Assembly (NCBI GenBank): GCA_965208575.1
Contig: CBDBOV010000005.1
Location: 480,001-544,000 of the forward strand
Length of the DNA stretch: 64,000 nucleotides
From: Spirochaetia bacterium
GTDB lineage: Bacteria; Spirochaetota; Spirochaetia; SZUA-6; Bin103
Direction of reading: 5' to 3'
Below the pieces are notes generated by a model, which was not told where the DNA came from, did no database searches, and saw only the letters and a list, made by a program, of their open reading frames with translations. The stretch's first letter is position 1. Each line of letters begins with the position of its first letter. Position numbers and translations under genes: made by a program. Below, one piece after another: positions 1 to 64,000 of this stretch.

Positions 1-1
1 T

Positions 2-469
2 GCGAGCCCTCAGTTGCTGCAGGAGCAGTGGTGAGATTCGATAGCCGCATTCGGCCATTCGTTGAACTACGTCCTCGGCGCTGTCGACGATCGATCTCCG
101 TTCAGCCAGATGCAGCACGCGTGCGGTTCCGATGTAGGTCAGTCCATGCCGCGTCGCCTCGCGCCGTGCCAGTCGATCGTCCACGATCAGCAACGCATCC
201 GCCGTTCCGAGTGCCAGTTGTAGCGCCTCGACTTCGCCGCGTCCGAGGCTCCGAGGAAGAGGTGGGCTTGTAGTAACCGACACCACGTTCAGCCAGCCCT
301 CGTTCGCGGCCTGTTCGATTCGACGGCTGTCCTCGTCCGCCTTCGCGCTGCATTCGAGCCAGACGGCCTCAGGAATCCAGAGGCGGGAGAACAGCTCTCT
401 TGCAATGAACAACGAATCGGCCTTGGCGAGAGCGATCAAGGGGCCGGCATCGCTTATGACGCGAGCCAC
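2..469 (-). CDS. DUF3368-like PIN-domain protein (runs off the left edge)
   Basis: Translated by hand because it is missing from the ORF track: GTG start, MARVISDAGPLIALAK...LGRGEVEALQLA...LLIVDDRLARREA. Overlaps the stop of the upstream UPF0175-like gene. Confidence 0.8.
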   Translation of the reverse strand, partial: MARVISDAGPLIALAKADSLFIARELFSRLWIPEAVWLECSAKADEDSRRIEQAANEGWLNVVSVTTSPPLPRSLGRGEVEALQLALGTADALLIVDDRLARREATRHGLTYIGTARVLHLAERRSIVDSAEDVVQRMAECGYRISPLLLQQLRAR

Positions 470-792
470 GGAGTGACATCGCCGCGTTCGCTGTCCGTGG
501 TTTCATCATGCCGGACGATCTCAATGCCCAGGCCGCCGAGATGCTGGACAAACTCGCTCAACGGAAGCCCGCTGATTCTCGCGGCCTTGCCCAGCGACAC
601 ACTGCCGCCGCTGTAGAGACTGGCCGCGAGGGCCGGGCGCACGCCTGCCTCGGTCTCGGTCAGCGACCTGTCCAGGTGTATCAGCAGGGCGTCCGGTTCG
701 TTACCCTTCAGGATCAGAACCGGCCCCTCCCTTGCCCGCCGCAACGCCAGCGACGGGTTCTTCTTCAACTCGCGGACATTCGTGGTGTGCAT
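454..792 (-). CDS. Antitoxin with Phd/YefM-like N-terminus and UPF0175-like C-terminus
   Basis: MHTTNVRELKKNPS (Phd-like) followed by SVSLGKAARISGLPLSEF (UPF0175-like). Paired with the DUF3368-like gene. Confidence 0.75.
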   Translation of the reverse strand: MHTTNVRELKKNPSLALRRAREGPVLILKGNEPDALLIHLDRSLTETEAGVRPALAASLYSGGSVSLGKAARISGLPLSEFVQHLGGLGIEIVRHDETTDSERGDVTPWLAS

Positions 793-926
793 CGCGCCGT
801 CTCGCTCCTCCCCAGTAGTACCTACATAGTGTAGTCTACATATCGTGGGAATGGAAGGCGCCGCAGGATCTCGACGCCGCGGGAGACGTATTGGTATAGA
901 ACCACAAATACGGTAGTATTGGGCCA

Positions 927-1193
927 ATGAAAACCACCATCGATCTTCCGGATGCCCTGTACCGGAAAGCGAAGATCCGCGCGGCCGAGCGCGGCACCAC
1001 GCTGCGCGCGTTGCTCACCGAGTCGCTGGAGGCCCACCTCCTCGAACCGCAGGCGCCGGGTCCGGAGCTTCCGCAACGGGACCGGTTCCGCACCGATGAG
1101 CGCGGCTGGCCGGTTCTGCAGCGGCCGGCCGGCGACGACCGAGTGGTCACCGACGAGTTCATCAACCAGCTTCGGGAACAGGAGGGGGTGTAA
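927..1193 (+). CDS. vapB: Ribbon-helix-helix antitoxin (VapB-like)
   Basis: MKTTIDLPDALYRKAKIRAAERGTTLRALL is an RHH pattern; lies directly upstream of a PIN gene. Confidence 0.8.
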   Translation: MKTTIDLPDALYRKAKIRAAERGTTLRALLTESLEAHLLEPQAPGPELPQRDRFRTDERGWPVLQRPAGDDRVVTDEFINQLREQEGV

Positions 1194-1199
1194 CCTGGC

Positions 1200-1637
1200 A
1201 TGGCGTTCCTGCTCGATGTGAACGTCTTGATCGCGCGCATCGACCCTCGGCACGAGCACCATGAAAGGGTGATCCGCTGGGAACACGACAATGCGGCCGA
1301 ACATCTCGTTACCTGCCCGCTGACGCAGAACGGGTTCGTCAGGATCTATGGCCATCCGGGATATCCCGACGGGCCCGGTTCACCCGCCGAGGCGCTGGTA
1401 GAACTGCGCCACCTGCTCAATCTGCGCACGCACCGTTTCGTCTCCGATTCGCTCTCGTTGTCCGATACGAGGGTGTTTGGCTCTCTGGCCGGCATCACCC
1501 CGAAGCAGCTCACCGACGTATACCTCCTCGGACTGGCGGTCAGCGAAGGAATCGACTTCGCCACCACCGACTCCCGGGTTCGCCATGAAGCCGTCGTTCG
1601 CGGCGAGCAGCGGCTGCACGTGATCCCGTACGGGTAG
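1200..1637 (+). CDS. vapC: VapC-family PIN ribonuclease toxin
   Basis: FLLDVNVLIA...QLTDVYLLGLA...FATTD carries the PIN acidic motifs. Confidence 0.85.
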   Translation: MAFLLDVNVLIARIDPRHEHHERVIRWEHDNAAEHLVTCPLTQNGFVRIYGHPGYPDGPGSPAEALVELRHLLNLRTHRFVSDSLSLSDTRVFGSLAGITPKQLTDVYLLGLAVSEGIDFATTDSRVRHEAVVRGEQRLHVIPYG

Positions 1638-1671
1638 TAGGGGATGGCAACTCGCGTGTAATCCGCCGCCG

Positions 1672-2562
1672 TCAGGTTCCTGTCCCGGCGAGGTGGTGGC
1701 CGGGGATTCGGTTCCAGGGGGCGGGGGCCGCGTTGCCGGCGTAGTCGGGCAGCAGGTGGCGGATGCGGTTCAGTTGTTCCGCCGGGAGGTCCGGAGGCGG
1801 GGCGGCGTAGAGGCGCTCCTGGAAGGCGGCGCGCAGCGCTTCGCTGAGTTCGTCGTAGCGCGGCAGGTACCACATGGTGATCACGGTGCGGCGGCGCGCG
1901 GTGGCGTTGCCGTGGGCGGCGTGCAGCAGGCGGGCGTCGCCGATCACCAGGTCGCCGGCGCGTACCGGCACCTCCACCTCGTCGGGATGGCGACGGTAGG
2001 CGGGGGAGGTGGCCGGATCCTCGTGCCGCACGGTGTCGTCGTGGCCGGTGCCGATGGCGTCGTGCACGTCGCAGCGCAGGCGATGGGAGCGTGGCAGCAG
2101 CCGCAGGCAGCCGTTCTCGGGCCGCGTGTCCACCAGGTACCACATCAGGAACAGTTGGTGCGGCAGCGGGTCGGCGCTGACCGGATCGTCCCAGAACGGC
2201 CAGTCCTGGTGCCAGTAGAGCTGGCTCGAGTGCGGCTCCTTGGCGATCACGAAACCGCTCCAGTAGCGCGGGCGCGGAAAGCCGAGCGCATGCAGCGCCT
2301 GCCATGCCTCCGGCAGGGCGATCAGCTCCGCGAACACCGTATCCTGGTGCTCCATGGCGAAGATGCTGCCCTGGCCGCCGGAGCGCTGCTTCTGTTCCTC
2401 GCCGAGGGCGTCGAGCATGCGGCCGGTGACGATGCGCAGCCGCAGCAACAGTTCTGCCGGCAGCAGCCCGCGCAGCACGCAGAACCCCTGGTCGACCAGT
2501 TGGCTGCGCCCCGCCGCCAGCGCGACGTGTGCGTCAACAAGGCTCTCGGTCGCCGTCCTCAC
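1672..2562 (-). CDS. Phytanoyl-CoA dioxygenase (PhyH) family Fe(II)/2OG oxygenase
   Basis: Motifs WHQD (HxD), ENGCLRLLPRSH, AGDLVIGDARLLHAAHGN and RR. Confidence 0.85.
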   Translation of the reverse strand: MRTATESLVDAHVALAAGRSQLVDQGFCVLRGLLPAELLLRLRIVTGRMLDALGEEQKQRSGGQGSIFAMEHQDTVFAELIALPEAWQALHALGFPRPRYWSGFVIAKEPHSSQLYWHQDWPFWDDPVSADPLPHQLFLMWYLVDTRPENGCLRLLPRSHRLRCDVHDAIGTGHDDTVRHEDPATSPAYRRHPDEVEVPVRAGDLVIGDARLLHAAHGNATARRRTVITMWYLPRYDELSEALRAAFQERLYAAPPPDLPAEQLNRIRHLLPDYAGNAAPAPWNRIPGHHLAGTGT

Positions 2563-2846
2563 CCAATCTTCTCCCGCGCCGCGCCGGGCCGAGTCGAGCA
2601 GCAGCCCAGACGCTCAAGTTCGCTCCACCGTATCGAGACCAACCTGAGGTTGCAAACCAGAGGCGCTCCTCGCTGCCCTGCCGCCGGGTGCGAACGCGTG
2701 AAGCGGTAGGCAGATAGCATCCACATCGTAGCGAGGGAGACTGCGAAGGCGATGCGAGCTGGAGCGGCGGCGCGATCATGCGTGGCGTCACAGGTCTCCA
2801 CGATGGCGCGATCACGTACCGGCGCGACGGCTCGCGTCATGCGACT

Positions 2847-3564
2847 TCACGGTGCGCCCGGGTTCTCACTCGGCACACTCGCCGGGTGGGCATGGCGCGG
2901 AGCGTGGCGCAACCTGTGTTGGGCACGGCACCGAATTCTGAGGTTCCACAGCTCGGTAGCGCCGCCGAGCGCGAACGGCACCACGTGGTCGATCTCCAGC
3001 CGATAGCGGGAACCGCAGCGCCGGCCGCTGTGCGGGTCGACATAGCTGCAACAACCGTTGTCGCGGCGCCACACCTCGCGCCGCACGGCCACCGGGATGT
3101 ACCGTGAGCGGGAGCCCGGCGACGCGCCGAAGCCGTTCAACGCGGCGAGGTGCCGCGCCAGGGCCGGCGACCGCTCCACCGCGCCTTGCCCGGCTGCGTA
3201 CGCCAGCCGCTCCGCCGCCGAACTCGTGAACCGGTCGTGGCCCCGTACCGGTGCCCGCGAAGCGCCGCGTTTGCCGGCATCGAACTGCGCTCCCGCCGCG
3301 CCCCGGCCATCGTCGTCGGCCCGCCCTGGCCGGTTCGCCGGCGAAGCAGCCCGGCCGCCGTTTCCGTGCATGGCCTTCGGTTGCCCGCATGCCTGCTCGG
3401 TCTCCCGACGGCGGTCCGGCGCGGGAACGGCGGCGCCACAAAGGCGCTCCGCTACCTCGATGTGCGCGTCCTCATCCTGCGCGACCTGCTTCGCCGGCGG
3501 AGTGGTGTGCCCGCCGCTGCTGCGCACCACCGCGGACTTCGTGCTGCCGGCCTCGGCTTCCGTA
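2847..3564 (-). pseudogene. 5'-truncated HNH endonuclease
   Basis: SRYIPVAVRREVWRRDNGCC...LEIDHVVPFALGG...NLRIRCRAQH. Similarity to the second copy (12.3-13.2 kb) stops at 3564, where SBP sequence begins. Confidence 0.8.
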
Positions 3565-4522
3565 GCTGAGGGCGCCGCTCATGCCAGAAGAGGCAACTCG
3601 TATCTCAGCGCTGCGCACGGGCAAGCTGGATATCATAGGAAATGTGGGAACCGTCAGCATTGCCAGTGTCGATGTCGTAAGGGGCCTCCGGAAGACCAAC
3701 CCCGAAATCGTCGTATCGCAGTACTTTCTACGGGCGCTTCAGTCCTTTGCCATGAACATTCGCAACGCGCCCTTTGACGACATCAGGGTGCGCCACGCGC
3801 TGCAGATGACAATGGACCTGGAGACGATCAACGACACCTACTATGACGGTTTTGCAAGCTGGGTGCCCATGGGGCTGAGCCGGGTCCCGGAGTATCACCG
3901 GCCGTTTGAAGAGTGGCCCGAAGAGCTCAAGCAATACTACAGTTATGACCCTGAAGGTGCCGAGACGCTCCTGGATGAGGCCGGCTACCCGCGCGGCGCA
4001 GATGGCGTTCGATTCAAGACCACCCTCCAGCACCGCGACGTCATAGACTTGGGCTACACGGAGATTGCTGTGGGCTTCTGGGCTGATATTGGCGTTGACG
4101 TAACGATTGATATCATTGACACGGCAGCCCTGATCGCCAATAGAACGGACGCAAGTTATGAGATGATCACTGGCGACCTTGGTTTTTCTTTGGAGCCTGC
4201 CATTCTTGTAGGCTTCTATCGACCTAATCAGCACGTCTATGCGTTGACGGGCGGAGTCGAGACCCCCGAGTTGACCGCCTCCTCTGATGCCTTTTTTGCC
4301 GCTACAACCGTCGAGGAGCGGAAGAAAGCAGCCATAGATTTTGATATGGCCATAGTGCAACAGCACAATCAGATATGGGGTGCTCTGGCACCGCAGTTTC
4401 AGGCGAGCCAGCCATGGCTCAAGGGCTTCAACGGTGAAGTGGGGCTGGGAGCTATTGCAGGTCATCCTCTGATGGCCCGCCTCTGGATTGACCAGGATCT
4501 GAAGCGGGAGATGGGGTTCTGA
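3565..4522 (+). pseudogene. C-terminal half of a family-5 ABC substrate-binding protein
   Basis: PFDDIRVRHALQM, GYPRGADGVRF and WIDQDLKREMGF match the full paralogues. The N-terminal half and signal peptide are missing. Confidence 0.85.
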
Positions 4523-4623
4523 GGAAGGTCGCCGCAGGCGACTTGCAGCAGCGCTGTGCGCGGCTGCTCTGAGCAAGGGCGCCGGGAGCCCCGAGCTTCC
4601 CGGCGCCTGTTTCCCACGAAGAC

Positions 4624-5264
4624 ATGAGAGCCTACGTCATCCGGCGCCTGCTGCTGGTCGTCCCTACCCTGTTCATCCTGAGCGTGCTGGTGTTCCTGTC
4701 GGTCCGCTTCATCCCCGGCGACGTCATCGACAACATGGTCGGTCGCATGGATTACGCCGGCGGCGAGATCGACCGCGCGGCCATGGAACGCAGGCTCGGC
4801 CTGGATTTGCCGATCCACGTGCAGTACGGGCGCTGGATCGGCGACATCCTCCTGCGCGGCACCCTTGGCGAGTCGCTGCTGGGCGGTTGGCGGATCGAGC
4901 AGCGCATAATGGGACGACTGCCGGTCACCGCCGAGCTGGGCGCGCTGGCCATCCTCATCGGCCTGGTCATCGCGCTGCCGGTGGGCATCTACTCGGCGGT
5001 GCGCCAGTACACGGCCGCCGACTACCTGGGACGGTCGGTGGCCATCATGGGGCTGGCGACGCCCAACTTCTGGCTGGGGACCATGGTGATGATCTATCCT
5101 GCCATCTGGTGGGCTTGGTCGCCGCCGATGGAACTGATCCCGTTGGCCGGCTCATCCACGGGGCGCGGCTGTCGCTGTCGGTGGGGCTGGCCGCCACCGC
5201 GCTCACCGTCGTGGTGGCGGTGCTGATCGGCGGCACCACCGGCTTCATCGGCGGCCGAGAGTAG
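4624..5264 (+). pseudogene. Collapsed permease B / permease C chimera
   Basis: Permease B runs to ~5148, then jumps into permease C (ctcatccacgggg), then jumps again at ~5257 to the permease C 3' end (GRE*). Confidence 0.85.
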
Positions 5265-5318
5265 CGGGATCAACGCTATCGCGCTCAACGCCGAGATCGC
5301 AGACGGGTGACGGCGGGA

Positions 5319-5651
5319 TCAGGCCAGATCGGCGGGGAGCTCCACCACCGCCCGCCGTCCGAGCGCTCGTGCCCACTCGCGTACGAATCCGATCGTCGGA
5401 TTGCCGGTGAAGCGCTCGGCTTGGGAAATGGCCTGCTGCGTGCAACCGAGCCGCTCCGCGAGCCGGCCTTGGGTGAACCCGGCGGACTCTCGCGCCTCAC
5501 GCAGCAGGTAGCCCGGCGGATCGGTCTCCCAGGGCGGGACTCTTCCCCATCTGCGCAACGCCTTCCACTCTTCGTACGACCGAGGCTTGCGCCGGCTCAA
5601 GTGTGTCCGCGGCAACGCAGGACGCGCACGCGGAGCCACGTAAAACCTCAT
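5319..5651 (-). CDS. XRE-family helix-turn-helix protein
   Basis: LLREARESAGFTQGRLAERLGCTQQAISQAE; ATGA overlap with the upstream nucleotidyltransferase. Confidence 0.8.
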   Translation of the reverse strand: MRFYVAPRARPALPRTHLSRRKPRSYEEWKALRRWGRVPPWETDPPGYLLREARESAGFTQGRLAERLGCTQQAISQAERFTGNPTIGFVREWARALGRRAVVELPADLA

Positions 5652-6250
5652 GGGTTCGTGCGCGCCCATGTCTCCACCTCCGTGTGCGTCGGCTCTCGTG
5701 CGACGTGGGTTCGGGCGAAGGCCACGAGCGAGTCGAGCGCTGCTGACGCCTCGTTGCGTTCGGCAAGGGCGCGCAGTCGAGCAAGGTTCGGGCGGTGGTT
5801 TCCGCTCGACCACAACAGCCAAGCGTTGTAGCCATCGATCTCCGATCGCCAGAACTGCCATGCCGCGAGTCGGTCCACTATGAGCTCCTCCAGCCCGACC
5901 ACCACGACCGACGTGGTGCCTACGCGAATTGTCGCGACAACGTTCCCGCGATCCAGAGCGTCGTCGGGGAATTCGAGGAACAACCGGTGTCGCTCATGAA
6001 TCCAATGTCGACCACGGCGCTCGAATCCGGCCTCGCTCATCCGCTTGGCGACTGCCGCCGTCACGACTCCTACGAAATCCAGATCTCCGGTTCGATATGC
6101 GCCACCGGTGTACAGCTCGACCGCACCACCTCCCACCAGGGTGGGCACGGCATCGTCGATCGAGAACAGCGATTGAACCCAAGCGGCCACGGCAGCCACT
6201 CGATCCGGCCCGTCAGGTTTCCTGGCGGCTGCATCCAGACCCTCGCTCAC
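5648..6250 (-). CDS. Pol-beta-superfamily nucleotidyltransferase (DUF6036-like), putative TA component
   Basis: LVGGGAVELYTGGAYRTGDLDFV carries the GG...DxD motif. GTG start inferred at 6250. Confidence 0.7.
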   Translation of the reverse strand: MSEGLDAAARKPDGPDRVAAVAAWVQSLFSIDDAVPTLVGGGAVELYTGGAYRTGDLDFVGVVTAAVAKRMSEAGFERRGRHWIHERHRLFLEFPDDALDRGNVVATIRVGTTSVVVVGLEELIVDRLAAWQFWRSEIDGYNAWLLWSSGNHRPNLARLRALAERNEASAALDSLVAFARTHVAREPTHTEVETWARTNP

Positions 6251-6310
6251 AATACATGCATTGTACAGCGGGCGAGTGGGACCTGCAAGCGCATGCCCGC
6301 GTACGTAGCG

Positions 6311-6338
6311 CGTAACGGCGGTACCGGTCGCGATGGGC
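6311..6338 (+). repeat. Cassette-boundary repeat CGTAACGGCGGTACCGGTC.GATGGGC, copy 1
   Basis: Also found at 11857-11900, 14325-14368 and 18242-18285, with an 18-bp partial copy at 43356-43373. Confidence 0.85.
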
Positions 6339-6349
6339 CCCAGTCCGAT

Positions 6350-6378
6350 TTGACAGCTCGTTGCGCGTGGATTACGAT
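6350..6378 (+). promoter_or_regulatory. Sigma70-type promoter
   Basis: TTGACA-17 nt-TACGAT; conserved in the paralogous leader at 18327-18355. Confidence 0.7.
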
Positions 6379-6402
6379 GACTCCTTGTCGGAGAACACGC
6401 TA

Positions 6403-6690
6403 ATGTGGACGACGCAATTCCATGAGCACTTGAGGACGCCACCGGTTGACGGGACCGGTGTGTCCTATCCCCCTCCACCCCAAGCATTTACACGATTCGC
6501 ACTAGCTCTTCGCGCTGAGCGCGCGGGACGCCCCGCGCACCGCTTCGCCTGCACCACCGCTCACCCGACCACTCTCAACCCGCAGCGCCGGCGAGGCCGG
6601 TCACTCACATTCGCTGCGTCACCGGCGTCGGCCCCATGCGGCGCTCCAGGCTCAGGTCGGCGCACGCGTCAAGGGAGGTCCCGTATGTAG
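6403..6690 (+). CDS. Putative leader ORF (95 aa) upstream of an SBP gene
   Basis: GGAG lies shortly upstream of the ATG, and the frame stays open in the diverged paralogue at 18380-18673. Confidence 0.4.
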   Translation: MWTTQFHEHLRTPPVDGTGVSYPPPPQAFTRFALALRAERAGRPAHRFACTTAHPTTLNPQRRRGRSLTFAASPASAPCGAPGSGRRTRQGRSRM

Positions 6691-6799
6691 ACTCGGGGCT
6701 GTGGCCATCGCTTGCCGGGCACCGGCGATTGTGGGTGTACGTCGAGAGTGGGCGAAGGATGCACAGGGAAACCAGCACTCTCTATTACAAGGAGCAAAG

Positions 6800-8605
6800 A
6801 TGCGTTACGCATTCTTGAGAACATTCCTCGCCGGACTGTTCGGATTCGTCCTGACGGCGACCGGCGTGTGGGCAAGCCCGGCCGCCGAAGAGGAGCCGGC
6901 AGCCGCCATGGAGAAGGAAATGGTGACCGACCCCACCACCGGAAAGATGGTGACCGCGCCGGAGTACGGCGGGACTCTGACCTATCCGTATGTCATAGAA
7001 TTCGAAAGCGACCCCTTTGTTGTTGGCGGCGCTGCGGCCTACCTCATAGGCGGTGTCAATGAGAATCTCGCCCGGCCGAACTGGGGACTTGCTCGGGAAG
7101 AACTCGCCTTTAACGGGCCCTACGTTCCTCTGTTTGCTTTCACCGGGGAGCTGGCGGAAAGTTGGGAAACGCCCGACCCACTGACGTACGTATTCCACAT
7201 CCGTCAGGGCGTTCACTACGCTCTCGATCCAGACAGTGAGGCCAGTCGGCTGGTAGGTGGTCGAGAGCTCACTGCCGATGATGTCGTCTATACCTATCAG
7301 CGCATGACCGCTCGGGGTGACTTCACCGAACGTCCTACAATTTCCAGAGCAGCTATCGATCTGCCATGGGAATCGATAGAGGCCAGCGACAAATACACCG
7401 TTGTCATGAGGCTGACGGAGCCGTCGATCGGTGCGCTCGGGGCTATTATCAACGAAGGTTTGCACCAGATATTGCCTCGTGAGGTAATCGAGCAATACGG
7501 CGACTATACGGATTGGAAGAACGTGGTCGGCACCGGGCCCGTTATGCTGACCGACTACGTCGAAGGCGTCTCCAAAACCTTTACCAAGAATCCTGACTAC
7601 TGGGGCTTCGACGAAAAATACCCGGAGAACCGCCTGCCATATGTTGACCAGATAAGGGCCGTCCTTATAGCAGAAGAAGCAACACGGATATCGGCACTAC
7701 GCTCGGGTACGATTGATATGATACGCCTCTCTGGCGTCGAGATAAAGTCCCTCGACGTGGTAAAGGGCCTCCAGCGGACTAACCCCGACATTGCGATATG
7801 GCCATTTTACCAGCGGTCGCTGGATGCCATAACTCTGAACCCACAAAAAGCCCCCTTTGACGATATCAGAGTACGCCACGCGCTGCAGATGGCAATAGAC
7901 CTGGAGACGATCAGCGATACCTACTATGGTGGTTTCGCCGACTGGCAACCACCGCGCTTCATTGGCGCCAAGGGGTTTTACACTGAATGGGAAGAGTGGC
8001 CCGCAGAGCTCAAGCAGTACTACACCTACGACCCGGCAGGGGCTGAGAGGCTCCTTGATGAGGCAGGATATCCGCGCGGTGCGGACGGCGTCCGATTCAA
8101 GTTCGAACATCAGCACCGTGACATCGGGGATTTGGGCTATGTAGAAATAGTCGCCGGCTACTGGGCTGATATTGGCATTGATGTAACGCTTAGTATTCAC
8201 GAGTGGCCGAATCTCGCTGCTACTATGGCAGAAAGGAACTATGAGTCGATTTATGGCGGCATGGCCAGAGAGTCCCCGGACTGGGCCATGGGATTATATA
8301 ACTCGGACTCGGTTCGGCTACGCACATATGTGGGCGGAGTCGAGAACCCTGTGCTGGCCGCCACCCAAGCTGCCTATTTCGGCGCCACTAGCATCGATGA
8401 GCAGATGCAGGCGGCAAGCGAGCATGGCATGGAGGTGATAAGGCATCACTATGTGATATGGGGTCCTATGGCTCCAGGGTATCAGGCCAGCCAGCCGTGG
8501 GTGAAAGGCTTTAACGGTGAAACCTTGAACACAGTCCAGTATGAGCAAAACGTCCTCACCCGCCTCTGGATCGACCAGGATCTGAAGCGAGAAATGGGCT
8601 TCTGA
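6800..8605 (+). CDS. Family-5 (peptide/nickel-type) ABC substrate-binding protein
   Basis: Signal peptide; LAESWE, ELTADDVVY, VGTGP, KNPDYWG, PFDDIRVR; AAGGAG RBS. Confidence 0.9.
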   Translation: MRYAFLRTFLAGLFGFVLTATGVWASPAAEEEPAAAMEKEMVTDPTTGKMVTAPEYGGTLTYPYVIEFESDPFVVGGAAAYLIGGVNENLARPNWGLAREELAFNGPYVPLFAFTGELAESWETPDPLTYVFHIRQGVHYALDPDSEASRLVGGRELTADDVVYTYQRMTARGDFTERPTISRAAIDLPWESIEASDKYTVVMRLTEPSIGALGAIINEGLHQILPREVIEQYGDYTDWKNVVGTGPVMLTDYVEGVSKTFTKNPDYWGFDEKYPENRLPYVDQIRAVLIAEEATRISALRSGTIDMIRLSGVEIKSLDVVKGLQRTNPDIAIWPFYQRSLDAITLNPQKAPFDDIRVRHALQMAIDLETISDTYYGGFADWQPPRFIGAKGFYTEWEEWPAELKQYYTYDPAGAERLLDEAGYPRGADGVRFKFEHQHRDIGDLGYVEIVAGYWADIGIDVTLSIHEWPNLAATMAERNYESIYGGMARESPDWAMGLYNSDSVRLRTYVGGVENPVLAATQAAYFGATSIDEQMQAASEHGMEVIRHHYVIWGPMAPGYQASQPWVKGFNGETLNTVQYEQNVLTRLWIDQDLKREMGF

Positions 8606-8782
8606 GCCGACGGCTTCGCCGTTGGCTTAAGGAGTCGCTGCGCGACTCCAAGGAAACTGCCAGCGGCGGTTTCAATTGCAGGCGCGCCAGGCGCGCCTGC
8701 GCCGCAACTCTCAGGCGATTGAATCAGCGTGTTGGCCCCTCTCACCCCGGGGTGGGAGGGGCCGGGTCGCGGTGACTGGGTC

Positions 8783-9742
8783 ATGAGAGCCTACATCATC
8801 CGGCGGCTGCTGCTGGTCATCCCCACGTTGTTCATTCTGAGCGTGTTGGTGTTCCTGTCGGTCCGCTTCATCCCCGGCGACGTCATCGACGTCATGGCCG
8901 CCCGTATCGAGGCGATGGGCAGCGGCCAAGTCGACCGCGCGGCCATGGAACGCAGGCTCGGCCTGGACCTGCCGATCCACGTGCAGTACGGCCGCTGGAT
9001 CGGCGACATCCTCCTGCGCGGCACCCTTGGCGAGTCGCTACTTGGCGGTTGGCGGATCGAGGAGCGCCTGCTGGGACGACTGCCGGTCACCGCCGAGCTC
9101 GGGCTGCTGGCCATCCTCATCGGCCTGGTCATCGCGCTGCCGGTGGGCATCTACTCGGCGATCCGCCAGTACACCGCCGCCGACTACGTGGGACGGTCGG
9201 TCGCCATCATGGGGCTGGCGACGCCCAACTTCTGGCTGGGAACGATGGTGATGATCTACCCGGCCATCTGGTGGGCGTGGTCGCCGCCGATGGAACTGAT
9301 TCCGTTGGCCCAGGACCCGCTGGGCAACCTCGGCATGTTCCTGATCCCGAGCCTGATCCTGGGCACCTACCTGGCGGCCAGCACCATGCGCATGACGCGT
9401 ACCATGATGCTGGAGGTGCTGCGCCAGGACTACATCCGCACGGCCTGGGCCAAGGGTCTGCTGGAGCGGTCGGTGATCCTGCGCCACGCCGTCAAGAACG
9501 CGATCATCCCGGTGGTGACGCTGGTGGGCATGCAGCTCCCGATCCTGGTGGGCGGCTCGGTGATCATCGAGAATATCTTCAACCTGCCGGGGCTGGGGCG
9601 GCTGATGCTGGACGCGCTGGGCGACCGCGACTACCCGGTGGTGTCGGCGATAAACCTGTTCTTCGCCACGGTCGTGGTGTTGGTCAACCTGGTGACCGAT
9701 CTGCTGTACGCGTCGCTGGACCCGCGGATTCGCTACGAATGA
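8783..9742 (+). CDS. ABC permease (DppB/OppB-like)
   Basis: MRAYIIRRLL, EAA-loop DYIRTAWAKGL, C-terminal DPRIRY. Confidence 0.92.
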   Translation: MRAYIIRRLLLVIPTLFILSVLVFLSVRFIPGDVIDVMAARIEAMGSGQVDRAAMERRLGLDLPIHVQYGRWIGDILLRGTLGESLLGGWRIEERLLGRLPVTAELGLLAILIGLVIALPVGIYSAIRQYTAADYVGRSVAIMGLATPNFWLGTMVMIYPAIWWAWSPPMELIPLAQDPLGNLGMFLIPSLILGTYLAASTMRMTRTMMLEVLRQDYIRTAWAKGLLERSVILRHAVKNAIIPVVTLVGMQLPILVGGSVIIENIFNLPGLGRLMLDALGDRDYPVVSAINLFFATVVVLVNLVTDLLYASLDPRIRYE

Positions 9743-9881
9743 GAAGGAAGGCCACTCCGTGACCCGGAACAACAGGCAATGCGATGCGCAGGCAGCGCCC
9801 ACTGGCCAGCATTTCGGGTCAGCAGGAAACCCGATGCACGACGTTCGCCGGCTGGCGGCGCTGTTCGGGTGAGTCGGGCCG

Positions 9882-10817
9882 ATGGGTGACGTATCGCAGT
9901 TGACCCCGGCCGTCGCCGACCCGGGCGCGGGCGAGGCTGGGCAAGCCGGGCTGAGGAAGTTCTTCGGGCGGCTGGTGCGCGAGCAGCCGCTGGGGACCGC
10001 CGGCGGCATCGTCATCCTGATCCTGGTGCTGGTCAGCATCTTCGCCGATTCGCTGGCGCCCTACCGCTACGAGGAGATCCACCTGCGCGACCGCCTGCAG
10101 GCCCCCTCCGCCGCGTACCTGCTGGGCACCGACCACGTCGGGCGCGACCTGTTGAGTCGCCTCATCCACGGGGCGCGGCTGTCGCTGACGGTGGGGCTGG
10201 CCGCCACCGCCCTCACCGTCGTGGTGGCGGTGCTGATCGGCGGCACCACCGGCTTCATCGGCGGCCGGCTGGACTTGGTGACGCAGCGCTTCGTCGACGC
10301 CTGGATGGCGTTCCCGGGGCTGCTGTTGCTGCTCACCATCATGTCGATTGCCGGCCGCGGCATGCTGCAGATCATCATCGTGCTGGGCGTGTCGGGCGGC
10401 ATCCCGGCCTCCCGCGTGGTGCGCGGCGCGGTGCTGGGGGTGAAGGAGAACGCCTACTTCCAGGCCGCGCAGGCGATCGGCAGCTCGCGCCGGCGCTCGC
10501 TGCTGCGCCACGTGCTGCCCAACATCGCGGCCCCGATCATCATCATCTTCAGCATCAACGTCGGCGGCGTGATCATGTCGGAGGCCGCGCTGAGCTTCCT
10601 GGGTTTCGGCCTGCCGCCGGACATCCCGAGCTGGGGCGGCATGCTGAGCCGGGAGGGACGGCAGTACATGGAGATCGCGCCGCACCTGGCGCTGTGGCCG
10701 GGGGTGTGTCTGACCGTGGTCGTGTACAGCCTCAACATGTTCGGCGACGCGGTGCGCGACCTGCTGGACCCCCGCCTGCGCGGCCGCCTCGGCCGCTACG
10801 GCGCCGCCCGGAAGTAG
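9882..10817 (+). CDS. ABC permease (DppC/OppC-like)
   Basis: LLGTDHVGRDLLSRLIHGAR, HVLPN, LSFLGFG, SWGGML, GDAVRDLLDPR. Confidence 0.92.
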   Translation: MGDVSQLTPAVADPGAGEAGQAGLRKFFGRLVREQPLGTAGGIVILILVLVSIFADSLAPYRYEEIHLRDRLQAPSAAYLLGTDHVGRDLLSRLIHGARLSLTVGLAATALTVVVAVLIGGTTGFIGGRLDLVTQRFVDAWMAFPGLLLLLTIMSIAGRGMLQIIIVLGVSGGIPASRVVRGAVLGVKENAYFQAAQAIGSSRRRSLLRHVLPNIAAPIIIIFSINVGGVIMSEAALSFLGFGLPPDIPSWGGMLSREGRQYMEIAPHLALWPGVCLTVVVYSLNMFGDAVRDLLDPRLRGRLGRYGAARK

Positions 10818-10909
10818 CGGCGTCAGCTCTCGATTGATTGCTGTTGATTGTTCCGGCGGCTTTACCGGAACGGACGGTCGGCGTTACCATAGGATAGGCG
10901 AACGTACCC

Positions 10910-11548
10910 ATGACCGACGGCAACGGACACCGCGATCCAGCGACCCCGCAGGAGATCTGGGAAATCCTGCGCGAAATCTCCGCAGTGCAGCAGGAGACTG
11001 CGCGCCGCATGCAGGAGACCGACCGCCGGTTGCAGGCGACTGATGAACTGATCACGCGGCAGACACGGGCCGCCGACCGGCGCATCGACGAGTTGGACAA
11101 GCTGTTCAACGGACAGTGGGGCAAGCTGATCGAGTCACTGGTGGAAGGCGACCTCGTGCGGCTCCTTCAGCAGCGCGGCATCGCGGTGCTGCACACGGTG
11201 ACCAACCCGCGCCAGAACTACGGTGAGCGGCGCTGGGAGCTTGACATCGTGGCCGTCAACGGCGAAGAGGTCGTGGTGGTGGAGGTGAAGACCACCCTCA
11301 GGGTGCCCGACATCGATCGCTTCATGGCGCGGTTGAACGAGTTTTCGGAACTGATGCCGGAGTATGCTTCGCGCCGGATCTATGGGGCGGTCGCCTATCT
11401 GAAGGCGTACCAGGAGTCGGACGTGCGTGCCGAGCGTCTGGGCCTGTTCGTGATTCGTGCCACCGGCAGTAGTGCCAGCATCACCAACCGGGAGGGGTTT
11501 ACGCCGCGCACGTTCGGCCACCCGAGCAGGGCACCCGGGGGTCACTAG
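10910..11548 (+). CDS. Coiled-coil + PD-(D/E)xK nuclease-fold protein (DUF3782-like)
   Basis: QETARRMQETDRRLQ coiled coil followed by ELDIVAVNGEEVVVVEVKT. Confidence 0.7.
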   Translation: MTDGNGHRDPATPQEIWEILREISAVQQETARRMQETDRRLQATDELITRQTRAADRRIDELDKLFNGQWGKLIESLVEGDLVRLLQQRGIAVLHTVTNPRQNYGERRWELDIVAVNGEEVVVVEVKTTLRVPDIDRFMARLNEFSELMPEYASRRIYGAVAYLKAYQESDVRAERLGLFVIRATGSSASITNREGFTPRTFGHPSRAPGGH

Positions 11549-11559
11549 CGCGGTCGTAC

Positions 11560-11778
11560 CGGGGGCGCGACCTCTTGAGCCGCCTCATCCACGGGGCGCG
11601 GATGTCGTTGGCGGTGGGACTGGCCGCCACCGCGCTCAACGTCGTCGTGGCGGTGCTGGCCGGCGGCACCACCGGCTTCATCGGCGAGCGGCTGGACCTG
11701 GTGACTACCGGTATCGACCAGGAAGCCTTCCAGGCACTTCGCCAGCGGCTCGGAGAGTCGGATCGGACGTCCGAGTAA
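11560..11778 (+). pseudogene. Permease C fragment fused to the Rpn-like C-terminal tail
   Basis: SRLIHGARMSL...LDLVT joined to TGIDQEAFQALRQRLGESDRTSE, which is identical to 18098-18171. Confidence 0.8.
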
Positions 11779-11856
11779 CCTCCCTTCTTGACGAGCCGTA
11801 CCACTGGAGACTCCCCCGTATTGCGCTCCGTATGGTCGATCACATGCAAGGCGGCG

Positions 11857-11900
11857 AGAATCGACCGCGGGCCGTAACGGCGGTACCGGTCGGGATGGGC
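11857..11900 (+). repeat. Cassette-boundary repeat, copy 2
   Basis: AGAATCGACCGCGGGCCGTAACGGCGGTACCGGTCGGGATGGGC. Confidence 0.85.
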
Positions 11901-12313
11901 TCGGCTGCTCGGCTGCAGCCGGGTGCGAACGCCGAACGCGGTAGCGTGGTCCGAAAGAGCCGGCCGGCGGGCAATGCTCGAGTGTCGGGTTTCATCGTCT
12001 TCCATGGCATGGAGTGCCCGTACAGATTCGGAACGAGAGTGGAGACGGTGCGAGGCAGCTCGCCGTACCGACAGATTGCGAACACGGAGAGAAATCGGAA
12101 AGAGTTGGGCGCACCCCTTGACGCGATTTTCGGTGCTCGTAAGCGCCCGCCACAGCCCGCGGCGGCCCCTCCGACTGTTCCGAAAACGACTCGGGCTCCG
12201 TGGACGCGGCAGCGCGCCGCTGAGCGGTCTTCCAGGCGTCGTTTCACCGCCACCGAGGACTCGGTAAAATCGGCTATTTTGACGCGAGCCAGCCCGCGCG
12301 GCGCGATACGGAG

Positions 12314-13182
12314 GTGGTGGAGCGGAACGTGGCGCACCCGGACAGGAGCGCTGTCGTTCGACAGCGCGAAGTCGAGCAGGATGACGCATCGTCCGCGGCG
12401 GCGGTGCGGGATGGCGTGTCCGGTCCTTCGGCGCCGAAGCGCCCATCGGGGGCCGGGCACGGCAGCGGGTCACCGGCGACGGCACCGAATAGCGGCGATC
12501 ACACTACTTCGGCGCCGAGAGCGCCGCGAGCAAGCCGAGTTCGGTCGCACTTCCCGTGCGGCGGCGGGGGCCGGCAGCGGGAGAGCCGCTTCTGCGGCGA
12601 AGCCGTATACGGAAGCCGAGGCCGGCGGCACGAAGTCCGCGGTGGTGCGCAGCAGCAACGGGCACACCACTTCGCCGGCGAAGCAGGTTGCGCAGGATGA
12701 GGACGCGCACATCGAGGTAGCGGAGCACCTTTGTCGCGCCGCCGTTCCCGCCCCTGAACGCCAGCGGGAGACAGACCACGCATGCGGACAACCAAAGGCG
12801 ATGCACGGCGGCGGCCGGGCTGCTTCGCCGACGAAACGGCCAGGGCGAGCCGACGAAGATGGCCGGGGCGCGGCGGGACCGCAGTTCGACGCCGGCAAAC
12901 GCGGCGCTTCGCGGGCGCCGGTACGGGGCCACGACCGGTACACGAGTTCGGCAGCGAAGCGGCTGGCGTACGCAGCCGGGCAAGGCGCGTTGGGCCGGTC
13001 GCCGGCCCTGGAGCGGCACCTCGCCGCGTTGAACGGCTTCGGCGCGTTGCCGGGCTCCCGCTCACGGTACATCCCGGTGGCCGTGAGGCGGGATGTGTGG
13101 CGCCGCGACAACGGTTGTTGCAGCTCCGTCGACCCGCACAGCGGACGGCGCTGCGGTTCACGCTATCGGCTGGAGATCGACC
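12314..13182 (+). pseudogene. Second HNH endonuclease copy, truncated at the HNH motif
   Basis: Near-identical to 2847-3564 in the opposite orientation. Ends at YRLEID, just before the catalytic His. Confidence 0.75.
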
Positions 13183-13342
13183 AAGGAGCGGGTGTCGAAG
13201 TGGGACCGGCTGACCGCGCACAAGATCGTGGTCGGCGATCCGGACGAACTCGTGCACATGGACTGGTCCCACGAGTGGCGCGGCAACCGTGTACCTTGAT
13301 ACTCACGTGGTTGTCTGGCTGTACGAGAAGGATGAGGCGCGC
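13183..13342 (+). pseudogene. TA remnant: antitoxin C-terminus plus PIN toxin N-terminus
   Basis: ...IVVGDPDELVHMDWSHEW* followed by GTG at 13289 giving MYLDTHVVVWLY (a PIN start), which is cut by a permease C 3' fragment. Confidence 0.65.
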
Positions 13343-13419
13343 TCAACATGTTCGGCGACGCGGTGCGCGACCTGCTGGATCCCCGCCTGCGCGGCCGCCA
13401 CGGCGCCGGCCGGGAGTAG
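13343..13419 (+). pseudogene. Permease C 3' end fragment
   Basis: ctcaacatgttcggcgacgcggtgcgcgacctgctggat...gagtag. Confidence 0.8.
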
Positions 13420-13494
13420 CGGAATCAACACCCGATTGATCGCTCTACATCTGCACGTGCTATGGTAACGTGGCTGGTGGCAGCCACGTAGATA

Positions 13495-13809
13495 ATGAAG
13501 ACGGGTGTTGACAAGGCAAGAGAATACGCAGCGCTGGTTCGTGCAAGGCTCGGCGATCATGTCAAACAAATCGTGTTGTTCGGTTCGCACGCGCGCGGCG
13601 ATGGCACGGAGTATTCGGACTACGACTTTCTGGTCGTAGTTGACACGCGCACGCGAACTGTTCGCGACGCCATTCTGGACGTCGGAGTTCAGATGCTGAA
13701 CGACTACGACCAACTGTTTGCGGCGCTGGTGTACAGCGAGGAAGAGTGGCGCGAGCTTAGCCGATTTCCCCTCGGCTGGAACATTCGGCACGAAGGCACA
13801 CGGGTATGA
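13495..13809 (+). CDS. Minimal nucleotidyltransferase (MNT) antitoxin
   Basis: IVLFGSHARGDGTEYSDYDFLV carries the GS...DxD motif. Confidence 0.88.
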   Translation: MKTGVDKAREYAALVRARLGDHVKQIVLFGSHARGDGTEYSDYDFLVVVDTRTRTVRDAILDVGVQMLNDYDQLFAALVYSEEEWRELSRFPLGWNIRHEGTRV

Positions 13810-14237
13810 GCGCATTCGAGCCAACCGGACAGGTGCTCGACGCCATGCTCGCCAAAGCGGATGAACGGTTGTCAACGGCACGGCGTGACTTCGCAGCCGC
13901 GGCGTTCGGCGATGCGGCATCGCGCGCGTACTATGCGGTGTTTCACGCGATAAGCGCGCTGCTTGCGACCCGAGGCCTCACGTACTCATCTCACTCGCAG
14001 ACTATCGGCGGGTTCAATCGCGAGTTCGTGAAAACAGGCGTGTTTCCCCCTGACACATCACGCAAGCTGCAACGTCTGTTCCAGGACCGCCAGACGGCCG
14101 ACTATGACTGGTACCATCACATCGAAGAAGCTGACGCTGGTGTGGCTGTCAGCGACGCTGAGAGCATCGTGTCCCGGTGCAGGCAACAGGTCGCCAACTG
14201 GCAGCGGGAGCACCGGCGCGAGGATAGCCGTACGTGA
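13806..14237 (+). CDS. HEPN-domain protein (MNT-HEPN pair)
   Basis: AASRAYYAVFHA, SSHS and RQTADY match the DUF86/UPF0332-like HEPN pattern; ATGA overlap with MNT. Confidence 0.85.
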   Translation: MSAFEPTGQVLDAMLAKADERLSTARRDFAAAAFGDAASRAYYAVFHAISALLATRGLTYSSHSQTIGGFNREFVKTGVFPPDTSRKLQRLFQDRQTADYDWYHHIEEADAGVAVSDAESIVSRCRQQVANWQREHRREDSRT

Positions 14238-14324
14238 TGAACACACCGGCACCGGCCATGGCTTGCTCCGTGTCGCCGGTCTCGGCATGGTCGAATCATA
14301 TGCAATGCGGCGAGGAGCCGGAGC

Positions 14325-14368
14325 AGAATCGACCGCGGGCCGTAACGGCGGCACCGGTCCGGATGGGC
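14325..14368 (+). repeat. Cassette-boundary repeat, copy 3
   Basis: AGAATCGACCGCGGGCCGTAACGGCGGCACCGGTCCGGATGGGC. Confidence 0.85.
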
Positions 14369-14369
14369 T

Positions 14370-15229
14370 TGGTCGGGAGCTCACTGCCGATGATGTCGTC
14401 TATAGCTATCAGCGCAATACCGCTCAGGGTGACTTCACCGAACGTCCTACAGTAACCAGAACAGCTTTCGATCTGCCGTGGGAATCGATAGCGGCCAGCG
14501 ACAAATACACGGTTGTCATGAGGCTGACGGAGCCGTCGATCGGTGCGCTCGAGGCTATCATCAACGAAGGTTTGCACTGGATATTGCCTCGTGAGGTAAT
14601 CGAGCAATACGGAGACTATACGGACTGGAAGAACGTGGTCGGCACCGGGCCCGTTATGCTGACCGACTGGCCGGCCGTATCGCGGCAATGGGCGGCGGGC
14701 AAGTCGACCGCGCGGCCATGGAGCGCAGGCTCGGCCTGGACCTGCCGATCTACGTGCAGTACGGGCGCTGGATCGGCGACATCCTCCTGCGCGGTACCCT
14801 CGGCGAGTCGCTGCTGGGCGGTTGGCGGATCGAGGAGCGCATGCTGGGACGACTGCCGGTCACTGCCGAGCTCGGGCTGCTGGCCATCCTCATCGGCCTG
14901 GTCATCGCGCTGCCGGTGGGCATCTACCCGGCGGTGCGCCAGTACACCGCCGCCGACTACGTGGGCGGTCGTTCGCCATCATGGGACTGGCCACACCCAA
15001 CTTCTGGCTGGGAACGATGGTGATGATCTACCCGGCCATCTGGTGGGCGTGGTCGCCACCGATGGAACTGATTCCGTTGGCCCAGGGCCCGCTCGGCAAT
15101 CTCGGCATGTTCCTGATCCCCAGCCTGATCCTCGGCACCTACCTGGCGGCCAGCACCATGCGCATGACGCGCACCATGATGCTGGAGGTGCTGCGCCAGG
15201 ACTACATCAGGACCGCCTGGGCCAAGGGG
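14370..15229 (+). pseudogene. Internal SBP fragment fused to a frameshifted permease B fragment
   Basis: 14370-14668 matches the SBP at ~7258-7557, and 14668-15229 matches permease B with a frameshift near 14965. Confidence 0.85.
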
Positions 15230-16080
15230 CCCGGCTGGTGCGCGAGCAGCCTCTGGGCACCGCCGGCGGCATCGTCATCCTGCTCCTGGTGCTGGTCAGC
15301 ATCTTCGCCGATTCGCTGGCGCCCTACCGCTTCGAGGAGATCCACCTGCGCGACCGCCTGCAGGCCCCCTCCGCCGCGTACCTGCTGGGCACCGACCACG
15401 TCGGGCGCGACCTGCTGAGCCGCCTCATCCACGGGGCGCGGCTGTCGCTGACGGTGGGGCTGGCCGCCACCGCGCTCACCGTCGTGGTGGCGGTGCTGGT
15501 CGGCGGCACCACCGGCTTCATCGGCGGCCGGCTGGACCTGGTGACGCAGCGCTTCGTCGATGCCTGGATGGCGTTCCCGGGGCTGCTGTTGCTGCTCACC
15601 ATCATGTCGATTGCCGGTCGCGGCATGCTGCGGATCATCATCGTGCTGGGCGTGTCGGGCGGCATCCCGGCCTCGCGGGTGGTGCGCGGCGCGGTGCTGG
15701 GGGTGAAGGAGAACGCCTACTTCCAGGCGGCGCAGGCGATCGGCAGCTCGCGCCGGCGCTCGCTGCTGCGCCACGTGCTGCCCAACATCGCCGCGCCGAT
15801 CATCATCATCTTCAGCATCAACGTGGGCGGGGTGATCATGTCGGAGGCGGCGCTGAGCTTCCTGGGCTTCGGCCTGCCGCCGGACATCCCGAGCTGGGGC
15901 GGCATGCTGAGCCGGGAGGGGCGCCAGTACATGGAGATCGCGCCGCATCTGGCGCTGTGGCCGGGGGTGTGTCTGACCGTGGTGGTGTACAGTCTCAACA
16001 TGTTCGGCGACGCGGTGCGCGACCTGCTGGACCCCCGCCTGCGCGGCCGCCTCGGCCGCTACGGCGCCGGCAGGAAGTAG
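15230..16080 (+). pseudogene. Permease C lacking its own 5' end
   Basis: Begins at RLVREQPLG and is nearly identical to 9882-10817. Confidence 0.85.
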
Positions 16081-16211
16081 GATCAAGAACGCTTACAGCC
16101 ACCGGGCTACCCCGGAGCACCCGTCAACCCCGACTTCCGGCCCCGGCTCGGGTGCATTCCTCAGTACGGTAGCGGCGTGCAGACTGTGTTCGGGGCTGCG
16201 GCGCGGAGCCG

Positions 16212-16493
16212 TCAGTCCAGCGAGCGAGGCTTCTGGCGCAGGTTCATCACCGCTGTAACGATAATCGCGTCGCCGTGAACGTAGTAGAGAATCCCGTAAG
16301 GAAATCGGTCGACGAGGGCGCGACGAGTGCGTTCTGCGATCAACGCCCAGGCGCGAGGGAATTGAAGAATCCGCTCCAGCGTCCGCTCGACCTCAAGAGC
16401 AAACTCGTGTCCGAGATCGGAACGTTGCTCGTTGTAGTACGATATGGCTTCGACCCATTCGGTTCTCGCCTGAGGGAGGAACTCAACCGTCAC
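16212..16493 (-). CDS. RelE/ParE-family toxin
   Basis: VEFLPQARTEWVEAISYY...RRALVDRFPYGILY...AVMNLRQKP. Confidence 0.85.
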   Translation of the reverse strand: MTVEFLPQARTEWVEAISYYNEQRSDLGHEFALEVERTLERILQFPRAWALIAERTRRALVDRFPYGILYYVHGDAIIVTAVMNLRQKPRSLD

Positions 16494-16713
16494 GGCCGTG
16501 AAGGTGTCGCTTGACCTGATCGTAGGGGATGGTCTTGGCGTCACCTGCGAGATAGGCATCGATCCGTCGTTCGGACTCCCGTGCCCAGGCCGACTCGACC
16601 TCGCGTTCCCGTTCAGACCGTAGACTCCGATAGAGCTGATCGATGACCTCTGCTCGTTCGAGGGGCGAGAGGGCAAGCGCGTTGGCGACTACGGTTTGAG
16701 ACCTCTCAGTCAT
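16483..16713 (-). CDS. Addiction-module antitoxin
   Basis: ALALSPLERAEVIDQL...AWARESERRIDAY; overlaps the ParE gene. Confidence 0.82.
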   Translation of the reverse strand: MTERSQTVVANALALSPLERAEVIDQLYRSLRSEREREVESAWARESERRIDAYLAGDAKTIPYDQVKRHLHGRDG

Positions 16714-16734
16714 CGGAGCAATTATACCTGGACA

Positions 16735-17067
16735 GCGCACAACGGGACAGTACCGCCGAGGTCTACCGCCCGGGCACGCTCGAGGAACTCGTCTTCCAGC
16801 CCCTACCCTGCCAACACGAATCACCCGAGTCCGCCGGATGAACTCCGGATCCTCGACCCGCAAGACGAAACCCGCGGCCTGCATGGCGGATGCGAACCGC
16901 TGCGGATCGTCGGGTTCCAGCTTGACGGTGACGTCGACGTTGGCGCTCAGACGGGGCACGCCGTACGCGGTGACTGCCTGCGCGCCGAACCCGTACCAGC
17001 GCCCTCGGCCTGCAAGCACCTTTGCCAGTGCGGTCAGAAGTTCAACTGCGGCCGGTGGAAGCGGCAC
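16735..17067 (-). pseudogene. Truncated nucleotidyltransferase
   Basis: WYGFGAQAVTAYGVPRLSANVDVTV is a degenerate GG...DxD motif, followed by a frameshift or deletion. Confidence 0.6.
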
Positions 17068-17296
17068 GGGTGAACAGCTCGGCCAAGCGTACGTGGGCGA
17101 GCAGGTCCTGCTTCCGGGAGGCGGCATCGGGCCACTCCGGATTGTGCAGCAGTGCTTGTTTGCGCAACTCGTCGGCGATGCGCAGCCCTTCCAGCGGTCC
17201 GTAGCGGGCGATGCGCTCGGCCCAATACGCGTCGTTGGCAGCACGTGCCGTTCGCCACTCGCGAGCCATGTAGTCGCGAATGCCACGGCTGATCAT
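17042..17296 (-). CDS. Small hypothetical protein, probable partner of the nucleotidyltransferase
   Basis: 84 aa ORF overlapping the start of the NTase remnant. Confidence 0.5.
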   Translation of the reverse strand: MISRGIRDYMAREWRTARAANDAYWAERIARYGPLEGLRIADELRKQALLHNPEWPDAASRKQDLLAHVRLAELFTRAASTGRS

Positions 17297-17473
17297 GGTG
17301 GCAGTGTAGCATGGTGCGTCGAACAGCGCTTCGTCGACGCCTCGATCGGCAGTGGAGGATGAGGTTCACCAGTCTTCCAACCTCCCCACAGCCAACTGGG
17401 CGCGGACGCCCAGTTGACGCTATCCGGCAGGAGCCGCGGCGGGGAGGGGTCGAGAGTGACGAGCCAGCGGGGC

Positions 17474-17785
17474 GGGCGGCATCCCGACGTCCCGGGTGGT
17501 GCGCGGCGCGGTGCCGGGGGTGAAGGAGAACGTCTACTTTCAGGCCGCGCAGGCGATCGGCAGCTCGCGCCGGCGCTCGCTGCTGCGCCGCGTGCTGCCC
17601 AACATCGCGGCGCCGATTATCATCATCTTCAGCATCAACGTGGGCGGGGTGATCATGGCGGAGGCGGCGCTGAGCTTCCTGGGTTTCGGTCTGCCGCCGG
17701 ACATCCCGAGCTGGGGCGGGATGCTGAGCCGGGAGGGGCGTCAGTACATGGAGATCGCGCCGCACCTGGCGCTGTGGCCGGGGGC
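17474..17785 (+). pseudogene. Permease C internal fragment
   Basis: VVRGAVPGVKENVYF...HLALWPG. Confidence 0.85.
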
Positions 17786-17793
17786 GTGCGGCG

Positions 17794-18171
17794 TTGCTGA
17801 TGGCGGCGCAGTACATGGGCGAGTTGGCAAGGAGCGGACGGACGGCCCCGTTCGGAGCCATCGTGAGGTATGTCATCACGACGCAGGACAAGCAGACCGT
17901 GAGGGAGTTCGGCGAGGCGTTGCGACGGCACGTGCCAGGACCGGGAGGAGACATGAAGACGTACGCAGAAGAGTTGCTCCAGGAAGGACTCCGGAAGGGT
18001 CGCCAGGAAGGCCGCCAGGAAGGTCGCCAAGAAGGTCAGCTTGGCACGATCGAGAACTTCCTGCGGGCCGGAATCGAGTGGTCGATCATCGAGGAAGCTA
18101 CCGGTATCGACCAGGAAGCCTTCCAGGCACTTCGCCAGCGGCTCGGAGAGTCGGATCGGACGTCCGAGTAA
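17794..18171 (+). pseudogene. Rpn/YhgA-like (PD-(D/E)xK transposase-like) C-terminal part
   Basis: MKTYAEELLQEG followed by EGRQ tandem repeats and IIEEATGI, typical of Rpn C-termini. The nuclease domain is absent. Confidence 0.65.
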
Positions 18172-18241
18172 CCTCCCTTCTCGACGAGCCGTACCACTGG
18201 CGACTCCCCCGTATTACGCTCCGATCATATGCAAGGCGGCG

Positions 18242-18285
18242 AGAATCGACCGCGGGCCGTAACGGCGGTACCGGTCGGGATGGGC
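18242..18285 (+). repeat. Cassette-boundary repeat, copy 4
   Basis: Identical to copy 2. Confidence 0.85.
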
Positions 18286-18326
18286 GGGCTCGGCTGCTCG
18301 GCTCCAGCCGATGGATCCAGCGCGAC

Positions 18327-18355
18327 TTGACAGCTCGTTGCGCGTGGCTTATGGT
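18327..18355 (+). promoter_or_regulatory. Sigma70-type promoter
   Basis: TTGACA-17 nt-TATGGT. Confidence 0.7.
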
Positions 18356-18379
18356 GGCCCTCTGTCGGAGAACAGCCTT

Positions 18380-18673
18380 ATGTGGACGATGCAATACCAT
18401 AAGCACGTGAGGACGCCACCGGTTGCCGCGACCGGTGTGTCCTACCTCCCCCAAGCATTTACACGAAATTCACTAACCCCTCGCACTGACCGGGCCGGGC
18501 GCCCCGCGCGCCGCTTCGTCTGCACCGCTCTTCTTACCGCTCTTACCACCTGCACACTGCACCGTCGGCGTTGCCGGTTACTCACTTTCGTTGCGCCGCA
18601 GAACACCGCCCCACGCGGTGCTCCGGGCTCAGGTCCGCGCACGCGTTCAAGGAGGTGCCGGATGTCGAAGTAG
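18380..18673 (+). CDS. Putative leader ORF (97 aa), paralogue of 6403-6690
   Basis: MWTMQYHKHVRTPPV... with the same RBS and only frame-preserving indels. Confidence 0.4.
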   Translation: MWTMQYHKHVRTPPVAATGVSYLPQAFTRNSLTPRTDRAGRPARRFVCTALLTALTTCTLHRRRCRLLTFVAPQNTAPRGAPGSGPRTRSRRCRMSK

Positions 18674-18782
18674 CTCGGGGCTGGCGCCGTCGCTTTCCGG
18701 GCACCGGAGATTGCCGGTGCGCCTCGAGAGTGGGCGACGGATGCACAGCGAGACCAGCACTCTCGAATTGCAGGAGGCAAAG

Positions 18783-20582
18783 ATGCAACACGCAATCTTG
18801 CGAAAGATCCTGGCGGTACTGATCGGTCTCGGTCTGGCCGCGACCGGCCTCTGGGCCGCTGCCAGCGAAGAGGCACCGGCAGCCGCCGCCGGGAAGGAGA
18901 TGGTGACCGACCCCACTACCGGAAACCAGGTGGTGGCGCCGGGCTATGGCGGAACACTGACCCTGCCCTACAAGCTTCCAGACATTGCTCCCACTGACCC
19001 CTTTTATGACGGTGGACGCCCGACATGGTGGATCAGTGGCGTTAATGAGAAACTCGCCTACGCGAACTGGGCAATAGATAGGGACGAATTTGATTTCAGT
19101 TCCTATTACTACCCTTTTAGCGTCATGACAGGGAACCTGGTGGAAAGCTGGGCAACACCCGACCCACTAACTATCGTCTTCCACATCCGCAAGGGCGTTC
19201 ACTGGCACAATAAGGCACCGATGAACGGTCGGGAGCTGACTGCCGGTGATGTCGAGTATAACTTTCGGCGCATTAAGGGTTGGGGCAAGGAGGGAGTTCC
19301 ATTACAGCAGTTCGACATATTCCGCATGCCAGTCGAATCGATAACGGCCACCGACGAATCGACGGTTGTCGTCAAGATGGAGCAGCCATCCCTCGATGCA
19401 GTGCCCTCTTTTACAACCGGAACCATGGCTTTTATATTGCCCCCCGAGGTAATCGAACAACACGGCGACTACAAGGATTGGCGGAACATGGTCGGCACCG
19501 GGCCCTTTATGCTGACTGACTTGGTCGAAGGCGTCTCCAGGACCTATATCAAGAATCCTGACTACTGGGGCCACGACCCAAAGTACCCGGAGAACCGGTT
19601 GCCCTATGTTGACGAAGTAAGGCATCTGTATATGGGAGACGAAGCGACACTGCTCGCCGCCCTACGCTCGGCCAGCATTGACATGGTACATACTTCCGGG
19701 GGCATGTCCGTGGGATCCATCGATACGGTACGGAGCCTCCAGCGGACTAATCCAGAACTCCAGGTGGGCCCTTTTTGGATTTACAATAATAGCTCTGCTT
19801 CCATGAACACGCGCAACCCGCCCTTTGACGACATCAGGGTACGCCAGGCCATGCAGATGGCAGTGGACCGGGAGACGATCAACGAGACTTACTATAGCGG
19901 TCTTGGGAAGCCAACACCAACGGGAGTCATCGGAGATAACCTTAAGGGATTTTACGTCCCGTTTGAAGAGTGGCCCGAAGAGGTCAAGAAAACCTATAGG
20001 TATGACCCGGAAGGGGCGGAAGCATTGCTTGATGCGGCTGGATATCCGCGCGGTGCGGACGGCGTTCGATTCAAGACCACGTATGTTTTCCGTGGCGTTT
20101 TTGATATAGGCATTATAGAAGTACTTGCCGGCTACTGGGATGAAATTGGCGTTAGTGTAGCGATTACTCCATATGACAGTCCGACTTGGCAAGCCCTTGT
20201 ATCAGACCACTCGTATGAAATGGCCACCGGGGCCGTGAACGCGAGTCTTACCCCGGCCGCAGTCATGGGCTGGTATAGCTGGGCTGCGAAGGCGTTAACG
20301 CTGGAAACGGCCGGCGGAGGTGCGCCGGAGTTGGACGCTGCCCATGATAGCTTTTTCGCCGCTACCAGCATTGAGGAGCAGCAGAAGTTCGCCAAAGAGT
20401 ACGACATGTTTATAATACGGAATCAGTTCAATGTAATGGGTCCTAAAGCTCCCATGTTTCAGTTCGCCCATCCGTGGGTGAAAGGTTGGAACGGTGAAGC
20501 CAACATGGCCAACTGGAACGATTATACGATCTTCGCCCGCTTTTGGATCGACCAGGATCTGAAGAAAGAAATGGGGTTTTAG
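18783..20582 (+). CDS. Family-5 ABC substrate-binding protein
   Basis: GGAGG RBS, signal peptide, GRELTAGDVEY, VGTGPF, PFDDIRVR. Confidence 0.9.
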   Translation: MQHAILRKILAVLIGLGLAATGLWAAASEEAPAAAAGKEMVTDPTTGNQVVAPGYGGTLTLPYKLPDIAPTDPFYDGGRPTWWISGVNEKLAYANWAIDRDEFDFSSYYYPFSVMTGNLVESWATPDPLTIVFHIRKGVHWHNKAPMNGRELTAGDVEYNFRRIKGWGKEGVPLQQFDIFRMPVESITATDESTVVVKMEQPSLDAVPSFTTGTMAFILPPEVIEQHGDYKDWRNMVGTGPFMLTDLVEGVSRTYIKNPDYWGHDPKYPENRLPYVDEVRHLYMGDEATLLAALRSASIDMVHTSGGMSVGSIDTVRSLQRTNPELQVGPFWIYNNSSASMNTRNPPFDDIRVRQAMQMAVDRETINETYYSGLGKPTPTGVIGDNLKGFYVPFEEWPEEVKKTYRYDPEGAEALLDAAGYPRGADGVRFKTTYVFRGVFDIGIIEVLAGYWDEIGVSVAITPYDSPTWQALVSDHSYEMATGAVNASLTPAAVMGWYSWAAKALTLETAGGGAPELDAAHDSFFAATSIEEQQKFAKEYDMFIIRNQFNVMGPKAPMFQFAHPWVKGWNGEANMANWNDYTIFARFWIDQDLKKEMGF

Positions 20583-20802
20583 TAATCGCATCGTAGTACA
20601 ACTGATTTCCGGTCCCCGCCCGTGTCGAGCCCATACTGCGTAGGCGGTGAGCGGGGCGAACGCTGATGCAGCCAGGCGGGTAGCAACTGGTAAACGGTGG
20701 GATGGCGGCACCAGTCTGCCATCCCACTTTCAATATAAGAAACCGCCGATACATACAGGGAGGCTAGAGATTCACTGTTAAACCAATGCTGAGGTGTATG
20801 AC

Positions 20803-21804
20803 ATGAGAGCCTATATCATCAGGAGGGTATTGCTGATCATCCCCACCCTGTTCATATTGACCGTCCTGGTCTTTCTGTCGGTCCGCTTCATCCCGGGTGA
20901 TGTCATAGACATAATGGCCAGCAGGTTGGACCATGCGATGGCCGCGTTTGACCGTGAAGCTGTTGAGCGTGCGCTGGGATTAGACCAACCTGTGTACGTG
21001 CAGTATGGACGCTGGATAGGAGTCTTGCCGACCCCTGACTGGGTTACCGGTGAGTCCCACTTCAAAGGTCTCCTCCAGGGCAACCTTGGCCACTCACTGG
21101 TTGGCGGCGGTTACGCGATAGGGGAGAGGATCGTAGATAGATTGCCGGTTACCTTCGAGCTCGGGTTGCTGGCCATCCTCATCGGCCTGGTCATCGCGCT
21201 GCCGGTCGGCATCTACTCGGCGGTGCGGCAGTACACCGCTGCCGACTACGTGGGACGATCGGTCGCCATCATGGGGCTGGCGACGCCCAACTTCTGGCTG
21301 GGAACGATGGTGATGATCTACCCGGCCATCTGGTGGGCGTGGGCGCCGCCGATGGAGTTTGTTTCATTCTCCGAAGACCCACTGGGCAACCTCGGCATGT
21401 TCCTGATTCCCAGCCTGATCCTCGGCACCTACCTGGCGGCCAGCACCATGCGCATGACCCGCACCATGATGCTGGAGGTGCTGCGCCAGGACTACATCAG
21501 GACCGCCTGGGCCAAGGGGCTGCTGGAGCGGTCGGTAATCCTGCGCCACGCGGTCAAGAACGCCATCATCCCGGTGGTGACGCTGGTGGGCATGCAGATC
21601 CCGATTCTGGTGGGCGGCTCGGTGATCATCGAGAACATCTTCAACCTGCCGGGGCTGGGACGGCTGATGCTGGATACGCTCACAGACAGAGACTACCCGG
21701 TGGTCTCGGGGCTGAACCTGTTCTTCGCCACGGTCGTCGTCTTGGTCAATCTCCTGACCGATCTGCTGTACGCGGCGCTGGACCCGCGGATTCGCTACGA
21801 ATGA
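20803..21804 (+). CDS. ABC permease (DppB-like), mosaic
   Basis: EAA loop DYIRTAWAKGL. The N-terminus resembles the 37603 copy and the C-terminus resembles the 8783 copy. Confidence 0.92.
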   Translation: MRAYIIRRVLLIIPTLFILTVLVFLSVRFIPGDVIDIMASRLDHAMAAFDREAVERALGLDQPVYVQYGRWIGVLPTPDWVTGESHFKGLLQGNLGHSLVGGGYAIGERIVDRLPVTFELGLLAILIGLVIALPVGIYSAVRQYTAADYVGRSVAIMGLATPNFWLGTMVMIYPAIWWAWAPPMEFVSFSEDPLGNLGMFLIPSLILGTYLAASTMRMTRTMMLEVLRQDYIRTAWAKGLLERSVILRHAVKNAIIPVVTLVGMQIPILVGGSVIIENIFNLPGLGRLMLDTLTDRDYPVVSGLNLFFATVVVLVNLLTDLLYAALDPRIRYE

Positions 21805-21812
21805 GCCGGGCC

Positions 21813-21862
21813 GATGGATGACGGTGGGTGACGATGGGTGACGATGGGTGACGATGGGTGAC
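21813..21862 (+). repeat. Five 10-bp tandem units of GATGGGTGAC covering the permease C start codon
   Basis: GATGGATGAC GGTGGGTGAC (GATGGGTGAC)x3; only a single unit in the paralogue at 9881-9890. Confidence 0.9.
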
Positions 21863-22795
21863 GTATCCCGGCTGACGCCGGCCGGCGCCGAGCCGGTCGC
21901 GGGGGCGGCTGCGACGGGGCGGGCGGGGCTGAGGAAGTTCTTCGGGCGGCTGGTGCGCGAGCAGCCGCTGGGCACCGCCGGCGGCATCGTCATCCTGCTC
22001 CTGGTGCTGGTCAGCATCTTCGCCGATTCGCTGGCGCCCTATCGCTACCAGGAGATCCACCTGCGCGACCGCTTGCAGGGCCCGTCGGCGCAGTACCTGC
22101 TGGGCACCGACCACGCGGGGCGGGACTTCCTGAGCCGCCTCATCCACGGGGCGCGGATGTCGTTGACGGTGGGACTGGCCGCCACCGCGCTCAACGTCGT
22201 GGTGGCGGTGCTGGTCGGCGGTACCACCGGCTTCATCGGCGGCCGGCTGGACCTGGTGACGCAGCGCTTCGTCGACGCCTGGATGGCGTTCCCGGGACTG
22301 CTGTTGCTGCTCACCATCATGTCGATTGCCGGCCGCGGCATGCTGCAGATCATCATCGTGCTGGGGGTATCGGGCGGCATCCCGGCCTCGCGCGTGGTGC
22401 GCGGCGCGGTGCTGGGGGTGAAGGAGAACGTTTACTTCCAGGCGGCGCAGGCGATCGGCAGCTCGCGCCGGCGCTCGCTGCTGCGCCACGTGCTGCCCAA
22501 CATCGCGGCGCCGATCATCATCATCTTCAGCATCAACGTGGGCGGGGTGATCATGTCGGAGGCGGCGCTGAGCTTTCTGGGGTTCGGCCTGCCGGCGGAC
22601 GTGCCGAGCTGGGGCGGCATGCTCAGCCGCGAGGGGCGGAAGTACATGGAGATCGCGCCGCACCTGGCGCTGTGGCCGGGGGTATGCCTGACCGTGGTGG
22701 TGTACAGCCTCAACATGTTCGGCGACGCGGTGCGCGACCTGCTCGACCCCCGCCTGCGCGGCCGCCTCGGCCGCTACGGCGCCGCCCGGAAGTAG
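21854..22795 (+). CDS. ABC permease (DppC-like)
   Basis: Near-identical to 9882-10817. Confidence 0.92.
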   Translation: MGDVSRLTPAGAEPVAGAAATGRAGLRKFFGRLVREQPLGTAGGIVILLLVLVSIFADSLAPYRYQEIHLRDRLQGPSAQYLLGTDHAGRDFLSRLIHGARMSLTVGLAATALNVVVAVLVGGTTGFIGGRLDLVTQRFVDAWMAFPGLLLLLTIMSIAGRGMLQIIIVLGVSGGIPASRVVRGAVLGVKENVYFQAAQAIGSSRRRSLLRHVLPNIAAPIIIIFSINVGGVIMSEAALSFLGFGLPADVPSWGGMLSREGRKYMEIAPHLALWPGVCLTVVVYSLNMFGDAVRDLLDPRLRGRLGRYGAARK

Positions 22796-22888
22796 CGGCG
22801 TCAGCTCTCGATTTGATTGCTGTTGATTGTTCCGGCGGCTTTACCGGAACGGACGGTCGGCGCTACAATAGGATAAGCGAACGTACCC

Positions 22889-23167
22889 ATGACCGACGGC
22901 AACGGACACCGCGATCCAGCGACCCCGCAGGAGATCTGGAACGTCCATCAGGCCAAGACCAATTTCTCGCGATTGCTGGAGCGTGTCCGGCGCGGTGAAG
23001 AGATCGTGATCGCCAAGGCTGGCAAGCCCGTGGCCAAGCTCATTGCGTACCACGACGCCGGAGCGCCGAGACGCGGTGGCCAGTGGCACGGCCGCGTAAA
23101 GTTCGCCGCCGACTTCGACGAGTTGCCGGCCGAGCTGACGGACGCGTTCTCCGGCCGCCGCGATTGA
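22889..23167 (+). CDS. Phd/YefM antitoxin with a chimeric N-terminus
   Basis: MTDGNGHRDPATPQEIW (identical to the 10910 gene) joined to NVHQAKTNFSRLLERVRRGEEIVIAKAGKPVAKL. Confidence 0.85.
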   Translation: MTDGNGHRDPATPQEIWNVHQAKTNFSRLLERVRRGEEIVIAKAGKPVAKLIAYHDAGAPRRGGQWHGRVKFAADFDELPAELTDAFSGRRD

Positions 23168-23180
23168 AATCGCGATTTCC

Positions 23181-23555
23181 ATGCTGTTGCTCGATACCCA
23201 CGTTCTGCTGTGGTGGCTGGATGATCCGGCGTCGCTGGAAGCACCGGCCCGCAGGCTCATCGCCGACCCGCGCAACCGTGTGTTCGTGAGCGCGGCGGTG
23301 GCATGGGAGATTACCATCAAGCGCCAGCTCGGCAAGCTGGAGGCGCCGGACGATCTCGAAGCCGCACTCGAACAGGAGCGCTTTCAGCACCTGCCGATCA
23401 CGGTCGGCCACGCGCTGGTGGTAGCCGAGTTGCCGGCGATTCATGGCGACCCCTTCGACCGTATCCAGATTGCACAAGCTCGTCTGGATGCGCTGACCAT
23501 CGTCACCCGCGACGAGACGATCCCCCGCTACGACGTGCCCTGCCTGCGCGCGTGA
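23181..23555 (+). CDS. vapC: VapC-family PIN toxin
   Basis: LLLDTHVLLWW, SAAVAWEI, HGDPFDRIQIAQA, IVTRD. Confidence 0.9.
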   Translation: MLLLDTHVLLWWLDDPASLEAPARRLIADPRNRVFVSAAVAWEITIKRQLGKLEAPDDLEAALEQERFQHLPITVGHALVVAELPAIHGDPFDRIQIAQARLDALTIVTRDETIPRYDVPCLRA

Positions 23556-23711
23556 ACAAGGTGATGGCCCATGGCGAACCCGTTTCGTCCCGGCCCGGCC
23601 TACGTGCAGCGCCTTGCCAGCCGGGCGCCTCGCCGCTCTCGGTGCGACGCCGGGTTCCACCACGGGCTGCTGTGGTGCTACGATCAGCGAATACCACAGG
23701 AGGTATCGAAC

Positions 23712-25361
23712 TTGGTAACCCATGGAAGACTTGGGATGGCGGCTGTTGCCGCCGTGTTGGCACTCTCTTTGGCGGCGACGCACGCCTGGGCGGCGGGGGA
23801 AGCGGACTCCGCAGCGGCGGGCAGCACCGCCGAGTCGGGCTACACGCTGCCGATCGTGGAGCCGGGCAGCGTTACGCTGAGCTACGCCGGCTGGGAGCAT
23901 CCGGTCGGGTTCGGCGACGGCCCGGTCTGGCAGCAGATCCTGGAGGACACCGGCGTCGAGATCGACTGGCAGGTGGTGCCCAGCAACGAATACACCACCT
24001 TCATCAAGACCAGGATTGCCGCCGCGGCGGACCTGCCCGACATGCTGACCCTGGGCTGGAACTACGTGGTCGGCAGTCCGGTGGACCTGCACGCCCAGGG
24101 GGCGACCATCAAGCTGACCGAGCTGGTGAACCGCTATGCGCCCAACACCAAGCGGCTGCTGGAGGAATTCACCGAGATGCGGCCCGCCCTGGTGGCGCCG
24201 GACGGCGAGGTCTACGCCACCGCCGCGCGCACGGTGCCGCCGATCAGCAACTACAAGAACTGGTACATCCGCGAGGACTGGCTGGAGAAGCTGGGGCTGG
24301 ACAAGCCGGAGACCCTGGAGGAGTGGCTCACCGTGGCGAAGGCGTTCGCGACCCAGGATCCCAACGGCAACGGCGAGCAGGACGAGGTTGCGCTCAGCCC
24401 GCGGTCGCTGTGGCAGCTTGAGTGGTTCGGCTCGTCCGGTCTCGACCTGGACATCTACTACAGCTTCGGATTCTCGCTCGACAACGGCGTGCTCTCCTAC
24501 GACTACATCAGCCCCAAGTACCGCGACTATCTCGCGTTCCTGAACGAGCTGTACGAGGCCGGCGCCATGGCGCAGGAGGTCACCCAGTCGGGACAGATCC
24601 AGAATTCGCTGAACGCGGACGACCGCCTGGGCGGCTTCTGGACCGGCATCGGCGGGGTATTGTTCAGGAACCGCCTGCTGCGCGAGTCCGACATCGCCGG
24701 CACGTACACGTGGACACCCCTCCCCAAGAACCCGCAAGGAGTGTCCCGCTACGTGCACGAGCCGCTGGTCGGCGCCGCTACGGTGATCACCAGCCAGAGC
24801 AAGAACCCGGAGGTCGCCATCAAGTGGCTGGACTACGTGTGGGCGAGCCCGGAGGGCTACCTGTACGCCAACTACGGCCTCGAAGGCGAGCACTACAACA
24901 TCAACCCACAGAAGAGTTCCGCTTCGCCGTGGCTGAAGCACTTCGCCGGCCTGCCCGAGTACAGCGACGCCATCCGCAACAACCCGGAAGGCAAGTCGGT
25001 GCAGTCGGTGCTGGCGGACATCGGTTCGTTCAACCATCCGCTGTACGCCGATGACGACGAGTCGTTCGCGGCGCGCTTCTCGGAGGATCCGTTCTCGTAC
25101 GAGCTGACCCAGCTCGCCGCGCCGATCGCGGTGTCGCCGTTTCCGCGCTACCTCGGTTCGCCGGAACAGGATCGGCGCCTGCGCGCCCTGCGCGAGGAGA
25201 TCAACCCGACCCAGGAAGAGTGGACGTTCAAGTTCATTACCGGGCAGGAGTCGCTCGACCGGTTCGACGACTACGTCGCCACCATGAAGCGGGTCGGCGT
25301 CGACGAGCTGGTGGAAATCATCCAGCAGCAGCACGACGACTACACCGCGTCGCTCAGGTAG
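23712..25361 (+). CDS. Carbohydrate-type (family 1) extracellular solute-binding protein
   Basis: GGAGG + TTG start inferred; signal peptide, YIREDWLEKLGLDKPETLEE, DPNGNG. Confidence 0.85.
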   Translation: MVTHGRLGMAAVAAVLALSLAATHAWAAGEADSAAAGSTAESGYTLPIVEPGSVTLSYAGWEHPVGFGDGPVWQQILEDTGVEIDWQVVPSNEYTTFIKTRIAAAADLPDMLTLGWNYVVGSPVDLHAQGATIKLTELVNRYAPNTKRLLEEFTEMRPALVAPDGEVYATAARTVPPISNYKNWYIREDWLEKLGLDKPETLEEWLTVAKAFATQDPNGNGEQDEVALSPRSLWQLEWFGSSGLDLDIYYSFGFSLDNGVLSYDYISPKYRDYLAFLNELYEAGAMAQEVTQSGQIQNSLNADDRLGGFWTGIGGVLFRNRLLRESDIAGTYTWTPLPKNPQGVSRYVHEPLVGAATVITSQSKNPEVAIKWLDYVWASPEGYLYANYGLEGEHYNINPQKSSASPWLKHFAGLPEYSDAIRNNPEGKSVQSVLADIGSFNHPLYADDDESFAARFSEDPFSYELTQLAAPIAVSPFPRYLGSPEQDRRLRALREEINPTQEEWTFKFITGQESLDRFDDYVATMKRVGVDELVEIIQQQHDDYTASLR

Positions 25362-25418
25362 CCGCTCATCCGTTCTGATGACCGCCCCGGGGCCGCACCG
25401 CCGCCTCGGGGCGAATCC

Positions 25419-26378
25419 TTGGCCCAACCCGAGGTCGTGCCGTCGCCGGCGCAGGTGCGCGGATCCCCGCGCGTGAACCGATTGACCAAGGCGCTGTTCC
25501 AGGACCGCTACCTGTGGCTGCTGGCGGTGCCGGCGGTGGTGTACTACATCCTGTTCCACTACCTGCCGATGTACGGGCTGCTGATCGCGTTCAAGGACTT
25601 CAGCCCGTTTCTCGGCATTCTGCGCAGCCCGTGGGTCGGGTTCGTGTGGTTCGAGCAGTTCTTTACCTCGATCCACTTCGTGCGCACGGTGCGCAACACG
25701 CTGCTGCTCAATTTCTACGGCTTCTTCTTCAACTTCACGGTGCCGATCATCTTCGCGCTGCTGTTGAACGAGGTGCACAACAGCCTGTTTCGGCGCTGGG
25801 TACAGACCATCAGCTACATCCCGCACTTCGTCTCCATCGTGGTGGTGGTGGGGCTGATCAACGCCATGTTCAACACCGAGAACGGCCTGGTGAACACGGT
25901 GATGGGGCGGCTGGGGATGGAGCCGGTGCCGTTCCTGATCCTGCCGGGCTGGTTCCGGCCGCTGTACATCGGGTCCGACATCTGGCAGCACTTCGGCTGG
26001 CGCGCCATCATCTACCTGGCCGCGCTCACCGCCATCGACCAGGAGCAGTACGACGCCGCCTGGGTGGACGGCGCCAACCGCTGGCAGCAACTGCGCTTCA
26101 TCACGCTGCCGGGCATCGCGCCCACCATCATCATCCTGATGATCCTGTACGTCGGGCAGATGATGTCGGTGGGGTTCGAGAAGATCCTCTTGATGTACGG
26201 CCCCGGCACCTACGAGACCGCGGACGTGATCGCGACGTTCGTGTATCGGCGCGGCATCGCCGGCGGCGACTACAGCTTCGCCGCGGCGGCGGGACTGTTC
26301 AACTCGGTGATCAACCTGGGTCTGATCCTGTTCGTCAACCGGCTCAGCAGGCAGTTCACGGGGACCAGCCTGTGGTAG
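25419..26378 (+). CDS. Sugar ABC permease (LplB-like)
   Basis: YLPMYGLLIAFKDF, SPWVG, IIYLAALTAIDQEQYDAAWVDGA. Confidence 0.9.
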   Translation: MAQPEVVPSPAQVRGSPRVNRLTKALFQDRYLWLLAVPAVVYYILFHYLPMYGLLIAFKDFSPFLGILRSPWVGFVWFEQFFTSIHFVRTVRNTLLLNFYGFFFNFTVPIIFALLLNEVHNSLFRRWVQTISYIPHFVSIVVVVGLINAMFNTENGLVNTVMGRLGMEPVPFLILPGWFRPLYIGSDIWQHFGWRAIIYLAALTAIDQEQYDAAWVDGANRWQQLRFITLPGIAPTIIILMILYVGQMMSVGFEKILLMYGPGTYETADVIATFVYRRGIAGGDYSFAAAAGLFNSVINLGLILFVNRLSRQFTGTSLW

Positions 26379-26402
26379 GCGCGTGGCCGTGGTGAGCGCA
26401 TC

Positions 26403-27281
26403 ATGAACATCCGCTATCGCCGCAACCTGGCCGAGCGGCTCGCCGAGTACGCCATCGCGCTGGTGCTGGCGGTGGCCGCGCTGGTCACCATCTTCCCGAT
26501 CCTGTACGTGTTCAGCAACTCGATCAGCGGCAGCCGCGCGATCCTGGGCGGCACGGTGTGGCTGTGGCCCCAGGACATCACCTGGGTCGGCTACCAGACC
26601 GTGGTGAAGTCGACCGAGGTGTGGCGCGCCTACTACAACACGCTGTGGTACACCAGCGTCGGCACCGCGCTCAACGTCGCGATCACGATGATGGTCTCCT
26701 ATCCGCTGTCGCGGCGTGCGTTCAGCGGGCGCGGACTGCTGATGTTCTTCATCGCCTTCACCATGTGGTTCAGCGGCGGCATCATTCCCACCTTCATCAT
26801 CGTGCGCAACCTGGGGCTGTACGCGACCCGCTGGGCGATGGTGCTGCCGACCGCGGCCGCGGCGTGGAACATCATCATCACCCGCACCTACCTGCAGAGC
26901 AACATCGACGACTCGATCCCGGAGTCGGCCAAGATCGACGGCGCCAACGACCTGACCATCTTCTTCCGCATCGTGGTGCCGGTGTCGAGCACGATCATCG
27001 CCGTGAACGTGCTGTTCTACGCGGTCGGGCACTGGAACGCCTACTTCCCGGCCTTGATCTACCTGCCCGATCCCGACCTGCACCCGCTGCAGATGGTCCT
27101 GCGCAGGCTCCTGATCCTGCCGCCCGAGGAGGAAGAGCGGATGGCGTTCGAGGCGATCGCCGGCGTCACCCGCAACCGCTTCGTGGTGATCATGGTGGGC
27201 ACGCTGCCGATTCTGGCCGTGTACCCGTTCCTGCAGCGCTACTTCATCAAGGGCGTGATGATCGGCGCCCTCAAAGGCTGA
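26403..27281 (+). CDS. Carbohydrate ABC permease
   Basis: FSGGIIP, ESAKIDGA, YPFLQRYFIKGVMIGALKG. Confidence 0.9.
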   Translation: MNIRYRRNLAERLAEYAIALVLAVAALVTIFPILYVFSNSISGSRAILGGTVWLWPQDITWVGYQTVVKSTEVWRAYYNTLWYTSVGTALNVAITMMVSYPLSRRAFSGRGLLMFFIAFTMWFSGGIIPTFIIVRNLGLYATRWAMVLPTAAAAWNIIITRTYLQSNIDDSIPESAKIDGANDLTIFFRIVVPVSSTIIAVNVLFYAVGHWNAYFPALIYLPDPDLHPLQMVLRRLLILPPEEEERMAFEAIAGVTRNRFVVIMVGTLPILAVYPFLQRYFIKGVMIGALKG

Positions 27282-27358
27282 CCGGAGCGAACAAATCTGC
27301 CACCATCGGTTCATATTGCGGTATGGTCTGCGGCACAGCAGAGGACAGGAGGATTGTA

Positions 27359-28138
27359 ATGGCTGACAAGCAGGCGCCGGCGGGGCTGGCGGATCTGGAA
27401 CGGGACGGATTTGTGCTGGTGCGCGGCGCGCTCGACGGCGACACGGTGGCGGCGTGGAAGCACAAGCTGTACGACATGCACCGCCGCGGCCTGAACGAAA
27501 TCGACAACAGCGTCGGCAACGTGGCGTTCGAGAGCCTGCTGAAGCTGGAGCCGGAGCTGGCGCTCGGCGTGGTCGGCCACCCGAGCGTCGCCCCCTACCT
27601 CAAGGCGATGCTCGGCAAGCAGTGCCAGCTCCGCTCGCTACGCGCCCACATCAACCCGCGCGCCTACCGCCAGGAGTGGCACATGGACTTCGCCGACTAC
27701 CACTACCAGGAGCGCAACGCCGGGGCGGCGCGGCCGCTGCGCGCGCTGTGCATGAACACCACCTTCTACCTGACCGACAACACCCCGGAGCGGGGCCGGC
27801 TCACGTTTCTGAAGAACTACGTCGACCGCCTGCTGCCGGACGAGCTGCTGCCGTACATCCACTACACCGACGACCGCAGCAACCCGTTCCAGGCGTGGTG
27901 CGACGCGCAGCCGCAGGAGCACCTGTACCCGCTCGCCGGCGACGCCATCGTGTTCTTCGCCCACATTCCCCACCAGGGGGTCAAGTTCGGCGACGACCCG
28001 GAGGACGACATCCGCGCCAACCTGGTGCTGCACTTCCAGCAGAACCCGATGTATCCCGGCATCAAGTTCGTCAGCAGCCCCGACTTCACCCTGCAAACCC
28101 TCGGCTACGCCGCCACCTTCCCCTTCGCCGACCCGTAG
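27359..28138 (+). CDS. PhyH-family dioxygenase
   Basis: AGGAGG RBS; LERDGFVLV, WHMD (HxD), AGDAIVFFAHIPHQG. Confidence 0.75.
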   Translation: MADKQAPAGLADLERDGFVLVRGALDGDTVAAWKHKLYDMHRRGLNEIDNSVGNVAFESLLKLEPELALGVVGHPSVAPYLKAMLGKQCQLRSLRAHINPRAYRQEWHMDFADYHYQERNAGAARPLRALCMNTTFYLTDNTPERGRLTFLKNYVDRLLPDELLPYIHYTDDRSNPFQAWCDAQPQEHLYPLAGDAIVFFAHIPHQGVKFGDDPEDDIRANLVLHFQQNPMYPGIKFVSSPDFTLQTLGYAATFPFADP

Positions 28139-28305
28139 CCCGCCGCAGCGTTCGGCACCTTGGCAACTACGAACCGTTGCAACCACAAAGCGTTGTGAGT
28201 ATTCAGGAGCAGCGATGCGAATCATGCGACGCGACCTAGCGTCTCAGCCGGCCGGCTCGATACACGGCCTTCGCTTTTCAACGCAGATTACGTATAGTTG
28301 GGATC

Positions 28306-28626
28306 GTGCTGTTCATTGAGACTTCGGAGTTCACCAAGCAATTGCCGGGTCATCTTGATGACGACAGCTACGCCGCGTTGCAGACGTTTCTCAGTGCGCA
28401 TCCGGATGCCGGGTCGATCATTCGTGGGTCAGGTGGTATCCGGAAGATACGCTGGAGGACCAGGGGCAGAGGTAAACGAAGTGGCATCCGGGTCATCTAC
28501 TACTGGCTCGTTGCCGACGACCATATCTATCTGCTCACTCTGTACGGCAAGGGAGTGAAGGACGACCTCTCGCCGGCCGAACGGGCCGCGTGGCGCAAGG
28601 TCGTCGAGGAGATCAAGCATGGCTGA
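28306..28626 (+). CDS. RelE/HigB-family toxin
   Basis: FIETSEF, GSGGIRKIRW...GKRSGIRVIYY. Confidence 0.88.
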   Translation: MLFIETSEFTKQLPGHLDDDSYAALQTFLSAHPDAGSIIRGSGGIRKIRWRTRGRGKRSGIRVIYYWLVADDHIYLLTLYGKGVKDDLSPAERAAWRKVVEEIKHG

Positions 28627-28933
28627 ACGGGATATCGCCGCGGAAGTCCTCAAAGGGCTACGCGAGGTTCAGGAGTACCGAGCGGACACGCGCACGTTGC
28701 GGACGACGCGCGTCGAGGCCGCGCCGCTGCCCGGACTCACGGCCGAACAGATCAGGGGGATTCGCCGGGAGATCGACGTATCAAGGGCGGTATTTGCCGG
28801 TCTGCTCCGCGTGCCGGTGCGTACCGTCGAGGGCTGGGAGCAGGGCAAGTCCAGCCCGCCGGCGGCCGCTGCGGCGCTCATACTGATGGCCCGCAAGTAC
28901 CCTGACACCTTCGATCGGTTGGCGTCACTGTGA
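28619..28933 (+). CDS. HTH antitoxin (HigA-like)
   Basis: IRREIDVSRAVFAGLLRVPVRTVEGWEQG; toxin-first gene order. Confidence 0.85.
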   Translation: MAERDIAAEVLKGLREVQEYRADTRTLRTTRVEAAPLPGLTAEQIRGIRREIDVSRAVFAGLLRVPVRTVEGWEQGKSSPPAAAAALILMARKYPDTFDRLASL

Positions 28934-28973
28934 GTCGCCTTCGCGCGAGCTGACCCACGGGCCAATATCGCGG

Positions 28974-30083
28974 TCAGGCCAAGGCGCTCCAGAAGGCGGT
29001 GATGAGGCGGTTTACTTCGGGGGCGCGTTCCATCTGCACCATGTGGCCGGTGTTGTCGAGGATGTGCACGTTGTCCTGGTTGGGCAGGGCGCGGGCGTGG
29101 CCGGCGGGGATGATGCGGTCGTCGGCGCCCCAGATCACCAGGGTGGGGACGGTGTCGAGCACCTGGCGCGCCTCCTCGGACAGTTCGGCGGGGTCGGAGA
29201 GCTGGTAGGCGAGCGCCTCCAGGCACTCCTGCACGCCGTCGAGCCGCTTGTACTTGAGCAGGTCGGCGACCAGCTGGCGGGTGACCAGCGACGGGTCGGC
29301 GAACAGCTCGCGCACGTGCGGCCTCAGCTCGCGGCGGTTGCGGGCGGCGGTGAACCCCTGCAGGTACTCGGTGTTGATCTCGGGGCCGAGGCCGGCGCTG
29401 GCGAGCAGGGTCAGCGAGCGCACCAGCTCGGGCCGCGACTGCGCCAGTAGCAGGGCGATCGCCCCGCCCATGGAGTGGCCGACCCAGTCGGCCTCGGTTA
29501 CGCCGAGCTTGTCCATCATGTTCTGTAGCACGTGCACCATGCACAGCAGGTTGCCATTGGCCACCTTCTTGGTGGTCAGGCCGTGGCCCGGCAGGTCGGG
29601 TGCAATCACGGTGCGGTCGCCGATCAGCGCCGGCTGATTGAACAGCCAGTTGCCCAGGTCGCCGCCGAAGCCGTGCAGCAGGACCGCGGTCCGGGCGGCG
29701 GACCCCTGCAGCAGGTAGTTGATGGAGAACTCGCCCACCTGGATCGTCTCGGTCTGGTCGCCGCCCTCCTCGGCGCCCGCTTCCTCGGGCACGAAGCTCT
29801 CCTGGAACTGCTGCACGAAGGCGTCGACCTCCGCGTCGGGCGTGTCGGCGCCGGCCACGACGCCGAGCAGGGCGCCCACCGGCAGCGTGTCGCCGGTCGC
29901 GGCCACGGTGCGGCGCAGGGTGCCGGCATCGGCCACCTCCACCGCGCCGGCGATCTTCTCCGTCTCCACCAGCACCACCTCGGCGCCCGACTCGACCGCG
30001 GCGCCCTCTGCCACCAGCCAGTCGCCCACCAGCCCCTCGGTCATGCTCAGCCCCCACTTGGGCATGGTGATCGCCTTAATCAT
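28974..30083 (-). CDS. acoC: Acetoin dehydrogenase E2 (lipoyl domain + alpha/beta hydrolase)
   Basis: MPKWGLSMTEG, lipoyl site VETEKIA, HGFGGD, GHSMGG. Confidence 0.88.
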   Translation of the reverse strand: MIKAITMPKWGLSMTEGLVGDWLVAEGAAVESGAEVVLVETEKIAGAVEVADAGTLRRTVAATGDTLPVGALLGVVAGADTPDAEVDAFVQQFQESFVPEEAGAEEGGDQTETIQVGEFSINYLLQGSAARTAVLLHGFGGDLGNWLFNQPALIGDRTVIAPDLPGHGLTTKKVANGNLLCMVHVLQNMMDKLGVTEADWVGHSMGGAIALLLAQSRPELVRSLTLLASAGLGPEINTEYLQGFTAARNRRELRPHVRELFADPSLVTRQLVADLLKYKRLDGVQECLEALAYQLSDPAELSEEARQVLDTVPTLVIWGADDRIIPAGHARALPNQDNVHILDNTGHMVQMERAPEVNRLITAFWSALA

Positions 30084-31080
30084 CGAGGGTGTCCCGCACG
30101 CAGCCGGCGATCTTCTCGGGGCTCGGCACGAAGTGCTTCTCCAGTTCCGGCGAGAACGGCACCGGCGTGTGCGGCGCCGTGACCATGCCGACCGGCGCCT
30201 TCAGGTCGCCGAACCCGTCGCGCGCCACCAGGGCGGCGACGTCGGCGGCGACGCTGCAGCGCGGCGGGGCCTCGTCCACCACCACCAGGTGGCCGGTGTT
30301 CTCGACGCTCTCCAGTATGGTGTCGGTGTCGAGCGGGGACAGCGAGCGCAGGTCGATCACCTCGCACTCGATGCCGTCGCCGGCCAGCCCGTCCGCCGCC
30401 TCGAGCGCGCGCTGCACCATCATGCCGTAGGTGGCGATGGTGACGTCGTCGCCGTCGCGGCGGATCTCCGCCTCGCCGAACGGAATGGTGTACTGCTCCT
30501 CCGGCACGTCGCCGGTGGTCTCGTAGATCTTCTTGTGCTCGCAGAATATCACCGGGTCGTTGTCGCGGATCGCCTCGATCATCAGCCCCTTGGCGTCGTA
30601 CGGCGTGGACGGGCACACCACCTTGATGCCGGGCACGTGGGTGAAGATCGAGGTCAGCGTCTGCGAGTGCTGGGCGGCGGCGGACAGTCCGGCGCCGTAC
30701 ATGGTGCGGATCACCACCGGCGTCTCCGCCTTGCCGCCGAACATGTAGCGGAACTTGGCCGCCTGGTTGAAGATCTGGTCGAAGCACACGCCCAGGAAGT
30801 CGATGAACATCAGCTCCGCGACCGGGCGCAGGCCGCAGGTGGCCGCGCCGATGGCGGCGCCCACGAACGCCGCCTCCGACAGCGGCGTGTCGAGCAGGCG
30901 GTCGCCGTACTCGCGGTACAGGCCCTTGTAGATGCCCATGGCGCCGCCCCACGCTTCCTGTTCGCCGGGGCTGCCGGTGCCGCCGATGATATCCTCGCCC
31001 ATCAGGATCACGCTCGAATCGCGCTCCATCTCCTGGTGGAACGCCTGGTTGATTGCCAGGCGAATCGTCAACTGTGCCAT
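30076..31080 (-). CDS. acoB: Acetoin dehydrogenase E1 beta
   Basis: AWGGAMG, DTPLSE, NQAAKFRYMFGGKA, AAQHSQ. Confidence 0.88.
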   Translation of the reverse strand: MAQLTIRLAINQAFHQEMERDSSVILMGEDIIGGTGSPGEQEAWGGAMGIYKGLYREYGDRLLDTPLSEAAFVGAAIGAATCGLRPVAELMFIDFLGVCFDQIFNQAAKFRYMFGGKAETPVVIRTMYGAGLSAAAQHSQTLTSIFTHVPGIKVVCPSTPYDAKGLMIEAIRDNDPVIFCEHKKIYETTGDVPEEQYTIPFGEAEIRRDGDDVTIATYGMMVQRALEAADGLAGDGIECEVIDLRSLSPLDTDTILESVENTGHLVVVDEAPPRCSVAADVAALVARDGFGDLKAPVGMVTAPHTPVPFSPELEKHFVPSPEKIAGCVRDTLDD

Positions 31081-31111
31081 CGTGTGTCTCCTCCTGCCTC
31101 GTCCGGCAGCC

Positions 31112-32095
31112 CTAATAGCTCACGTAAACGTCGGTGAGCAGGTCGTTCTCGGTGGGGTAGGGCGCCTGTTGCGCCTGCTCCACCGCCTCGTCGATCAACG
31201 CCGCGATCTCCCGGTCGATGCCATCGAGGTCCTCCTGCTGCAGCACGGCGGCCTCGGTCACCTGCTGCGCGAACCGGGCAAGGCAGTCGCGGCTGGCGCG
31301 GATCTCATCCACCTCGCCGGGCGCGCGGTAGGTCTGCGCGTCGCCTTCGAAGTGGCCGTAGAAGCGGATCATCTCGCACTCCAGGAGCGCCGGGCCGCCG
31401 CCCTTGCGGGCGCGGGCGATCATCTCTCCCGCCGCCTCGTGGACGGCGAAGAAGTCGGTGCCGTCCACGGTGACCCCCGGCATCCCGAACCCGGAGGCGC
31501 GGTCCACGTAGCTGTCCACCGCCACCGCGTAGTCGCGCGAGGTGGACTGGGCGTAGGCGTTGTTTTCCACCACGAAGATGGCCGGCAGGTCCCACACCGC
31601 GGCCAGGTTGAGGCTCTCCAGGAAGTTGCCGGCGTTGGAGGCGCCGTCGCCGATGAAGCTCACCGCCACGCCGCCGTCCTTCTTGTACTTGGAGGCCAGT
31701 GCGGCACCGCACACCAGTGGTGCGCCGGCGCCCAGGATGCCGTTGGCGCCCATCATGCCCATGTCCAGGTCGGCGATGTGCATGGAGCCGCCCTTGCCGC
31801 GGCAGGTGCCGGTGGCGCGTCCGTACAGCTCCGCGAACATGCCTCTGACATCGACGCCCTTGGCGATGCAGTGGCCGTGCCCGCGGTGCGTGCTGGCGAT
31901 GTGGTCGTTCGGCCCCAGGTGCATCATGACCCCGGTCGCCGCCGCTTCCTCGCCGGCGTACAGGTGCACGAAGCCGGGCAGGTCGCCGGTGGCGAACTCC
32001 ACGTGCACCCGTTCCTCGAACTCCCGGATCGTCTTCATGGTCCGGTAGGCCCGCAGCAGTTCCTCCCGGCTCAGAGGAAAGTTGTCGTTGCTCAT
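31112..32095 (-). CDS. acoA: Acetoin dehydrogenase E1 alpha (TPP-dependent)
   Basis: GFVHLYAGEEA, STHRGHGH, GDGA...ENN TPP motif. Confidence 0.88.
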   Translation of the reverse strand: MSNDNFPLSREELLRAYRTMKTIREFEERVHVEFATGDLPGFVHLYAGEEAAATGVMMHLGPNDHIASTHRGHGHCIAKGVDVRGMFAELYGRATGTCRGKGGSMHIADLDMGMMGANGILGAGAPLVCGAALASKYKKDGGVAVSFIGDGASNAGNFLESLNLAAVWDLPAIFVVENNAYAQSTSRDYAVAVDSYVDRASGFGMPGVTVDGTDFFAVHEAAGEMIARARKGGGPALLECEMIRFYGHFEGDAQTYRAPGEVDEIRASRDCLARFAQQVTEAAVLQQEDLDGIDREIAALIDEAVEQAQQAPYPTENDLLTDVYVSY

Positions 32096-32213
32096 CGCTT
32101 CTCCCGTAACGTGCAGCGCATCACGCGCTCCTGCCACCGACTATATCCCATCGCGACGCGAGAGTCCGCAACGGGTTTCATGGTCTTCGGTATTACGGCG
32201 TGATCGTGCCGAC

Positions 32214-32961
32214 TCAGAGCCAGTGGCGCCAGGCGCGCACGTCCACGCCGTTCCGGGTCGAGCTCTCCTCGCCTCCGTAGATGAGCGTGGCCGGGAGGCG
32301 CTGGCCGGCGAGCGAGCCCCAGTAGGCGAGGCCCTTGAACAGATCGGTCCGAATGGTCTCGCCGGATTTGATCTCCACCGGGTGTGCGCCGTCCGGCGTA
32401 TCGATCACCAGATCGATCTCGTTGCCCCGATGATCACGCCAGAAGTGGAGCCGTGGCAACTCCCCGGAGTGGTACGAGATCTTCAAGGCTTCGGCGATCA
32501 TCATGTTCTCGAACACGGCGCCGCGCAGCGGGTGGCGTGCCAACTGGTCATCATCGCGAACTTGCAACAGCCAACACAAGAGCCCGGTATCGACAAAGTA
32601 GAGCTTCGGACTCTTGATCAACCGCTTGTTGAAGTTGCGATGATGCGGCTGCAGGCGAAAGACCACGAAACTCGTCTCCAACACCGACAGCCAGCGGCGC
32701 GCCGTGTCATGGCTGATGATCCGGTACGTGCTGCACTTCATCGAGGATCACGCCGGCAGCGGAATGGTGACGCAGGAAGCCGCGCGGATCCTCGATGGCA
32801 AACCGGCGCTCGTCGGGTTGCTCCAGTGACACGTAGCCGAGTCTGGGAAACAGGTTGCGCAGCAGCGTGGTCTTACCCGACTGGCGGGGCCCGGTGACCG
32901 ACAGAACGGGAAAGCCGCCTGCCGTACGCCGAAGTGTGGCGGCCAGATGCCGAGGAATCAC
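32214..32961 (-). pseudogene. AAA_14/DUF4143 ATPase with an internal deletion
   Basis: TGPRQSGKTT and ILDEVQ are joined out of frame to KSPKLYFVDTG...EIDL...VEIKS. Confidence 0.8.
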
Positions 32962-33321
32962 GTATGAGCTGTACAGATACACGATAGGATCGTCAATGTG
33001 TACGCCGCCCCGGCGCACCCGGCGCCCCGCCGCCGCAAGGGTGCTCATGCTGCCGCGGGTGCCCGACAATCTCAGAACAGTCCGTCCATCCGTCCAAATC
33101 CGTCCATTGTTGTGCCGGTTGACTTGTTGGCCGCAGGTGTGCGAGAGTAGGCGCCTCTGGTTGGAATGGATGAACCAGACGGCTGACAACACCACTCACT
33201 GCCACCGGTCAGCGCCCCAAGAGCGGCGCCCGAGGCGTCCGGCGCGTCCTATCCTCGCCTACCCCCCCCCCTTCGCCTGGCGCGCGAAAGTCTACAGAAG
33301 CAGCATAGCCTACTTAGCCTA

Positions 33322-35403
33322 CTAGCGTGAGTTTCCTAGTTATTTCGGGTGGCTGGTAGTTTGAGTGGATAAGTCATTTTAGGATAGCAAGTTACTCGCT
33401 ATCCTGTCGGACGGGGCTTGTATACACTGACCGTGGTGCTGTCAGGGATGGGCGTGTCGGTATACGTCAAGTAGGCGGCACAGTTTGTCTTGCAGGGACG
33501 ACCGTTCAGAGAGCACGTATTGAGCCCGGTAGCGCCCTCTGGTGGCCGGCTCAGGCGCGGCGTAGAGGTTGACCACTTCGGTCACGCCGCTGAGTTCCGT
33601 CAGTAGTTGCTCGATGGTAAGGAGTTGTCCGCCGTCGGCCGCCTTGCGTTGCAGCAGCGAACTCAGCAGCAGTGCCAACACACAATAGAACACGTGTACG
33701 CGCAGCTTCTGATCGGTCCAGTGGAAGGTCGGCGAGAAGCTCACCCAGTGGGGATTCTTCATCTGCTTGAACGCCCGCTCCACGTGATGTTGAGCGCGGC
33801 TGGCCAAGATGATCTCCTGGTCGCTCCACGACTCGTTGTCGGTGCACAGGATGCGTTTGCCCAAGCGCCGGCGTTGCAAGCGCTGGTACGCTGCCCAATC
33901 GGTGCGAAATCGAAAACTGAGCACGCCGTCGGATTCGCTGATCTGAACCTTGAGAATCTGCTTTACGTACTGACCCGAGGTGATCGTGTCGAAATGCTTC
34001 TGCAAGGATGCTCTGCTGTAGCCTTTGCCCTTTGCTCCCGGTAGCTGGCTGCGCGCCAGCTTGCTGCGCAAGGCGCGCAACGCAGCGCGCTTCTTGCGCA
34101 ACGCGTGGTTGATCCCAGCCAGCTGCCCGTCCAGCAACCGGCGACTGTTGGTGACCACCACGGTGCGGCGCTCACCCCAGATCACCTTGTCGCTGCGGTA
34201 AGCGGTCACCCCGGCCAGCCGTGGGTCAGTGAAGGAGTGAAACCTGCCGGCGGGAACCGCCAGCAGATCCTCGTGCTGAGTCACGGTCAAGGAGGTGACG
34301 AAATGGTATGGGCCGGCTTGCAGCGCCTCGATATTCGCTCTCGAGGTGTTGCCGCCATCGAACACCAGCGTGACATCTTCGCAGTCCTGGGCCAACTGCT
34401 TGCAGCGGCTGATCAGCGTCTCGATCAAGCTCGAGAACATCGCGGCGTCATTCTGATTTCCCGGATACGGGTGTGAGAGCAGCGGAATGTGGTAGTCGCA
34501 GCTTACCAGGAGTGCCAAGCCCAGGATCCGCAGATCGGCGCGTTTGCTTTTCGCGTGGCCACGTTGTGCCAGTGCACTGACGGTGCGACTGTCGATGAAC
34601 GTATCGAAGTTGGTCGCATCGAAGATGAGCGGTCGCAGATCGATCCGGTAGTGGTCGATCACCCGCTGCGCCAGTTGTTGCTCAATCGCGCCGATGGCAG
34701 CGCTGTCGAGCATGTTCATGTGATCCCAGAATCGCTGACTGGCGAGCGAGCGCTGTGCAGCGGGGAGCAGCCGATTCAACACCGTGCGTCGATACCACTG
34801 GTACAGAGAAGCCTTGCTGGAGGCGGCCACACAACGGTTCAGCGCCGCCACCAGCAGATACTGTCCGCAGGACAGTCCTTGGTCTCGCTTGGGGACCTGG
34901 GTATCGATAAGGCCCACCACATCCAACTCTTGGGCGATCTGCCAGAGCGCGGCCAACGCACCGAACTGAATGACCTTCGCCTTTGCCGGTCGGGTGGGAG
35001 CCTCACGGAGGCGCTGGAGCAACTTCTCTGCGCTGCCGAGATGTTCGAGGACGATGGGACGTGGTTTGCCGTTGACGCGTCTGGACTCGACGATCTGCCA
35101 GTAGGTGTGCCCGCGGGAGACCTTTTTCTGGAGGGTGGCCACTGCAATCAGTGTATACACTTAGTACGGAGACAGTCAAGGAGAACCGGCATGAGTGGGT
35201 CGGAAGGATCGAAGAGGGGATACTTCGAGTAGTATTGAGGAAGCTGTCCGGCACGGCGCTCGATATATTCAGTGTATACACTGATCCTCTCAAGAGGAGA
35301 GTCCACTTCCGTGAACCTATCTTGTTTCATGGTAACAACTTATCTGGATGAACCAGAGAATCCCGCGGTCAAATCAACGGGATAAGTAGGAAGGTCAGGC
35401 TAG
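33322..35403 (-). mobile_element. IS1634-family insertion sequence
   Basis: Imperfect 26-bp terminal inverted repeats (ctagcgtgagtttcctagttatttcg / rc ctagcctgaccttcctacttatcccg, 20/26 identical) around a DDE transposase. The CTAG at both ends may be the target duplication. Confidence 0.75.
33442..35160 (-). CDS. IS1634-family DDE transposase
   Basis: N-terminal YWQIVESRRVNGKPR; FDATN, VFDGG, VERAFKQMK, HWTDQKLRVH. Confidence 0.85.
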   Translation of the reverse strand: MYTLIAVATLQKKVSRGHTYWQIVESRRVNGKPRPIVLEHLGSAEKLLQRLREAPTRPAKAKVIQFGALAALWQIAQELDVVGLIDTQVPKRDQGLSCGQYLLVAALNRCVAASSKASLYQWYRRTVLNRLLPAAQRSLASQRFWDHMNMLDSAAIGAIEQQLAQRVIDHYRIDLRPLIFDATNFDTFIDSRTVSALAQRGHAKSKRADLRILGLALLVSCDYHIPLLSHPYPGNQNDAAMFSSLIETLISRCKQLAQDCEDVTLVFDGGNTSRANIEALQAGPYHFVTSLTVTQHEDLLAVPAGRFHSFTDPRLAGVTAYRSDKVIWGERRTVVVTNSRRLLDGQLAGINHALRKKRAALRALRSKLARSQLPGAKGKGYSRASLQKHFDTITSGQYVKQILKVQISESDGVLSFRFRTDWAAYQRLQRRRLGKRILCTDNESWSDQEIILASRAQHHVERAFKQMKNPHWVSFSPTFHWTDQKLRVHVFYCVLALLLSSLLQRKAADGGQLLTIEQLLTELSGVTEVVNLYAAPEPATRGRYRAQYVLSERSSLQDKLCRLLDVYRHAHP

Positions 35404-35653
35404 ACAGCCGTGACGGCGCATTCGGCCGCGCCCTCGATTCCTTCGCCGCCGCCCGTGCCGACAGCGCGGCGGCTCCCGCAGACGTCCACACCCAGCGCCC
35501 TTCACTCCCACGCGGCCGCCGGCTTTGCGCCGTCCTCCTCACGTGGCGGGGCGCCACCACCACCACCATCATGCAAAAGCCGGTGTTACCGGCGCAACAA
35601 AAAACACGGGCTACGGGTCGCAGACCCACGATCCCGAAACAAGGAGGAGCACT

Positions 35654-37447
35654 ATGGCTCTTCGATTCTTTTGGTTCATAACACTGGCGCTTGCGCTGGT
35701 GGCGACCGCTGGGTTTGCCGCAGGCGACAGCGACAGCGACGACCCGGCGTCCGCCGCAGAGAAGGAAATGGTGCTCGACCCGACCACCGGCAAGATGGTC
35801 GTCGCGCCCCAGTATGGCGGCACACTGACACGCGCCCGAAATGCTCCATGCGACGGTACTGACATCTGGATAACCAGATGTGGAAATATCACAGCCGGTG
35901 GCGTCGTGGAGAAGCTGGGCATCGCGGACTGGGCAACGCCCAGGGACGAATACGACTTCCACAGACTCCAAGCTCCAGACCACACGATTGGGAGTCTGGC
36001 GGAAAGCTGGTCGCAGCCCGACCCACTGACTTATATCGTCAAAGTCCGCCAGGGCGTTCACTGGCATGATAAGCCGCCGATGAACGGGCGGGAGCTGACT
36101 GCCCAAGATGTGGAATATAACTTTCAGCGTATCTTGGGACTTGGCAGCGGTTTCACCGAACCTGCCGAAATTGCTTCATTCGATAAGTGGTCAGGTGTGA
36201 AAGTGGAATCGATAACGGCCACCGACAAATGGACGGTTGAGTTTAAGCTGAAGGAGCGCAACCTCCGTGCGCTGGCTGCTATCCTCAACGATGAGAGCGG
36301 TGGTATATACCCCCCCGAAGTGATCAAGGAACACGGAGACGCTAACGACTGGAGGAACCTGGTCGGCACCGGGCCCTTCATGCTGACCGACTGGGTCCAG
36401 GGCAGCTCTCTTACCTGGGACAAGAATCCTGACTACTGGGGCTACGACGAAAAATACCCGGGGAACAGCTTGCCCTATATTGACCAGCTAAGGGCTCTGG
36501 TTATGCCCGAACCGGCGACACGTCTGGCGGCCCTGCGCTCGGGGAGGATTGACTACGTAGGTTTTATCGGCACGACTATGATCCAGGCTCTCGAGCAGGT
36601 AGAAAGCCTCCTGAAGACCAACCCCGAACTCGGGATATGGCCGGCTGCCGCTGCGTCGAATAATAGTATGGGCATGAACATTCAGTTGCCGCCCTTCGAC
36701 GACATCAGGGTGCGCAAGGCACTGCAGATGGCACTAAACCTCGAAGAAATTAACCACGCGATGTATGGTGGCTATGCTGACATAATACCTCAGGGGCAGC
36801 TAAGTCGGCATATTAAACAGGCAGTCATCCAATTCGAAGACTGGCCCGAAGATGTCAAGAGGGTCTTTGACTACGATCCGGATGGTGCCGAAGCGTTGCT
36901 TGATGAGGCTGGATATCCGCGCGGTGCCGACGGCATCAGATTTGAGACCGACCTTATGCAGCTCGACCGGTACGATACAGACTATATGGAATTGGCCGTT
37001 TCGTACTGGAAAAAGATCGGCGTGAATGTAGAGATTGAGGTAGAGGGCGCTAACTTTGGCGCTAGACGAACGTCGAGAGATTATAGAATGATGCAAACGG
37101 ACTCGGCCGCGAAAGTGTCCGCATTGGGATGGGGCGGCGGGATGCGCTTTTTGCCGGAAACACATTGGAACACCTCCAATACCGACGACCCGTGGTATAA
37201 CGCCAAGTTTGAGGAGAAGAGAGCCGCTACCACCATGGCGGAAGTCAACAGGATAACTAAGGAGCTTAATCAGTATGCGATAGAGCAGTTCTGGTCGCTG
37301 TTTGGTCCTGTCGCCCCAACGTATGCCGTGAGTCAGCCGTGGATCATAGGCTATAACGGTGAAGGAGATATGGGAAATGGTCAGTTTAACCCCGTCTTCG
37401 CCAGGGTCTGGATTGATAGTGAGCTGAAGGAAGCCATGGGCTTCTAG
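35654..37447 (+). CDS. Family-5 ABC substrate-binding protein
   Basis: AAGGAGG RBS, signal peptide ending GFAAG, and the same conserved blocks as the other SBPs. Confidence 0.9.
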   Translation: MALRFFWFITLALALVATAGFAAGDSDSDDPASAAEKEMVLDPTTGKMVVAPQYGGTLTRARNAPCDGTDIWITRCGNITAGGVVEKLGIADWATPRDEYDFHRLQAPDHTIGSLAESWSQPDPLTYIVKVRQGVHWHDKPPMNGRELTAQDVEYNFQRILGLGSGFTEPAEIASFDKWSGVKVESITATDKWTVEFKLKERNLRALAAILNDESGGIYPPEVIKEHGDANDWRNLVGTGPFMLTDWVQGSSLTWDKNPDYWGYDEKYPGNSLPYIDQLRALVMPEPATRLAALRSGRIDYVGFIGTTMIQALEQVESLLKTNPELGIWPAAAASNNSMGMNIQLPPFDDIRVRKALQMALNLEEINHAMYGGYADIIPQGQLSRHIKQAVIQFEDWPEDVKRVFDYDPDGAEALLDEAGYPRGADGIRFETDLMQLDRYDTDYMELAVSYWKKIGVNVEIEVEGANFGARRTSRDYRMMQTDSAAKVSALGWGGGMRFLPETHWNTSNTDDPWYNAKFEEKRAATTMAEVNRITKELNQYAIEQFWSLFGPVAPTYAVSQPWIIGYNGEGDMGNGQFNPVFARVWIDSELKEAMGF

Positions 37448-37602
37448 ATTTCAAACCCCTTGTAGGCTGGGAACAGGCCCCGTAAAATCTCCGATTTTGC
37501 GGGGTCCCAGTGAGAGTTCTGTGTTCTCGTATTCTCGCTGTCGGTGGGGTTCGGTGGGGGGTAGTGGACGTCTGAGCTCGCAATGAAGAGGCGTAGTGTT
37601 AC

Positions 37603-38616
37603 ATGAGAGCCTATATCATCAGGCGGTTTATGCTGATAATCCCCACTCTGTTGATATTGACCATCCTGGTGTTTCTCTCGGTCCGCTTCCTCCCGGGCGA
37701 TACAATAGACGCAATGTTAGTCAATATGGTGGGTGACCTGGGATTCTATGGGCCCGGGGAGGCGCCCCGTGAAGCTCTCGAGCGTCGGCTGGGATTAGAC
37801 GTGCCTGTCTACGTGCAGTATGGGCGCTGGATCGGAGTGCTGCCAACCCCCGACTGGGTTACGGGAGAGTCCCACTTGAGAGGTCTCCTCCAGGGCACCC
37901 TTGGCACGTCACTGTGGGGCGCATGGGCGGTAGAGGAGAGAATACTCGATAGATTGCCCGTAACCATTGAGCTTGGTTTGCTGGCAATGCTCATCGGGCT
38001 GGTGATGGCGGTGCCCGTCGGCATCTTTTCGGCGATTCGCCAAGATACGGTGGCCGACTACGCCGGGCGCTCCGTCGCCATCCTTGGCCTGGCAACGCCT
38101 AACTTCTGGCTGGGAATCATGGTCATGCTCTACCCGGCAATCTGGTGGGGCTGGTCGCCGCCGCTGGAGCTGATTCCTTTTGCCGAAGATCCGCTGGGCA
38201 ATCTCGGGGTGTTTATCATTCCGAGCCTGATTCTGGGGACCGCCATGGCCGCAGCCACGATGCGGCTGACGCGCACCATGATGCTGGAGGTGCTCCGCCA
38301 GGACTACATCAGGACCGCCTGGTCCAAGGGTCTCAGGGAGAGGGCGGTCGTCATGAGACACGCCGTCAAGAATGCACTCATACCGGTGGTTACGTTGATA
38401 GGCCTGCAGTTGCCTCTCCTGGTAGGCGGCTCGGTGATCATAGAGAACATATTCAACCTGCCGGGGCTGGGTCGTCTCATGGTGACTGCACTCCAGGGCA
38501 GAGACTACCCGGTCGTCTCGGGAGTAAATCTGTTTTTCGCCGCTGCGGTTGTGGGGTTCAATCTCATCACCGACCTGGTCTATGCTTTCTTGGACCCCAG
38601 GGTCCGGTATGAATAA
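37603..38616 (+). CDS. ABC permease (DppB-like)
   Basis: DYIRTAWSKGL, DPRVRYE. Confidence 0.92.
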   Translation: MRAYIIRRFMLIIPTLLILTILVFLSVRFLPGDTIDAMLVNMVGDLGFYGPGEAPREALERRLGLDVPVYVQYGRWIGVLPTPDWVTGESHLRGLLQGTLGTSLWGAWAVEERILDRLPVTIELGLLAMLIGLVMAVPVGIFSAIRQDTVADYAGRSVAILGLATPNFWLGIMVMLYPAIWWGWSPPLELIPFAEDPLGNLGVFIIPSLILGTAMAAATMRLTRTMMLEVLRQDYIRTAWSKGLRERAVVMRHAVKNALIPVVTLIGLQLPLLVGGSVIIENIFNLPGLGRLMVTALQGRDYPVVSGVNLFFAAAVVGFNLITDLVYAFLDPRVRYE

Positions 38617-39563
38617 TGAGTGACCGCGTGGGCATCCCGGAGAGTCACGGGCCGGCGAATGTAATTAAGAGGCTTTGGAAGGAGAAGCCACTTGGTATTT
38701 TCTCCGGCGTTATCGTCCTGCTATTGATTCTTATAGCTATCTTTGCCGATTTCGTGGCTCCTTTTCCATATGATGAGGTATTCATCTTAGACAGGCTGCA
38801 GGGCTCTTCAGCCAGGTATCCGTTGGGTACCGACCAGTTGGGACGAGATCTATTTAGCCGGCTTGTCTACGGGGGGCGTATTTCGTTGTTCGTCGGCCTG
38901 TCGGCGACCGCTATCAATGTGGTAGTTGCTGTCCTGATAGGCGGCATTTCAGGATTCCTTGGCGGTAAGTTGGACCTGGCTGTGCAGAGGGTTGTCGACG
39001 CCTGGATGGCGTTCCCGGGACTGCTCCTATTGTTAACCATAATGTCTCTGGTGGGGCGAGGTCTGCCTCAAATCATCGTGGTCTTGGGGATATCAGGCGG
39101 CGTCGGCAGCTCGAGAGTCATCAGAGGGGCAGTCATCGGCATCAAGGAAAACGACTATTTGCGCGCGGCAATGGCAACTGGCAGCTCAAAGATGAGGTCG
39201 CTTATCCGGCATGTCCTGCCTAATATCATGCCGGTCGTGATCATCATATTCAGCATCAACATCGGGGGTGTGATTATCACCGAGGCATCCTTGAGCTTCC
39301 TGGGATTCGGTCTGCCACTCTCGGTTCCCAGCTGGGGCGGGATGCTCAGCCGGGAGGGACGGAAGTTCATGGAGATGGCGCCACGGCTGGCTTTCTGGCC
39401 GGGGCTGTGCCTGACTGCTGTCGTCTACTGTTTGAACATGTTCGGCGACACGGTGCGGGACCTGCTCGACCCGAGGCTGCGCGGTGGTGGGGGTCGTCTG
39501 GATGCGCAAGGTTCAGTCAAGAAAGCCACGAAGAAACTAGCGGCCAGGGCCAATAATCAATAA
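38616..39563 (+). CDS. ABC permease (DppC-like)
   Basis: LGTDQLGRD, HVLPN, SWGGML. Confidence 0.92.
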   Translation: MSDRVGIPESHGPANVIKRLWKEKPLGIFSGVIVLLLILIAIFADFVAPFPYDEVFILDRLQGSSARYPLGTDQLGRDLFSRLVYGGRISLFVGLSATAINVVVAVLIGGISGFLGGKLDLAVQRVVDAWMAFPGLLLLLTIMSLVGRGLPQIIVVLGISGGVGSSRVIRGAVIGIKENDYLRAAMATGSSKMRSLIRHVLPNIMPVVIIIFSINIGGVIITEASLSFLGFGLPLSVPSWGGMLSREGRKFMEMAPRLAFWPGLCLTAVVYCLNMFGDTVRDLLDPRLRGGGGRLDAQGSVKKATKKLAARANNQ

Positions 39564-39849
39564 CCATGTCCATGAAATTGATGCGGGGACTGTCGGGCTT
39601 ACCGTTGAGAATAGAGGCTGGGGTGATCACCGGGCTTGGCGCCGAACAGGAACGAGAAGCGCGCAACGAACCTCCGAACGATAGCTGCGGTGCTGACTTC
39701 CGTAGCCGACGTTCTGCTCCATGCATTTGGCAGGTCGCCGGATGCTCCGATCCACGTCGCCTGGTGGAGTCAGGATCCTCGGGTGTTTGATGATCGCCGG
39801 CCATACCAGATCCGGCTGAACGCTCGGGACACCTACTGGTTTCAGTACG

Positions 39850-40098
39850 TCGGTCTGCCTCGCGAGATTCCGGAGTGGGGCGGTATGCTCAGCCGAGAAG
39901 GACGCATATACATGGAGGTGGCGCCGTGGCTGGCGCTGTGGCCCGGGCTGTGCCTGACCGTCGTCGTCTACTGCCTCAACATGTTCGGTGACGCGGTGAG
40001 GGACCTTCTCGACCCGAGGTTGAAGGGCGGCGTCGGCCGTCTGGGTGCCCATGGCGCGAAGTCTGCTCGGAAAGCCAGGAAGAAGCTGGCGGCTCGGA
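39850..40098 (+). pseudogene. Permease C 3' fragment
   Basis: GLPREIPEWGGMLSREGR...DPRLKGG, joined to an unrelated fragment upstream. Confidence 0.8.
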
Positions 40099-41130
40099 CT
40101 ACCGCGTCAACAGGCGGTGTTGCGCGGCGTAGCGCATCACCGCGCCCACGTCGAGCGTCCGGAACGCATTCGGGAGCAGGGTGAGTTCCGCCCGGTCGCC
40201 GGGCCGGAGGTACAGTTCGCGCTCGCCATCCAGGGAAATCATGCCCCGCTCGTGGTGCAGTGCCATCGTCTCGTCCGCGGCCAGAGTCTCATGGCGCCGC
40301 ACGCCGATCGGTGCGATCAGACCGGGCGCAATCGGCGCCCGCATCACGGTGGCGGCCTCGCCGGGGGGCTGCAGTTCGACGCGCAGACCGTGCGGTTCGC
40401 GCCGCCCCACCGGCCGCAGCAGCCCGGCCACCGCGGACAGGCCGATCGCCTCCGGATCGGCGAACGTCACGAAGATCTCGCGCAGGGTCTCGCTGCGCCA
40501 CAGGGCGCGGGCGCCCACGTAGGGTTCGGTGGTCACCGACACGTCCACAAGGGCCACGTCCGACCGCCGGCCCCCCTGAGCGTCGCTGATCGTGACCCGC
40601 AGCATCTTGTTCGGCTGCAGCGCCGTTGCCGCAGGAACGCGTCCGGTCACGGCCAGCCCCACCGCCAGGCCGGTAATGGTGGGCTCGCGGTGTTCCGGGA
40701 ACGCGTTGTTGGTACCGGTCGAGATGCCGGCGATGAACGCCGCGCCGCAGCAGCCCGCCACCGCCCGGTGGGTGCCGTCGCCGCCGAGCACGACGATCGC
40801 CTGCACGCCGGCCGCGGCCATCGCCCGGGTAGCGGCGTGGGTGTCTGCCACCGTGCCGGTGACCGGGGTAGCGGTGAAGTGCAGGGCCGGCAGGCCGGTG
40901 CGCCCCAGGTTGCGTTCGCGCCTCAGGCTGCGCGTGAGGTTCCTGCCGATGCCGCCTTTCTCGGGCATCATCAGCACCCGCGGCACGCCGCAGGCGCCGA
41001 GCGCGGCCAGCACCCGCAGTACCGTGTTGGCGCGGTCCGCGATCGGCATGCCGGTGGCGTTGGCGACCACCCGCCGAATATCGGTCGCCGCCGCCGGATT
41101 GGCGATCACCCCGACCGGGGCAGCGGTCAT
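40099..41130 (-). CDS. acoX: AcoX (ATP-NAD kinase-like acetoin catabolism protein)
   Basis: GVIANPAAATDIRRVVANA, LGGDGT, STGTNNAFPEHREPTITG. Confidence 0.82.
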   Translation of the reverse strand: MTAAPVGVIANPAAATDIRRVVANATGMPIADRANTVLRVLAALGACGVPRVLMMPEKGGIGRNLTRSLRRERNLGRTGLPALHFTATPVTGTVADTHAATRAMAAAGVQAIVVLGGDGTHRAVAGCCGAAFIAGISTGTNNAFPEHREPTITGLAVGLAVTGRVPAATALQPNKMLRVTISDAQGGRRSDVALVDVSVTTEPYVGARALWRSETLREIFVTFADPEAIGLSAVAGLLRPVGRREPHGLRVELQPPGEAATVMRAPIAPGLIAPIGVRRHETLAADETMALHHERGMISLDGERELYLRPGDRAELTLLPNAFRTLDVGAVMRYAAQHRLLTR

Positions 41131-41134
41131 GGCG

Positions 41135-42046
41135 CTACTCCGCTCCCAGTGCCGCCAAGCTGGCCGGCAGGTCGAGGGTGTCGAGGTTGCGGCCCACGAA
41201 GGTGATGCGCGCGTCGGTGACCGGCTCCGGCCACTCCTCGATCTCCACTCCCGCCAGCGTCAGTTGCACCAGCTTCGCGCCGGCGTCGGTGTGTACCAGG
41301 CCCTTGGCCCGCTCCACCGCGCCGGACAGCCCGTGCAGAAGCTGCCGCAACGCCGCCGCCGGCACGGGGCGGTGGAGTTCGACGGTCAGGCTGCCGAACT
41401 CGTGGTAGTGGCCGGTGCGGTGGCCGCTGCCGGCGAAGTAGACCGGGCGCTCGTCGTACACCACCGCCGGGTCGACGGCGCAGCGCTCGGCGGCGAGCAG
41501 CAGCGCACCCGGCGGGCAGGTGGCCAGCAGGCGGCGGCGCACCGCCTCCTGCGTGGCGGCGCCGGCCAGGTCGGTCTTGTTCAGGATCACGGTGTTGGCC
41601 TGCTCCACCTGGCGCGGCAAGGCCAGCAGGTGGTCGGCGTAGCGCAGGTAGGTGCTGGCGTCCACCACGCAGGCCACGTTGCCCAGCCGGATGCGGTCGG
41701 CGAGGGAGGGGGCCGCGAACAGGGCCGGAAACGCCGCCGGTTCGGCCAGGCCGGTGGTCTCCATCAGGATCACGTCCGGCTCCTCATCGTCGAGCAGCGC
41801 GGCCAGCGCCTCCTGCATCGGCGCGCTCAGCGTGCAGCACACGCACCCCGACGCCAGCTCGGCCACCGCGTAACTGCCGCGGTCCACCAGCGTCCCGTCC
41901 ACCGGCACCGCGCCGAAGTCGTTTACCACCACCGCGGGCCGCGTATCCGCCGGCAACGCCGCCAGCAGCCGGTTCAGCAGCGTCGTCTTGCCCGACCCCA
42001 GGAACCCCGACAACACGTGCACGGGCACGCTGCCCAACGCCTGCAT
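41135..42046 (-). CDS. COG0523/CobW-family G3E GTPase (metallochaperone-like)
   Basis: SGFLGSGKTT, ELASGCVCC, ETTG, LNKTD, RAKG. Confidence 0.88.
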   Translation of the reverse strand: MQALGSVPVHVLSGFLGSGKTTLLNRLLAALPADTRPAVVVNDFGAVPVDGTLVDRGSYAVAELASGCVCCTLSAPMQEALAALLDDEEPDVILMETTGLAEPAAFPALFAAPSLADRIRLGNVACVVDASTYLRYADHLLALPRQVEQANTVILNKTDLAGAATQEAVRRRLLATCPPGALLLAAERCAVDPAVVYDERPVYFAGSGHRTGHYHEFGSLTVELHRPVPAAALRQLLHGLSGAVERAKGLVHTDAGAKLVQLTLAGVEIEEWPEPVTDARITFVGRNLDTLDLPASLAALGAE

Positions 42047-42051
42047 ATTCG

Positions 42052-42453
42052 CTACGGCGGGCACACGGTCGGAATGACGCCGCGCTTGTTGCGTCGATAC
42101 ACCCCGAAGTCAGTGCGGTCGACGGTGATTACCGAGTAGCGTGGGAACAGTTCGCTCATGCGGATCAGGCAAAGGTCGGCAAGATCGGGCGACCGATCTT
42201 CATACTTCGACGCCAATTCGGCAAGGCGATCCAGGTGGCTCGCCGCGTTGAACGCCAGCCGAATGAACCCGTCGTCGATCATCGCCAGCACGACCGAAAC
42301 GCTCGCAAGGTGGTACGCTGCCTCGGCCAGGACCGCCTCGCAGGTGAGGCATGGCGGGGAGACGCGCTGCGCCACACTGACGGCCCACTCGTGATGGACA
42401 TCGCGGGCATTGGCGAATGCTACCAGGAAGCCCGTGTCGGCCAGACCCATCAC
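42052..42453 (-). CDS. PIN-domain toxin
   Basis: ADTGFLVA, TCEAVLAE, DLADLCL, TVDRTDF. Confidence 0.85.
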   Translation of the reverse strand: MMGLADTGFLVAFANARDVHHEWAVSVAQRVSPPCLTCEAVLAEAAYHLASVSVVLAMIDDGFIRLAFNAASHLDRLAELASKYEDRSPDLADLCLIRMSELFPRYSVITVDRTDFGVYRRNKRGVIPTVCPP

Positions 42454-42665
42454 GAGGACGAGAAACCCTTCCGGGTCGAAAGATCCGGAGCCAGTCGAAC
42501 CGACCCCGCGAGACGCAGGTAGTGCCGACTCTGCAAGTCCTCACGCCGCGCCTTCTCCAGTTGCTCGCGGATCAGGCGCCCTTGCGAAACGCCCATCGCC
42601 TTGGCAGTCGTCTCCACCCACGCTGCGAGATCCTCTTGCAAACGTATCGTTAACGTGTGACTCAT
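42450..42665 (-). CDS. CopG/RHH antitoxin
   Basis: MSHTLTIRLQEDL...GVSQGRLIREQL; overlaps the PIN start. Confidence 0.8.
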   Translation of the reverse strand: MSHTLTIRLQEDLAAWVETTAKAMGVSQGRLIREQLEKARREDLQSRHYLRLAGSVRLAPDLSTRKGFSSS

Positions 42666-42773
42666 ACGGCACATAGTTAACACATCCCGGCGGTCCGTCA
42701 AGCTGCCCCTCGCGTCGTCACCGGCTTGCACGGGCAGTCTGTTTTCGGTACCATTTTCGTACTGGAGGCGAGC

Positions 42774-43043
42774 GTGGACCTGGAGACATCCATTCGGCCA
42801 ATTTCGCAGGTAAAGAGCCAGGCGGCGGAGATGCTCCGGCATGTCAACGAGACACGGGACCCGATCATCATCACCCAACGCGGTGAGGCCAAGGGGGTGC
42901 TCGTCGATCCGCGCAGTTACCAGGAGATGGTGGACTCGCTCGGCATCCTGAAGCTGATCTCGCAGAGCGAGCGGTCGATCGAACTCGGCGAGGTGACGCC
43001 GCACGAAGAGCTGATGACGGCTCTGCGACGCCGCCTCGATTGA
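42774..43043 (+). CDS. Phd/YefM antitoxin
   Basis: IRPISQVKSQAAEML...PIIITQRGEAKGVLV; GGAGG RBS. Confidence 0.85.
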   Translation: MDLETSIRPISQVKSQAAEMLRHVNETRDPIIITQRGEAKGVLVDPRSYQEMVDSLGILKLISQSERSIELGEVTPHEELMTALRRRLD

Positions 43044-43360
43044 TCCGCATCGTTTGGGCAACTCCCGCGACTCACGACTTGACAGAGGTCGTCGACTACC
43101 TGGCGCGGGACTCCCCGGCCGCCGCCGCCCGATTCCTGGCCCGCGTCGACCAGACCGTGAGCCGGCTGGGATCGCTGCCGCGCCTTGGCCGGGTGGTACC
43201 GGAACTCGAACGGCATCACGTGCTTCGCTATCGTGAGGTCGTGCTCAATCCTTGGCGTGTGATCTATCGCGCCGACCCGGACCGAGTCTACGTGCTCGCG
43301 GTGATCGACGGCAGGCGCAACGTGGAAGACATCCTCCTGCGGCGACTCCTGCGAACGTAA
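43040..43360 (+). CDS. RelE/ParE toxin
   Basis: IVWATPATHDLTEV...GRVVPEL...WRVIY...DGRR. Confidence 0.85.
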   Translation: MIRIVWATPATHDLTEVVDYLARDSPAAAARFLARVDQTVSRLGSLPRLGRVVPELERHHVLRYREVVLNPWRVIYRADPDRVYVLAVIDGRRNVEDILLRRLLRT

Positions 43361-43456
43361 CGGCGCTACCGGTGCGGCGGGGCAGCTCTCTTGTTGTATG
43401 CTGTGGCCGGCGACAGCGGCGCCGCCGTCGCCACGTAACGAGACGAAGGAGACCAC

Positions 43457-44914
43457 ATGGCACGCGCGGACCGCCCCAACATCGTATTCATACTGACCGA
43501 CGACCAGGCCGTCTGGGCCGCCGGCTGCTACGGCAATGCGGAGATCCGGACGCCGAACCTCGACCGTATCGCCGCCACCGGGGTGCGGTTCGAGAACTAC
43601 TTCGTCACCGTCCCGGTCTGCTCCGCCAGCCGGGCCACGCTGTTGACCGGCCGGATCCCCTCCCAGCACGGCGTGCACGACTTCCTCAAGGGTCCGCGCG
43701 CCTTGGGGGCGGATCCGCGCACCTTCCTGACCGACGAGGTCTGTTACACGGACGTGCTCGCCGAGCACGGCTGGAACTGCGCCCTGTCCGGGAAGTGGCA
43801 CCTGGGCTCCAGCTCGCTGCCCCAGCATCGGTTCTCACACTGGTTCGCCCACCCCCGCGGCGCCGGTCACTACAACGACCACGACATGGTCCGCAACGGC
43901 ACGACCGTGGCCACGTCCGGCTACGTGACCAACGTCATTACCGACGATGCGCTGGCCTACATCAATGCGCACGCCGCCGACGCGGACCCGTTCTACCTGA
44001 GCGTGCACTACACCGCCCCGCACGCCCCCTGGACCGGCCATCCTCAGGACATCGTCGACTCCTACGACGATTGCGCCTTCGCATCGTGCCCCCAGGAGGA
44101 GCTCCATCCGTGGGCGAAAGTGCCCAAGGGCAGCCCGTTCGCGGCGAGCAGCGGGCTGAGCGACAACATGGGGAACCGGGAATCCCTCAAAGGCTACTTT
44201 GCCGCGGTCACCGCCCTCGACCTGGACGTGGGCAGGATCCTGGACAAGCTCGAGGAGAAGGGGCTGCGGGGCGACACCCTGGTCGTGTTCACCTCCGACA
44301 ACGGCTACTCCTGCGGTCATCACGGCTTCTGGGGCAAGGGCAACGGCACGTTCCCGGTGAACATGTACGAGAACTCGATCAAGGTGCCGTTCCTGGCCAC
44401 GCATCCGGGGGTGATCCCGGAGGGGATCGTGCAGTCGGCCATGGTCAGTGAGCACGATTTCATGCCCACCCTGCTCGACTACGTCGGGCTGCCCCTGCCC
44501 GACACCAATCTCGCCGGGACCTCGTTTCTTGCCGCGCTGCAGGATGAGGAGGCGAGCGGGCGCGAGCAGGTCTGCGTGTACGACGAGTACGGCTCCTGCC
44601 GGATGATCCGGACCGCCGAGTGGAAGTACGTGCACCGCTACTCCGATCATCCCAACGAGCTGTGGGACTTGGTCAACGACCCCGACGAGCGCACCAATCT
44701 GATCGATGATCCGGCCCAGGCGGGTCGTGTTGAGGAGCTGCGAGGCCGGATGGAAGCGTGGTTCGCCCGGTACGTCGAGCCCGACAAGGATGGCCTGGCC
44801 TACAACGTCACCGGTGCCGGGCAGGTCCGCCCGGTCGGCAAGAAGTGGGAGGACGGCACCGACCCGTTCGACCCTGCCGTCACCCAGCCGCCCGTGGGCG
44901 GACGCGACCGCTGA
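43457..44914 (+). CDS. Sulfatase (formylglycine-type)
   Basis: PNIVFILTDDQ, CSASR (CxAxR), GKWHLG, FTSDNG. Confidence 0.9.
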   Translation: MARADRPNIVFILTDDQAVWAAGCYGNAEIRTPNLDRIAATGVRFENYFVTVPVCSASRATLLTGRIPSQHGVHDFLKGPRALGADPRTFLTDEVCYTDVLAEHGWNCALSGKWHLGSSSLPQHRFSHWFAHPRGAGHYNDHDMVRNGTTVATSGYVTNVITDDALAYINAHAADADPFYLSVHYTAPHAPWTGHPQDIVDSYDDCAFASCPQEELHPWAKVPKGSPFAASSGLSDNMGNRESLKGYFAAVTALDLDVGRILDKLEEKGLRGDTLVVFTSDNGYSCGHHGFWGKGNGTFPVNMYENSIKVPFLATHPGVIPEGIVQSAMVSEHDFMPTLLDYVGLPLPDTNLAGTSFLAALQDEEASGREQVCVYDEYGSCRMIRTAEWKYVHRYSDHPNELWDLVNDPDERTNLIDDPAQAGRVEELRGRMEAWFARYVEPDKDGLAYNVTGAGQVRPVGKKWEDGTDPFDPAVTQPPVGGRDR

Positions 44915-45048
44915 GGCTGATCCATCTCAACGCCGCGCGGCTGACCCGTGGGTCTGCCCGGAGGCCCTGGTCTGCGCGTATGGGGTCGCGGTCAGCAGCG
45001 CACGGGCCTCAGCCTGGCGTCGCATCCGTGGCACTCGGCGACGTCACA

Positions 45049-45393
45049 TCACCCCAGGCCCAGCAACAGTCGCAGACCCTCGTCGATCGCCTTCAACTCA
45101 TCGGCGCTGACCCGACCGAAGACCCTCGTAACGCGCCGCTTGTCGACGGCACGGACCTGGTCCACCAATGCGTATGAAGAGGCTCGCAGGCCGCTCCCGC
45201 CCGGCGCCAACGACGGATAGAGGGCGCCCTCACCTCGGGTCATGGTGACCGGAACAACACAGACCATCGGGAAGCGCTGGTCCTCCGTCACCTCTGGATC
45301 GGTTACCACCACGCACGGCCGCACGCCCTGCTGCTCGTGGCCGCGGGTCGGGTCGAGTGTCACCAGAACGATGGTTCCGCGACCGAGTCGCAC
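45049..45393 (-). CDS. mazF: MazF/PemK endoribonuclease toxin
   Basis: LDPTRGHEQQGVRPCVVV, DQVRAVDKRR. Confidence 0.88.
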   Translation of the reverse strand: MRLGRGTIVLVTLDPTRGHEQQGVRPCVVVTDPEVTEDQRFPMVCVVPVTMTRGEGALYPSLAPGGSGLRASSYALVDQVRAVDKRRVTRVFGRVSADELKAIDEGLRLLLGLG

Positions 45394-45443
45394 GACGCGC
45401 TACTCCGAGACCCCGCGCGTGGCGCCATCCGTGGTCGCGCACA

Positions 45444-45737
45444 CTATTGCTCGACCCAGCCCTCTCCAGGGATCCAGCGAACGGCCTGGCCCTTCGCCAG
45501 GTCAACCAGGTCCTCGTCTCCATCAGGTAGACCGGCCAACCACTCGCGCTCGCCGGCTTCGGCGAGCGCCCTGCTCTCCACGTGGGGCTTCCGCAGCGAG
45601 CGGCGAAGCTCGTCCCGCCGGCGCCGGTCCAGCTCCCTTTGGACCGAGCGCAAAACGAACTTGCTCCGATTGCGCTCGCGGCGGTCGATTTCCCGAACCA
45701 GCTCCGCGGGCAGCGTGACGGTGACCCGCTCATTCAT
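45444..45737 (-). CDS. RHH antitoxin
   Basis: ERVTVTLPAELVREID...NRSKFV; upstream of mazF. Confidence 0.78.
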   Translation of the reverse strand: MNERVTVTLPAELVREIDRRERNRSKFVLRSVQRELDRRRRDELRRSLRKPHVESRALAEAGEREWLAGLPDGDEDLVDLAKGQAVRWIPGEGWVEQ

Positions 45738-45818
45738 TGAGTCATATCCTCAGTAAGATCATACTCAGCCCCGACCCTCACGAACAAGGCCGACACACGC
45801 CCCTGCTGCCCATACCGC

Positions 45819-45905
45819 CAACGAGTTGCGCGGGGCATCGCCGATGATGTCCTGCGCAACCTCCACGTGCGCGGCAAGTACCGCGACGTGATCAACGACG
45901 TGATC
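45819..45905 (+). pseudogene. Short remnant of the hsdM 5' end
   Basis: ggggcatcgccgatgatgtcctgcgcaacctccacgtgcgcggcaagtaccgcgacgtgatc closely matches the starts of both hsdM copies. Confidence 0.8.
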
Positions 45906-46161
45906 TTGGTCGCACGAAGTTGGATGCCCAGGTGCCCTTCGGTCAGGAACTTGCGCGCGCCGGGGTAGCCGGCGGCTCCCACAGCACGTCGAGCGCCGCC
46001 GTCAGATCGAGCGACTCGCCGAACCACTCCGGCGTGGCCGTGTGCGGGCCGATGCTGACACCGGCTGCCGCCAGCTGCGTCAAGTGCATCGATTGCCTGG
46101 ACTGAGCGGAAACTCATATCTACTGGTCAGAAATGTGATATTTATAGTGTCCAAATCAGTC

Positions 46162-47100
46162 ATGCACACTGAGCGTATCCCCAACCGAGTCGGATGCGGA
46201 CACCCCAGAGAACGCTTGGCCTCGTCCGGTGTCTATCGGGAACTCGGCGTGGGCGAATCGACGGTTTGCACGACACCCCGGAATGGGCCATGCACCGTCG
46301 AATTGCAGCATGTTGATGAAAGATCCGTTAGCGTGCGGGTCAACGGCGCGGTGATCCCGATCTCGCTGGGACACTTTGCCAGCAGATCGCAGGGCAATCC
46401 GGCAGACGACGTGGTCAGCATGGTCAACCGGGAGGGGCTTCGCATCGGCGCCGACATCACCCGTAACTATATGAGTGGGACCAAGTACTCGCTCAGCATG
46501 GTGAACCTCGCGGAGGATGCCCTCATCTACGTGGGACCTGCCGATGAGCCGCTCTCTGGTCCCGGCAGTTGTCGTTTTCCGGTGCCCGATTACGAATGGA
46601 ACTTCGGCGAGAACTGGCTCAATCCGGTACCCTATGGCTGGCATCTGGGGGTTGATCTGGACGGCGATCAGGGTCACCCGCTGGCAGCCGTAACCGACGG
46701 CACCGTTGTTGCGGTCCGGTACTTCGACGCCGCGCATCAGGAAGAAGACTACTGGGGCAACGGCCTGGCGCTGCTCGGCGATGACCGCCGGATCTATATC
46801 TACATGCACTGGGACAGCTTGGCGGAAGGAGTGTCGAAGGGCAGCCGCGTCAGCGCCGGCGATGAACTGGGCCGGATGGGACGATCCGGGTTTGCGTCGA
46901 AACCGTTTCCCACCCATCTTCATTTCGAAATCCTGATTCTCCGTCACCCGGAGAGGTTCCGCTTTGCGTTTGAGCTCGAGCCTGATGTTCTGCCCACGCC
47001 GAACCGCGTGTTGCCGCCGGAAACAGAGGGATGCGCCGTGAATCCGTACCCGTACCTGGTAGAGTGGTACCTGAGCACAAAGAATAACGGAACATCCTGA
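46162..47100 (+). CDS. M23-family metallopeptidase domain protein
   Basis: HLGVD (HxxxD), YMH, HLHFEI, VNPYPYL. Start codon uncertain. Confidence 0.75.
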   Translation: MHTERIPNRVGCGHPRERLASSGVYRELGVGESTVCTTPRNGPCTVELQHVDERSVSVRVNGAVIPISLGHFASRSQGNPADDVVSMVNREGLRIGADITRNYMSGTKYSLSMVNLAEDALIYVGPADEPLSGPGSCRFPVPDYEWNFGENWLNPVPYGWHLGVDLDGDQGHPLAAVTDGTVVAVRYFDAAHQEEDYWGNGLALLGDDRRIYIYMHWDSLAEGVSKGSRVSAGDELGRMGRSGFASKPFPTHLHFEILILRHPERFRFAFELEPDVLPTPNRVLPPETEGCAVNPYPYLVEWYLSTKNNGTS

Positions 47101-47189
47101 ATCTGTTCGCTTTCCCAATGGTCGATGGCGCCCGGATGAACAATCGGACCATGCGTTAGGATGTCTGGCGGGACGATGGAAGCGATCGT

Positions 47190-48164
47190 TGGGGCGAGGC
47201 TCTCAAGACCTATCGCCCGTTTCTCCCGTACAACGAATTGGGCTCGATCCCCGACCGGCGACCGGCCGACCTGTACGACACGATGTCGGCGGCGTTGGGG
47301 CTCGACGCCCTCGTTGACGCCCGCCGCCGGTTGCGCGAGCGGAGAAGCGAGCGCGATAAACAGGTTCGCACCGCCGAATCCGGACGGCGCGAGTGGTATC
47401 GAAACGTAGAAGCGCTCGACGATGAACGGGCGCGGACCTGCGCGCAGGCGATCGGCACGCCGAAGGTCGGTTCGTGGGATCTCGATGCCGTGGAGCTGGT
47501 TCTGGAAGGCGCAATCGAACCGGAAGGCGAGGGTGAGATCGCCCTGTTGCGCGGACTCGCGGCCCTTTCCGTGCCGAGCGTCGAACAAGTACAGGCTGTG
47601 GCGGCCGGTTTGCGTACTACGGCGGAAGCGGCACGCGCTGCCGAGCAGACCGATGCCGGCCGCGCTCGGCAGATCGCGGATCTGCTTCAGGGCTCTCTTG
47701 CGCTGCACGCGGCGCATGGCGATCGTCCGTGCCCGGTATGTGGCTCCGGTGAGCTGACTCTCGCATGGCGGTCGCGGACGGAAGCCGAAGTGCGGCGCCT
47801 GCGTGCCGAGGCGGAAGCCGCGCATCGCGCCGGGCAGGCACTTGCCGACGCGCGGCGCGATGCGCAGACCCTGTTGTCCGCACCGCCGAACACGTTGCGC
47901 CAGGCAACGCCACCCGGGGTCGACGTGCACGCACTGCTGAACGCCGCACGCACCCTGATGGCGAAACTGGCGCTCGCCCTGTTCGATGATGCCGGACGCA
48001 CCGGCGAGGTACTGGGCAGAATCAACCGCTCCGACCATGGCTGGGCCGACACCGTCAGGTGGGCGAACAGTGGAGCGCACGGGGCCGCCGACGCGGCCGG
48101 GGACCTGCCGCGGATGGTCCGCGCGACCGAACGCCTGTCGCGCTGGCTCAGCAAGCGGCCATAG
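47190..48164 (+). pseudogene. Remnant of an SbcC/Rad50-like coiled-coil ATPase
   Basis: YRPFLPYNELG, coiled coils and a CPVCG zinc-hook motif; both Walker motifs are absent. Confidence 0.55.
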
Positions 48165-48169
48165 CCGCC

Positions 48170-48565
48170 ATGACGCCGGTGGAGGTCCTCGCAGCGGCGG
48201 ATGCGCTGGCCGGACCTGGCCGGAGCACCCGCGTCGACGGCTGGCCGCGGGTGGTTGCGGTGCTCGCTCGACATGCGATCGAGGAAGCGCTGCGCCAATA
48301 CTGGGCCCTGCGTGAGCCGGGCATGGAACACTGCACGTGGCACGCGCAACTGCTGTGCCTCACCGCCTACCTGAGCAACCGCGACCTCGCGCGTGAAACC
48401 GCCGCCGCGTGGTCCAATCTGAGCCGCGCCTGCCACCACCACCCCTACGACCTTGCCCCGACCGCCACCGAGTTGCGCGGCCTCCTGGACGTCGCCCACC
48501 GGTTCGCCGCCGAAGTCGCCCGCCAAGCCGCCTCCCGCCGATCCACGACGTCGTGGACCGAATAA
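48170..48565 (+). CDS. Hypothetical helical protein, possibly HEPN-like
   Basis: LARHAIEEAL...LSRACHHHPY; directly follows the ATPase remnant. Confidence 0.55.
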   Translation: MTPVEVLAAADALAGPGRSTRVDGWPRVVAVLARHAIEEALRQYWALREPGMEHCTWHAQLLCLTAYLSNRDLARETAAAWSNLSRACHHHPYDLAPTATELRGLLDVAHRFAAEVARQAASRRSTTSWTE

Positions 48566-48850
48566 AGGAGGAGCGCGACATAAGACGCAGCTACCGCAAC
48601 ACGATCCCAGTGCGGCCACCGCCAAGCCGACGCGGTCGCCCGACGTCCCGTCCCGTGGTGCCTGAGCAGGGCTATGCGCCAACCCAAAGCCGGTTGCCAC
48701 TGACGCCGTCGTTGGTATTCTATCAGGGAGCGGAGCGGTGCCGCATGGAAGGACGGCAGAGCTTGCCAGTCCTTCGACGATGGGTTTACGTGCGGCTGAC
48801 GCACACGCACGCTCCGCTTACTACGGGAATCGTAGAGGTAGAGTATCAGA

Positions 48851-49048
48851 GTGCTTTTGACTGACGGCGAATTCGCTTCCATCCTGAGTGACGACACCAA
48901 GCGTATCGAGCAGGACCTTGCCTGGAATGAGGACGAGGACCACTCCCCGGCGTTTGAGTTCCGTGTCAACGTCGACTCGACGAGTGGGTGGCCGTTGTTC
49001 GTAAAGGGACGCTACAACGCGGCGGCCGGGACGCTGAATTACGTGTAA
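48851..49048 (+). pseudogene. Short, probably truncated partner of the DUF1828-like gene
   Basis: 65 aa ORF whose TAA overlaps the next ATG. Confidence 0.45.
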
Positions 49049-49827
49049 TGAAAGACCGTTGCGTGTACCAGGATCTGCAGCGAGAGATCGGCGCATTGTT
49101 CACGTGTTCAGATCACGGCGAATATCAGAGAATACGCACGCCCTATCTCTACCCGGACGGCGATCACATCGATCTCTTCTGTAAGGTTGTCGATGACGTA
49201 GTGACGGTAAGCGACCTCGCTGAGACCACGGGTTGGCTGCGCATGCAGTCGCTGGCCATGCGCCGTTCTCCGAAGCAAAGACGACTTATAGAAGATACTT
49301 GTGTGACTCATGGGATAGAGCTCTACCGCGGAATGCTTCAGGCGCGGTGCCGTCGCGGCGACGAATTGGCTTCCGTCGTTACGCGGGTCGCGCAGGCGGC
49401 TCTGCGGGTTTCCGACTTGTGGTTTACGTTTCGAACGCAGGCCGTGCAGTCAATTACGGACGAAGTAGCAGATTTTCTCGACGACCGCGAGCTAGGATTC
49501 GAGCGCTCCGAGAGACTCGCCGGCCGGTCGGGACGTGGTTGGACGGTCGATTTCCACGTTCGGGCCGAGTCTCGAAGTTCATTGGTTCAGGTGCTGAGCA
49601 CCGGAAATCGGGCGGCGGCCCACCGAGTCTCCGAGCATGTGTTGGCGGCGTGGCACGATCTAAATCACCTTGCAGCCGGGCCGGAAGCGCTAACCTTCGT
49701 TTCGCTGTTCGACGACACCGCCGACGTATGGGCGGATGAGGACTTTCGGTTGGTCGAGCCGCTGTCCATAGTGTCACGCTGGTCGCGGCCCGACGAACTC
49801 GCCGCTGTTCTGAGCGGGGCAGCATGA
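49048..49827 (+). CDS. DUF1828/DUF1829-like protein
   Basis: IRTPYLYPDGDHIDLF...VSDLAET, plus a C-terminal restriction-like LAGRSGRGWTVDF. Confidence 0.7.
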   Translation: MKDRCVYQDLQREIGALFTCSDHGEYQRIRTPYLYPDGDHIDLFCKVVDDVVTVSDLAETTGWLRMQSLAMRRSPKQRRLIEDTCVTHGIELYRGMLQARCRRGDELASVVTRVAQAALRVSDLWFTFRTQAVQSITDEVADFLDDRELGFERSERLAGRSGRGWTVDFHVRAESRSSLVQVLSTGNRAAAHRVSEHVLAAWHDLNHLAAGPEALTFVSLFDDTADVWADEDFRLVEPLSIVSRWSRPDELAAVLSGAA

Positions 49828-50012
49828 CAAGCACTCCGGATCCAGGAGCACGGCGTGGGCGAGATCATTTCGCGGTTCGATGGTGATCCGCGAGGTGCTG
49901 GAAGCCGACGATGGCAGGTCGCATGGAGTATCCGTGAGCCAGGAGCAGCCCATAGCCGACGTGGATCGACGGCTCTGCGCGGCGTGTCGCGACCCCAGGA
50001 CATAGTGCGAAG

Positions 50013-51146
50013 ATGAGCAACGGCGAGTTGAACTGGATCGCGAACTACATCTGGGGCATCGCCGACGATGTCCTGCGCGACCTGTACGTGCGCGGCAAGT
50101 ACCGCGACGTGATCCTGCCGATGACCGTGCTGCGGCGCCTCGACGCGGTATTGGAGGATAGCAAGCAGGCGGTCCTGGACATGAAGGCTTCGCTCGACGC
50201 CGCCGGAGTGGTGGAGCAGGACCCCGCCCTGCGCCAAGCGGCCGGTCAGGCGTTCTACAATACCTCCCGCTTCACCCTGAGCGACCTGCGCGCTCGCGCC
50301 AACCCGCAGCAGCTCGCCGCCGACTTCACGGCGTACCTCGACGGGTTCTCGCCTAACGTGCAGGACATCCTCGGCAACTTCGAGTTCCGCAACCAGATCC
50401 CGCGCCTGTCCCGTGCCGACGCCCTGGGCACCCTGATCGAGAAGCTCACCTCGCCCGACATCAATCTGAGCCCCGCTGCGGTTCGCAACGCCGACGGCTC
50501 GGTCAAGCATCCCGGGCTCGACAACCACGGCATGGGCACGATCTTCGAGGAGCTCGTGCGCCGTTTCAACGAGGAGAACAACGAGGAGGCGGGCGAGCAC
50601 TGGACCCCGCGCGACGCCGTTCGGTTGATGGCGAAGCTGGTCTTCCTGCCCATCGCCGATCAGATCACTTCCGGCACCTACTTGCTGTACGCCGGCGCCT
50701 GCGGCACCGGCGGCATGCTGACCGTGGCCGAGGAGACGCTGCAGGAACTCGCCGCCGAACACGGCAAGGAGGTCGCCACCCACCTGTACGGCCAGGAGAT
50801 CAACGCCGAGACCTTCGCCATCTGCAAGGCAGACCTGCTGCTGAAAGGGGAGGGCGAGGCCGCTGACAACATCGTGGGCGGCCCCGAGCACTCCACCCTG
50901 TTCAAGGACGCCTTCCCGTCGCACGAGTTCGACTTCATGCTCTCCAATCCGCCCTACGGCAAGAGCTGGAAGACCGACTTGGAGCGGATGGGCGGCAAGC
51001 GCGACATGCGCGACCCCCGCTTCGTGATCGAGCACGCGGGCGATCCCGAGTACTCGCTGGTGACCCGCTCCAGCGACGCCCAGATGCTGTTCCTGGCCAA
51101 CAAGCTCTCCAAAATGAAGCAGGCCACCGCCCTCGGCAGCCGCATC
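50013..51146 (+). pseudogene. hsdM: Truncated type I methyltransferase copy
   Basis: Near-identical to the 55067 copy up to ALGSRI. Motif I is altered (LYAGACG vs LYDGACG) and the C-terminal part is lost. Confidence 0.88.
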
Positions 51147-51282
51147 CGCCAACCCGTAGTCAAGGTTCCTGTTGACTCGTTCACGATCTGTAGTAATGCT
51201 AGCTTGAGCGACAGCAGGCATGCTTGGCCGGTGGCTCGGTCGGGCATGCTGGTGAATAGCGCCGGGCGAGAGAGGAGCAACC

Positions 51283-53061
51283 ATGCGGATATCGAGAATC
51301 CAGATTCAGAACTTTCGGAACTTCAAGGCTCTCGATGTTTGTCTGGGGCGCAGCACGGTGATCGTCGGCGAGAATAAGATCGGAAAGACGAACCTGCTGC
51401 ACGCGATTCGGCTCGTCCTTGACCCGTCGTTGCCTGACACTGCGCGGCAGTTGAGGGATGAGGACTTCTGGGACGGGCTACCGCGGCCGGTAGCTCGGGA
51501 ACAAAAGATTACGGTCTCGATTGATCTGGCGGAGTTTGAGGAGGACGAGAACCAAGTTGCATTGCTGTGTGAGCATCTAGTGGAGCCTGAGCCAATGGTT
51601 GCTCGATTGACGTATGTCTTTCAGTGTTTAGACACCGTCGAGGGCGAGCCTACCAAGGAGTCCGACTACGAGTTTTTCCTCTACGGTGGAGATAGGCCAG
51701 AAAGCCGTCTGGATTTTGGTCTTAGGCACCGTCTACCTCTTGATTTGTTGCCGGCACTTCGCGACGCTGAGGGCGACCTTGGAAGCTGGCGACGTTCTCC
51801 TCTACGCCCGCTCCTCGACGGTGTGGGCGGACGTATTAGTCGGGACGAACTTAGGACGCTTTCCGAGAACATTTCCGCAGCTACCGAAGCTGTGGCGCAG
51901 AACGAGGAAGTGAAGGGCCTCGTCCAGGCTATCAATACTCGCGTGGCCGATATGGTGGGTTCCAATCACTCTGTGGAGACAGAACTCGGCTTTTCTCCGG
52001 GTGATCCAGGGCGGCTGTTGCGAGCGTTGCGCCTGTTCATAGATGGGAGAAGGCGCGAGATCGGAGCTGCAAGCCTGGGATCAACGAACGTGCTCTACCT
52101 CACGCTTAAGGCTCTCGGACTTGATCAAGCAGTCGCGGATGGACAGCGCCATCACACGTTTCTGGCAATAGAGGAGCCGGAGGCGCACCTGCATCCTCAT
52201 CTTCAGCGACTCGTCTACCGCGACTTTCTTCGTTCTGAGGAGCAGCAAGACGACCCACGACCAATAACGGTCATCCTCACGACGCACTCACCGCACATTG
52301 TGAGCGTCGCGCCGCTGCACTCCCTTGTCCTGCTGCGCAAGGCGAGTGATGGCCAGAGTAGCGAGGGTGTATCGACGGCCCAACTAGAACTCACGCCTGA
52401 AGTTGTGGCCGACCTAGAGCGATATCTTGACGTTACTCGCGGCGAAATGCTCTTCGCTAAGGGCGTGCTTCTTGTCGAAGGTGACGCCGAGCGTTTCCTT
52501 CTGCCCTCTCTTGCCAATGCTAATGGGATCGATTTCGACGAGCTCGGGATTACCGTATGCTCCGTAGCGGGTACGAATTTTTTGCCTTACATGGAGTTGC
52601 TCGGTGACTGCGGGTTGCAGATCCCTGTAGCTGTCGTGACAGATGGAGATCCGGTAGACGACGGGAAGAAGCGTGGAGAGGCTCGAGTCCGAAGGCTACT
52701 CAAGGCTATCGTTGCACCGGAGGATTTGGACGGACGCACGAGAAGTCAGAGGCTGTGTATGGCAAGGGAACGAGGGCTCTTCGTTGGAGAACACACTTGT
52801 GAGATAGACCTGTTTCGGAGTGGCCTCCATGACGAGATCAGTCAGACACTGTTCGATCTCGCTCCGGGCGACGCTGTAAGGACTAGGGCGCAGCAATGGC
52901 AGGCCGAGCCAGATAGTGTGGATCCGGCTCGGCTTATGAAGGACATAACTGCGATCGGGAAGGGTCGCTTTGCGCAACACTTATCGACGCAGATCACCGC
53001 TGGGGTGTGGCCAGACTACATTGGAGAAGCCGTGACGTATGTCCGCAATCGCTGCCGTTAG
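51283..53061 (+). CDS. gajA: OLD-family ATP-dependent nuclease (GajA-like)
   Basis: GENKIGKT, IEEPEAHLHP, LTTHSP, and TOPRIM motifs LLVEGDAE and TDGD. Confidence 0.85.
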   Translation: MRISRIQIQNFRNFKALDVCLGRSTVIVGENKIGKTNLLHAIRLVLDPSLPDTARQLRDEDFWDGLPRPVAREQKITVSIDLAEFEEDENQVALLCEHLVEPEPMVARLTYVFQCLDTVEGEPTKESDYEFFLYGGDRPESRLDFGLRHRLPLDLLPALRDAEGDLGSWRRSPLRPLLDGVGGRISRDELRTLSENISAATEAVAQNEEVKGLVQAINTRVADMVGSNHSVETELGFSPGDPGRLLRALRLFIDGRRREIGAASLGSTNVLYLTLKALGLDQAVADGQRHHTFLAIEEPEAHLHPHLQRLVYRDFLRSEEQQDDPRPITVILTTHSPHIVSVAPLHSLVLLRKASDGQSSEGVSTAQLELTPEVVADLERYLDVTRGEMLFAKGVLLVEGDAERFLLPSLANANGIDFDELGITVCSVAGTNFLPYMELLGDCGLQIPVAVVTDGDPVDDGKKRGEARVRRLLKAIVAPEDLDGRTRSQRLCMARERGLFVGEHTCEIDLFRSGLHDEISQTLFDLAPGDAVRTRAQQWQAEPDSVDPARLMKDITAIGKGRFAQHLSTQITAGVWPDYIGEAVTYVRNRCR

Positions 53062-54865
53062 ACCATCATCCACGTACCGGTATGCCGTCGAGGAGCTTCG
53101 AGGAAACCCCGGTCAGTGGCAGGCCTACAATGCCGTACGGCACTGCGCTGTACTTGCGGGCCCGGGCAGCGGCAAGACGAAGACACTCACGGTGAAGATT
53201 GCGAAATTGCTGGTCGAGAGCGTCCGGGAGCCACGCGGGTTGGCTTGTATCACCTACAATTCGGAGTGCGCACGCGAGCTAGTGACCAGACTCGAACGGT
53301 TAGGAGTCTATAGAGCTGACCACGTCTTCATCGGTACCGTTCACTCGTTCTGCCTCAGGAGGGTATTGATCCCCTACGTCGCTCTATCGGCGATCGAACT
53401 TCCGCAGGACTTCCGGGTAGCACAACCGAGTGAACAGGATACCCTATTCGGCCGAGCAGTCGAACTGGCAATCGGCGCGGACGAGCCACCGGGGCGCTGG
53501 AGGACACGAGCCGATGAGTACCGGCGCACGCACCTCGATCGAAGCTCCGACGAGTGGCAGGAGGACGAGCAGCTCGCATCACTCGTCGCCGAATACGAGT
53601 GCCTGTTGCGACAACGCGGGATGATCGACTTCGACGATATGGTGCTGTTGGGGCTGAGACTGATTGAGTCGCAGCGCTGGGTGCGAAGGGCGCTCCACGC
53701 GAAGTTCCCGTTCATCATCGTGGACGAATACCAAGATCTGGGCGTTCCACTTCATCGGATCGTGCGGAGCCTGTGCTTTCAAGCTGGTTCGTGTCTGTTT
53801 GCTGTTGGTGACCCTGATCAGTCGATCTATGGTTTCAACGGAGCTCGTCCCGAGCTACTTCGCCGCTTGGCTGATTCGCCACGCGTGGAGTCGATTCGTT
53901 TGCCGTTCAACTACCGCAGTGGTCCTACGATTGTCCGGGCCTCGGAAGTCGCCCTAGGTGAGGTGCGAGGCTACGAAGCACGAGGTGTTGGCAGGGGAAC
54001 TGTCGACCTACACGAGCGTCGGGGCGGTCTTCGAGACCAAGCACGGTACATCTGTGGGCAACTGATTCCAAATGCGATGGAGCGCGTCGAAGGCTTGCGG
54101 ATCGGTGATGTTGCTGTGCTCTATCTGGACAAGAATGACGGAGACGTGATTGCTGGGGTGGCAAGCGAGCATCGTGTTCCAACCATGAGAATAGACAGGG
54201 GCGCCCCCTACCCGAAGGCGCCGTTGACACGGTGGTTAGAAGACTGTGCCGCGTGGTGTGGAGGTGGCTGGAAGGTTGGCGCCCCCAGGTTGTCGTCCCT
54301 CCTGGCTACCTGGGCCTCGATCGTGAGGATCCCTGTCTCGTCTGATGCGCGATGGCATCACCACAAGGTGTGCTTGGTGCGCTTCCTTTTGTCGCATCGG
54401 AGTGGCGAGCTACCGCTTCGGGATTGGCTGACGAGGTTCTGGAAGGATTGTCTTGGTACACTCGACTCGGACACTACGCTGCGCGACGAGCGGGATGTGC
54501 TGGCGAGCGTCACCGAGGCCTCCAAAGTCAACGGCGCTATCGGCGAATGGAACGTGCGTCTCTTTGGTGGACAGGGCGGTTCGCCCGATCACTTGAATCT
54601 CATCACTCTGCACAGTGCGAAGGGGCTGGAATTCAGAGTTGTCGTCATGATGGGTATGGAACAGGGAAGAATTCCGCGCTGGGACGCTAGCGAACAGAAA
54701 AAGCGCGAAGAGCGCCGGCTGTTTTATGTCGGCCTCAGCCGGGCCAAGGACGAAGTCCACTTGACCTACTCGGGCTGGACAGCGAACCAGTATGGCCGCC
54801 GGTTCTGGAACGGTCCGTCTGAATTCCTTGTGGAAATTCGTGATAGCCTCCTGACGGACGTGTAA
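53039..54865 (+). CDS. gajB: UvrD-like helicase (GajB-like)
   Basis: AGPGSGKT, VDEYQD, GDPDQSIY, NYRS, HSAKGLEF, EERRLFYV; overlaps the OLD nuclease gene. Confidence 0.82.
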   Translation: MSAIAAVRPSSTYRYAVEELRGNPGQWQAYNAVRHCAVLAGPGSGKTKTLTVKIAKLLVESVREPRGLACITYNSECARELVTRLERLGVYRADHVFIGTVHSFCLRRVLIPYVALSAIELPQDFRVAQPSEQDTLFGRAVELAIGADEPPGRWRTRADEYRRTHLDRSSDEWQEDEQLASLVAEYECLLRQRGMIDFDDMVLLGLRLIESQRWVRRALHAKFPFIIVDEYQDLGVPLHRIVRSLCFQAGSCLFAVGDPDQSIYGFNGARPELLRRLADSPRVESIRLPFNYRSGPTIVRASEVALGEVRGYEARGVGRGTVDLHERRGGLRDQARYICGQLIPNAMERVEGLRIGDVAVLYLDKNDGDVIAGVASEHRVPTMRIDRGAPYPKAPLTRWLEDCAAWCGGGWKVGAPRLSSLLATWASIVRIPVSSDARWHHHKVCLVRFLLSHRSGELPLRDWLTRFWKDCLGTLDSDTTLRDERDVLASVTEASKVNGAIGEWNVRLFGGQGGSPDHLNLITLHSAKGLEFRVVVMMGMEQGRIPRWDASEQKKREERRLFYVGLSRAKDEVHLTYSGWTANQYGRRFWNGPSEFLVEIRDSLLTDV

Positions 54866-55066
54866 CCTTGAACTATGATGGGCGATGCGTACCTAGCGTG
54901 GTTTCGGGTTGGCAAATGACTGCATCCCCGGCCATTACTTGTGGTGTAGTATTGGTTCACGGTCACGCGTTGGGGGCAGGGTGGGTATGCCGTAGGGTGT
55001 CTAGTACAGGGCTTACAGACGAGTGAACGAGCGACGGAGGCTCCGTTCGAAGGGAGTAGCGCGACG

Positions 55067-57139
55067 ATGAGGGATGGCGAGTTGAACTGGATCGCGAATT
55101 ACATCTGGGGTATCGCCGACGATGTGCTGCGCGACCTCTACGTGCGTGGTAAGTACCGGGATGTGATCCTGCCGATGACGGTGCTTCGCCGCCTCGACGC
55201 GGTGCTGGAAGGCACCAAGCGGGACGTCCTAGACATGAAGGCTTCGCTCGACGCCGCCGAAGTGGTGGAGCAGGACCCGGCGCTACGACAGGCGGCAGGC
55301 CAAGCGTTCTACAACACCTCCCGATTCACCTTGCGCGACCTGCGCGCCCGTGCCAACCGCCAGCAGCTCACCGCCGACTTCACGGTGTACCTCGACGGGT
55401 TTTCGCCCACTGTGCAGGACATTCTCGACAACTTCGAGTTCCGCAACCAGATCCCACGGCTGTCCCGCGCCGACGCCCTGGGCACCCTGATCGAGAAGCT
55501 CACCTCGCCCGACATCAACCTGAGCCCCGACCCGGTGCGCCACGCCGACGGCTCGGTCAAGCATCCCGGCCTCGACAACCACGGCATGGGCACGATCTTC
55601 GAGGAGCTGGTGCGGCGCTTCAACGAGGAGAACAACGAGGAGGCGGGCGAGCACTGGACCCCGCGCGACGCCGTGCGGTTGATGGCGAAGCTGGTCTTCC
55701 TGCCCATCGCCGACCAGATCAGCTCCGGGACCTACCTGCTGTACGACGGCGCCTGCGGCACGGGCGGCATGCTGACCGTGGCCGAGCAGACGCTGCAGGA
55801 ACTCGTCGCCGAGCGTGATAAGGAGGTTGCCACCCACCTGTACGGCCAGGAGATCAACGCCGAGACCTACGCCATCTGCAAGGCAGACCTGCTGCTGAAG
55901 GGTGAGGGCGAGGCCGCCGACAACATAGTCGGAGGCCCCGAGCATTCCACCCTGTTCAAGGACGCCTTCCCGTCGCACGAGTTCGACTTCATGCTCTCCA
56001 ATCCGCCCTACGGCAAGAGCTGGAAGACCGATTTGGAGCGCATGGGCGGCAAGCGCGACATGCGCGACCCCCGTTTCGTGATCGAGCACGCCGGCGACCC
56101 CGAGTACTCCCTGGTGACCCGCTCCAGCGACGGCCAGATGCTGTTCCTGGCCAACAAGCTTTCCAAGATGAAGCACGGCACCGCGCTCGGCAGCCGCATC
56201 GCCGAGGTACACAACGGCAGTTCGCTGTTCACCGGCGCCGCCGGTCAGGGCGAGAGCAACATCCGCCGCTGGATCATCGAGAACGACTGGCTGGAGGCGA
56301 TCGTCGCCCTGCCGCTCAACATGTTCTACAACACCGGCATCGCCACCTACGTCTGGGTGCTCACCAACCGCAAGCCCGAGCATCGCCGCGGCAAGGTGCA
56401 GCTCATCGACGCCACGGGCTGGCACCGTCCGCTGCGCAAGAATCTGGGCAAGAAGAACTGCGAGCTCGGCGAGGAGGACATCACCCGAATCTGCGATACC
56501 TTCCTCGCGTTTGAGGAGACGGAGCAGAGCAAGATCTTCGACAATGACACCTTCGGCTACTGGAGGGTCACGGTGGAGCGTCCCCTGCGAATTGAAGGAG
56601 CCGACCCCAACCGCCCCTATAAGGCCGCCGAGATCAAGAAACTCAAGGAAACCGGCGAGCGTAGCGAGACGGCGCCGCCGATCATCAGGAAGATCCACAA
56701 GCGAGGCATCGACGCTGATCCACTACACGGCCGGTTCGCAGCCTCCGTCGACGGAAAGCCGGCCGTTGTGGAGTACGAGCCCGACACCGAGATGCGCGAC
56801 ACCGAGCAGATCCCTCTGCAGGAGGCTGGTGGCATCGAAGCCTTCCTGAGGTGCGAGGTCCTGCCCTACGCCTCTGACGCTTGGTACCGGCCGGACAGCG
56901 TGCAAACCGGCTACGAGATCAGCTTCACCCGCTACTTCTATAAACCAAAACCCATGCGTACTCTGGTAGAGATACGTGCTGATATCCTCGCGCTGGAGCG
57001 AGAAACGGAGGGACTGCTGACAGACATCCTAGCACTTGAGCCGGGCATGTCGGAACTTGCGCCCCATCTGGGTGTACAACCACGTAAACGGACGCAAGGG
57101 TTGCCCCGTCATCGACATTCAGACTTGGGAACTGAGTGA
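55067..57139 (+). CDS. hsdM: Type I R-M N6-adenine methyltransferase
   Basis: YDGACGTGGM (motif I), NPPY (motif IV), FYNTGIATY. Confidence 0.93.
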   Translation: MRDGELNWIANYIWGIADDVLRDLYVRGKYRDVILPMTVLRRLDAVLEGTKRDVLDMKASLDAAEVVEQDPALRQAAGQAFYNTSRFTLRDLRARANRQQLTADFTVYLDGFSPTVQDILDNFEFRNQIPRLSRADALGTLIEKLTSPDINLSPDPVRHADGSVKHPGLDNHGMGTIFEELVRRFNEENNEEAGEHWTPRDAVRLMAKLVFLPIADQISSGTYLLYDGACGTGGMLTVAEQTLQELVAERDKEVATHLYGQEINAETYAICKADLLLKGEGEAADNIVGGPEHSTLFKDAFPSHEFDFMLSNPPYGKSWKTDLERMGGKRDMRDPRFVIEHAGDPEYSLVTRSSDGQMLFLANKLSKMKHGTALGSRIAEVHNGSSLFTGAAGQGESNIRRWIIENDWLEAIVALPLNMFYNTGIATYVWVLTNRKPEHRRGKVQLIDATGWHRPLRKNLGKKNCELGEEDITRICDTFLAFEETEQSKIFDNDTFGYWRVTVERPLRIEGADPNRPYKAAEIKKLKETGERSETAPPIIRKIHKRGIDADPLHGRFAASVDGKPAVVEYEPDTEMRDTEQIPLQEAGGIEAFLRCEVLPYASDAWYRPDSVQTGYEISFTRYFYKPKPMRTLVEIRADILALERETEGLLTDILALEPGMSELAPHLGVQPRKRTQGLPRHRHSDLGTE

Positions 57140-57420
57140 TGAAGCCTGAGCCTTCCACCGAGCGCTTCGATTGCGTTGGCTACACGCGTGACGTCCGCGA
57201 CCGAATCGGCGCCGAGATCGCGACGATGGACGACGGCGAGTTGACGCGATGCCTGCGCGGCACCCGGCCCCCGTCGCCCAATTACTCGCGCCAGACGAGA
57301 GTCTGGAGGATGGGCGTCCAGAACGGTATGATCACGATGATCGAGATCATCTTTGAACTCGCCCGGCTGCACTTCGAGCGGCTTCGGGAGCCGGATCGAA
57401 GCATCCCGACAGTCAACTAG
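57136..57420 (+). CDS. Small hypothetical protein (probable TA remnant)
   Basis: ERFDCVGYTRDVRDRIGAEIA resembles small PIN-associated proteins; the C-terminus looks scrambled. Confidence 0.35.
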   Translation: MMKPEPSTERFDCVGYTRDVRDRIGAEIATMDDGELTRCLRGTRPPSPNYSRQTRVWRMGVQNGMITMIEIIFELARLHFERLREPDRSIPTVN

Positions 57421-57432
57421 AGGAACACCGCT

Positions 57433-58443
57433 TTGAAGCCCCGGCGTGATTTGCTGGAATCCATCGCTGACACCATCAAAGACTACCGCGTCGATGACCT
57501 TCCAGAGCCGACGCCGGACCATGTCGACAAGTGGATCCGTCAGTTCGAGCCGGATGTCCAGCGACCGATGTTGCACGAGATGGATCATGTTCTGCGCCAG
57601 ACCTACTTCTCGAAAGCGGCCGTACTCGGGATTTTCGAGAGAGTGATCAAGAACGTCGAGCTGACCAACGGCGATCCTCATGGATTCTGGCGTTCAGCCC
57701 ACCTGCTCGATATTCAGCAGGACGGGAACAGCCAAGCTGATATTCGGCGACTGTTCTGCGACGCCGTCAAGCGACAGTGGGGCCTAACCACAGGTGCCGG
57801 TGAATGCGTGTTCGTGTACCTGGACGACGTGCTATTCAGTGGGAGTCGGATAGGGAACGATCTATCGGCCTGGATCACCGGTGAGTCCCCCTCGGCCGCG
57901 ACTGTACATGTGGTGGTGATCGCTGCGCACCGTTTCGGGGAGTGGAAGTGCCGAGAGCGGCTCAAGAAGGCTGCGAGCGATGTGGGCAAGCGGGTGCAGT
58001 TTCACTTCTGGTCAGCGTTGCTTATTGAAAATCGACTCTCGTACCGCAACGTATCGGAGGTACTATGGCCCGTAACTGTTCCGAACGACGACGCCCTGTC
58101 GGCGTACCTCGCAGAGGAAACGAGATTTCCCTTCAGGCCGCGAGTGCCCGGCGGACAGTCCGAACATCGGATATTTTCTTCAGAAGAGGGGCGTCAGTTG
58201 TTGGAGAGGGAGCTGTTGCTTGCCGGAATCCAAATCCGGTCATTGAGCCAGCATCCAAGTCCGGCGATGCGGCCGCTGGGATTCAGCCCGTTCGGCCTCG
58301 GCTTTGGCTCTACGATCGTAACCTACCGCAATTGCCCGAACAACGCACCGCTGGCGCTCTGGTGGGGTGATCCCGAGGCTGACCAGAATCATCCCTTTTC
58401 CGGGTGGTGGCCGCTCGTGCAGCGTAAAGCCTATGCACGGTAG
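57433..58443 (+). CDS. Phosphoribosyltransferase-fold protein (conflict-associated PRTase-like)
   Basis: PRPP-binding loop VFVYLDDVLFSGSR, following strand VHVVVIAA, C-terminal NCPNNAPLALW; GAGG RBS + TTG start. Confidence 0.75.
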   Translation: MKPRRDLLESIADTIKDYRVDDLPEPTPDHVDKWIRQFEPDVQRPMLHEMDHVLRQTYFSKAAVLGIFERVIKNVELTNGDPHGFWRSAHLLDIQQDGNSQADIRRLFCDAVKRQWGLTTGAGECVFVYLDDVLFSGSRIGNDLSAWITGESPSAATVHVVVIAAHRFGEWKCRERLKKAASDVGKRVQFHFWSALLIENRLSYRNVSEVLWPVTVPNDDALSAYLAEETRFPFRPRVPGGQSEHRIFSSEEGRQLLERELLLAGIQIRSLSQHPSPAMRPLGFSPFGLGFGSTIVTYRNCPNNAPLALWWGDPEADQNHPFSGWWPLVQRKAYAR

Positions 58444-58449
58444 AGAGGT

Positions 58450-60564
58450 ATGATGGTACCTAGCGCATCGGCTGCGCTTCACCGCCAGAAACGTACGTAT
58501 GACCGCACGAATAGCGTTGTGTTCCTCAAAACGAGGGAGCGGTACGGCGGTCTGTCGAATATGGCCGGTGGGTTTCCCCTACGGGTGAACGGCCTGCGCA
58601 TTCTCACCTCTGAAGCGCTCTATCAAGCGTGTCGGTTTCCGCACCGGCCCGATCTGCAGCGGATGGTCATCGAGCAGCGTAGTCCGATGACGGCCAAGAT
58701 GAAGAGCAAGCCACACAGATATGAGACGCGGCGGGACTGGAACCGAGTGCGTGTCGCCATCATGCGTTGGTGCCTGCGCGTCAAGCTCGCACAGAATGCC
58801 GCCGCGTTCCGCAATCTGCTGTTGAGCACCGGAGACCTCGCGATCGTAGAGGAATCCCGAAGGGACGACTTCTGGGGAGCGAATCCTATAGACGAAAATA
58901 GGCTCGTCGGTGTGAACGCGCTCGGGCGGTTGCTGATGGAGTTACGGGAACTGGTCAAGAGCGAGCCTCAAGACAGCCTGCTGGACGTAGACCTCCCGTC
59001 AATACCCCATTTTCTGCTCGACGGGCGCCCTATTCAGCGGATTTTTTCCGGACGGGTGTGTGGCAGAGGCAAAGAGAAGGGAGATCCCCCGGCTTCGGCC
59101 GAGCAGCTTCGCACCGTAGACTCGAAGGTAGCGTCGTCACTTCTGAACTCCGCGATACCAACGGACTCTTCGCCCGCACGGAAGGATTCGCCGGAACATC
59201 GGAAGGAGGACGATCTGGCGCCTTCGGGTACGTATGCGGGCTACAAGAACTCCGGCGTCGAGTGGTTGGGAGAGGTGCCGACTCATTGGGACGTGCTGAG
59301 AGTCAAGGCATGGCTGGGCGTCAACCAACTGGTGCTGCCGGAAGACACCGATCCAGACTACACGTTCGACTACGTGGACATCGGGTCTGTGACGACCGGG
59401 CAGCTCTCGGCAAGACCCGAACGAATTCGTTTCGGAGACGCACCGTCTCGCGCTAGGCGCGTGGTCAGGCCCGGCGACACGCTTTTTTCGACAGTGAGGA
59501 CCTATCTGAAGGCGGTCTGGCATGTGGAACACTTGCGTACCGATCTGATCGCGTCAACTGGTTTCGCAGTATTTACGCCGCGGCACGGCACGGTCCCGAA
59601 GTTCACGAGCTACTTCTTCCAGAGTAATCCGTTCACAGACCGCGTAGCGGCTGAGTCAGTGGGAATGGCTTATCCAGCCATTGCCGAGGCGAGATTGGGG
59701 ACGCTCGAAGTGTGTGTGCCGCCTTTCGCGGAGCAAGCTGAGATCGTCGGCTTCCTCGACGACGCCGACCGGCACATTCGGCGCTACATCCGTGCCAAGC
59801 AGAAGTTGATCGTACTGCTGGAGGAGCAGAAGCAGGTCCTCATCCACGAGGCCGTCACCGGGAGGATCGACGTGCGGACAGGGCGACCGTATCCGTCCTA
59901 TAAGGACTCGGAGATCAAGTGGTTGGGGGCGGTGCCTACGCATTGGCAAGTACGCGCAGCAAAGTGGTACTTCCGGGAGTCCAACCACCGATCGGATACC
60001 GGTTCCGAGGAACTTCTATCTGTGTCACACATTACAGGTGTGACGCCGCGCAGTGGTAAGAGGAATGTCTCGATGTTCAAGGCTGAGTCGAACGTAGGGT
60101 ATAAGTTATGTGCGCCTGGCGACATTGTAGTGAATACGATGTGGGCTTGGATGTCCGCTTTGGGGATTGCCAGACAAAGCGGTATCGTCAGCCCGTCATA
60201 CGCTGTCTATCGCCCACGCGTGTCTTCGACGCTGAACGGAGAGTATGTCGACCTTTTGCTACGCACCGCGCCATACCAGAACGAGTACGTATGTAGGTCC
60301 ACTGGCATTCACTCTTCCCGATTAAGGTTGTATCCGGAGGACTTCTTGCGCATTCGGCTTCTTTGTCCGCCGGCGGAGGAGCAAGGCTCCATCGTTGATT
60401 TCGTCAATCGGGCATCAGACGTCACCGTTCGGTACATTGACCGTACATGCGACGAAATCGCTCGTCTTGAAGAGTACTGGGAACGCCTGATCGTCGATGT
60501 CGTCACGGGGAAGTTCGATGTTCGGGGGGCCACGGCTGAAATGAGGACGCTTGTTCAATTCTGA
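58450..60564 (+). CDS. hsdS: NADAR domain fused to the type I specificity subunit HsdS
   Basis: The N-terminal ~195 aa are NADAR (GGLSNM, SEALYQACRF, DW...MRWCLRVK, LLLSTG, IVEES.RDDFWG, NALGRLLMELR). From 59233 come HsdS repeats YKNSGVEWLGEVPTHW / YKDSEIKWLGAVPTHW, PP..EQ..IV.F and two TRDs. Confidence 0.9.
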   Translation: MMVPSASAALHRQKRTYDRTNSVVFLKTRERYGGLSNMAGGFPLRVNGLRILTSEALYQACRFPHRPDLQRMVIEQRSPMTAKMKSKPHRYETRRDWNRVRVAIMRWCLRVKLAQNAAAFRNLLLSTGDLAIVEESRRDDFWGANPIDENRLVGVNALGRLLMELRELVKSEPQDSLLDVDLPSIPHFLLDGRPIQRIFSGRVCGRGKEKGDPPASAEQLRTVDSKVASSLLNSAIPTDSSPARKDSPEHRKEDDLAPSGTYAGYKNSGVEWLGEVPTHWDVLRVKAWLGVNQLVLPEDTDPDYTFDYVDIGSVTTGQLSARPERIRFGDAPSRARRVVRPGDTLFSTVRTYLKAVWHVEHLRTDLIASTGFAVFTPRHGTVPKFTSYFFQSNPFTDRVAAESVGMAYPAIAEARLGTLEVCVPPFAEQAEIVGFLDDADRHIRRYIRAKQKLIVLLEEQKQVLIHEAVTGRIDVRTGRPYPSYKDSEIKWLGAVPTHWQVRAAKWYFRESNHRSDTGSEELLSVSHITGVTPRSGKRNVSMFKAESNVGYKLCAPGDIVVNTMWAWMSALGIARQSGIVSPSYAVYRPRVSSTLNGEYVDLLLRTAPYQNEYVCRSTGIHSSRLRLYPEDFLRIRLLCPPAEEQGSIVDFVNRASDVTVRYIDRTCDEIARLEEYWERLIVDVVTGKFDVRGATAEMRTLVQF

Positions 60565-60604
60565 GGAACCGGCTGACAAGTAAGCAATCGACCAGGAGGC
60601 GAAG

Positions 60605-60735
60605 TGTGATGGATGGAAAGCCTTCCGTGAAGTGGAACGGAGGCCTAGCAAGATTAGTGGCGCGTGGGCATTCACGGGAACACGGGTGCCGGTGTATACG
60701 CTGTTCAAGAACCTGAGAGAGGCGCTGGCCAATTG
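60605..60735 (+). pseudogene. DUF433 antitoxin-like remnant
   Basis: Translated by hand: EVERRPSKISGAWAFTGTRVPVYTLFKNL; no intact start codon. Confidence 0.55.
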
Positions 60736-60909
60736 AATCTGCCGTCCGATGAGGCATGTCGGTTATGTTGTGGGAGCGCCTTTCGGCGCATTCGGCGGAT
60801 AGTCTGCCGATTGGCGTGTGGTTCGCCTTCGGACCAGGGACGTCGGCGAGGGCGATTGCGGCCGTGGGTGCTGGTGAGATCATTGAAGTGCCCATTCGGG
60901 TGAAGTGAT

Positions 60910-63900
60910 ATGGCTACGGACACCACCGAACGGGCGCTGGAACGGCTGCTCTGCAGGGCACTGGCGGGCCACCCATGCGATCCGCCGGTCGAGGGCACCG
61001 TCGCAGATCCTCCGGCCGGCTACGGCGGAGTAGGGTGGAGCGGCGGAAGTTTCCATGACTACGACCGCGAATACTGCGTTGACTTGGTACAGTTCGCGGC
61101 GTTCTTGTGGGACACGCAGCCGGAGGCCGCCGAGGCGCTGGGACTGTGGCAGGACAGTCTTCCACGGCGAGCGTTTCTGACACGGCTGCAAGGCGAGGTG
61201 AGCAGGCGCGGCACGATCGATGTGCTGCGCAACGGGGTCAAGCACCGCGCGCTGCACGTCGAGTTGTTCTACGGCACACCGTCGGAGCACAACCGGCAGG
61301 CGCAGGAACGGTACGGGCAGAACCGGTTCACCGTGACCCGGCAGCTTCGCTACAGCCGGGATGAGGCGCAGCGGGCGCTGGACATCGGGTTGTTCATCAA
61401 CGGGTTGCCGGTGTTCACGTTCGAGCTGAAGAACAGCCTCACCAAGCAAACGGCGGATGACGCGGTGTTGCAGTACCAGCAGGATCGCAACCCGCGCGAG
61501 AAGCTGTTCGCGTTCGGGCGCTGCATCGCGCACTTCGCGGTGGACGAGCGCGAGGTGCAGTTCTGCACCCATCTCAAGGGAAAGGCATCGTGGTTCCTAC
61601 CGTTCAATCGCGGCTGGAACGACGGAGCGGGCAACCCGCCCAACCCACACGGGCTGGCGATCGATTACCTGTGGCGCGAGGTGCTGCCGACGGTGAGCGT
61701 GACCAACATCCTGGAGAACTACGCCCAGGTGGTAGAGGAGAAGGACGACAAGACCGGCAAGAAGCGGCGGGCGCAGGTCTGGCCGCGCTACCACCAGCTC
61801 GACGTGGTACGCCGCCTGCTGGCCGACGCCGAATCCCACGGGGCGGGCCGGCGCTACCTGATCCAGCACTCGGCCGGCAGTGGCAAGAGCAATTCCATTG
61901 CTTGGCTGGCGCATCAGCTCATCGGGTTGACCAGAGACGATGCACCGGTGTTCGACTCGATCATCGTGGTCACCGACCGGCGCATCCTCGACCGGCAGAT
62001 CCGCGACACCATCCGGCAGTACGCCCAGGTGTCGGCGACGGTCGGGCACGCCGACCGCTCGGGCGATCTGCGCCGGTTCATCGAGAGCGGCAAGAAGATT
62101 ATCATCTCCACGGTGCAGAAGTTCCCGTTCATCCTCGACGAGATCGGCAACGAGCAGCGCGGGCGCAGCTTCGCGATCATCATCGACGAGGCGCACTCCA
62201 GCCAGGGCGGCCGTACCAGCGCGGCGATGGCGCAGGCGCTGTCGGCGGCCGGCGAGGTGGACGAGGAGGAAACCTACGAGGACCAGATCAACCGCTTGAT
62301 GGAGTCGCGCAAGCTTTTGCCGAACGCCAGTTACTTCGCGTTTACCGCCACCCCCAAGAACAAGACGCTGGAGATCTTCGGTACTCTCGACCCGCAGCCG
62401 GACGGGACGGTGAGGCACTACGCGTTCCACAGCTACACCATGAAGCAGGCGATCCAGGAGGGGTTCATCCTCGACGTGCTCGCCCGCTACACGCCGGTGG
62501 CCAGCTACTACCGGCTGGCCAAGACGGTGGAGGACGACCCGGAGTTCGACGTCAAGAAGGCGCAGAGGAAGCTACGCCGGTTCGTGGAGGGCAGCGACCA
62601 CGCGACCCGCCTCAAGGCCGAGATCATGGTCGACCACTTCCACGACCAGGTGCTGGCGCAGGGCAAGATCGGCGGCGCGGCGCGGGCGATGGTGGTAACC
62701 AACGGCATAGAACGCGCCATCCAGTACTACCACGCCATCAGCGACTACCTGGCCGAGCGCAAGAGCCGCTACCAGGCCCTGGTCGCCTTCTCCGGCGAGC
62801 ACGAGTACGGCGGCGTGAGGCTGACCGAGGCGTCGTTGAACGGTTTGCCGTCAGCGCAGATCGCTGACCGCTTCCAGGAGGATCCGTACCGCTTCCTGGT
62901 GTGCGCGGACAAGTTCCAGACCGGCTACGACGAGCCGCTGCTGCACACCATGTACGTGGACAAGACGCTGTCCGGCATCAAGGCCGTGCAGACCCTGTCG
63001 CGTCTCAACCGGGCGCACCCCAAGAAGCACGACGTGTTCGTACTCGATTTTCTGAACGACGCCGACACCATCCGCGAGGCGTTCGCGGACTTCTACCGGG
63101 CGACGATCCTGGCCGACGAGACCGACCCCAACAAGCTGCACGACCTGCAGGCCGACCTGGACGCTGCCCAGGTCTATTCCGAGGAGCAGGTAGAGGAACT
63201 GGTGCGGCGCTACCTTGGCGGTGCCGAGCGCGACCGGCTCGATCCGATCCTGGATGATTGTGTGGCGGTGTACCTGCGCGAGCTGGACGAGGACGGACAG
63301 GTGGAGTTCAAGGGCAATGCCAAGGCATTCGTCCGCACCTACGGCTTTCTCTCCGCGGTGCTGCCGTACGGCAACCCCGGCTGGGAGAAGCGCTCGATCT
63401 TCCTCAACCTGCTGGTGCCAAAGCTGCCGGCGCCGGAGGAGCCCGACCTTGCCAAGGGGATCCTGGACGCAATCGACCTGGACAGCTACCGGGTGGAGAA
63501 ACAGGCGATGCAGAAGATCCTGCTGCCGGACGAGGACGCCGAGATCGGCCCGGTGCCCACCTCGGCCGGCGGCTCCCGCCCGGAGCCGGAGCTGGACCGG
63601 CTCTCCGTCATCCTGCGCACCTTCAACGAGCACTTCGGCGACATCCGGTGGGAGGACGCCGACCGCGTGCGGCAGCTCATCATCGAGACCATCCCGTCCC
63701 GCGTCGCCGCCGACACCGCGTTCCGCAACGCGCGGCAGAACTCGGACCGCCAGAACGCGCGCATCGAGCACGACAAGGCACTACTCCGCGTGATGACCTC
63801 CGTGATGCGCGACGACACCGAGCTGTTCAAGCAGTTCATGGACAACGACAGCTTCAAGCGCTGGCTCACCGATACCGTGTTCTCGCTTGCCTACGAACCG

Positions 63901-63915
63901 GCGGGCCCGGCCTGA
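60910..63915 (+). CDS. hsdR: Type I restriction endonuclease subunit R
   Basis: FELKN nuclease motif, HSAGSGKS, IIIDEAH, FTATP, QTLSRLNR. Confidence 0.93.
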   Translation: MATDTTERALERLLCRALAGHPCDPPVEGTVADPPAGYGGVGWSGGSFHDYDREYCVDLVQFAAFLWDTQPEAAEALGLWQDSLPRRAFLTRLQGEVSRRGTIDVLRNGVKHRALHVELFYGTPSEHNRQAQERYGQNRFTVTRQLRYSRDEAQRALDIGLFINGLPVFTFELKNSLTKQTADDAVLQYQQDRNPREKLFAFGRCIAHFAVDEREVQFCTHLKGKASWFLPFNRGWNDGAGNPPNPHGLAIDYLWREVLPTVSVTNILENYAQVVEEKDDKTGKKRRAQVWPRYHQLDVVRRLLADAESHGAGRRYLIQHSAGSGKSNSIAWLAHQLIGLTRDDAPVFDSIIVVTDRRILDRQIRDTIRQYAQVSATVGHADRSGDLRRFIESGKKIIISTVQKFPFILDEIGNEQRGRSFAIIIDEAHSSQGGRTSAAMAQALSAAGEVDEEETYEDQINRLMESRKLLPNASYFAFTATPKNKTLEIFGTLDPQPDGTVRHYAFHSYTMKQAIQEGFILDVLARYTPVASYYRLAKTVEDDPEFDVKKAQRKLRRFVEGSDHATRLKAEIMVDHFHDQVLAQGKIGGAARAMVVTNGIERAIQYYHAISDYLAERKSRYQALVAFSGEHEYGGVRLTEASLNGLPSAQIADRFQEDPYRFLVCADKFQTGYDEPLLHTMYVDKTLSGIKAVQTLSRLNRAHPKKHDVFVLDFLNDADTIREAFADFYRATILADETDPNKLHDLQADLDAAQVYSEEQVEELVRRYLGGAERDRLDPILDDCVAVYLRELDEDGQVEFKGNAKAFVRTYGFLSAVLPYGNPGWEKRSIFLNLLVPKLPAPEEPDLAKGILDAIDLDSYRVEKQAMQKILLPDEDAEIGPVPTSAGGSRPEPELDRLSVILRTFNEHFGDIRWEDADRVRQLIIETIPSRVAADTAFRNARQNSDRQNARIEHDKALLRVMTSVMRDDTELFKQFMDNDSFKRWLTDTVFSLAYEPAGPA

Positions 63916-64000
63916 ATCGCTGCAGCGGCGCGCCAGACGCTGCCCAGCCTGCCTGGTGTGCGACTCACGGCATCCAACGCAGAGGTGGCGAAGGCCTCCC

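Follow-up and report, generated by a model that had tools for sequence, protein, structure and literature searches.

DS-32 is an anti-phage system validated in E. coli in the DefensePredictor study (bioRxiv 10.1101/2025.01.08.631726; Science 2026, PMC13092281), the criterion for defence being that the cloned system lowers phage plating at least ten-fold. According to the main text, the free two-gene form protects E. coli (PMC13092281), and restriction-modification (R-M) is therefore unnecessary for the basic action of DS-32. The same text suggests toxin-antitoxin partner swapping with DarTG, and describes the DS-32 PRTase and DarT as lacking structural or sequence similarity (PMC13092281). No mention of R-M or HsdS was found in the passages on DS-32 in the main text of these publications.

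DNA bases can be de-modified by NADARs, and all tested subtypes, YbiA types included, are described as removing ADP-ribose from guanine in DNA in vitro. The substrates given for YbiA itself are small phosphoribosylamine metabolites (phosphoribosylamino-pyrimidines). As for harmful genes within R-M loci, the PrrC anticodon nuclease sits inside the EcoprrI type I R-M locus. Two PRTase-type effectors have been studied: the PRTase-CE-type effector of Retron-Eco11 is described as lowering PRPP by about half once triggered (PMC12746101), and ShosT as disrupting purine metabolism (PMC11961720).

A DS-32 module between hsdM and hsdS

The locus compared here lies in the window, the whole stretch of 64,000 nucleotides that was analysed. 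It is a composite of two defence systems, a complete type I R-M system (hsdM, hsdS, hsdR) and a DS-32 module, the latter consisting of a PRTase-like DS-32A and a NADAR DS-32B and placed between hsdM and hsdS. On the + strand the order is hsdM, a 93-aa ORF, the PRTase-like gene, a 6-nt gap, the NADAR::HsdS ORF and hsdR. The original prediction had described this order and the anatomy of the fusion correctly, element by element:

55067-57139, + strand: hsdM, type I DNA methyltransferase subunit, 690 aa (Pfam, PADLOC, NPPY motif)
57139 to 57420, + strand: small ORF, 93 aa from the ATG at 57139 (94 aa from the GTG at 57136)
57433-58443, + strand: DS-32A-type PRTase-like protein, presumed effector, 336 aa (NCBIfam, Pfam)
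58450-60564, + strand: NADAR (DS-32B)::HsdS, one ORF, 704 aa (Pfam, PADLOC, NCBIfam, AF2 model)
58492-59034, + strand: NADAR domain, residues 15-195, DS-32B type (NF053876, phmmer)
59053-59223, + strand: flexible low-complexity linker, residues 202-258 (pLDDT <50)
59230-60564, + strand: HsdS moiety, residues ~261-704, with two variable TRDs and two conserved long helices
60910-63915, + strand: hsdR, type I restriction/translocase subunit, 1001 aa (Pfam, PADLOC)

The PRTase-like gene starts with TTG, 8 nt downstream of GAGGAA, and the gap that follows it (58444-58449) reads AGAGGT, with GAGG inside. The small ORF, whose ATG shares TGATG with the hsdM stop, has no family match in Pfam, PADLOC or NCBIfam and a best Atlas score of 0.79 (uninformative); a partial look-alike occurs in only one of 27 fused genome loci (L002), and the ORF is not a conserved part of the architecture. 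Signs of recombination are also seen at this locus, namely a broken second hsdM and then Gabija.

Both members of the module exceed NCBI's curated cut-offs. The PRTase-like protein scores 382 bits against NCBIfam NF053875 (DS32_1_antiphage; cut-off 250, E 2.2e-114, profile positions 1-322 of 322), a match confirmed by a search of the whole genome, and the NADAR domain scores 265.6 bits against NF053876 (DS32_2_antiphage; cut-off 240, E 1.2e-79, residues 15-195, profile positions 1-181 of 181). The pair is thus the known system DS-32, and like DS-32 it has adjacent genes on one strand, the PRTase first, and an equally obligate pairing. It differs in that published DS-32B is free-standing in a two-gene unit, whereas here it forms the N-terminal domain of HsdS inside hsdMSR. 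The pair had originally been put forward as possibly new; this did not survive the match to a catalogued system, while the novelty of the fused, R-M-embedded form stands in so far as no description of it was found in the literature searched.

The R-M genes contain what defines a type I system: an HsdM with HsdM_N and an N6-adenine methylase, a two-TRD HsdS, and an HsdR with nuclease and SF2 motor. HsdM matches Pfam HsdM_N (6e-20) and N6_Mtase (8.2e-49) and PADLOC MTase_I PDLC03029 (6.5e-234), with a visible NPPY motif; its score of 87.9 against TIGR00497 is under the cut-off of 242.75, and it therefore represents a divergent subfamily. HsdR matches Pfam HSDR_N, ResIII, SWI2_SNF2 and T1R_D3-like, and PADLOC REase_I (2.1e-45), with visible DEAH and ExK motifs, and scores 186.9 (6.3e-55) against TIGR00348, under the cut-off of 284.55. 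The HsdS moiety (residues 261-691) matches PADLOC Specificity_I PDLC03191 at 6.4e-76 and, since it spans profile positions 10-432 of 436, has both target-recognition domains; phmmer relates it to the solved S subunits 3okg and 5ybb (about 7e-24). The AF2 model of the fusion likewise has two TRDs, with helices 426-469 and 642-685 at high pLDDT, and the HsdS alignment varies in its TRD columns but is conserved in those of the helices. This pattern, and the absence of any Methylase_S match other than the fusion ORF from the 95%-complete genome, suggest that the R-M system looks functional and dependent on the fusion.

The two enzymes beside their relatives

Pfam PRTase-CE covers residues 31-331 of the 336 in the PRTase-like protein (4.7e-48), the AF2 model has a pLDDT of 96.4, and the best Foldseek matches are type I PRTases. 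Across 67 homologues the YLDDxxFSG loop and the TYRNCPNNxP motif are kept, the DD and SG residues of the PRPP loop being near-invariant. For the NADAR domain the best solved relative is YbiA (2b3w, phmmer 4.9e-17). No variation is seen in 67 fused homologues at E55, R62, W97, R101, E134, D139 and W142, and K87 is also conserved; the spacing of these residues fits the reported catalytic residues and those binding the phosphates and distal ribose of ADP-ribose; E134, D139 and W142 are spaced like E125, D130 and W133 of the YbiA-type enzyme. Judged by conserved residues and the PRTase-like fold, both enzymes look active. The 704-aa ORF holds the only NADAR match in the genome.

DarTG1 (PMC11543638) resembles this module in that NADAR reverses a nucleotide-sugar transferase partner, in its role in defence, and in the conserved catalytic and ligand-binding residues. 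The upstream neighbour of NADAR here, however, is a PRTase-CE protein and not the ADP-ribosyltransferase DarT, the donor would be PRPP instead of NAD+, and the NADAR has the YbiA-type Glu (position 134) where antitoxins of the DarT1-linked BC4488 clade have Asp. DarT (PF14487) has no match in the genome, and as control genomes gave none either, this search speaks weakly for a genome-wide absence.

Retron type III-A effectors (Retron-Eco11, PMC12746101) share Pfam PRTase-CE, the PRPP loop and the PNNxP motif, and residues 279-333 give a weak match to PADLOC PRTase_III-A. In contrast to those systems, there is no adjacent reverse transcriptase here and the partner is NADAR, not RT-msDNA; the PRTase-CE domain runs to residue 331 of 336, with no C-terminal winged-helix, and an ncRNA is not among the features of the locus, whose neighbours (hsdM, small ORF, NADAR::hsdS) were read as genes only. 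ShosTA (PMC11961720), which is likened by description only, includes a PRTase-type toxin of phage defence, described as linked to DNA damage and repair; ShosT differs in combining a PRTase with a pyrophosphatase activity and in having a DNA-binding antitoxin in place of a NADAR.

Spread of the fusion and its partners

NADAR and HsdS are joined by a linker of about 57-62 residues (among 62, nine are S, and P, D and A account for six each), which is predicted to be disordered (AF2, pLDDT <50 at residues 202-258) and varies in an alignment of 67 fused proteins. Over 57100-61000 the sequence shows 0 differences from the contigs of four runs, all of one sample that is possibly the source, and the NADAR+HsdS architecture is found in 118 of the 120 best NADAR relatives (387-1232 aa band); the fusion is therefore neither a sequencing error nor a one-off, the two conditions that the original prediction had named as refuting it. 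The order hsdM-PRTase-NADAR::hsdS-hsdR recurs in 49 loci (27 genome, 16 metagenome and 6 viral) spread over many phyla, and the fusion including its linker is retained across phyla in hundreds of protein clusters. The genes are tightly packed or overlapping, with the hsdM stop overlapping the PRTase start in 12 of the 27 fused genome loci. On the PRTase tree the HsdS label requires 12 changes, at least 6 of them forced by well-supported branches.

Short unfused NADAR is the largest class in all sets (41 of 80 genome, 46 of 80 metagenome and 30 of 37 viral loci). These sets were seeded with relatives of the window's own proteins, and the fused share is therefore not an unbiased frequency. In one metagenome locus (L156) the form is split, NADAR and HsdS being encoded by two separate ORFs that overlap.

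The gene directly downstream of the PRTase encodes NADAR in 79 of 80 genome loci and in all 37 viral loci; in the metagenome set 75 of 80 loci have a PRTase upstream of NADAR, and three of the five misses are at or near a contig end. The PRTase, almost always adjacent, is an obligate partner of NADAR, which bears out the earlier choice of it over DarT. In different lineages this NADAR has further fusion partners besides HsdS, namely HmaB (the Hma methylase), helix-hairpin-helix (HhH) domains and DUF4365. The Hma system, defined by PADLOC models for the helicase HmaA, the methylase HmaB and the ATPase HmaC, has the same design of DS-32 insertion: six genome and ten metagenome loci read HmaA-PRTase-NADAR::HmaB-HmaC. 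DS-32 has thus entered a second system with a methylase in parallel; it is another host system, absent from the window, and serves as a parallel case only. Recurrence, presence in many phyla and parallel insertions in other systems suggest that the fusion is under selection.

Proposed mechanism and alternatives

The joint reading that we favour, at a probability of roughly 55%, is that a toxin/antidote-like DS-32 module has been wired physically to the restriction complex and probably acts at DNA. The PRTase-like protein would be a harmful 'writer', putting a PRPP-derived (phospho)ribosyl group on a nitrogen of its target, and NADAR, an N-glycosidase, the 'eraser' or antidote. Because the partners of NADAR (HsdS, HmaB, HhH, DUF4365) bind or modify DNA, DNA is the most likely place of action of the antidote, and the relevant PRTase product is most likely a DNA base adduct, comparable to the guanine ADP-ribosylation of DarT1/NADAR. 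An antidote tethered to the methylase/restriction complex would couple both lines of defence. Blocking, titration or destruction of the R-M complex by a phage, or an arrest of host synthesis, would deprive the DNA of its antidote, and the PRTase would act as a second line, abortive or replication-blocking. The guard proposed in the original prediction, a toxin with an HsdS-tethered antidote, is plausible.

PrrC offers a likeness, as a harmful effector gene within an hsd operon and through the idea that R-M silences a second-line effector until phage attack. Effector and chemistry differ, and the prr toxin itself binds R-M, whereas in the present locus HsdS is covalently fused to the presumed antidote. 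The feature shared with a PrrC-type guard is the embedding in the hsd operon.

The favoured reading has to meet the fact that hsd loci also carry unrelated cargo. DarT+DarG (6 of 43) and GmrSD-like genes (10 of 43, genome and metagenome) occupy the same two positions in fused hsd loci, as do Schlafen-like and NACHT-like genes, and embedding alone is therefore no proof of cooperation. It is possible, if rather unlikely, that DS-32 is likewise lodged in an hsd hotspot, which are of a known kind, and acts there as the free pair does; the in-frame fusion would then secure only co-expression, stoichiometry or co-inheritance, so that the toxin/antidote pair would stabilise the R-M genes, with no mechanistic tie to DNA recognition. 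The recombination signs at the locus, the split form in L156 and the described activity of free DS-32 alone, which also counts against the favoured reading, all fit such cargo. It is harder to reconcile with a fusion that always involves NADAR and never the PRTase, whose identified partners are all DNA-recognition, methylase or DNA-binding modules in at least four architectures, and which is kept, linker included, across phyla; no other cargo gene is fused to HsdS in the loci examined. The predominance of short unfused NADAR speaks against the favoured reading as well.

The acceptor might also be a soluble compound. The PRTase would then spend PRPP on an N-(phospho)ribosyl metabolite that NADAR hydrolyses, for detoxification or to recycle the acceptor, the latter giving a futile PRPP-burning cycle, and the DNA-binding partner (HsdS, HmaB, HhH) would be a sensor switching the pair on at foreign DNA, not the substrate site. 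We regard this as doubtful, though it draws on points that weigh against action at DNA: both studied PRTase-type effectors, Retron-Eco11 (which shares Pfam family and PNNxP motif with the protein here) and ShosT, are described as hitting nucleotide pools, not DNA, and the NADAR has the Glu of YbiA, described as acting on small metabolites. On the other side, the reported in vitro activity of all tested NADAR subtypes is on guanine in DNA, a DNA-binding tether would bring little gain to an enzyme with a soluble substrate, and the HhH fusions have no obvious self/non-self discrimination.

The second reading of the original prediction, that HsdS brings NADAR to recognition sites and strips ribosyl-type phage DNA modifications that block restriction, fits poorly and is very improbable. 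It would account for the tether to a sequence-recognition subunit and for the ability of NADARs to de-modify DNA bases; it leaves no role for the obligate PRTase, and the free pair is described as defending without any R-M. No N-ribosyl-type modification that protects phage DNA from restriction is known to us. A sequencing error that merged two separate genes, NADAR and hsdS, has a negligible chance, with nothing but the separate ORFs of L156 in its favour against identical run contigs, fused best homologues and 49 independent fused loci.

A more specific version of the favoured reading is that DS-32 carries out PRPP-dependent (phospho)ribosylation of DNA bases, with the eraser built into the self-marking machinery of HsdS or HmaB as a hard-wired guard. 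This stronger version is tentative and, as it stands, improbable. The integrity or DNA engagement of the HsdS/HmaB complex would decide whether the writer's marks persist, and phage anti-restriction would be converted into DNA modification and abortive infection; if true, this would be a DNA modification hitherto undescribed in immunity.

The recurrent fusion of NADAR to HsdS, HmaB, HhH and DUF4365 is a natural clue to the site of action of DS-32, hinting that the module works on or at DNA, and makes the question directly testable as a PRPP-derived DNA base adduct and its removal by NADAR. It is also a new model, simple in genetic terms, for cross-talk of R-M with toxin/antidote-type abortive defence: the association of PrrC with EcoprrI is non-covalent, and a covalent link takes its place here, while split, free and fused forms that occur in nature can be compared. 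For annotation, hundreds of entries named 'type I restriction enzyme S subunit' or 'DUF1768/NADAR protein' are DS-32B::HsdS hybrids.

A DS-32 pair inside a type I restriction-modification operon

The PRTase-like protein encoded in the window scores 382 bits against the NCBIfam model NF053875 ('DS32_1_antiphage', cut-off 250), and residues 15-195 of the fusion protein that follows it, in which a NADAR domain precedes HsdS, score 265.6 bits against NF053876 ('DS32_2_antiphage', cut-off 240). The pair is therefore an already catalogued and validated system, DS-32. It is one of the DefensePredictor discovered systems, transcription units whose cloning in E. coli lowered plating ten-fold or more. 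According to the preprint, DS-32 consists of a PRTase and a NADAR gene, with DS-32B structurally resembling the DarTG antitoxin and DS-32A showing no likeness to DarT, and its authors propose toxin-antitoxin partner swapping (bioRxiv 10.1101/2025.01.08.631726); the Science version gives the NADAR case only a passing mention (PMC13092281). The original prediction had put the whole architecture forward as a candidate new system, which does not hold for the pair; the fused form embedded in a restriction-modification (R-M) operon would be what is new here, as we did not find it in print. Literature on DS-32, on PRTase-CE, on NADAR with PRTases, and on NADAR, DUF1768 or YbiA with restriction or HsdS comprised the DefensePredictor papers plus unrelated or incidental matches, though the architecture may have been noted before. 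The portion seen of a survey of viral NAD-ADPr proteins makes no link to HsdS, and extracts of two NADAR papers describe bacterial NADARs as mostly free-standing single domains. The operon comprises the following features.

55067-57139, + strand: hsdM, matching the type I PADLOC model
57136/57139-57420, + strand: putative small ORF, 93 aa from ATG
57433-58443, + strand: PRTase-like gene, 336 aa (Pfam PRTase-CE, 4.7e-48)
58450-60564, + strand: NADAR::HsdS, a single 704-aa frame (Pfam NADAR, 7.6e-24, plus Methylase_S)
60910-63915, + strand: hsdR, matching the type I PADLOC model

Re-reading the sequence gave the same junctions from hsdM to the 704-aa frame as originally described. A TGATG overlap with the hsdM stop couples the ATG of the small ORF translationally to hsdM, the PRTase-like gene starts with TTG eight bases past GAGGAA, and between its stop and the ATG of the fusion stand six bases, AGAGGT. 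The HsdS part is near full length, with residues 261-691 covering positions 10-432 of 436 of the PADLOC Specificity_I profile. The AlphaFold2 model has a folded NADAR domain and a flexible tether (residues 202-258, pLDDT below 50), followed by a confidently modelled HsdS with two TRDs and two helices. Contigs from four sequencing runs show zero differences across 57100-61000, although these runs are of one sample, perhaps the source, and are not independent. The 704-aa frame is genuine and not an assembly slip, because the contigs agree and, more importantly, because the architecture recurs widely.

The small ORF has no family match in Pfam, PADLOC or NCBIfam, and its best Atlas score (0.79) is uninformative. 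It was left out as a system component because its conservation is partial and confined to a look-alike in one surveyed locus, L002. A promoter and terminator scan of 54600-64000 returned matches at chance level.

Recurrence of the pairing and of the fusion

Searching residues 1-200 of the fusion against 5.8 billion proteins, within a length band of 387-1232 aa, gave 976 matches at E <= 1e-3. An HsdS-homologous region is present in 118 of the 120 best of these, at a median length of 721.5 aa, so that the fusion is neither a sequencing error nor a one-off. Clustered at 50% identity, the PRTase family has 1016 clusters at E <= 1e-3 and 340 at the stricter E <= 1e-30.

The pairing is obligate. A PRTase alignment identified 292 relatives in a one-genome-per-species collection, and the ORFs of the best 80 loci, which span Acidobacteriota, Planctomycetota, Pseudomonadota, Chloroflexota, Gemmatimonadota and others, were scored against the window's own proteins. 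A NADAR ORF lies directly 3' of the PRTase in 79 of these 80 genome loci, the remaining locus being cut at that point. The complete order hsdM-PRTase-NADAR::hsdS-hsdR is found at 27 of the 80, NADAR fused to a DUF1156 methylase at six, other NADAR proteins of at least 300 aa at five (three being helix-hairpin-helix fusions) and a short NADAR at 41. Reciprocally, 75 of 80 metagenome loci retrieved by NADAR motifs carry a PRTase 5' of the NADAR. Among the five misses, two lie about 180 nt or less from a contig end and one has just 663 nt upstream; the other two (L123 and L153) are apparently true exceptions. Viral contigs of IMG/VR have NADAR downstream at 37 of 37 PRTase loci, with the complete hsd-nested form at six. 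All these locus sets were seeded with relatives of the window's proteins, so the share of any one form cannot be read as a population frequency. Both the partnership and the NADAR-HsdS fusion, which the original prediction had put forward for a wider survey, thus recur in genomes, metagenomes and viruses.

Fusion to DNA-binding or DNA-modifying partners is recurrent as well. The 80 metagenome loci hold 16 HsdS fusions, 10 fusions to the methylase HmaB, two to DUF4365 and one of 1396 aa with an unrecognised partner. The DUF4365 fusions lie behind a PRTase at 141-1868 of locus L138 and 802-2448 of L139, and we take this domain to be restriction-endonuclease-like; the 1396-aa fusion, also behind a PRTase, lies at 5911-10101 of L095. 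A further metagenome locus (L156, 702-2962), ordered PRTase-NADAR-HsdS-HsdR, encodes NADAR (287 aa) and HsdS (466 aa) in two ORFs that share a few bases, a split that represents an intermediate form or else a frameshift.

The DS-32 pair is inserted alike into two unrelated methylase-containing restriction-like systems. At locus L063, the flanks of PRTase-NADAR::DUF1156 match the PADLOC models for the HmaA helicase (1583 bits) and the HmaC ATPase (801 bits), and the partner fused to NADAR matches HmaB (1102 bits); in NCBIfam, the same proteins resemble a DrmD-like helicase, an anti-phage-associated DUF1156 protein and DUF499, every one below cut-off. In both the hsd and the Hma setting, the pair immediately precedes the gene for DNA recognition or methylation, and NADAR is fused to the N-terminus of that gene's product. 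The nesting HmaA-PRTase-NADAR::HmaB-HmaC occupies 6401-17933 of L063 and is also seen in L004, L005, L054, L070, L103, L106, L115, L145 and L159.

In a maximum-likelihood phylogeny of 81 PRTases, 12 changes are needed to explain the HsdS-fused state. At least six of them are forced by branches with SH-aLRT support of at least 95, a pattern at odds with one origin for this fusion. Fusions to HmaB occur in two or more parts of the tree. The label changes reflect either repeated fusions or repeated losses.

Functional signs and a possible mechanism

The AlphaFold2 model of the PRTase is confident (pLDDT 96.4), and Foldseek matches its central sheet to uracil, orotate and purine PRTases and to PyrR with probability up to 1.00. 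The TM-score reaches 0.55 on target length, and the match takes in only about 0.2-0.3 of the query length, which marks large stretches at both the N- and the C-terminus as specific to this family. A sequence search of the PDB gave no match at E <= 1, the core being revealed by fold comparison only. The catalytic residues of both proteins are conserved. Across 67 PRTase homologues, the PRPP-loop-like YLDDxxFSG (Y129, D131, D132, G137) and a TYRNCPNNxP block show no or almost no variation. The Retron-Eco11 study reports PNNxP as a typical motif of the PRTase effectors of type III-A retrons (PMC12746101), which thus have this block in common with the window's protein. Across 67 fused homologues, NADAR residues E55, R62, W97, R101, E134, D139 and W142 are invariant and K87 is near-invariant, reproducing the spacing of E43, K50, R79, W89, R93, E125, D130 and W133 in the NADAR-ADP-ribose structure from P. 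nicotianae. The glutamate at 134 places this NADAR with the YbiA type and not with the DarT1-linked aspartate group, and YbiA is in agreement its best solved relative. In the HsdS part, sequence varies freely in the TRD columns but is strongly conserved in the two helical regions, as would be expected of working specificity subunits. The fusion is the sole NADAR match and the sole Methylase_S match in the 95%-complete genome to which the window belongs, so the window's R-M system has no alternative S subunit.

A PRTase makes the bond between ribose C1' and a nitrogen, and NADAR breaks it. From this chemistry, the suggestion of the DS-32 authors and the role of NADAR in DarT1-NADAR (PMC11543638), the PRTase would be a harmful enzyme whose product NADAR reverses. 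The nature of NADAR's fusion partners suggests that reversal takes place at DNA, and the tether may tie the antidote to the R-M or methylase complex as a guard-like second line. We favour this composite, a toxin/antidote-like DS-32 acting at DNA and wired to the restriction complex, with a probability of roughly 0.55. A predicted complex of NADAR residues 1-200 with the PRTase scored 0.00 and was counted neither for nor against.

Several points weigh against the composite reading. Free DS-32 works without R-M, and unrelated cargo collects in these hsd loci, as would fit a DS-32 that is merely lodged in the operon without cooperating with it; beside this stands the placement of NADAR on the recognition or methylase gene in two unrelated systems, and we consider mere lodging unlikely. 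An equally doubtful alternative is that the pair acts on a soluble metabolite, with the DNA-binding partner as its sensor. The PRTase-type effectors studied affect PRPP and nucleotide pools, according to two reports (Retron-Eco11, PMC12746101; ShosT, PMC11961720), and the NADAR here is YbiA-like, whereas the fusion partners point to DNA. A variant worth testing is that PRTase and NADAR jointly run a PRPP-burning cycle and are not a toxin/antidote pair.

Probable horizontal acquisition and neighbouring cargo

The following features lie upstream of the operon.

48988-49827, + strand: DUF1828-domain protein (4.7e-10), just 5' of the truncated hsdM
50013-51377, + strand: truncated second hsdM (HsdM_N plus the first half of N6_Mtase)
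51283-54865, + strand: complete Gabija, gajA (592 aa; PADLOC GajA 1.8e-219) and gajB (608 aa; GajB 2.1e-220)

Gabija adjoins the intact hsdM on its upstream side. Residues 1-378 of the truncated copy share 93% identity with the intact hsdM (55067), after which an unrelated tail reaches the start of gajA, and a nucleotide repeat (50003-50302 and 55057-55356) is 86% identical. That the Gabija cassette has a broken hsdM on one side and an intact one on the other suggests that hsdM has been a site of recombination. GC content is 0.54-0.61 across most of 51.5-61 kb (with a maximum of 0.66 within hsdM) and about 0.65 on both sides. The DS32_2 model matches none of 400 other sampled genomes of the same phylum, which suggests horizontal acquisition. 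Together, the Gabija genes between hsdM copies, the GC dip and the missing phylum matches suggest a defence island that was gained by horizontal transfer and undergoes recombination.

Other fused hsd loci carry cargo of their own. A DarT gene with its macrodomain partner DarG lies between NADAR::hsdS and hsdR in L002 (14419-16175), L003 (15269-17007), L011 (13166-14909), L068 (13223-14939) and L093 (8052-9749), and past hsdR in L085 (10372-12140); three of the pairs were confirmed by NCBIfam equivalogs. Of the genome and metagenome loci, 6 of the 43 with an HsdS fusion and none of the 117 others contain DarT + DarG (Fisher p ~3e-4, for related loci that are non-independent). That a single hsd operon holds two toxin/antidote modules of the ribosyl-type, DNA-modifying kind may not be mere chance. 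A DarT search of the window's own genome gave no match, and nor did control genomes.

A 598-aa GmrSD-like gene (type IV restriction) lies between hsdM and the PRTase at 8164-9960 of L009, with like insertions in nine more HsdS-fused loci (L013, L014, L015, L022, L041, L083, L090, L094 and L096), all confined to one clade of fused loci. L018 has a GmrSD-like copy at 18902-20698, not in the gap between hsdM and PRTase. Schlafen AlbA_2/HATPase_c_4 genes occupy equivalent cargo slots in L018, L021 and L050, as does a 1564-aa NACHT/AAA-like gene in L012.
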